Part shown: positions 1-32,000 of the stretch, in pieces
Position numbering within the stretch: the first letter of the stretch is position 1
Layout: every line of letters begins with the position of its first letter
The notes under the pieces: generated by a model
Seen by the model: the letters and a program-made list of their open reading frames with translations, nothing else
What the model was told of the DNA's origin: nothing
The model's database searches: none
Assembly: GCA_965224465.1 (NCBI GenBank)
Contig: OZ245049.1
Span: 4,050,001-4,082,000 of the forward strand
Length of the DNA stretch: 32,000 bases
Direction of reading: 5' to 3'
Source: Flavobacteriaceae bacterium
GTDB taxonomy: Bacteria > Bacteroidota > Bacteroidia > Flavobacteriales > Flavobacteriaceae
Translations under genes and position numbers: made by a program

Positions 1-930
1 AAGATATCTGGTGTTATAGATATTGTACAGGTAAAATGTAAAGGAGGAACTACAGGAAGTTTGGATCTAAGTATTACAGGAGGAACAGGAACATATACTT
101 ATGTATGGTCTTCTAGCAATGTAGATTTGACATCTTATACAATAACCGACCAAGATTTAATAGGTGTTCCAGCAGGTTCGTATAAAGTAACCATTAAGGA
201 TGGTAACAATTGTGAAAAAGAAGTCACAGCAGAAATTACTGAACCTGAGACTAGTGTTGAAATCTCAAATGTAGAAACGGTTAAGGAATCGTGTTCAAAT
301 TGTGAAGATGGAAAAATAATTGTGACTGCAACAGGAGGGACAGGGTCTTATGTGTATAGTATTGATAATGGGGTGACTAGACAAGAAGAAAATATATTTA
401 CAGCATTGTCTCCAGGGAAGTATAAAGTTACAGTATATGATGCAAATGGATGTTTCGCGAGTGAAGAAGATGTTGAAATTATAGAGGATTTGGCACCAGA
501 TTACAAGCCTGTAATTTATGCAAATAATGTAATTATAAAAGAAAATGGTGCTGTTGATTTAGCGATACTAGTGATTGAGTTATTGGGGAATGATTCCAAT
601 GGTACTACAGATGTAGAATTAATCATTAATAAAGGAGCTAGTTACTCTTTAGGAATGGATCCGAATCTAAGCCATTTGAATGGAAAAACACTGGATAATT
701 CTAATTGGAGATTGGATGATTCACATCCGTCTTTATACAGATTTATTTACACAGGAAATAACGGTATATATAATGGGAACTTGGCTAGTTTTATTGGGGT
801 TTCATTGACTGTTACTGCTCCAAATCAATCGGGTGATCTACCGATAGGAGTTACGGTAAGATTTGGTTCGGGAGGAGAAATAAGGACGGACAATAATACA
901 GATTCAGAAAATATTAAATACACGAAATAA
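1..930 (+). CDS. C-terminal part of a large SprB-repeat cell-surface protein (5-prime end lies upstream of the window)
   Basis: Frame 1 is open from nt 1, with no stop before the TTG at 61 listed in the ORF track. Stop TAA at 928-930. Two Cys-bounded modules carry the SprB-repeat signature (KCKGGTTGSLDLSITGGTGTYTYVW...GSYKVTIKDGNNC and CSNCEDGKIIVTATGGTGSYVYSI...GKYKVTVYDANGC). The last ~150 aa form a beta-rich tail ending ...SENIKYTK, with no recognisable T9SS type A or type B sorting domain. Confidence 0.75.
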   Translation, partial: KISGVIDIVQVKCKGGTTGSLDLSITGGTGTYTYVWSSSNVDLTSYTITDQDLIGVPAGSYKVTIKDGNNCEKEVTAEITEPETSVEISNVETVKESCSNCEDGKIIVTATGGTGSYVYSIDNGVTRQEENIFTALSPGKYKVTVYDANGCFASEEDVEIIEDLAPDYKPVIYANNVIIKENGAVDLAILVIELLGNDSNGTTDVELIINKGASYSLGMDPNLSHLNGKTLDNSNWRLDDSHPSLYRFIYTGNNGIYNGNLASFIGVSLTVTAPNQSGDLPIGVTVRFGSGGEIRTDNNTDSENIKYTK

Positions 931-937
931 TTTTATT

Positions 938-3900
938 ATGAAAAAGAATATCATTTTATTGATTTTTGGAATATGCTTAAGCGCAATATCTGGGTTTGCT
1001 CAGGATGCAGTTATTCAGATTTCTGACGGATCATTATCTCCAGATCCTTTGGCTACGGTTGAAGAAGGAGGGACGGGGGTAATTAAGTTTAGTTGGGTTG
1101 AAACAGGAGGGTATAAACCAATACCTCCTAATGTAGGAACCTTGGTAAATGTAACAATGAGTCTAGAGATGCAAAATCTAGAATTGACAGATTTGGATGT
1201 TAGTAAAATTACAGGTACCGGCTTAGCGTATTTCAGACCTGTCTATTTTGATTATGGAAATTCAAAAGGAATCCTTTTTGAGCAAATTAAAGAAATTCCC
1301 CCTTTTGGGTATGGGACATTTGAAATCCCATTCACGGTTATTGGGAATTCTATAAAAGGAGAGAATGAAAATGGTTTTACTGCCAATATTCAGGCTGTTG
1401 GAAATGTTACTGCAAATGGTTATACAGGTGCATATACATATACCTTATGTAAACCTGTATTGTTGTCAGTAGGTAATATAACGTGTAATGCACAAGGATA
1501 TAATGTTGGGTTTACTACCGATGCTTCTTCTGTATCAGTAGTTGAAGGTGTTGGAACTGTGAATTTATCTGAAGGAACAATTACAGGGATTCCCTTAGGA
1601 AAAGACATCACCGTAAAAGCAACCAATGCAGGAGGCTGTAGTACTTTAATAGAAGTAAAAGGGCCTTTAACCTGCCCTGATTCTTGTGTACAACCGAATT
1701 TAATTATTGGACAACCTGTGTGTGCTCCATCAGATAGTTATAAAGTTATTTTAAGTGAGACCACAGGAGCTACTTTAAGCACAAGTGCAGGTTCTATTGT
1801 AAATAATATATTAATAGTACCTATTGCAAGTAGTCAAGTAACAATCACTGCCACCAATGGTGCTTGTGTACAATCATTAACAGTGTTCGCTCCTGTAGAT
1901 TGTAGCACAGCTTGTGCTGAACCTGGATTTTCTTTGGCAGGAATTGACTGTGCTACGGATATGAGCGGTGATTATGTAATTAATTTTACGGTTGCAGAAG
2001 GTGCTTCTGTAACTGTAAATAAAGGAATAGTAGATCTTGCCGCAGGAACCATTACCGTTCCAAGTTTGGATGGAGCTGTTGAGATTACAGCGAAGTCTTC
2101 AGCTTCTTGTGATCCTCATGTTTTAACGATTGATGCGCCAGATTGTGTCGCTGATATTGATATTAAAAAGTCAAGCGATCAAACATCATATACACCAGGG
2201 CAAACAGCAACATATACTATTGTTGTAACTAATAAAGGACCTCTGGATGCTACAAATATTAAAGTAACAGACCCTTTGCCTGCTGGAATAACAGAAATGA
2301 CTTGGACTAGTCCAACCTCTTCTGGAACTGGAGCTTTAAATGAAAATTTATCATTGACTTCTGGTGAGTCAGCTAGTTACACAGTTGTATTGACAGTTCC
2401 TTTTGATTTTAGAGGAGACTTAACGAACGTTGCCAATGCAGTAGATCCTGATAAACCTGATCCTGTACCTTGTACGGACTGTAAAGAAACATTACCAATT
2501 GGAGGTATAGCAGATATTACGACATTGAAAACGGATAGTAGTGATACATTTACTTTAGGGGAATCTATAACCTATACAATTACCGTGTCTAATAGTGGAC
2601 CAGTAGCTTCTGATAATGTGTCTGTAAAAGATACAGCACCAACAGGAACTACAATAAGTTCTTGGTCAGGGAACGGGAATAGTGGAACAGGGAATTTGGA
2701 TGATATAATTACGAGCTTGGCAGTTGATCAGACGGTTACTTACACTGTTGTAGTAGCTGTTCCATCTGATTATTCTGGAGAAACTCTTAGTAATGTTGTA
2801 ACGATTGTTACGCCATCTACTGTAGATCCAACACCAAGTTGTACCGGATGTACAGATACGAATACTAAAGATACTGACGGAGACGGAATTCCAGACAGCG
2901 TAGATTTAGACGATGATAACGATGGTATTTTAGATACCGTAGAAATCGCAACATCCACCAATGGAGGAGATACTGATGGCGATGGGATACCAGATCATTT
3001 AGACTTAGATTCAGACAATGATGGAATCCTAGATGTTGAAGAATCAGGAAATCAATCACAAGACGTTGATAACAATGGTCGTGTAGACGGTCCTTTTGGA
3101 GACAATGGATTTGACGATGATTTAGAAACAGCAACTGATAGTGGAGAAGCTAAAAACAAGCCAACAGATACTGACGGAGATGGAACACCAGATTTCCAAG
3201 ATGTAGATTCAGACAATGATGGGATTAGTGACCTTGTAGAAGGAGGAACAGATCCAGCATTGGATGCGGATAATGACGGAAGAATAGACGCAACAACAGA
3301 TACAGATAACGATGGAATCATAGACACAGTAGACCCTACAATTTCGGGGAGTACAGTGGCTACCACACCAGACACAGATAAGGATGGTGTTCCAGATTAC
3401 CAAGATTTAGATTCAGATAACGATGGTATCAATGATGTAGTTGAAGGAGGTTTACCAGATGAAGATGGAGACGGGCAAGTAGATGAAGAAGGTAAGTTAA
3501 CAGACAATGCTAATTTACCAGACACAGATAACAACGGTACACCAGATGTATTAGAACCAAACAATCCAGACTTAACGGACGAACAAGATCCTGATGGCAA
3601 TGGTACTGTAGAGGGAACGGATACAGATGGCGATGGGATACCAGATTTAATAGATGGTGATAAGGATCATTTTGGAGATGCTAAAGATACTGACGGAGAC
3701 GGAATTCCAGACAGCGTAGATTTAGACGATGATAACGATGGTATTTTAGATACCGTAGAAATCGCAACATCCACCAATGGAGGAGATACTGATGGCGATG
3801 GGATACCAGATCATTTAGACTTAGATTCAGACAATGATGGAATCCTAGATGTTGAAGAATCAGGAAATCAATCACAAGACGTTGATAACAATGGTCGTGT

Positions 3901-6900
3901 AGACGGTCCTTTTGGAGACAATGGATTTGACGATGATTTAGAAACAGCAACTGATAGTGGAGAAGCTAAAAACAAGCCAACAGATACTGACGGAGATGGA
4001 ACACCAGATTTCCAAGATGTAGATTCAGACAATGATGGGATTAGTGACCTTGTAGAAGGAGGAACAGATCCAGCATTGGATGCGGATAATGACGGAAGAA
4101 TAGACGCAACAACAGATACAGATAACGATGGAATCATAGACACAGTAGACCCTACAATTTCGGGGAGTACAGTGGCAACCACACCAGACACAGATAAGGA
4201 TGGTGTTCCAGATTACCAAGATTTAGATTCAGATAACGATGGTATCAATGATGTAGTTGAAGGAGGTTTACCAGATGAAGATGGAGACGGACAAGTAGAT
4301 GAAGAAGGTAAGTTAACAGACAATGCTAATTTACCAGATGAAGACGGGGATGGCATTGCAGATTTTAGAGAACCAAACAATCCAGACTTAACGGACGAAC
4401 AAGATCCTGATGGCAATGGCGTTGTAGAGGGAACGGATACAGATGGCGATGGGATACCAGATTTAATAGATGGTGATAAAGATAATTTTGGAGATGCTAA
4501 AGATACTGACGGAGACGGAATTCCAGACAGCGTAGATTTAGATGATGATAACGATGGTATTTTAGATACCGTAGAAATCGCAACATCCACCAATGGAGGA
4601 GATACTGATGGCGATGGGATACCAGATCATTTAGATTTAGATTCAGACAATGATGGAATATTAGATGTTGAAGAATCAGGAAATCAATCACAAGACGTTG
4701 ATAACAATGGTCGTGTAGACGGTCCTTTTGGAGACAATGGATTTGATGATGATTTAGAAACAACAACCGATAGTGGAGAGGCTAAAAACAAGCCAACAGA
4801 TACTGACGGAGATGGAACACCAGACTTCCAAGATGTAGATTCAGACAATGATGGGATTAGTGACCTTGTAGAAGGAGGAACAGATCCAGCATTGGATGCG
4901 GATAATGACGGAAGAATAGACGCAACAACAGATACAGATAACGATGGAATCATAGACACAGTAGACCCTACAATTTCGGGGAGTACAGTGGCTACCACAC
5001 CAGACACAGATAAGGATGGTGTTCCAGATTACCAAGATTTAGATTCAGATAACGATGGTATCAATGATGTAGTTGAAGGAGGTTTACCAGATGAAGATGG
5101 AGACGGGCAAGTAGATGAAGAAGGTAAGTTAACAGACAATGCTAATTTACCAGACACAGATAACAACGGTACACCAGATGTATTAGAACCAAACAATCCA
5201 GACTTAACGGACGAACAAGATCCTGATGGCAATGGTACTGTAGAGGGAACGGATACAGATGGCGATGGGATACCAGATTTAATAGATGGTGATAAGGATC
5301 ATTTTGGAGATGCTAAAGATACTGACGGAGACGGAATTCCAGACAGCGTAGATTTAGACGATGATAACGATGGTATTTTAGATACCGTAGAAATCGCAAC
5401 ATCCACCAATGGAGGAGATACTGATGGCGATGGGATACCAGATCATTTAGACTTAGATTCAGACAATGATGGAATCCTAGATGTTGAAGAATCAGGAAAT
5501 CAATCACAAGACGTTGATAACAATGGTCGTGTAGACGGTCCTTTTGGAGACAATGGATTTGACGATGATTTAGAAACAGCAACTGATAGTGGAGAAGCTA
5601 AAAACAAGCCAACAGATACTGACGGAGATGGAACACCAGATTTCCAAGATGTAGATTCAGACAATGATGGGATTAGTGACCTTGTAGAAGGAGGAACAGA
5701 TCCAGCATTGGATGCGGATAATGACGGAAGAATAGACGCAACAACAGATACAGATAACGATGGAATCATAGACACAGTAGACCCTACAATTTCGGGGAGT
5801 ACAGTGGCTACCACACCAGACACAGATAAGGATGGTGTTCCAGATTACCAAGATTTAGATTCAGATAATGATGGTATCAATGATGTAGTTGAAGGAGGTT
5901 TATCAGATGAAGATGGAGACGGGCAAGTAGATGAAGAAGGTAAGTTAACAGACAATGCTAATTTACCAGACACAGATAACAACGGTACACCAGATGTATT
6001 AGAACCAAACAATCCAGACTTAACGGACGAACAAGATCCTGATGGCAATGGCGTTGTAGACGGAACGGATACAGATGGCGATGGGATACCAGATTTAATA
6101 GATGGTGATAAAGATAATTTTGGAGATGCTAAAGATACTGACGGAGACGGAATTCCAGACAGTGTTGATTTAGACGATGATAATGATGGTATTTTAGATA
6201 CCGTTGAAATCGCAACATCCACCAATGGAGGAGATACTGATGGCGATGGGATACCAGATCATTTAGACTTAGATTCAGACAATGATGGAATCCTAGATGT
6301 TGAAGAATCAGGAAATCAATCACAAGACGTTGATAACAATGGTCGTGTAGACGGTCCTTTTGGAGACAATGGATTTGACGATGATTTAGAAACAGCAACC
6401 GATAGTGGAGAAGCTAAAAACAAGCCAACAGATACTGACGGAGATGGAACACCAGACTTCCAAGATGTAGATTCAGACAATGATGGGATTAGTGACCTTG
6501 TAGAAGGAGGAACAGATCCTGCATTGGATGCGGATAATGACGGAAGAATAGACGCAACAACAGATACAGATAACGATGGAATCATAGACACAGTAGACCC
6601 TACAATTTCGGGAAGTACAGTGGCTACCACACCAGACACAGATAAGGACGGTGTTCCAGATTACCAAGATTTAGATTCAGATAATGATGGTATCAATGAT
6701 GTAGTTGAAGGAGGTTTACCAGATGAAGATGGAGATGGGCAAGTAGATGAAGAAGGTACGTTGACAGACAATGCTAATTTACCAGACACAGATAACAACG
6801 GTACACCAGATGTATTAGAACCAAACAATCCAGACTTAACGGACGAACAAGATCCTGATGGCAATGGCGTTGTAGACGGAACGGATACAGATGGCGATGG

Positions 6901-9721
6901 GATACCAGATTTAATAGATGGTGATAAAGATAATTTTGGAGATGCTAAAGATACTGACGGAGACGGAATTCCAGACAGCGTAGATTTAGATGATGATAAC
7001 GATGGTATTTTAGATACCGTAGAAATCGCAACATCCACCAATGGAGGAGATACTGATGGCGATGGGATACCAGATCATTTAGATTTAGATTCAGACAATG
7101 ATGGGGTATTAGATGTTGAAGAATCAGGAAATCAATCACAAGACGTTGATAACGATGGTCGTGTAGACGGTCCTTTTGGAGACAATGGATTTGACGATGA
7201 TTTAGAAACAGCAACTGATAGTGGAGAAGCTAAAAACAAGCCAACAGATACTGACGGAGATGGAACACCAGACTTCCAAGATGTAGATTCAGACAATGAT
7301 GGGATTAGTGACCTTGTAGAAGGAGGAACAGATCCAGCATTGGATGCAGATAATGACGGAAGAATAGACGCAACAACAGATACAGATAACGATGGAATCA
7401 TAGACACAGTAGACCCTACAATTTCGGGGAGTACAGTGGCAACCACACCAGACACAGATAAGGATGGTGTTCCAGATTACCAAGATTTAGATTCAGATAA
7501 CGATGGTATCAATGATGTAGTTGAAGGAGGTTTACCAGACGAAGATGGAGACGGACAAGTAGATGAAGAAGGTACATTGACAGACAACACTAATTTACCT
7601 GATGAAGACGGTGATGGCATTGCAGATTATATTGAACCAAACAATCCAGACTTAACGGATGAGCAAGATCCTGATGGTGATGGTATTGTAGAGGGAACGG
7701 ATACAGATGGCGATGGGATACCAGATTTAATAGATGGAGATGTACATAATTTTGGAGACGGTAAAGATACTGACGGTGATGGATCACCAGACAGCGTAGA
7801 TTTAGATGATGATAACGATGGTATTTTAGATACCGTAGAAATCGCAACATCCACCAATGGAGGAGATACTGATGGCGATGGGATACCAGATCATTTAGAT
7901 TTAGATTCAGACAATGATGGAATATTAGATGTTGAAGAATCAGGAAATCAATCACAAGACGTTGATAACGATGGTCGTGTAGACGGTCCTTTTGGAGACA
8001 ATGGATTTGATGATGATTTAGAAACAACAACCGATAGTGGAGAGGCTAAAAACAAGCCAACAGATACTGACGGAGATGGAACACCAGACTTCCAAGATGT
8101 AGATTCAGACAATGATGGGATTAGTGACCTTGTAGAAGGAGGAACAGATCCAGCATTGGATGCAGATAATGACGGAAGAATAGACGCAACAACAGATACA
8201 GATAACGATGGAATCATAGATGCAGTAGACCCTACAATTTCGGGAAGTACAGTGGCAACCACACCAGACACAGATAAGGATGGTGTTCCAGATTACCAAG
8301 ATTTAGATTCAGATAACGATGGTATCAATGATGTAGTTGAAGGAGGTTTACCAGACGAAGATGGAGACGGACAAGTAGATGAAGAAGGTACATTGACAGA
8401 CAATACTAATTTACCTGATGAAGACGGTGATGGCATTGCAGATTATATTGAACCAAACAATCCAGACTTAACGGATGAGCAAGATCCTGATGGTGATGGT
8501 ATTGTAGAGGGAACGGATACAGATGGCGATGGGATACCAGATTTAATAGATGGAGATGTACATAATTTTGGAGACGGTAAAGATACTGACGGTGATGGAT
8601 CACCAGACAGCGTAGATTTAGATGATGATAACGATGGTATTTTAGATACCGTAGAAATCGCAACATCCACCAATGGAGGAGATACTGATGGCGATGGGAT
8701 ACCAGATCATTTAGACTTAGATTCAGACAATGATGGGATATTAGATATAGAGGAATCTAGCAATGGAGGAGAAGATACGGATGGAGACGGACGTGTAGAT
8801 GGTCCTTATGGATCGAACGGGTTTGCAGATGCATTAGAAAGTTCTCCAGATAGTGGAGTTGCCAAGGACGAACCAGTAGATACTGACGGAGATGATATAC
8901 CAGACTTCCAAGATGTAGATTCAGACAATGATGGAATTTCAGATTTAGTAGAAGGAGGGAGTGATCCCGCTTTAGATACTAATAATGACGGAATGATAGA
9001 CTCTAAAATTGATACAGATAAAGACGGAATCATAGATGCTGTGGATCCAACAATTACAGGGAGTACAGTAGCAACTACACCAGACACAGATGGAGAAGGT
9101 GTGGATGATTATAGAGATTTGGATTCAGACAATGATGGCTTAAATGATATTGATGAAACAAACTTAAAAGATCAAGATGGAGATGGTCAGGTAGATGCTC
9201 AAGGTGATTTAGCAGATAATTCAAATTTACCAGATGAAGACGGAGATGGTATTCCAGATTATTTAGAGCCAAACAATCCGGATTTGACATCTATTTTAGA
9301 TGCTGATGGAGATGGAGTTGTGGATGGAGAAGATTCAGATGGTGATGGAATTATTGATGATGTAGATAATTTACCAGGAGAGTTTGGAGATGGCCCAACC
9401 GATGTGGCTGGAGCTACGACCATTGTGAATTCATTTACGCCAAATGATGATGGGAAGAACGATACGTTTGTGATCACTAATTTACAGAGTATTGCACCTA
9501 ATTTTTCTATGGAAATTAGAAATAGGTATGGAAATAGTGTTTACGAATATCAGCATGGAGGCGATAAAGATAAGGAGCCAAGATGGTGGGATGGTTATTC
9601 AAGTGGACGAATGACATTACAAAGTTCAAAAAAATTACCAGTTGGAACGTATTTCTATGTGTTAAAATACAACGACGGGAAAACGGAAGCTGTAACAGGA
9701 TGGATTTACTTAAATAGATAA
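938..9721 (+). CDS. Giant (2,927 aa) T9SS-secreted, Asp-rich adhesin-like protein: signal peptide, four-Cys modules, two DUF11-like domains, 8 x 272-aa thrombospondin-type-3-like repeat units, T9SS type B C-terminal domain
   Basis: ATG at 938, 7 nt after the upstream stop. N-terminal signal peptide MKKNIILLIFGICLSAISGFAQD. One uninterrupted 8.8-kb ORF. DxDxDGxxD calcium-loop motifs recur throughout aa 644-2819. The C-terminus matches the gliding-motility-associated / T9SS type B CTD signature (FTPNDDGKNDTF...IRNRYGNSVYE...WDG...GTYFYVLKY...GWIYLNR). Confidence 0.9.
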   Translation: MKKNIILLIFGICLSAISGFAQDAVIQISDGSLSPDPLATVEEGGTGVIKFSWVETGGYKPIPPNVGTLVNVTMSLEMQNLELTDLDVSKITGTGLAYFRPVYFDYGNSKGILFEQIKEIPPFGYGTFEIPFTVIGNSIKGENENGFTANIQAVGNVTANGYTGAYTYTLCKPVLLSVGNITCNAQGYNVGFTTDASSVSVVEGVGTVNLSEGTITGIPLGKDITVKATNAGGCSTLIEVKGPLTCPDSCVQPNLIIGQPVCAPSDSYKVILSETTGATLSTSAGSIVNNILIVPIASSQVTITATNGACVQSLTVFAPVDCSTACAEPGFSLAGIDCATDMSGDYVINFTVAEGASVTVNKGIVDLAAGTITVPSLDGAVEITAKSSASCDPHVLTIDAPDCVADIDIKKSSDQTSYTPGQTATYTIVVTNKGPLDATNIKVTDPLPAGITEMTWTSPTSSGTGALNENLSLTSGESASYTVVLTVPFDFRGDLTNVANAVDPDKPDPVPCTDCKETLPIGGIADITTLKTDSSDTFTLGESITYTITVSNSGPVASDNVSVKDTAPTGTTISSWSGNGNSGTGNLDDIITSLAVDQTVTYTVVVAVPSDYSGETLSNVVTIVTPSTVDPTPSCTGCTDTNTKDTDGDGIPDSVDLDDDNDGILDTVEIATSTNGGDTDGDGIPDHLDLDSDNDGILDVEESGNQSQDVDNNGRVDGPFGDNGFDDDLETATDSGEAKNKPTDTDGDGTPDFQDVDSDNDGISDLVEGGTDPALDADNDGRIDATTDTDNDGIIDTVDPTISGSTVATTPDTDKDGVPDYQDLDSDNDGINDVVEGGLPDEDGDGQVDEEGKLTDNANLPDTDNNGTPDVLEPNNPDLTDEQDPDGNGTVEGTDTDGDGIPDLIDGDKDHFGDAKDTDGDGIPDSVDLDDDNDGILDTVEIATSTNGGDTDGDGIPDHLDLDSDNDGILDVEESGNQSQDVDNNGRVDGPFGDNGFDDDLETATDSGEAKNKPTDTDGDGTPDFQDVDSDNDGISDLVEGGTDPALDADNDGRIDATTDTDNDGIIDTVDPTISGSTVATTPDTDKDGVPDYQDLDSDNDGINDVVEGGLPDEDGDGQVDEEGKLTDNANLPDEDGDGIADFREPNNPDLTDEQDPDGNGVVEGTDTDGDGIPDLIDGDKDNFGDAKDTDGDGIPDSVDLDDDNDGILDTVEIATSTNGGDTDGDGIPDHLDLDSDNDGILDVEESGNQSQDVDNNGRVDGPFGDNGFDDDLETTTDSGEAKNKPTDTDGDGTPDFQDVDSDNDGISDLVEGGTDPALDADNDGRIDATTDTDNDGIIDTVDPTISGSTVATTPDTDKDGVPDYQDLDSDNDGINDVVEGGLPDEDGDGQVDEEGKLTDNANLPDTDNNGTPDVLEPNNPDLTDEQDPDGNGTVEGTDTDGDGIPDLIDGDKDHFGDAKDTDGDGIPDSVDLDDDNDGILDTVEIATSTNGGDTDGDGIPDHLDLDSDNDGILDVEESGNQSQDVDNNGRVDGPFGDNGFDDDLETATDSGEAKNKPTDTDGDGTPDFQDVDSDNDGISDLVEGGTDPALDADNDGRIDATTDTDNDGIIDTVDPTISGSTVATTPDTDKDGVPDYQDLDSDNDGINDVVEGGLSDEDGDGQVDEEGKLTDNANLPDTDNNGTPDVLEPNNPDLTDEQDPDGNGVVDGTDTDGDGIPDLIDGDKDNFGDAKDTDGDGIPDSVDLDDDNDGILDTVEIATSTNGGDTDGDGIPDHLDLDSDNDGILDVEESGNQSQDVDNNGRVDGPFGDNGFDDDLETATDSGEAKNKPTDTDGDGTPDFQDVDSDNDGISDLVEGGTDPALDADNDGRIDATTDTDNDGIIDTVDPTISGSTVATTPDTDKDGVPDYQDLDSDNDGINDVVEGGLPDEDGDGQVDEEGTLTDNANLPDTDNNGTPDVLEPNNPDLTDEQDPDGNGVVDGTDTDGDGIPDLIDGDKDNFGDAKDTDGDGIPDSVDLDDDNDGILDTVEIATSTNGGDTDGDGIPDHLDLDSDNDGVLDVEESGNQSQDVDNDGRVDGPFGDNGFDDDLETATDSGEAKNKPTDTDGDGTPDFQDVDSDNDGISDLVEGGTDPALDADNDGRIDATTDTDNDGIIDTVDPTISGSTVATTPDTDKDGVPDYQDLDSDNDGINDVVEGGLPDEDGDGQVDEEGTLTDNTNLPDEDGDGIADYIEPNNPDLTDEQDPDGDGIVEGTDTDGDGIPDLIDGDVHNFGDGKDTDGDGSPDSVDLDDDNDGILDTVEIATSTNGGDTDGDGIPDHLDLDSDNDGILDVEESGNQSQDVDNDGRVDGPFGDNGFDDDLETTTDSGEAKNKPTDTDGDGTPDFQDVDSDNDGISDLVEGGTDPALDADNDGRIDATTDTDNDGIIDAVDPTISGSTVATTPDTDKDGVPDYQDLDSDNDGINDVVEGGLPDEDGDGQVDEEGTLTDNTNLPDEDGDGIADYIEPNNPDLTDEQDPDGDGIVEGTDTDGDGIPDLIDGDVHNFGDGKDTDGDGSPDSVDLDDDNDGILDTVEIATSTNGGDTDGDGIPDHLDLDSDNDGILDIEESSNGGEDTDGDGRVDGPYGSNGFADALESSPDSGVAKDEPVDTDGDDIPDFQDVDSDNDGISDLVEGGSDPALDTNNDGMIDSKIDTDKDGIIDAVDPTITGSTVATTPDTDGEGVDDYRDLDSDNDGLNDIDETNLKDQDGDGQVDAQGDLADNSNLPDEDGDGIPDYLEPNNPDLTSILDADGDGVVDGEDSDGDGIIDDVDNLPGEFGDGPTDVAGATTIVNSFTPNDDGKNDTFVITNLQSIAPNFSMEIRNRYGNSVYEYQHGGDKDKEPRWWDGYSSGRMTLQSSKKLPVGTYFYVLKYNDGKTEAVTGWIYLNR
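1448..2146 (+). other. Three tandem four-cysteine modules (~76-78 aa each) in the head region of the giant protein
   Basis: Cys residues at aa 171/183/234/246, 250/262/310/322 and 326/338/391/403. This is C-x11-C-x47..52-C-x11-C three times, with 3-residue linkers. Each module also shares a G-x-I-T / ITV-x-A core. Confidence 0.7.
2150..2866 (+). other. Two DUF11-like (conserved repeat domain) Ig-like modules
   Basis: TYTIVVTNKGPLDATNIKVTDPLPAGIT and TYTITVSNSGPVASDNVSVKDTAPTGTT are the typical DUF11 core. Each module ends in a P-x-P-x-C-T-x-C motif (PDPVPCTDC, PTPSCTGC). Confidence 0.6.
2867..9394 (+). repeat. In-frame tandem array, 8 units x 816 bp (272 codons)
   Basis: The string aaagatactgacgg recurs at 2867, 3683, 4499, 5315, 6131, 6947, 7763 and 8579. 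Antisense shadow ORFs in the supplied track recur at exactly +816 (2865, 3681, 4497, 5313, 6129, 6945). Units 1-7 differ by scattered substitutions. Unit 8 diverges from about nt 8745. Confidence 0.95.
9422..9718 (+). other. Region encoding the T9SS type B (gliding-motility-associated) C-terminal sorting domain
   Basis: IVNSFTPNDDGKNDTFVITN...MEIRNRYGNSVYEY...RWWDGYSSG...LPVGTYFYVLKYNDGKTEAVTGWIYLNR, at the extreme C-terminus and immediately upstream of a PorP/SprF gene. Confidence 0.85.
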
Positions 9722-9731
9722 TATGTAATTA

Positions 9732-9757
9732 TTAGGGAGTAGAAACCTACTCCCTAA
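9732..9757 (+). promoter_or_regulatory. Perfect 11-bp stem / 4-nt loop hairpin between the giant gene and porP/sprF-like gene (function unknown: attenuator, processing or stability element)
   Basis: TTAGGGAGTAG (9732-9742), aaac, CTACTCCCTAA (9747-9757). It starts 10 nt after the stop codon. It is followed by CAATAAAAAAAC rather than a T-tract, so it is not a canonical intrinsic terminator. Confidence 0.45.
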
Positions 9758-9775
9758 CAATAAAAAAACACAGAG

Positions 9776-10699
9776 ATGAAAAGATTTAGTGAGATAATTT
9801 TAGTAGTGGGCGTATTCCTATTTAGTGTTTTAGCTAAGGCGCAGCAGGATCCACAATACACACAGTATATGTATAATATGAATGTCATAAACCCAGCATA
9901 TGCAGGTTCTCAAGGAACTTTAAGTATAGGTCTGTTGTACAGAACTCAATGGGTAGGGTTTGAAGGAGCGCCGAAAACAGTTACGGCTTCTATCAATGCA
10001 CCTGTTGGTAGAAATGTTGGATTAGGATTTACTGCGATAGCCGATGAAATAGGCCCTGTAAAGGAGCAGAATATATATGCAGATTTTTCATATACAATAA
10101 ACACCTCGGATGTCGGTCGTTTGGCATTTGGTATAAAAGGTGGGGCAACTTTTCAGCGAATAGATTTTCAAGGATTGACTACAGTAGAGAAAGAAGATCC
10201 ACTGATTGATGTAAATAACTTGAATGAAATTTATCCGAACGTGGGAGCAGGAGTGTTTTATTACGCAGAACGCTTTTACGCAGGGGTATCGATCCCTAAT
10301 ATTTTAGAGACGCGTTATTTTGAAAAAAATGGAGGTGCGATAAGTAAGGCATCGGAAAAAATGCATTACTTTTTTACAACAGGTTATGTATTTGATTTAT
10401 CAGAAAGTTTAAAGTTTAAGCCTTCAATGTTGGTAAAAGCTGCAACGGGAGCTCCAGTTTCAATTGATTTGTCGGGAAATGTTTTAATTCATGAGAAAAT
10501 AGAATTGGGATTGTCTTATAGGTTGGATGATTCTGTGAGTGCTATCATAAGTTTATTTGTGCAACCAAATTTCAGAATTGGATATGCGTATGATTATACA
10601 ACTTCAAATTTAGGAGATTACAATTCAGGAAGTCACGAGATCATGTTACATTATAATATTGATAATTCACGTCAAGGGAAATCACCTAGATTCTTTTAA
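9776..10699 (+). CDS. PorP/SprF-family type IX secretion system outer-membrane protein
   Basis: Signal peptide followed by the family-defining N-terminal motif AQQDPQYTQYMYNMNVINPAYAG. About 300 aa of beta-barrel-like sequence ending in ...SPRFF. Located directly downstream of a type B CTD cargo gene, as for sprB-sprF. Confidence 0.9.
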   Translation: MKRFSEIILVVGVFLFSVLAKAQQDPQYTQYMYNMNVINPAYAGSQGTLSIGLLYRTQWVGFEGAPKTVTASINAPVGRNVGLGFTAIADEIGPVKEQNIYADFSYTINTSDVGRLAFGIKGGATFQRIDFQGLTTVEKEDPLIDVNNLNEIYPNVGAGVFYYAERFYAGVSIPNILETRYFEKNGGAISKASEKMHYFFTTGYVFDLSESLKFKPSMLVKAATGAPVSIDLSGNVLIHEKIELGLSYRLDDSVSAIISLFVQPNFRIGYAYDYTTSNLGDYNSGSHEIMLHYNIDNSRQGKSPRFF

Positions 10700-10710
10700 A
10701 AAAATCAGTT

Positions 10711-12294
10711 ATGAAAAAATTGTTACTATTATTAGTGTGCCTAGGTGTTCAAATTACGTATGCACAAAACGAAGAACGTTATACGATAAGAAATATAGAG
10801 GCGAATAATAAATATTCAAATTTTGGAACTTCTTATTATGGTTCAAACCAAATTGTATTTGCATCTCCTCAAAAAAGAAGTTTTGTGATACAAAATAATT
10901 GGAAGCCAAACGGACAACCATTTTTAGACTTGTTTATCGGAGATATGACTCCTAGTGGAGAGATTGAAAATGTGAAGAAGTTTTCTGGAAAATTAAACAC
11001 CAAATGGCATGAGGCAGATGTTGTGTTTAGCAAAGATGGGAATACAGTTTATTTTACACGAAGCAATTATTTTAATGGCAAGTACGGAAAGGATAAAGAA
11101 GGTGTAAATAACTTAAAATTATTTAAAGCAGTTGTTGGCACTAAAGGAGAATGGAATGGTATTGAGTCTGTTCATTTTAATAGTGATGCCTACTCGGTGG
11201 GACATCCAGCCTTATCTTTAGATGGGAAAACACTGTATTTTATTTCGGACATGCCAGGGAGTATCGGTAAGACAGATATTTTTAAAGTCTCTGTTTCTAG
11301 TAATGGAACTTTGGGAGTTCCTACGAATTTAGGAGAGCATATCAATACGCCTGGAAGAGAAATGTTTCCTTTTATAGGAGCAGACCAAGTGTTGTATTTT
11401 GCATCAGATAGCAGGGCAGAAGGCTTGGGAGGTTTAGATATTTACCGTTCCGATCTAAAAGGGGGGACTCCAGTAAATTTAGGGGTACCCATCAATAGTG
11501 TAAATGATGATTTCGCTTTTATTTTTAATACAAAAAAGAAGAGTGGATATTTTTCATCCAATCGTAAAGGAGGAAAAGGAGACGATGATATTTATTATTT
11601 CACAGACAATCAAGAGGTGTCAAAAAAATGTAAGCAAGCAATTAGTGGAGTCGTTTTAGATAGAAGCACTCGGGAAAAGATACCGTATGCACTTGTTGAA
11701 ATATTAGAGAAAGGAAGTACTATTAAATCAATTCAGACGGAGAGTAATGCTAAATTTGCATTCCAGGCAGATTGTGAGAAAACGTATAAAATAGTGGGAG
11801 TGAAAAAAGGATATGAAAATTATAGCATTGTTTTCGATACTACAGACGATCCTAATTTAAAAATACGATTGAACTTAGATTTGGATAAAGAGCGTGGTGA
11901 CTTTGTAGTAACACCAGAGCGTACAATAATCAATATTAATCCTATTTATTTTGATTTTGATAAGTGGAATATACGTTCAGACGCAGCATTTGAATTAAAT
12001 AAAGTGGTATCTGTGATGCTACAATATCCGCAACTTAAGATAGAAGGCACATCACATACAGACAGTCGAGGAAGAGATAGCTACAATCAACAATTGTCAC
12101 AAAAAAGAGCACAGTCTACCGTTGATTATATTATTAGTAGAGGGATTTCTTCTGCTCGGATTTATGCAAAAGGCTATGGAGAATATCAGTTGACAAATCA
12201 ATGTTCAAATAATGTAAAATGTTCTGAAAGAGAGCATCAGTTAAATCGTAGAACTGAATTTGTAGTGTTGAATCCAGGGTTTATAAATAGATAA
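10711..12294 (+). CDS. OmpA-family peptidoglycan-binding protein with TolB-like (PD40/WD40-like) beta-propeller repeats and a CarboxypepD_reg-like domain
   Basis: Signal peptide MKKLLLLLVCLGVQITYAQ. Repeated S-x-DG-x-x-LYF-x-S...G-x-x-DIY motifs (FSKDGNTVYFTRS, LSLDGKTLYFISD...TDIFKV, LYFASD...GLDIYRS, GDDDIYYF). The C-terminal OmpA-like domain has NPIYFDFDKWNIR...SHTDSRG...YNQQLSQKRAQSTVDYI...NRRTEFVV. Confidence 0.9.
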   Translation: MKKLLLLLVCLGVQITYAQNEERYTIRNIEANNKYSNFGTSYYGSNQIVFASPQKRSFVIQNNWKPNGQPFLDLFIGDMTPSGEIENVKKFSGKLNTKWHEADVVFSKDGNTVYFTRSNYFNGKYGKDKEGVNNLKLFKAVVGTKGEWNGIESVHFNSDAYSVGHPALSLDGKTLYFISDMPGSIGKTDIFKVSVSSNGTLGVPTNLGEHINTPGREMFPFIGADQVLYFASDSRAEGLGGLDIYRSDLKGGTPVNLGVPINSVNDDFAFIFNTKKKSGYFSSNRKGGKGDDDIYYFTDNQEVSKKCKQAISGVVLDRSTREKIPYALVEILEKGSTIKSIQTESNAKFAFQADCEKTYKIVGVKKGYENYSIVFDTTDDPNLKIRLNLDLDKERGDFVVTPERTIININPIYFDFDKWNIRSDAAFELNKVVSVMLQYPQLKIEGTSHTDSRGRDSYNQQLSQKRAQSTVDYIISRGISSARIYAKGYGEYQLTNQCSNNVKCSEREHQLNRRTEFVVLNPGFINR

Positions 12295-12341
12295 GATAGT
12301 TCACATTCATACTGTTGTTTTTGAATGTTTTAAGTGATTTT

Positions 12342-12377
12342 AAAAAGCATTGTTCATTATTTGGGCAATGCTTTTTT
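12342..12377 (+). terminator. Rho-independent terminator closing the adhesin/PorP/OmpA unit
   Basis: AAAAAGCATTG (12342-12352) pairs with CAATGCTTTTT (12366-12376) around a 13-nt loop and runs into a T6 tract, 48 nt after the ompA-family stop. A weaker hairpin (ACATTCA 12303-12309 / TGAATGT 12322-12328) precedes it. Confidence 0.75.
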
Positions 12378-12530
12378 GTTTAAAATGATTTCCCAAACGA
12401 ATGGTAGCGTTGAATCGTAATTAATTGGATTACAAGTGTTTTTGTTTAGTTGGAAAACAGGTAGAGAATCAATGCCTCTGTTCTATTTTTTACAAGGAAA
12501 ACATAAAATAGGCTTGGTTTGTATCAGTAC

Positions 12531-12610
12531 CTTAGCTATCGTTCTGTTTTTTAACAACGCTAGCATGTAAAACAAACTATTTATATCGGTTATTTTGGAT
12601 TGTAGGAGGT
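12531..12610 (+). repeat. 80-bp intergenic element, copy A (upstream of rfbA)
   Basis: Gap-free alignment with 13848-13927 gives 72/80 identical positions by hand count. Shared core aaactatttatatcggtNNttttggattgtag. Confidence 0.85.
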
Positions 12611-12854
12611 ATAAATACGAATTGTGCTTGTTAGGACTGATTCTAAATGATATTTGAGCATGTGTGAACTGATTTTATAGCTGTATTTAACATGCTGAAT
12701 TTTTGTGTAATAGGTGTTTTTTGAAGGTGTTCTTCTGCGGTTTTTGAGTTTAGAACACGTTGTAAAAAGAATGCTTAAGAAACATTTGTGTTAGGATTGT
12801 TGCTTTTTCTTTTGATTTAACTAATTTAGCTTTTTAAGCGAAACGAATAAAATT

Positions 12855-13730
12855 ATGAAGGGAATACTCTTGGCAGGAGGTCATGGAACACGATTGTACC
12901 CTGTAACAAAAGGAACGTCAAAACAGTTATTGGCAATTTACGATAAGCCAATGGTTTATTATCCGTTATCAGTATTAATGCAAGCAGGTATATCAGAGGT
13001 TCTGATTATTTCTACTCCGAAGGATTTGGATAGTTTTAGGCATTTGTTCGGTGATGGTTCTTCGTTGGGGATGCAGTTTTCTTATATAGAGCAGCCCTCT
13101 CCTGATGGATTAGCACAAGCATTTATACTTGGTGAATCTTTTATTGGTGATGATGATGTCTGCTTGGTGTTGGGAGATAATATTTTCCACGGAGAAGGAT
13201 TGACTAAGTTGATCGAGAATGCTGTTTTAAATGTTGAACAATATCAAAAGGCAAGTGTATTTGGGTATTATGTAAGTGAACCTGAAAGATATGGTGTAGC
13301 CGAATTTGATAGTCAAAATACAGTAGTAAGTATTGAAGAGAAACCGAAATTCCCTAAAAGTAATTATGCTGTTGTAGGGCTTTATTTTTATCCAAATTCA
13401 GTAGTTAGCGTTGCAAAAACAATCACGCCTAGTGAACGTGGAGAATTGGAAATAACAAGTGTAAATCAACATTATTTATGCCAAGGAGCATTGAAGATGG
13501 AAATTATGGGACGTGGCTATGCTTGGTTGGATACTGGAACTCATGACTCTCTTTTAGAAGCCGCTAATTTTGTGCAGACAATTGAAAAAAGACAAGGGTT
13601 GAAAATTGCGTGTCTTGAAGAAATAGCTTTTAATAGAGGTTGGATCGATAAAAAACAATTAGTCATGATTGCAGAACCAATGAAAGCAACTCCCTATGGT
13701 CAGTATTTATTAAAATTGACCGATAGCTAA
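12855..13730 (+). CDS. rfbA: Glucose-1-phosphate thymidylyltransferase
   Basis: Canonical RmlA N-terminus [46 protein letters not shown], plus [14 protein letters not shown] and [16 protein letters not shown]. Length 291 aa. Confidence 0.95.
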
Positions 13731-13776
13731 TCCCTAATAATACCAAATACATTTTCAAGTGACGGTTTAGAAATAG

Positions 13777-13810
13777 AATAAACTATTTATATCGGTCATT
13801 TTGGATTTTA
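13777..13810 (+). repeat. Partial third copy (core only) of the intergenic element, copy B
   Basis: aataaactatttatatcggtcattttggatttta shares the ~29-nt core with copies A and C but lacks their 5-prime 40 nt. Confidence 0.7.
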
Positions 13811-13847
13811 ATAGGCAGTATAGCTAGGCGAATAATCTAAGGATATC

Positions 13848-13927
13848 CTCAGCTATCGTTCTATTTTTTAACAATGCTAGAATGTAAAACAAACTATTTA
13901 TATCGGTCGTTTTGGATTGTAGTTGGT
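13848..13927 (+). repeat. 80-bp intergenic element, copy C (between rfbA and rfbC)
   Basis: Direct-orientation repeat of 12531-12610 (72/80 identical, no gaps). It ends 20 nt before the rfbC start codon. Confidence 0.85.
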
Positions 13928-13946
13928 CTAACACTCATTAAGAAAT

Positions 13947-14519
13947 ATGAAATTTATAAAAAGTGCTATTCCGGATGTAATTATTTGTGAACCAACAGTT
14001 TTTGGGGATCACCGTGGTTATTTTATGGAATCTTTTAAACAAGAAGAATTGAATGTGTATTTAGGTTTTAATGTCAATTTTATCCAAGATAACGAGTCCA
14101 TGTCTACTTTTGGTGTTCTAAGAGGGATGCATTTTCAAAAAGGGATGCATTCACAGTCTAAATTAGTACGTGTAGTTTCTGGAAAGGTACTGGATGTGGT
14201 TGTAGATTTAAGAACAGATAGTGCGACATTTAAACACGTATTTTCTATTGAACTGTCGGCAGAAAATAAACGACAATTATTTGTGCCAAAAGGATTTGCT
14301 CATGGCTATGTAGTATTGAGTGATGTTGCGGTTTTCCAGTATAAAATAGACGCCCTTTATTCTCCTGAAAACGAATCTGGTTTTAGGTATAATGATCCCG
14401 TATTGAATATTGATTGGAAAGTGTTACCAAAAGATATTGTTGTTTCGGAGAAAGATAGGGAGCAATCAAGTTTTAATAATACGTCGTTTTTCACGAGTTC
14501 AAAAGATTTATATGTATAA
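13947..14519 (+). CDS. rfbC: dTDP-4-dehydrorhamnose 3,5-epimerase
   Basis: IPDVIICEPTVFGDHRGYFMESF, VLRGMHFQ, KLVRVVSGKVLDVVVDLR and FVPKGFAHGY are hallmark RmlC cupin motifs. Length 190 aa. Confidence 0.95.
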   Translation: MKFIKSAIPDVIICEPTVFGDHRGYFMESFKQEELNVYLGFNVNFIQDNESMSTFGVLRGMHFQKGMHSQSKLVRVVSGKVLDVVVDLRTDSATFKHVFSIELSAENKRQLFVPKGFAHGYVVLSDVAVFQYKIDALYSPENESGFRYNDPVLNIDWKVLPKDIVVSEKDREQSSFNNTSFFTSSKDLYV

Positions 14520-15381
14520 TATTCTTGTTACTGGAGCAGCAGGGCAGTTGGGGACATGTATTGCTGATTGTAGGGATGATAAACAAGGGGATCGTTATTT
14601 TTTTGTAAGCAAACAGGTCGTTGATATTGCTGATTTGGAAGCGCTTTTTAGCTACTGTCAAAAGCATCAGATAGATGTTATTATCAATTGTGCCGCTTAT
14701 ACAAAGGTTGATCAAGCAGAATCCGAGGTAGAACTTGCTTATAGCATCAATCAAGAAGGTGCAAAAAATGTTGCTATTGTAGCGAAAAAATTAGCTTGTA
14801 AACTCATTCATATTTCTACGGATTATGTATTTGAAGGAAAAGGAACAACCGCTTTTAAGGAAGATGGTTTTACAGATCCTGTAACAGTATACGGAAAAAG
14901 TAAATTGGCGGGCGAATTGGAAATCAAGGAGGTGAATCCGTCTAATTCTCTTATTATTAGGACTTCTTGGTTGTACTCAGAATACGGATCTAATTTTTTG
15001 TTGACGATGCTGCGTTTGGCTCGTGAGAAGAAATTAATTTCTGTGGTTGACGACCAACATGGGTGTCCTACCTATGCAAAAGATTTGGCAACTGTTATTC
15101 TAGGAATTATCCCTGTATTGTCTGCGGATAATGTAAAGGTGTATCATTTTTCAAATAAAAATCCCACTACTTGGTATTTTTTTGCTGAGAAAATAATAAA
15201 AACAGTGTCGGATGACTTAAAGCTTGTCCCTATAAAAACAAGTGCGTTTATTACAGTAGCTAAACGACCTGTTTATAGTGTCTTAGATTGTACACGTATA
15301 AAAAAAGACTTTGCTGTTACAATTAGATCATGGGAAATTGCGTTAGAAGAATGTCTAGCTAATTTATGGAGGTCTTCGTAG
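14512..15381 (+). CDS. rfbD: dTDP-4-dehydrorhamnose reductase
   Basis: Start moved from the listed TTG at 14410 to the ATG at 14512, giving MYNILVTGAAGQLG (Rossmann GxxGxxG at the N-terminus). This start overlaps the rfbC stop in ATGTATAA. STDYVF and YGKSK (YxxxK) catalytic motifs are present. Confidence 0.9.
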   Translation: MYNILVTGAAGQLGTCIADCRDDKQGDRYFFVSKQVVDIADLEALFSYCQKHQIDVIINCAAYTKVDQAESEVELAYSINQEGAKNVAIVAKKLACKLIHISTDYVFEGKGTTAFKEDGFTDPVTVYGKSKLAGELEIKEVNPSNSLIIRTSWLYSEYGSNFLLTMLRLAREKKLISVVDDQHGCPTYAKDLATVILGIIPVLSADNVKVYHFSNKNPTTWYFFAEKIIKTVSDDLKLVPIKTSAFITVAKRPVYSVLDCTRIKKDFAVTIRSWEIALEECLANLWRSS

Positions 15382-15494
15382 GTAAATAAGAGTATTGAGA
15401 CCTTGTATTTTAGGTATTGATATTGAGTTAGTTGAGGTAATAGATGTTCTTGTCTCTTTTAAAAATGATGACAAGGCTAAATATGATAAGCGGG

Positions 15495-16499
15495 ATGAAA
15501 ACAATTTTAGTGACAGGTGGAGCAGGGTTTATTGGTGCTAATTTTATAGAATATATAATTAAAGAGCATCCTTCCTATGCGGTAGTAAATCTTGATAAAT
15601 TAACGTATGCAGGTGATCTAACGCATTTAAAAAGCGTAGAAAATCATGTCAATTATACTTTTGTTAAAGGCGATATATGTGACAGGGCATTGCTTGAGCA
15701 TCTTTTTGTGACGCATGATATAAGAGGTGTCTTTCACCTAGCCGCGGAGTCTCATGTTGATAATTCTATTGCGAATCCTGGAGTGTTTATAGAAACCAAT
15801 GTAAAGGGAACATTTACCGTATTGGATGTTGCGTATAAATATTGGATGGATAGTCCACATCAATTTAAAGCGGGCTATGAACTTTGTAGGTTTTTACATG
15901 TTTCTACTGACGAAGTGTATGGTAGTCTTGGAGAAAAAGGATTGTTTACAGAAGATTCTCCCTATGCACCAAATTCTCCTTATAGCGCTTCTAAAGCAAG
16001 TAGCGACATGTTGGTTAGAAGTTATTTTCACACCTATGGCATGCCGACGGTAATTACTAATTGTTCCAATAATTATGGGCCTAAACAACATCAAGAAAAA
16101 CTAATACCTACAGTGATTCGTAAAATACAAGCCAATCAAGAAATTCCAGTCTATGGAGATGGGAAAAATATTAGAGACTGGTTGTATGTAAAAGATCACT
16201 GCAAGGGCTTGCTACTTGCCTTTGAAAAAGGTGAGATAGGAAATGTCTATACCATTGGAGGAAGAAACGAATTGTCCAATTTACAGATTGTAAGGTTGAT
16301 TTGTGATCTAATGGATTCCTTTTTGGAAAAGGAACAGGGTACTAGCAAGAAATTGATTTCTTTTGTGAAAGATAGAGCAGGTCATGACTTTAGATATGCG
16401 ATTGACGCAAAAAAAATAGAAACTACTTTAGGTTGGAAGGCCTCAGAGAATTTTAAAACAGGAATACAAAAAACCATTGCATGGTATTTGAATAATTAA
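15495..16499 (+). CDS. rfbB: dTDP-glucose 4,6-dehydratase
   Basis: Start placed at the ATG at 15495 (MKTILVTGGAGFIGANF). HLAAESHVD, VSTDEVYG, YSASKASSD and NCSNNYGP are typical RmlB motifs. Confidence 0.92.
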   Translation: MKTILVTGGAGFIGANFIEYIIKEHPSYAVVNLDKLTYAGDLTHLKSVENHVNYTFVKGDICDRALLEHLFVTHDIRGVFHLAAESHVDNSIANPGVFIETNVKGTFTVLDVAYKYWMDSPHQFKAGYELCRFLHVSTDEVYGSLGEKGLFTEDSPYAPNSPYSASKASSDMLVRSYFHTYGMPTVITNCSNNYGPKQHQEKLIPTVIRKIQANQEIPVYGDGKNIRDWLYVKDHCKGLLLAFEKGEIGNVYTIGGRNELSNLQIVRLICDLMDSFLEKEQGTSKKLISFVKDRAGHDFRYAIDAKKIETTLGWKASENFKTGIQKTIAWYLNN

Positions 16500-16501
16500 A
16501 T

Positions 16502-17452
16502 ATGGATACAAAGAATTTTGCCTTATTAGGGGCTGCAGGCTATATTGCGCCACGTCATTTAAAAGCGATTAAAGAAACGGGGAATACACTTATCGCTGCC
16601 TTAGATAAGAATGATAGTGTAGGTGTTTTGGATAGTTATTTTCCAAAAGCTCATTTTTTTGTAGAGTTCGAGCGTTTTGATCGTCATATTGAAAAAATTA
16701 CGCGACAGGACAAAGTTTCTTTGGATTATGTAAGTATTTGTACACCGAATTATTTACATGATTCTCATATTAGAATGGCGCTTCGAAGAGGTGCAAGTGC
16801 TATTTGTGAAAAACCATTGGTATTAAATCCTTGGAATATAGACGCATTGGTCGCTATAGAAAAAGAGTCCGAGGGGTCTATTAATTCTATTTTACAGTTG
16901 AGATTACATCCAAGTATCATTGCTTTAAAGGAAAAAATAGCAAAGGGCCCAAAAGATAAAATTTATGATGTGGATTTGACCTATCTTACCTCAAGGGGTA
17001 ATTGGTATCATGTTTCATGGAAAGGAGATGCTTCAAAATCAGGGGGCATTGCTACCAATATTGGCGTTCATTTTTATGATATGTTGAGTTGGGTTTTTGG
17101 TCCATTAAAAAGTAATGTAGTACATGAGCGCAAACAAGACAGTGCTGCTGGTTATTTGGAGTTTGAGCAGGCGCGAGTTCGTTGGTTTTTGTCTATTAAC
17201 GAAGAATTACTTCCTAAAGATATTGCAGCGAGAGGACAAAGAACATATCGGTCTATTACGGTAAATGATGAAGAGATTGAATTTAGTGGAGGTTTTACGG
17301 ATTTACATACGCTGAGTTATGAGGCTATTTTAAAGGGGAATGGCTTTGGATTGGAAGCTTCCAGGACTTCAATAGAAATTGTACATGATATTAGAAATGC
17401 AGAGATCTCAAGAAAAACAGGTGATTTTCACCCTTTTATACTTAGGGGTTAG
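16502..17452 (+). CDS. Gfo/Idh/MocA-family oxidoreductase, WbpB/WlbA-like (UDP-2-acetamido-2-deoxy-glucuronate 3-dehydrogenase type)
   Basis: FALLGAAGYIAPRHLKAIKETGN, DYVSICTPNYLH, ICEKPL, SRGNWY..SWKGD, ATNIGVHFYDML, ARVRWFLS and YRSITVN..EIEFS.GFTDLHT match the WbpB/WlbA subfamily as I recall it. Same length class (316 aa). The ATG lies 2 nt after the rfbB stop. Confidence 0.75.
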   Translation: MDTKNFALLGAAGYIAPRHLKAIKETGNTLIAALDKNDSVGVLDSYFPKAHFFVEFERFDRHIEKITRQDKVSLDYVSICTPNYLHDSHIRMALRRGASAICEKPLVLNPWNIDALVAIEKESEGSINSILQLRLHPSIIALKEKIAKGPKDKIYDVDLTYLTSRGNWYHVSWKGDASKSGGIATNIGVHFYDMLSWVFGPLKSNVVHERKQDSAAGYLEFEQARVRWFLSINEELLPKDIAARGQRTYRSITVNDEEIEFSGGFTDLHTLSYEAILKGNGFGLEASRTSIEIVHDIRNAEISRKTGDFHPFILRG

Positions 17453-17688
17453 GACTTGTTGTTGTGGGATTTAGTTAGTGGTAAAGGCTAACGGTTTTAG
17501 CTGTACAAATCACGAGTTCTCAATGAAAAAAACAGAGAAACAACTCAATGTTTGGAATGTTTTATGTAGTTTTACCGAACAAAAGAACAGGGGGTTTTGA
17601 CTGCTCAAAATGGGGTTTTTAAAGATAACGAAAAGCATCTTTTTAGATGTTTGCTATTTAGAAAAAATTGAATAGAAATATAAAAAAC

Positions 17689-18195
17689 ATGAATTGGTTT
17701 GCCCTATATACTGCCCCTAGAGCGGAGAAAAAAGTATTAGAGAGGCTTGAAAAAGAAGGGTACATTGTATATTTGCCCTTGTTGTCAACAATAAAGCAAT
17801 GGAGTGATCGAAAGAAAAAGGTGGAAGTTCCTTTAATTTCTTCCTATGTTTTTATTCAAATTGATTCCTTGTCTTTACAAAAAGTAAGGGCTATTTTTGG
17901 TGTTGTGGGCGTATTAAATTTTCTCGGAAAACCAGCAATTGTTAAGGATGTTGAAATTAATAATTTAAGAATTTTATTAAGAGAAAATAATGCTATTAAA
18001 TTATTAAAAGATGTACGAATTCCTAAAGGAACACCTGTCCAAGTAGTAAAAGGACAAATGACAGGTGTAATTGGTGAAATGGTACATTACAAAGGGAAAA
18101 TTAAAGTAATTGTCCGTGTGGAAGCATGTGGCACATTAGTTGATGTAGAGGTGCCTTTGTCTTTTGTAGAGGAGATAAAGGAAAATAAAGAATAA
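17689..18195 (+). CDS. UpxY-family (NusG-like) transcription antiterminator
   Basis: The ATG at 17689 is preferred over the TTG at 17668. NGN domain WFALYTAPRAEKKVLERLEKEGYIVYLPL...KKVEVPLISSYVFIQ. C-terminal KOW-like GTPVQVVKGQMTGVIGEMV. Preceded by a 236-nt gene-free leader. Confidence 0.8.
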   Translation: MNWFALYTAPRAEKKVLERLEKEGYIVYLPLLSTIKQWSDRKKKVEVPLISSYVFIQIDSLSLQKVRAIFGVVGVLNFLGKPAIVKDVEINNLRILLRENNAIKLLKDVRIPKGTPVQVVKGQMTGVIGEMVHYKGKIKVIVRVEACGTLVDVEVPLSFVEEIKENKE

Positions 18196-18306
18196 AAGAA
18201 ATAAAGCTGTTGAGGTAACAATCAATAGTTTTTGTGATATATAAGCATAATATTGTTGTTAGTTCATCGCTAAGATGTGACTGACCGTGGCGAAGCCGTG
18301 AAAAGA

Positions 18307-19608
18307 ATGAAAGATTTTTTAAAAAACACCAAGATTGCAATTATCGGATTGGGCTATGTGGGACTCCCATTAGCGCGTCTGTTTGCTACAAAATATCCTG
18401 TTATTGGTTTTGATATTAACAAATCAAGAATTCAGGAAGTGAATTCAGGACATGATGGTACGCATGAAATAAGCGATGCATTGCTTCGTGATGTGCTAAG
18501 GTTAAAAAGTCCATCAGTAGGAGATGCAGGTTTGTATTGTACAAGCAATCCTGAAGAAATTGCAAGCTGTAACGTATTTGTAATTACCGTGCCTACACCT
18601 GTAGACGAAGCGAATAAAGTAGTATTGACGCCTCTTGTAAAAGCAAGCGAAACCGTTGGGAATGTATTGAAAAAAGAGGCTGTTGTTATTTACGAATCTA
18701 CGGTATATCCGGGTGTGACAGAGGATGAATGTGTTCCTGTATTAGAACAATATTCTGGACTCACTTTTAATAAAGATTTCTTTGTAGGCTATTCGCCAGA
18801 ACGGATCAATCCAGGAGATAAAACACACAGTCTTGAACATATTTTAAAGGTGACTTCTGGTTCTACACCTGAAATTGCTGATAAAGTAGATGCATTATAC
18901 CAATCAATTATTACAGCGGGTACGCACAAAGCTCCAAGTATAAAAGTGGCAGAGGCATCTAAGGTGATTGAAAATTCACAACGTGATATCAATATCGCTT
19001 TTATGAACGAATTGGCTAAGATTTTTGGGCTGATGGATCTTGATACAAAGGCTGTGCTTGAAGCAGCAGCTACCAAATGGAATTTCTTACCCTTTACTCC
19101 TGGTTTGGTTGGAGGACATTGTATAGGTGTAGATCCTTATTATTTGGCACAAAAAGCACAAGAATTGGGCTATAATCCTGGGATTATTCTTGCAGGTAGA
19201 AGAATGAACGATTCTATGGGGGCGTATGTAGCTTCCGATGTCGTAAAATTAATGCTAAAAGAAGACATTCCTGTAAAAGGTGCCAAGGTCTTAGTATTGG
19301 GGATTACCTTTAAGGAAAACTGCCCTGATATTCGAAATACAAAAGTGGTGGATGTAATCAATAGTTTAAAGGAATACGGGATGCAAGTGGATGTTTTTGA
19401 TCCTTGGGCAAACAAACAAAATGTTTTTAAAGAATATCAATTGGAAGTGTTACAGACACTTTCTTCAAAAAAATACGATACCATTGTATTAACGGTGTCA
19501 CATACATCTTTTCAAACACTGGATTTTGATAATTTATTATCTGAAGAAGGAGTTATTTACGATGTAAAAGGAGTGTTAAGGTCTAATAGAGTAAAAGCAA
19601 CATTATAA
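18307..19608 (+). CDS. Nucleotide-sugar 6-dehydrogenase, TviB/WbpO/CapL-like (UDP-N-acetyl-hexosamine dehydrogenase type), paralog 1
   Basis: Start placed at the ATG at 18307 (MKDFLKNTKIAIIGLGYVGLPLA). YESTVYPGVTEDECVP, GYSPERINPGDK, KVIENSQRDINIAFMNE and LVGGHCIGVDPYYL (catalytic Cys) are present. Confidence 0.85.
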   Translation: MKDFLKNTKIAIIGLGYVGLPLARLFATKYPVIGFDINKSRIQEVNSGHDGTHEISDALLRDVLRLKSPSVGDAGLYCTSNPEEIASCNVFVITVPTPVDEANKVVLTPLVKASETVGNVLKKEAVVIYESTVYPGVTEDECVPVLEQYSGLTFNKDFFVGYSPERINPGDKTHSLEHILKVTSGSTPEIADKVDALYQSIITAGTHKAPSIKVAEASKVIENSQRDINIAFMNELAKIFGLMDLDTKAVLEAAATKWNFLPFTPGLVGGHCIGVDPYYLAQKAQELGYNPGIILAGRRMNDSMGAYVASDVVKLMLKEDIPVKGAKVLVLGITFKENCPDIRNTKVVDVINSLKEYGMQVDVFDPWANKQNVFKEYQLEVLQTLSSKKYDTIVLTVSHTSFQTLDFDNLLSEEGVIYDVKGVLRSNRVKATL

Positions 19609-20931
19609 ATGAATGTAGTAATTGTAGGTTCAGGTTATGTAGGATTGGTATCTGGTACGTGTTTTTCAGAAATGGGAAACCATGTAACCTGTGTAGATAT
19701 CGATGTTAAAAAAATTGAAAAATTAACAAACGGAATACTTCCTATTTACGAACCAGGGCTAGAAGCCATGGTGTTAAAAAATATGGAACGGAAAAACTTG
19801 TTTTTTTCTACCGATTTAGGAGCAGCCATCCAGAATGCAGAGATTGTTTTTATTGCCGTTGGGACTCCAATGGGCGATGACGGAGCTGCAGATTTACAAT
19901 ATGTATTGGCGGTTGCAAGCCAATTGGGGAAATCTATGAAACATTCTTTAGTGATTGTTGATAAATCTACCGTGCCAGTGGGAACTGCAGACAAAGTGAA
20001 AGCAACCATTCAAAAAGAATTGGATGCACGGGGTTCAGACATTACGTTTGATGTAGTCTCCAATCCAGAATTTTTAAAAGAAGGAGCTGCCATCAACGAT
20101 TTTATGAAACCAGACCGTGTGGTAATAGGTGCAGAAACAGAAGTTGCTATTGCAAAAATGAAAGAATTATACATTCCATTTTGCATGTCTCGAGAGCGAT
20201 TTATAACCATGGATGTGCGCTCTGCAGAGATGACAAAATACGCTGCCAATGCCATGTTGGCTACCAAAATTTCATTCATGAATGAAATAGCGAATATTTG
20301 TGAGCGTGTGGGAGCTGATGCAAATCAGGTGAGAATAGGAATAGGTTCGGATACACGTATTGGATACAGTTTTATTTATCCAGGGTGTGGTTATGGAGGT
20401 TCTTGTTTTCCGAAAGATGTAAAAGCCTTAAAAAAAATAGCACAGGAATATGGGTATAATGCCAAATTAATCACCGCTGTTGAAGATGTAAACAATGCTC
20501 AGAAAATGGTGATTGCTAATAAAATCATTCATAAATACGGAGCTGATTTAACAGGGAAAACTTTTGGTGTTTGGGGATTAGCGTTCAAGCCAGGAACTGA
20601 CGATATGCGGGAAGCCCCGGCTATTTATATCATCAAAGAATTGGTGTCTCGTGGAGCTAAAGTACTTGCATATGATCCAAAAGCAATAGCGGAAGCACAA
20701 GAATTTTACTTAAAAGGTGTACAAAATATAACATACGTACATTCAAAATATCAAGCATTGGAAAATGCGGATGCCATGATTTTATTAACGGAATGGAAGG
20801 AATTTAGATCTCCAGATTTTGGAGAGATTTCTAAATTATTGAAAAGTCCAGTGATTTTTGATGGAAGAAACCAATACATCGCTTATGATATTGAAGAAAA
20901 AGGGTTTGAATATTATAGAATAGGGAAGTAA
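19609..20931 (+). CDS. ugd: UDP-glucose 6-dehydrogenase
   Basis: MNVVIVGSGYVGLVSGTCFSEMGNHVTCVDID, NPEFLKEGAAINDF, GYGGSCFPKDVKAL and LAFKPGTDDMREAPA are canonical Ugd motifs. The ATG abuts the preceding stop (TAAATG). Confidence 0.92.
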   Translation: MNVVIVGSGYVGLVSGTCFSEMGNHVTCVDIDVKKIEKLTNGILPIYEPGLEAMVLKNMERKNLFFSTDLGAAIQNAEIVFIAVGTPMGDDGAADLQYVLAVASQLGKSMKHSLVIVDKSTVPVGTADKVKATIQKELDARGSDITFDVVSNPEFLKEGAAINDFMKPDRVVIGAETEVAIAKMKELYIPFCMSRERFITMDVRSAEMTKYAANAMLATKISFMNEIANICERVGADANQVRIGIGSDTRIGYSFIYPGCGYGGSCFPKDVKALKKIAQEYGYNAKLITAVEDVNNAQKMVIANKIIHKYGADLTGKTFGVWGLAFKPGTDDMREAPAIYIIKELVSRGAKVLAYDPKAIAEAQEFYLKGVQNITYVHSKYQALENADAMILLTEWKEFRSPDFGEISKLLKSPVIFDGRNQYIAYDIEEKGFEYYRIGK

Positions 20932-21176
20932 TTGTAAGAAAAAACAGACAGCGATCTACAGAAACTATTGAAAAATAATGCGAGGTGGGCATCAATAGTA
21001 GTCCATCGGAGCTTGTCTTTTATGTAGTAAAGCTGATCAAAAACTGCGAGATTCAGGAGTGACCTTTGGAGTAAGGCCTAGTTTTAGATATGTTTCTTAA
21101 AAAAATAGTCGCATAATAAATCGATACAATAACTCCTAAGTACCTAATCACTCGTTGTACCGAAGGAATATTCAAT

Positions 21177-22196
21177 ATGAAAATAATTAACATCATACTT
21201 AGCGGAGGATCAGGAACAAGACTCTGGCCTATGTCAAGACATAGCAAGCCAAAACAATTCTTGCCTATATTTGATGGAAAATCATTGTTTCAGCATACAT
21301 TAGAACGAAATAAAGACTTGGTGGATCAGTTTATGATTGTCACTAATAAAAAGCAGTTTGTGCAAGCATCAGCCCAAGCTAGTGATTTGAGTATTGAGTT
21401 AGATTATAAAATCATTGAGCCAATAGGAAGAAATACCGCACCTGCTATTGCATTAGCGGCATTGTCAATTGCCCCAGAAGATGTGATGTTTGTCACTCCT
21501 TCAGATCATGTGATCAGTGATGCAAATGCCTATAAAGTATGTTTAGAAAAAGCCATTGCCTTAGCAAAAGAAGATGCATTGGTGACTTTCGGAATGCAAC
21601 CAACAAGTCCTGATACCGGCTTTGGATATATAGAGTTTAAAGGTCAAGATGTTGTGCAATTCAGAGAAAAACCTGATTTAGAAACGGCGAAATCTTTTTT
21701 AGCTCAAGGAAACTTTCTTTGGAACAGTGGTATGTTTTGTTTCAAAGCTAAAACATTTTTGGAGGCTTTAAAAACGGCTGATCCGACCATGCATCAAAAA
21801 TGTATAGAGGCACATCAAACGATAGAGAATGGTGTGGTAGGTTTGGAAGCCATGCAAGCCATTCCTTCTCAAAGCATCGATTGTGTAGTTATGGAAACAT
21901 CTAAAATTGTAAAAACAGTAGCTTCCAATTTTAACTGGTCAGATTTAGGGTCTTTTGATGCCATTATCACCTTTCAAAATAAGGGAGGTATTGTTGATAA
22001 TCTCCATGTCATTAAAGGAGAAAATAATGTGAATGCCTTTGCTTTTGGAAAACAACAGGTATTTGCAGATCATATAAAAAATCAAATTTGGGTGACAACA
22101 GAAGATGCTTCTGTTGTGTTGCCTTATGGGGAAAGTGGACACATAAAAGAGATGTATAATAGAGTAAAGAAAACTTTTCCAGAATTACTTTCTTAA
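21177..22196 (+). CDS. manC: Mannose-1-phosphate guanylyltransferase (short form, nucleotidyltransferase domain only)
   Basis: IILSGGSGTRLWPMSRHSKPKQFL, PIGRNTAPAIALAA, FGYIEF, and WNSGMFCF are typical ManC/GMP motifs. At 339 aa there is no C-terminal isomerase/cupin domain. Confidence 0.85.
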   Translation: MKIINIILSGGSGTRLWPMSRHSKPKQFLPIFDGKSLFQHTLERNKDLVDQFMIVTNKKQFVQASAQASDLSIELDYKIIEPIGRNTAPAIALAALSIAPEDVMFVTPSDHVISDANAYKVCLEKAIALAKEDALVTFGMQPTSPDTGFGYIEFKGQDVVQFREKPDLETAKSFLAQGNFLWNSGMFCFKAKTFLEALKTADPTMHQKCIEAHQTIENGVVGLEAMQAIPSQSIDCVVMETSKIVKTVASNFNWSDLGSFDAIITFQNKGGIVDNLHVIKGENNVNAFAFGKQQVFADHIKNQIWVTTEDASVVLPYGESGHIKEMYNRVKKTFPELLS

Positions 22197-22351
22197 ATTA
22201 AAATTTAAATAAATTGAGGAAAGTGTTTGAAATATAAATGTTTTCTTATTGAGTGATACTACCAATCACAAACCAGCAACAACAAGTAAGTTTCACCAAC
22301 ATCTAATACAATACCCCTAAAGGAAGATAAAGGGACAATTAATAATAAAAA

Positions 22352-24769
22352 ATGAAAAAACTACTCACATTCCTATTCATTTGCATTGCTATCTGTAGTA
22401 CGGAGCAAATAAATGCCCAAATAAGTGCAGCACAAGCAAACCAAATTAATGTAGACGAAATGTCTGATGCGCAGATTGCCAAATACTGGGAGCAAGCCCA
22501 AAGTCAAGGCTATAGTTTGGATGATGTAGCTTTTGCCGCAAAGGCTAAAGGAGTCTCTGCCATACAAATAGCGAAATTAAAACAGAGAATTCAGCAGTTG
22601 GGAACAAAGGCGTTAGTACCAAAAGATCAGCTTGATGAAGAGGAGACTGCAAAACAATTTTCAAATGAGCTATCGTTTGGACTTACAGGAAATGAAAAAA
22701 AAATCACCAAAGAAAAAAACAAACTATTTGGCTTCGACTTTTTTAACAACCCCTCTATTTCATTTACACCGAATATCAACTTGGCAACTCCAGAAAATTA
22801 CCAATTAGGTCCCGGAGATGAGTTGTTGATCGATGTTTGGGGAGCTGCTGAAAACACGTATAAAAAAACGGTGAATAAGCAAGGAACTATTCGGATAGAG
22901 AATATTGGATTGATTCATGTAAATGGCATGACAATAAAAGATGCAACTTCTAAAATCAATAGTTATTTAAAACGTATTTATGCAGGTATAACGGCTTCAA
23001 ATAATAGTTATAATAAAGTACATACGGCTATTAGCTTGGCAAATATTAGGACGGTTCAGGTAAATTTGATTGGTGAAGTAAAAGTGCCAGGCACCTATTC
23101 TTTAAATGCATTGTCTACGGTATTGAATGCCTTATATGCAGCTGGAGGTCCTACGGAGAATGGAACCTTTAGGAATGTAAAATTAATTAGAGCAGGAAAA
23201 GAAATTAGCGTTTTTGATATTTATAATTTTTTAATGACCGGCAGTGAGTCTGGAAATTTAAAATTAAGAGATCAAGATGTCATTATTGTAGCTCCTTATG
23301 GCAATTTAGTAGAAATATCAGGAGAAGTAAAAAGACCTGGATTGTATGAATTGAAAAAAGAGGAAACCATGCAGAACTTATTAACGTATTGCAGTGGATT
23401 CAAGCCAAATGCGTATTCTGAACAGCTAATTGTAGAACGTGTAAATGGTAGACAAAGAGAAATAAAAGAATTTGTTTTTAACAGCAAGTCAAATTTCATC
23501 CTAAAAGGAGGAGATAAAATAAAGGTGGAGGAAATTAGTCAGAAGTTTTTAAACCGTGTTAGTATCGGTGGGGCAGTGTACCGACCAGGCAATTACGAGT
23601 TTTTTGAAAACTTAGATGTTTTAGAATTGATAAAAAAGGCGGACGGAATTAAAAAAGATGCTTTTTTAACACGTGGAGTTATTATAAGAACCCATGATGA
23701 AGCGACAAGAGAGAGTATTTCCTTTTCTGTTTCGGAGATTTTAAAAAATAAAACACACTTGTTGTTAAAGGCAGAAGATAGTGTGCATATTTACCATAAG
23801 GATTCCTTACAGGAAAAAAAGTTTTTGACAATTAATGGTGCAGTAAATAGGCCTAAATCTTTTGATTATTTAGAAGGGATAAAAATTGGAGATTTAATTG
23901 CGATGGCAGGAGGTTTTACGGACGGAGCGGATGCCAATACCATTGATATTTCTAGACGTTTAAAAGATGGAAGCTTTGAAACCATCAGTCAAAACTTTCA
24001 AGAAACAGTTGAGGGTGATTTGAAATTGACCAATGCATCTTTGTTTGTATTGCACCCATTTGATATTGTATCGGTGCGTTATTTAAAAGGATATTCGGTT
24101 CAAAAAAATGTAGAAGTACAAGGAGAAGTTAATTTCCCAGGGAATTATGCCATGACCAATAAAAAGGAACGTATTTCCGACTTGATTAAACGTGCGGGTG
24201 GTTTGTCTCCCTATGCCTATTTAAAAGGAGCGACTTTGATTCGTAAAAAACAAGGGATTGAAGATGCGCAACAGCTAAAATTCTTAGAACAAATTAGTAA
24301 AAAAGATTCTTTATTGGAAGATGTAACACAGATCAAAGAATTTAAAATAGGGATAGATCTTAAAAAGATATTGGAATACAAGAATATGGACTTGGATTTA
24401 ATTTTAAACCAAGGTGATATCTTAATGATTCCATCGATCAAACAAACAGTAGAGGTTCAAGGAGAGGTTTTATCTCCATCTTTAGTGCGCTTTGATCCAA
24501 AACGTACTTTAAAACATTATATCGAACGTTCGGGAGGTTTTTCTGAAAAAGCAAAACGCAGCAAGGTCTTTGTAATTTATGCCAATGGAGACATTGCGAC
24601 CGTTTCAAATTTTTTATTCTTTAAAAATTATCCAAAACTGGAGCCAGGCGCTACTATTTTAGTGCCTGCAAAAAAACCAAGAGGACAAGGAATGTCTGTA
24701 CAGGCAATTTTGGGAATTACCACTAGTTTGGCAACGCTAGGAGTATTGGTCAATAATTTGACAAAGTAG
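22352..24769 (+). CDS. Polysaccharide export outer-membrane protein (Poly_export + multiple SLBB domains; long Bacteroidota Wza-like form)
   Basis: Signal peptide MKKLLTFLFICIAICSTEQINAQ. Poly_export motif YQLGPGDELLIDVWG. Repeated SLBB-like segments (GEVKVPGTY, GEVKRPGLYEL, GAVYRPGNYEF, GEVNFPGNYAM, GEVLSPSLV). Hydrophobic C-terminal helix. Confidence 0.88.
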   Translation: MKKLLTFLFICIAICSTEQINAQISAAQANQINVDEMSDAQIAKYWEQAQSQGYSLDDVAFAAKAKGVSAIQIAKLKQRIQQLGTKALVPKDQLDEEETAKQFSNELSFGLTGNEKKITKEKNKLFGFDFFNNPSISFTPNINLATPENYQLGPGDELLIDVWGAAENTYKKTVNKQGTIRIENIGLIHVNGMTIKDATSKINSYLKRIYAGITASNNSYNKVHTAISLANIRTVQVNLIGEVKVPGTYSLNALSTVLNALYAAGGPTENGTFRNVKLIRAGKEISVFDIYNFLMTGSESGNLKLRDQDVIIVAPYGNLVEISGEVKRPGLYELKKEETMQNLLTYCSGFKPNAYSEQLIVERVNGRQREIKEFVFNSKSNFILKGGDKIKVEEISQKFLNRVSIGGAVYRPGNYEFFENLDVLELIKKADGIKKDAFLTRGVIIRTHDEATRESISFSVSEILKNKTHLLLKAEDSVHIYHKDSLQEKKFLTINGAVNRPKSFDYLEGIKIGDLIAMAGGFTDGADANTIDISRRLKDGSFETISQNFQETVEGDLKLTNASLFVLHPFDIVSVRYLKGYSVQKNVEVQGEVNFPGNYAMTNKKERISDLIKRAGGLSPYAYLKGATLIRKKQGIEDAQQLKFLEQISKKDSLLEDVTQIKEFKIGIDLKKILEYKNMDLDLILNQGDILMIPSIKQTVEVQGEVLSPSLVRFDPKRTLKHYIERSGGFSEKAKRSKVFVIYANGDIATVSNFLFFKNYPKLEPGATILVPAKKPRGQGMSVQAILGITTSLATLGVLVNNLTK

Positions 24770-24811
24770 TACAGGATTGAGATTTATGTAATGAGAACCT
24801 ATTTAGATTGT

Positions 24812-24819
24812 TATGTTTG
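24812..24819 (+). promoter_or_regulatory. Candidate -7 box of a Bacteroidota-type internal promoter upstream of wzz
   Basis: TATGTTTG is an exact match to the TAnnTTTG -7 consensus, 153 nt upstream of the wzz ATG. It was the only exact match I found in any intergenic gap of the window. No convincing -33 TTTG lies at canonical spacing. Confidence 0.2.
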
Positions 24820-24972
24820 TGCTCATTGTCATGAGTTACGAAGAATCAATTTCATATAATAGGTCACTTAGCGAGTGTTATCCTCGCGGAGTCGGGGCAA
24901 CGTTAAAAAAGTACACAAGAGCATAAGAGTTCTTGCAAAAAGAGGATATAATCACCAAGCACTTCATAATAA

Positions 24973-26070
24973 ATGAAAGACACAACAGAAAGTAATAATA
25001 TTGACGAAATAGACCTCGTAGAACTCGCCAAAACACTTTGGGCAGGTCGTCGTACCATTATAAAATACACTATTATATTTGCTTGTATAGGCTTATTTAT
25101 TGCCATATTTACCCCCAAAGAATATACGGCTAAAACCATTATGGTACCACAAACTTCTGGTTCCAAAGTAGGAGGTAGCCTAGGAGGCTTAGCTGCCATG
25201 GCAGGGATTAATTTAGGTGGAAGCGCAGGAACTGAAGTCATTCCTCCTAGTTTATATCCGAAAATTGTAAATAGCATTCCGTTTAAGTTGGAATTATTAC
25301 AAACAAAACTGACTTTTCAAGGAATTGATCATCCTGTAACGTATCAGGATTATTATCAGAATTATCATCAAATTGGATTGTTAGGTGGGATTAAAAAATA
25401 TACCATTGGATTGCCAAGCTTGATTCTTGGTGCAATAAAAGGAAAAGACCTAGAGAATAAAGGAAAAGTAAATGTAAATGATGGTATTTTAAGAATTACT
25501 AGAGATCAGGATATATTATTCAAACAGCTTTCCGAGAAAATTGGTTTAACTTTTAACGATAAAGATGGGTATATTGATTTATCGGTAAAAATGCCAGAAG
25601 CCTTGGCGGCTGCACAGTTGACAATAAAAGCACAAGTATTATTGCAAAATTCCGTAACTAGATTTAAAGTAGAGAAAGCGAAAGTGCAATTGCAATTTAT
25701 TGAAGATCGTTTTATAGAAGTTGAAAAAGATTTTAAGAAAAAGCAAAGTGCCTTGGCTTATTTTCAAGATAAAAACTTAAATTTAATCACCTCTCGTTCT
25801 CAATCTCGCTTGTCTAAACTACAAGTGGAATATAACTTGGTATTTGGAGTGTATTCTGAATTGGCAAAACAGGTTGAAACTCAAAAGATACAAGTGAAGG
25901 AAGATACGCCTGTATTTACGGTGATTGAACCTGTGTCTGTACCTAATTTGAAATCGAAACCGAACAGACCTATGATTTTGATAGTATGGAGTTTTTTAGG
26001 GAGTATTTTGGGTGTAGCATTGGTTTTTGGAAAAGAAGTTAAGAAAGGTATAATTCGAACAGTTAAGTAA
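24973..26070 (+). CDS. wzz: Wzz-type polysaccharide chain-length determinant (no tyrosine-kinase domain)
   Basis: N-terminal Wzz motif IDLVELAKTLWAGRRTIIKYTIIFACIGLFIAIFTPKEYTA (first TM segment). Long coiled-coil-like periplasmic region. Second TM segment RPMILIVWSFLGSILGVALVFG near the C-terminus. Length 365 aa. Confidence 0.85.
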   Translation: MKDTTESNNIDEIDLVELAKTLWAGRRTIIKYTIIFACIGLFIAIFTPKEYTAKTIMVPQTSGSKVGGSLGGLAAMAGINLGGSAGTEVIPPSLYPKIVNSIPFKLELLQTKLTFQGIDHPVTYQDYYQNYHQIGLLGGIKKYTIGLPSLILGAIKGKDLENKGKVNVNDGILRITRDQDILFKQLSEKIGLTFNDKDGYIDLSVKMPEALAAAQLTIKAQVLLQNSVTRFKVEKAKVQLQFIEDRFIEVEKDFKKKQSALAYFQDKNLNLITSRSQSRLSKLQVEYNLVFGVYSELAKQVETQKIQVKEDTPVFTVIEPVSVPNLKSKPNRPMILIVWSFLGSILGVALVFGKEVKKGIIRTVK

Positions 26071-26091
26071 ATTAATTGAAATTAGATATAA

Positions 26092-27363
26092 ATGGAAGAT
26101 ATTAGAATTGCGGTAATAGGATTAGGATATGTTGGTTTACCTTTAGCCTTAGAGTTTTCAAAGTATAACCATGTGGTAGGTTTTGATATAAAACAAGACC
26201 GTGTCGATATGATGAAAAAGGGGATTGATCCTAGTAAGGAATTAGAATCGGATGATTTTAAAGGATGTGATATCACCTTTACAACCAGTTTGAAAGATTT
26301 AAAAAAAGCTAATTTCTACATCGTGGCTGTTCCCACTCCTATAGATGATTCTAATTTACCAAATTTAAGACCAATAATCTCTGCAAGTGAGACTGTTGCT
26401 AAAGTGTTGAGTAAAGGCGATTATGTTGTGTACGAGTCGACTGTTTATCCTGGATGTACAGAAGAGGATTGTATTCCAGTTCTCGAAAGAATTTCGGGGT
26501 TAAAGTTTATAGAAGATTTTAAAATAGGCTATTCTCCTGAGCGAATAAACCCAGGAGATAAAGTAAATACCTTAACAAGTATTCTTAAGATTGTTTCTGC
26601 TTGTGATAAAGAATCCTTAGATGTAGTAGCTAAAGTTTATGAAATTATTATTACTGCTGGAGTACATAGAGCTACAAGTATAAAAGTCGCAGAAGCAGCT
26701 AAAATCATCGAAAATACTCAAAGAGATTTGAATATAGCTTTAATGAATGAACTTTCAATTATATTTGGTAGAATGGGAATCAATACTTTTGATGTATTGG
26801 AAGCAGCAGGGACAAAATGGAATTTCTTAAAATTTTCACCAGGTTTAGTCGGCGGGCATTGTATTGGTGTGGATCCTTATTATTTAACACATAAAGCTGC
26901 TAAATTGGGCTATCATGCTCAAATTATTACTGCTGGACGCTTTGTGAATGATTCTATGGGGGCTTATGTAGCTAAAACAACTGTTAAAAAAATTATTGGA
27001 AATAATGTCCCTTTAGCAAATGCTAAAGTTTTAATTATGGGGGTTACTTTTAAAGAAAATGTTGCTGATATTCGAAATTCTAAGGTAGCTGACATTGTTA
27101 AAGAGTTAAGGTCTTTTAGTATAGAACCTGATTTGATTGATCCAAATGCCTCTACTGATGAATTATTTAAAGAATATGGATTTGGTTTGATAACATTAGA
27201 TAAAACTAATTATGATGCTGTAATAGTAGCAGTCAATCATAAGGAATATTTGAAACTTACAGAAGCTGATTTTAAATTGATAATGCCAAATGGAGGGATT
27301 CTAATGGATGTTAAAGGGGGGTTTAAAAATAGTATTACTGAATTAGACTATTGGAGTTTGTAA
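26092..27363 (+). CDS. Nucleotide-sugar 6-dehydrogenase, TviB/WbpO/CapL-like, paralog 2
   Basis: IAVIGLGYVGLPLALEF, YESTVYPGCTEEDCIP, GYSPERINPGDK, KIIENTQRDLNIALMNE and LVGGHCIGVDPYYL are collinear with the 18307-19608 product but clearly diverged from it. Confidence 0.85.
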   Translation: MEDIRIAVIGLGYVGLPLALEFSKYNHVVGFDIKQDRVDMMKKGIDPSKELESDDFKGCDITFTTSLKDLKKANFYIVAVPTPIDDSNLPNLRPIISASETVAKVLSKGDYVVYESTVYPGCTEEDCIPVLERISGLKFIEDFKIGYSPERINPGDKVNTLTSILKIVSACDKESLDVVAKVYEIIITAGVHRATSIKVAEAAKIIENTQRDLNIALMNELSIIFGRMGINTFDVLEAAGTKWNFLKFSPGLVGGHCIGVDPYYLTHKAAKLGYHAQIITAGRFVNDSMGAYVAKTTVKKIIGNNVPLANAKVLIMGVTFKENVADIRNSKVADIVKELRSFSIEPDLIDPNASTDELFKEYGFGLITLDKTNYDAVIVAVNHKEYLKLTEADFKLIMPNGGILMDVKGGFKNSITELDYWSL

Positions 27364-27370
27364 GTTAAAT

Positions 27371-28723
27371 ATGATTAAGAAAATATACGATAATTTAAGT
27401 CCTAATTCTGATTTCGGGAAGAATGTACTTACCTTATTAACTGGTACGACGATAGCGCAAGCTATACCTATTGCTATTAGTCCGATATTGACAAGGCTAT
27501 ATACTCCTAGTGATTTTGGTTTATATGCCTTATATGTTAGTTTAGTTAGTATGAGTAGTGTTGTATCTACCGGTAGGTACGAGTTAGCTATTATGTTACC
27601 TCGTAGGGATAAAAATGCAGCTAATATTTTAGCCCTATCATTTTTACTCTCTTTGGTGTTTAGTTTTATACTGTTTCTAATAGTACTCTTATTCAACACC
27701 GAAATCACAAAGCTACTTGGGAATGAAGATATAGGTAATTGGTTATATCTATTACCTATGTCAGTTTTGTTTATGGGCTTGTTTAATACTTTGAATTATT
27801 GGTTTAACAGGAAATTAAAATATAAGGATTTATCAAAAGGGAGAGTCCTACAAAGTTTTACAATTGCGTCTGTTAACCTTAGTTTTGGTTTATTAAAGTT
27901 AGCATCTGGTTTAATAATTGCTAATGTTATAGGTTGTGGTATTGTTGTTCTAGTTTTTATTAGGAAGATAAAGAGTGAAATTATAGCTGATTTTAATTTT
28001 GATAAGTTGAAGTATTTAGCGAAACGATACTCTAAATTCCCTAAATTTGAAATGTTATCTGGATTTTCAAACATGGCCTCTGCTGAAATACCTGTTTTAT
28101 TACTAAGCTCTTTTTTTGGCGTTAATATCGTTGGATTTTACTCATTGGCAAGAAGAATTTTATCGCTCCCTACTGGTTTAATTGGTGGAGCAATAGGACA
28201 AGTGTTTTTACAGAAATCGGTAACATATAAAAATGATAAAGATAAATTAAGAGAATTAACTTTTAGTACCTTCAAGAAATTGTTATTTATAGGTATTCCG
28301 TGTCTTAGTGTAATAACAGTTTTTGGAGATTATTTGTTTTCTTTTGTTTTTGGTGCACAGTGGGAAATGGCAGGTGTTTATGCACAAGTATTATCCCTTT
28401 GGTTAGTATTTGTATTCTTAGGATCTCCTTTGTCTACGCTTTTAGTTACCTTGGAAAAGCAAAAAGAATCTTTGATTTTTAATTTATCAATATTCATTTT
28501 TAGATCTTTAGCATTATGTATAGGTGCTTTATTCTTTAATAGTCCTTTTATTGCAATAGTTCTATTTACAGTAATTGGTAGTTTGTTCTGGATTTCCTTT
28601 TTGTTTTATATCTTTTATTTAGTAGGAATAGGATATTTAAAAGCATTCTTATTATTATTTGGAACTATAATTTCAGTTAATTCTTGTTTGCTGATTATAA
28701 GGTTTTTAATTAATTTTTTATGA
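27371..28723 (+). CDS. wzx: Wzx-type oligosaccharide flippase (MOP/polysaccharide biosynthesis protein family)
   Basis: GKNVLTLLTGTTIAQAIPIAISPILTRLYTPSDFGLYALY is the typical Wzx N-terminus. About 12 hydrophobic segments over 450 aa. Located beside wzz and sugar-modification genes. Confidence 0.8.
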   Translation: MIKKIYDNLSPNSDFGKNVLTLLTGTTIAQAIPIAISPILTRLYTPSDFGLYALYVSLVSMSSVVSTGRYELAIMLPRRDKNAANILALSFLLSLVFSFILFLIVLLFNTEITKLLGNEDIGNWLYLLPMSVLFMGLFNTLNYWFNRKLKYKDLSKGRVLQSFTIASVNLSFGLLKLASGLIIANVIGCGIVVLVFIRKIKSEIIADFNFDKLKYLAKRYSKFPKFEMLSGFSNMASAEIPVLLLSSFFGVNIVGFYSLARRILSLPTGLIGGAIGQVFLQKSVTYKNDKDKLRELTFSTFKKLLFIGIPCLSVITVFGDYLFSFVFGAQWEMAGVYAQVLSLWLVFVFLGSPLSTLLVTLEKQKESLIFNLSIFIFRSLALCIGALFFNSPFIAIVLFTVIGSLFWISFLFYIFYLVGIGYLKAFLLLFGTIISVNSCLLIIRFLINFL

Positions 28724-30318
28724 TAAAAAACATTAAAATAGACTTAACCCGAAATGATGGATTTGTTTGGTTTAAATCAGAACAAATACAGTTTAAAGGT
28801 TATTTTTTTAAAGAAGATAAATTATATGATAGAACTAATATATTAGATTTATTTAAGGAAGGTAACAAGCATCTAATTTTTTCAGATATTATTAAAACTG
28901 CGAATGGTTCTTTTTCTTTAATCGTGTACTCAAACAATTACTTATATGTTGCTGTTGATAAACTTAGAAGTATACCTGTTTTTTATAATGTTGAAAATAA
29001 TCATATAAATATAACGGATTGCATATCTTCTGAAACTTCATTTATAGATAAACAATCTACTAAATATTTCGAGTTTTTATCTTGTGGATATACATTGGGT
29101 AGCAGTACATTAATAGATGGATTTAAACAAGTTGAAGCATCTAGTTATATACAAGTAGATGTCTCTAGTTTAGTAGTTGATAAACAATTCTATTACAATC
29201 ATAGTTCTAGTTCAAAGATTGAAGTATCTAGAGAAGAACATTATGATCGGTTAATGGATATCACGACCTCTTTTACTGAAAAGTTAATTGCCTCAGTTAA
29301 AGGTAAAACAATAGTCGTTCCCTTAAGTGGAGGCTATGATTCTAGATATATTGTTACTGCCCTCAGAGCAGCGGGATATGAGAATGTTATTTGTTATACT
29401 TATGGGCATAAAGATAGCTTTGAAATTGATATTGCTAAAAAAGTAGCAACTAAACTAAATTATAAGATTATTGTAATTGAATATACGAGTCAGAAATGGA
29501 TCGATTTATATGAATCTACAAATTTTAGAGAATATTTAAAGTATTCCTTTAATTTCTCTTCTAGTCCTCATTTTCAGGATTTTATAGCGATATCGGAGAT
29601 TTCTAAGAAGAAATTAATTCCTTGTGATTCAGTTATTGTTCCAGGGTTTTGTGGAGATTTACTTGGAGGAAGTTATTTGCCAATTGAGTTTTTAGAGAGG
29701 CGAGAAAAATCTTTGAGAAATAAAAACCTTGCAGATTATATTTATGAAAATCATTTTGTAAACTATAAAGGCAACATAGATACAATCCGTAAAAATAAAA
29801 TTGTATCTGATATTAATATAAGTTTACATGATTTATCTGAAACTGATTTATTGAATGATTTTGTTTCATCAAACGAAGACTGGTTTACAAAGCATAAAGT
29901 AGCAAAATTTATTGTGAATTCTTTAAGGGTTTATGAATACCATGGCTACCAATGGAGAATGCCTTTATGGGATGATAATTTAATAAATTATTGGTACCAG
30001 ATACCAAATAATTTGAGAATAAATAATGCTTTATTTAATGGTTTCTTATTTGATAGGTTATTTAAAGATCAGGATGTTTGTTATCTGAAATCGAAGGTTT
30101 TATCGCATAATAAATTCATGATTCTTCTAAGAAAATGCATACCAAAGAGTTTTAAGCTTAGGGTAAAATATTTATACTTTAAACTCTTTAATATTAATAA
30201 CTTTGATGTAAATAACACGCAACAATTAAGCAGTCTTTTAGGACAGAATTGTAAAGAAATTTTGAGGTATAAAAATATAAATGGATTAATGTCTTTTTGG
30301 ATCACAAATAATAACTAA
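28720..30318 (+). CDS. Asparagine-synthetase-like (AsnB-family) PP-loop adenylating enzyme lacking the N-terminal Cys nucleophile
   Basis: PP-loop motif VVPLSGGYDSRYIV. An AsnB-like N-terminal fold remnant is present (ANGSFSLIVYSNNYLYVAVDKLRSIPVFY), but the protein starts MIKNIK..., not MCG. The ATG overlaps the wzx stop (ATGA). Confidence 0.75.
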   Translation: MIKNIKIDLTRNDGFVWFKSEQIQFKGYFFKEDKLYDRTNILDLFKEGNKHLIFSDIIKTANGSFSLIVYSNNYLYVAVDKLRSIPVFYNVENNHINITDCISSETSFIDKQSTKYFEFLSCGYTLGSSTLIDGFKQVEASSYIQVDVSSLVVDKQFYYNHSSSSKIEVSREEHYDRLMDITTSFTEKLIASVKGKTIVVPLSGGYDSRYIVTALRAAGYENVICYTYGHKDSFEIDIAKKVATKLNYKIIVIEYTSQKWIDLYESTNFREYLKYSFNFSSSPHFQDFIAISEISKKKLIPCDSVIVPGFCGDLLGGSYLPIEFLERREKSLRNKNLADYIYENHFVNYKGNIDTIRKNKIVSDINISLHDLSETDLLNDFVSSNEDWFTKHKVAKFIVNSLRVYEYHGYQWRMPLWDDNLINYWYQIPNNLRINNALFNGFLFDRLFKDQDVCYLKSKVLSHNKFMILLRKCIPKSFKLRVKYLYFKLFNINNFDVNNTQQLSSLLGQNCKEILRYKNINGLMSFWITNNN

Positions 30319-30334
30319 ACTAGTTTACTTATAA

Positions 30335-31276
30335 ATGAATAAAAATAAATTTAAAATAGTTATTTTATCAATAAGATTTTCTAATACGTTAAGATCATTA
30401 TGTGATAATGATAAATTTGAGATTGTTGGTGTTGCAGAAGGGAAACCTCGAAAAAAAGAAGATATACCTTCTTTAGGTAAAACAATTAAGAGGTTTTTAC
30501 TGCCTAATAAAAATCAATTTAAAGAATATAGTGAGAAGAAAAATATACCATACCATTATTATAATTCAAATGTTGAATTTTCAAAATGGTTAGAAGGTAT
30601 AGACGCTGATATAATGATTGTTTATTCTTTATCGCAATTAATACCTGAAAGTGTTTTTGGCATACCCAAGTTTGGAACTATTAATTTGCATTTAGCTTTA
30701 TTACCAAAATATAGAGGTCCTAATTCTTGGTTTTGGTCTTATTTCAATACCGAAAAAACGAATGGCTTAACTGTTCATTATATTGATGCGGGTGAAGATA
30801 CAGGGAATATAATATGCCAATATGAATATCAAGTTAAATTGGGTATGACATCCCAAGAACAAGTTATTTATGTACAACCTTTTTGTATTAATTTATTAAC
30901 GGAAGCTATATTTAAAGTATGCAAATCCTTAGACAAAGGCATCGTTCAGAACTCAATAAGTTCTACAAAGCGTGCCCGTAATTTAAAAAGTACAGAACAT
31001 GCTTCTTTGATAGGTTGGGATACCTGGAATATTAAGAGAATATGGCATTTACTTAGAGGGACGGAGCTGTGGTTAAATGCAATACGTCAGCCAAGTGGTG
31101 TGTTTCATGGACACCGGTGGACTATTGGAGAATATCAACTTAGAGAACATAGTTTAAATATAGGAGAAGTTTATAAAGAAAAAAATCAATACTTTGTAGT
31201 TTGTAGTGACGGTGTTATTTTATTATACGTACATTTTAGTTTAATTATATTTATTAAACAATTTGTTAAATATTAA
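30335..31276 (+). CDS. Formyltransferase-family protein (probable sugar N-formyltransferase)
   Basis: The formyl-transfer catalytic signature is intact: INLHLALLPKYRG (Asn/His) and HYIDAGEDTGNII (Asp). About 200 aa N-terminal formyltransferase fold plus a ~100 aa C-terminal extension. Confidence 0.75.
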   Translation: MNKNKFKIVILSIRFSNTLRSLCDNDKFEIVGVAEGKPRKKEDIPSLGKTIKRFLLPNKNQFKEYSEKKNIPYHYYNSNVEFSKWLEGIDADIMIVYSLSQLIPESVFGIPKFGTINLHLALLPKYRGPNSWFWSYFNTEKTNGLTVHYIDAGEDTGNIICQYEYQVKLGMTSQEQVIYVQPFCINLLTEAIFKVCKSLDKGIVQNSISSTKRARNLKSTEHASLIGWDTWNIKRIWHLLRGTELWLNAIRQPSGVFHGHRWTIGEYQLREHSLNIGEVYKEKNQYFVVCSDGVILLYVHFSLIIFIKQFVKY

Positions 31277-31281
31277 TATTA

Positions 31282-32000
31282 GTGATTAGCTGTTATAGAG
31301 TTATAGATAAATCTAAGTTTAGAACTGTAAATGTAAATAGTTTTGATAAGTGTAGCTTCTTTTATCCTTTTTTAAGGCAAGGTATCTTTCAATTGATGAA
31401 AAACTATGAGTTCAAAACTGTAGCATTACCTTTTTATGTTGCGGAAGGTATTTATGATCCATTTTTAAAACTAGGTTTTAAAATTAAACATTACGACATT
31501 GATGCGAATGGTAATATTAATAAAGATATATTTAATGAGAAAATAGATGTTTTTGTTTATGTTCACCTTTTTGGTCTATATAACGAGATTAATATACAGT
31601 TAATATTGAGAAACAAGAATAAATATTCTTTCTTCATGGAAGATTTTGCTCATTCTGTTTATTCTAATAACTTGTCGTTGACTGGCGATGTATGTATATT
31701 TTCCTTTCCTAAGACCATTGGTGTAATTGATGGGGCTTGTATACTATTTAATAAGGTCCCAAATCCAATTGCTAGATATTCAAAATCGGATTTTAATACC
31801 AAACTTATAAATATAGATTTGTATTTTAAGTTACTTGTAATTAGTAATTTTTCAGGGAAGCTTATTTTTGTTCGAAAGGTCTTGTTATTTGCTTGGTCAA
31901 AATTAAAGTTCATGAATTATTATAGTAGATTAATGAATATCTATGCTACATCTTATCCTACTGTTAGTTTTTTTTCCAAATCTATCTTAGATCATACAAA
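31282..32000 (+). CDS. Partial ORF (3-prime end beyond the window), distant DegT/DnrJ/EryC1-like PLP-fold protein
   Basis: This ORF is absent from the supplied track because it has no stop. The frame is open from the TAA at 31267-31269 to nt 32000 (239 codons), with a possible GTG start at 31282 or ATG at 31396. The hand translation shows the DegT-like layout: ...KTVALPFYVAEGIYDPFLKLGFKIKHYDID...VFVYVHLFG...FMEDFAHS...GDVCIFSFPKTIG. Family assignment is weak. Confidence 0.45.
   Translation, partial: MISCYRVIDKSKFRTVNVNSFDKCSFFYPFLRQGIFQLMKNYEFKTVALPFYVAEGIYDPFLKLGFKIKHYDIDANGNINKDIFNEKIDVFVYVHLFGLYNEINIQLILRNKNKYSFFMEDFAHSVYSNNLSLTGDVCIFSFPKTIGVIDGACILFNKVPNPIARYSKSDFNTKLINIDLYFKLLVISNFSGKLIFVRKVLLFAWSKLKFMNYYSRLMNIYATSYPTVSFFSKSILDHT

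Follow-up and report, generated by a model that had tools for sequence, protein, structure and literature searches.

A giant gene and its neighbours

Near the left end of the DNA studied here (32,000 nucleotides in all, which we call the window) lies a gene for a protein of 2,927 amino acids, and most of that protein is a run of tandem units carried between an N-terminal portion and a C-terminal sorting domain. The gene follows the end of another giant gene and is itself followed by two genes whose products resemble PorP/SprF and PorE. All of these features, listed here with their parts, are on the forward strand.

1..930, +: C-terminal end of a giant SprB-repeat protein (Pfam SprB repeat, 64 bits), running past the left edge of the window
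938..9721, +: gene for the 2,927-aa protein (open reading frame list and translation)
938..1000, +: predicted Sec signal peptide, MKKNIILLIFGICLSAISGFA, followed by QD (read from the sequence; conserved at the N-termini of homologues)
1001..2152, +: N-terminal head, Cys-containing, predicted by AlphaFold2 as about four beta-sandwich (Ig-like) domains
2153..2866, +: two DUF11/CLIPPER domains (PF01345, 109 bits in 2 stretches, residues 406-513 onward; TIGR01451, 88.7 bits)
2867..8578, +: units 1-7 of an 816-bp (272-aa) tandem array, homogenised (92.5-99% nucleotide identity)
8579..9394, +: unit 8, a conserved terminal unit type (first 158 nt near-identical to unit 7, the remainder about 70% identical to units 1-7)
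9395..9721, +: type B C-terminal sorting domain for type IX secretion (the T9SS; CHU_C / TIGR04131) with the stop codon (PF13585, TIGR04131)
9776..10699, +: outer-membrane protein of the PorP/SprF family, presumably the cargo's own shuttle and anchor (PF11751, 310 bits; TIGR03519, 302 bits, cutoff 90.55)
10711..12294, +: PorE-like protein with a PD40 beta-propeller, CarboxypepD_reg and a peptidoglycan-binding OmpA_C domain (Pfam OmpA, PD40, CarbopepD_reg_2)

The mature protein has a computed mass of about 300 kDa, and its net charge is close to -694. For its N-terminal 384 residues AlphaFold2 gave an all-beta model (pLDDT 74.8); no Pfam family matched this head, and for it Foldseek gave nothing more specific than multi-Ig ectodomains, pilins, intimin and CBM3b, all of them generic matches with E values no better than 1e-4. 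DUF11/CLIPPER is a stalk domain in fibrillar adhesins (PMC12617251), and the combination by which such adhesins are recognised, stalk domains together with a cell anchor, is present here as two DUF11/CLIPPER domains and the C-terminal domain. That last domain scores 82.9-87.5 bits with PF13585 (cutoff 27; residues 2828-2925) and 43.1 bits with TIGR04131 of NCBIfam (cutoff 35). Pfam found neither SprB repeats (PF13573) nor RTX nonapeptide repeats (PF00353) in the 2,927-aa protein. An RTX/T1SS adhesin was rejected, given the lack of RTX repeats and the presence of the T9SS domain; SprB itself was rejected for want of the repeats that mark it (PF13573), and so was a phage or mobile element, to which nothing points.

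The upstream SprB-repeat gene stops 7 nt before position 938, and the same neighbour stands 7 nt upstream of the orthologue at a related locus, L001. In the product of 1..930 no T9SS C-terminal domain was detected, and no NCBIfam model matched it; as an SprB-repeat protein, it leaves a link with gliding possible. On the other side, the PorP/SprF-like gene starts 54 nt downstream of the giant gene. The PorE-like protein scores 300.9 bits against NF052230 (T9SS_PorE), with an equivalog cutoff of 600 and profile positions 1-140 missing, and 396 bits against NF053607, again below the equivalog cutoff and starting at profile position 141. On these profile scores we take the product of 10711..12294 to be a paralogue-level PorE match, like that described for Fjoh_3950. 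The order of cargo gene, PorP/SprF gene and OmpA gene recurs at 20 or more related loci from metagenomes, and also at loci L005, L085, L086 and L087.

Two broader scans added little: an Rfam search of the whole window gave no match, and a scan for sigma-70 promoters and terminators stayed at or below shuffle expectation, the sigma-70 model being in any case not applicable to Bacteroidota promoters. Antisense reading frames of 107, 126 and 146 aa recur with the repeat; they matched no family and were rejected as by-products of codon bias.

Seven internal units and one terminal unit

A first-pass annotation of this DNA had described eight in-frame 816-bp units making up about three quarters of the 2,927-codon gene, and so it proved. 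Tandem Repeats Finder was blank on the array, because its longest period is 500, and we have relied instead on a repeat search of the window, which gave an exact 816-bp spacing across 8 copies (starting at 2862/2866), and on a register-based comparison, in which the 20-nt unit start falls at 2867 + 816n for 8 of 8 units. The array spans 2867-9394 with zero indels and lies in frame, (2867-938) mod 3 being 0; it accounts for 6,528 of the 8,784 nt of the reading frame at 938..9721, or 74%. Gain or loss of a whole unit would thus keep the frame, as the same annotation had said, and the long direct repeats that it named as substrates for recombination are indeed there: exact repeats within the array run from 496 to 983 nt, the longest at a lag of two units, and chance cannot yield such a length.

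Among units 1-7, pairwise nucleotide identity is 92.5-99.0%, with 74 variable sites. The differences had been called scattered substitutions. Substitutions they are, and nothing else, but they are not all scattered: there is also a clustered cassette at unit nt 656-686, common to units 2, 6 and 7, and there are variant patches common to non-adjacent units, for example 3 and 7. Unit 8 is 75.5-77.8% identical to units 1-7. Its divergence is as real as had been claimed, although the first difference specific to it comes at nt 8737 (unit index 158) and not at about 8745.

What, then, is unit 8? It had been taken for a decayed edge copy at the end of an array undergoing concerted evolution. Concerted evolution of the internal units fits well, since these are 93-100% identical in amino acids within the gene, whereas the figure falls to 75% between internal units here and one of the relative NORP167; the internal units were homogenised within the present lineage. 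Decay of unit 8 does not fit. Unit 8 is not decayed. It is 83-85% identical in amino acids to the terminal unit of three relatives (83.5% for the terminal unit of NORP167), with a dN/dS of about 0.25 against the internal units. It is an old and conserved terminal type, and the C-terminal domain and the partner PorP are conserved to the same degree. The two unit types, internal and terminal, are older than speciation. Among the modules dN/dS is 0.09-0.39, with 36 variable codons that differ only synonymously as compared with 22 that change an amino acid, and the modules are under purifying selection. We regard the array as a well-resolved case of a homogenised run with a protected terminal unit.

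The mechanism that we would propose is as follows. Unequal crossing-over and gene conversion would keep the internal modules near-identical, and this homogenisation would let modules be gained or lost 816 bp at a time without a shift of frame, while the terminal module beside the sorting domain would escape it and stay conserved between species. Such change in copy number may continue in the present day, to judge from the properties of the sequence and the variation seen at the level of the family.

That variation calls for some care. The closest sequences found are 69% identical at the N-terminus and 84% at the C-terminus; scanning genomes with the N-terminus turned up three loci and no more, of which the best was the one 69% identical, on a chimeric contig, and only two homologues of the full-length type were found. 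Exact-sequence matching with the giant protein, PorP, OmpA and RmlA gave no hit in any collection covered. The relatives are marine or subseafloor metagenome-assembled genomes (MAGs). Assemblies GCA_002400885.1, GCA_002401105.1 and GCA_016764435.1 are among the relatives. The comparison of unit number at related loci that had been asked for gives 1 to 5 near-complete modules against 8 in this assembly, which is variation at the family level among relatives that include no close strains. Locus L009 has five units in tandem, 272-278 aa apart; the single unit at L085 could be a collapse. Among the relatives' short-read contigs, four ends fall within the array or at its edge, and a fifth contig is a chimera whose join lies just upstream, which bears out the earlier warning that short-read assemblers fail on arrays of this kind. 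For this family, therefore, the number of modules counted in a MAG-derived protein is not to be trusted, the locus having been broken, misjoined or possibly collapsed by short-read assemblies, and the practical value of the present analysis lies mostly in annotation and assembly.

Calcium-loop motifs in the module

Of the residues in each 272-aa unit, 28% are Asp and none is Cys, and the unit contains 15 calcium-loop motifs of the DxDxDG type. Over the array as a whole 33% of residues are acidic, Asp-rich DxDxDGxxDxxD loops are spaced every 12-20 residues, and the 119 DxDxDG motifs of the protein are confined to it. In its 2,176 residues the array has not a single cysteine, so that the cysteines of eukaryote-type thrombospondin type 3 repeats are not found.

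Recognition by profile was uneven. Pfam gave no match on the whole unit even at E = 1, presumably through the composition filter of HMMER, and short segments were needed to bring out TSP3_bac (PF18884), whose score on unit residues 1-61, in 4 stretches, is 34.4 bits (cutoff 25); TSP_3 (PF02412), at 21.5 bits, is below its cutoff of 25. Partial matches below threshold connect the array with the TSP3-containing BamM, MtsC and CglD models and with a TSP3-bearing OmpA structure (5wtl). From the motifs, the DxDxDG loops would be expected to load Ca2+. A single unit put through AlphaFold2, all 8 units serving as the alignment, gave a model too poor to use, with a pLDDT of 43.2 and no secondary structure; without Ca2+ the array region may be disordered. 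A rod-like array, a "stalk" as one is tempted to call it, is a conjecture that is not supported by any model.

The loops are grouped into a conserved 272-aa higher-order module, and it is this module that is itself the repeat unit.

A proposed anchored spacer and the alternatives

We have tried to fit all of this into one account, to which we would give a probability of roughly 0.6: the array is the acidic spacer of a statically anchored T9SS type B surface protein in a marine bacterium of the Flavobacteriaceae, its internal modules recombining in 816-bp steps. The protein would be exported by Sec, as its signal peptide suggests, and would then cross the outer membrane via the T9SS, guided by the type B C-terminal domain. 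It would probably be handed over to the adjacent PorP/SprF-like protein, and probably be held on the cell wall by the PorP/SprF-like and PorE-like OmpA proteins together. In seawater the approximately 119 DxDxDG loops of the eight modules would be loaded with Ca2+, and the loaded array would serve as a spacer, projecting the DUF11/CLIPPER domains and the Ig-like head from the cell. Adhesion is the presumed function of the protein; in its head the Foldseek search brought out generic Ig-like folds and no recognisable adhesive domain. Repeat-built adhesin genes of this sort are well known, and the locus does not represent a new kind of system.

Static anchoring is suggested by what is known of two relatives in layout. 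In Flavobacterium johnsoniae the type B cargo Fjoh_3952, with the SprF-like Fjoh_3951 and the PorE-like Fjoh_3950, forms static surface foci only, and mobile cargoes have no PorE-like gene in their operon (PMC12618676). In Porphyromonas gingivalis a PorE-PorP-PG1035 complex has been demonstrated (PMC9143113), and in the published model PorP holds the cargo on the surface while PorE ties it to peptidoglycan (PMC12618676, PMC9143113). The locus studied here has the same layout as Fjoh_3952-3951-3950 and PG1035-PorP-PorE, a type B cargo followed by a PorP/SprF gene and a PorE-like OmpA gene, and the likeness is one of layout; most of the passenger here, however, is a homogenised TSP3-like array, and the PorE-like protein is without the N-terminal 140 or so positions of the PorE profile.

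Might the protein move instead? A type B domain and a PorP/SprF partner could load it onto the gliding track in the manner of SprB and SprF, with the array as a flexible shaft. The adjoining SprF-family gene would suit such a role, as would the giant SprB-repeat gene just upstream, syntenic in L001, and some type B cargoes of F. johnsoniae do travel on the gliding machinery (PMC12618676). Yet the protein itself is without SprB repeats and its operon has a gene for a PorE-like peptidoglycan-binding protein, and we consider a mobile gliding adhesin unlikely. We are just as doubtful of a quite different use of the array, as a polyanionic sink for cations: a surface layer with approximately 119 Ca2+ sites per molecule that captures or buffers Ca2+, Mg2+ or other metals, or that forms bridges to anionic polysaccharides and mineral particles, so that copy number would set capacity and not reach. 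The acidity of the array, the charge of the whole protein and the confinement of the DxDxDG motifs to the array would all be expected of a sink. The T9SS is, moreover, needed for Ca2+ acquisition in Cytophaga hutchinsonii, where the responsible cargo is unknown (PMC7906972). The lack of predicted secondary structure in the unit would also suit a sink. However, seawater holds about 10 mM Ca2+, and for marine or subseafloor organisms such as the relatives its capture should not be limiting; in the type 3 repeats of thrombospondin and COMP, as in known TSP3-type proteins generally, Ca2+ is structural; and the full layout of a fibrillar adhesin (head, CLIPPER stalk domains and anchor) is present.

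There is, finally, the sceptic's answer, that the array or its count of eight has been misjoined, over-expanded or collapsed in assembly. The exact repeats exceed short-read and most insert lengths, and the relatives' contigs, broken or chimeric at or just before the array, together with the possible collapse at L085, give reason for concern. We think this very improbable nonetheless, for no two of the eight units are identical and every one measures exactly 816 nt, the 8.8-kb reading frame runs through without an indel, and the variants, most of them synonymous, come in blocks that units have in common, which is not how errors of sequencing or consensus look. The same module also occurs in tandem in independent assemblies (e.g., L009), which argues for a real array, although not for the number 8.

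The proposed anchored spacer has parallels elsewhere. The giant T1SS adhesins MpIBP, LapA and SiiE use Ca2+-rigidified, near-identical repeats as an extender between the anchor and distal binding domains, and our protein, by analogy, would share that design logic with its own long, near-identical and putatively Ca2+-dependent run of repeats; it differs in using the T9SS and not the T1SS, in repeats that are not BIg folds and in having no RTX nonapeptides by Pfam. Type 3 repeats of thrombospondins (the calcium "wire" of eukaryotic TSP/COMP, and bacterial TSP3_bac in OmpA-like proteins, BamM, MtsC and CglD) share with the array the DxDxDGxxDxxD loops, for which PF18884 is above its cutoff. Eukaryotic type 3 repeats are disulfide-locked, whereas the array is without cysteines, and here the loops are organised in the 272-aa module that serves as the repeat unit.

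A further comparison is with the Periscope Proteins, which include SasG, Aap, Rib/alpha C, Sgo0707, Esp and certain inverse autotransporters (Whelan et al. 2021; review, PMC9704523). Like them, our protein would be one chain at the cell surface, its N-terminal head distal and its C-terminal anchor proximal, and it has tandem repeats that are highly identical and longer than 50 residues (here 8 x 272 aa), the DNA identity of which invites homologous recombination. The class is defined, however, by repeat-number variation between close strains, and here there are only the 1-5 modules among distant relatives. The unit is also larger (272 aa, as compared with about 50-165 aa) and is a bundle of 15 calcium loops where Periscope repeats have a stable globular fold, and the anchor is a T9SS type B domain in place of a sortase motif or a beta-barrel. 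With these differences in mind, the array suggests that T9SS type B cargoes in marine Bacteroidota may be a further case of the Periscope idea, and length variation, if true, would provide a simple handle, in 816-bp steps, on the distance from head to cell.

One can go further. The repeat type of the array is found in more than 1,400 representative proteins, and the 272-aa module with its 15 loops recurs at equal length in unrelated Bacteroidota proteins. It is conceivable, if distinctly improbable, that the 272-aa block is a discrete, conserved and Ca2+-organised structural module and not simply short TSP3-like loops in a row, which PorP/PorE-anchored T9SS type B cargoes use as an extender both adjustable in copy number and switchable by Ca2+, a Bacteroidota counterpart of the Periscope Proteins. 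Such a module might also link the T9SS with Ca2+ acquisition.

The 816-nt array and the history of its units

One very long reading frame in the window (938..9721, + strand, 2,927 aa) holds eight copies of one unit at an exact 816-nt spacing, the first placed at 2862/2866 by repeat search, and self-comparison at an 816-nt lag agrees, its periodicity coming on from ~2862-2880 and fading beyond ~8580. In the register 2867 + 816n, the units match the frame of the gene, with no indels across the array. The tandem, in-frame array that the first-pass annotation had described is confirmed, far beyond chance, and the "about three quarters" that it assigned to these units in a 2,927-codon gene computes to 74%. 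(Tandem Repeats Finder reported no array, solely because its longest period is 500.)

Pairwise, units 1-7 share 92.5-99.0% nucleotide identity, as against 75.5-77.8% with unit 8, whose first 158 nt match unit 7 almost perfectly; the divergence of this last unit had been rightly noted, although it starts at nt ~8737 rather than ~8745. Between neighbouring units the longest exact repeat is 496 nt; at lags of two and three units it is 983 and 556 nt, which bears out the earlier view of the array as a substrate for recombination. Units 1-7 do differ by substitutions (74 variable sites), but these are not only scattered, as had been claimed: a variant cassette at unit nt 656-686 (DTDNNGTPDV vs DEDGDGIADF/Y) is common to units 2, 6 and 7, a patch at unit nt 248-281 is common to units 3 and 7, and the 983-nt match joins the unit 1/2 junction with the unit 3/4 junction. 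Such a mosaic is the trace one would expect of gene conversion and unequal crossing-over. Synonymous change alone accounts for 36 of the variable codons, and another 22 carry an amino-acid change; pairwise dN/dS is 0.09-0.39, and the units are therefore under purifying selection in the + frame.

As to composition, array GC (2867-9394) is 0.41 against ~0.34-0.38 in the flanking kilobases, with an AT skew of ~+0.25, both because of Asp, Asn, Thr and Gly codon usage. Antisense ORFs lie over the array (one of 107 aa in each of units 1-7; others of 126-146 aa in certain units). The recurring ones match no family, Rfam has no match in the window, and the opposite strand codes for nothing, its ORFs arising from codon bias.

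What, then, is unit 8? It had been taken for a decayed edge copy, and comparison with loci in relatives' genomes (L005 and others) points elsewhere.

Amino-acid identity of units and adjoining sequences
Unit 8 and terminal units of L005, L085 and L086: 83-85%
C-terminal domain (CTD) and relatives: 81-86%
PorP and relatives: 78-86%
Unit 8 and internal units (1-7) of its own gene: 74-77%
Internal units and NORP167 internal unit: 75%
Internal units and NORP167 terminal unit: 72%

Unit 8 is thus a conserved positional orthologue of the relatives' terminal units and no decayed copy. From these identities it follows that the internal and terminal types are older than the split of the species compared, and that the internal type has been homogenised or re-amplified inside the window's lineage; in other words, concerted evolution, as first suggested, holds for the internal units, given their block-shared variants and their distance from NORP167. 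Type B signals can take in as much as ~235 aa ahead of the conserved domain (PMC12618676), so the terminal unit may owe its conservation to belonging to the signal for secretion and anchoring. Identity to relatives is 73-78% for the OmpA-like protein and only 53-64% for the N-terminal head (window 938-2866 vs L001, L004, L005, L085 and L086); set against the 78-86% of terminal unit, CTD and PorP, the head figure means that evolution is much faster at the distal end than at the anchoring one.

The encoded protein and its gene neighbourhood

Features of the repeat gene and its neighbours
1-930, + strand: C-terminal end of a giant SprB-repeat protein, whose stop codon precedes the ATG at 938 by 7 nt
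N-terminus of 938..9721, + strand: putative Sec-type signal peptide, read from sequence
After the signal peptide, + strand: head, ~384 aa, about four beta-sandwich domains (model pLDDT 74.8)
Between head and array, + strand: two DUF11 domains (109 bits)
Between DUF11 and sorting domains, + strand: repeat array
C-terminus, after the array, + strand: T9SS (type IX secretion) type B sorting domain (CHU_C 82.9 bits, TIGR04131 43.1 bits, both over cutoffs)
Starting 54 nt 3' of the repeat gene: PorP/SprF-family gene (310 bits)
11 nt after the PorP/SprF-family gene: PD40 + CarboxypepD_reg + OmpA_C gene (PorE profile 301 bits)
12855-26070: polysaccharide biosynthesis/export locus (RmlA, RmlC, RmlD, RmlB-like dehydratase, GFO/IDH oxidoreductase; NusG-like (UpxY-type) regulator, two UDP-glucose/GDP-mannose dehydrogenases, nucleotidyl transferase; Wza (Poly_export + SLBB) and Wzz)

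Each unit encodes 272 aa rich in Asp (27.6%) and Gly (13.6%), without Cys or Trp. It carries 15 DxDxDGxxD-type loops (119 across the array, zero elsewhere in the protein) and four copies, at 70-80% identity, of a 24-26-aa double loop, DTDGDGxPDxxDxDSDNDGIxDxxE, so the unit itself was assembled from older short repeats. Pfam gave no match to the whole unit; its first 61 aa match PF18884, the bacterial thrombospondin type 3 repeat (TSP3), at 34.4 bits (cutoff 25), and PF02412 at 21.5 bits, under its cutoff. NCBIfam adds partial, sub-threshold matches to the TSP3-bearing BamM, MtsC and CglD, and the sole solved structure matched by sequence is 5wtl, a TSP3-bearing OmpA-family protein. The AlphaFold2 model of one unit (pLDDT 43, no secondary structure) is unusable; such a score is compatible with a Ca2+-requiring fold or with disorder alike and settles nothing. 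The head resembles generic Ig-like ectodomains, pilins, intimin and a CBM3b, and nothing more specific. DUF11 was recently renamed CLIPPER and has been shown to serve fibrillar adhesins as a stalk domain stabilised by isopeptide bonds (PMC12617251).

The PorE-like protein scores below the equivalog cutoff and lacks the first 140 PorE profile positions. A 560-nt gap separates its gene from the unrelated polysaccharide locus, whose distal part (27000-32000) falls to 0.27-0.30 GC against 0.34-0.37 elsewhere outside the array.

A proposed surface protein and its rivals

Repeat gene, PorP/SprF-family gene and PorE-like gene form a cassette in that order, an arrangement already known from the literature for type B cargoes. 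Flavobacterium johnsoniae has five operons of type B cargo with PorP/SprF-like and PorE-like genes, and one such cargo, Fjoh_3952 (with SprF-like Fjoh_3951 and PorE-like Fjoh_3950), forms static surface foci only (PMC12618676). The sequence shows the gene content and order; that the repeat protein is secreted, anchored and Ca2+-loaded, and what its shape and adhesive role would be, we infer. By analogy with these operons, we propose a static surface protein with a Ca2+-loaded spacer. That is, T9SS would secrete the protein, the two partners encoded downstream would anchor it statically, and the eight modules would push the CLIPPER domains and the Ig-like head outward.

One might instead imagine a mobile gliding adhesin, since an SprB-repeat protein is encoded next door; the PorE-like gene argues against mobility, and we rate this reading lower. 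The SprB-repeat neighbour also accompanies the cassette in L001 (727-9993, 3,088 aa) and L085 (4675-9897, 1,740 aa). (No T9SS C-terminal domain was detected in the part of the SprB-repeat protein inside the window.) A cation sink would suit the extreme net charge (computed near -694 for a mature protein of ~300 kDa) and the unexplained requirement for T9SS in Ca2+ acquisition by C. hutchinsonii (PMC7906972), but the marine setting and the adhesin-like domain layout make it, too, less probable than a static surface protein.

Could the array be an assembly artefact? Short-read assemblers had been said to mishandle such arrays, and breakage there is evident among the closest relatives, with four contig ends falling at the array or within it: the L005 contig opens partway through a unit and breaks off 37 aa after entering the array of another paralogue, in tandem with the first, and in L086 and L087 the contig and its terminal unit begin together. 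In L001 (MAG contig NVRM01000057.1, 11750-12604), the second DUF11 domain passes, across an ambiguous base, into an unrelated nitrilase/C-N hydrolase-like gene, probably a chimeric join just before the expected array start. Collapse is one of two readings of the contig L085, which runs uninterrupted from DUF11 through one terminal-type unit to the CTD; the other is that the gene truly has a single unit. In the window, however, no two of the eight units are the same, all have a length of exactly 816 nt, no break interrupts the 8.8-kb frame, and the variants are shared in blocks and mostly synonymous. We argue that the array is real; its count of eight is provisional.

Relatives and known systems

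The repeat type of the 272-aa unit is extremely common: one unit as query retrieves 8,894 representative proteins at E <= 1e-3, a number that drops to 1,438 at E <= 1e-30, and many of these proteins span 2,000-7,000 aa and match in 10-35 stretches. In the collections searched, the nearest matches reach 69% at the N-terminus and 84% at the C-terminus, and exact look-ups of the repeat protein, PorP, OmpA and RmlA found no entry. Proteins of the wider family carry 1 to 5 near-complete 272-aa modules, against 8 here, with module identities from 54-66% (L009, spacing 272-278 aa) up to ~80% (L057, L068), and other loci show long-period, near-perfect DNA repeats of their own (666, 798, 1098 and 1677 bp).

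The idea put forward earlier, of a stalk that recombination between identical repeats lengthens or shortens, is the published concept of Periscope Proteins (PMC9704523); the window gene fits their sequence criteria, although the class is defined by observed between-strain variation, and its protein departs from the class in the size of its unit, its type of fold and its anchor. We class the protein as a candidate fibrillar adhesin of T9SS type B, linked to PorP/PorE, whose array is TSP3-like and homogenised. We think it quite unlikely that the 272-aa block forms a discrete, Ca2+-organised module serving Bacteroidota as a tunable extender, or that it connects T9SS with Ca2+ handling.

The PorP/SprF + OmpA cassette recurs in at least 20 retrieved loci. 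NORP167 appears to carry two in tandem at L005 (contig NVRM01000111.1, 1-7038), where a repeat-protein C-terminus, PorP and OmpA are followed by a second paralogue's N-terminus entering the same repeats, and its contig 7 (L087) holds a further repeat-protein C-terminus with PorP and OmpA.
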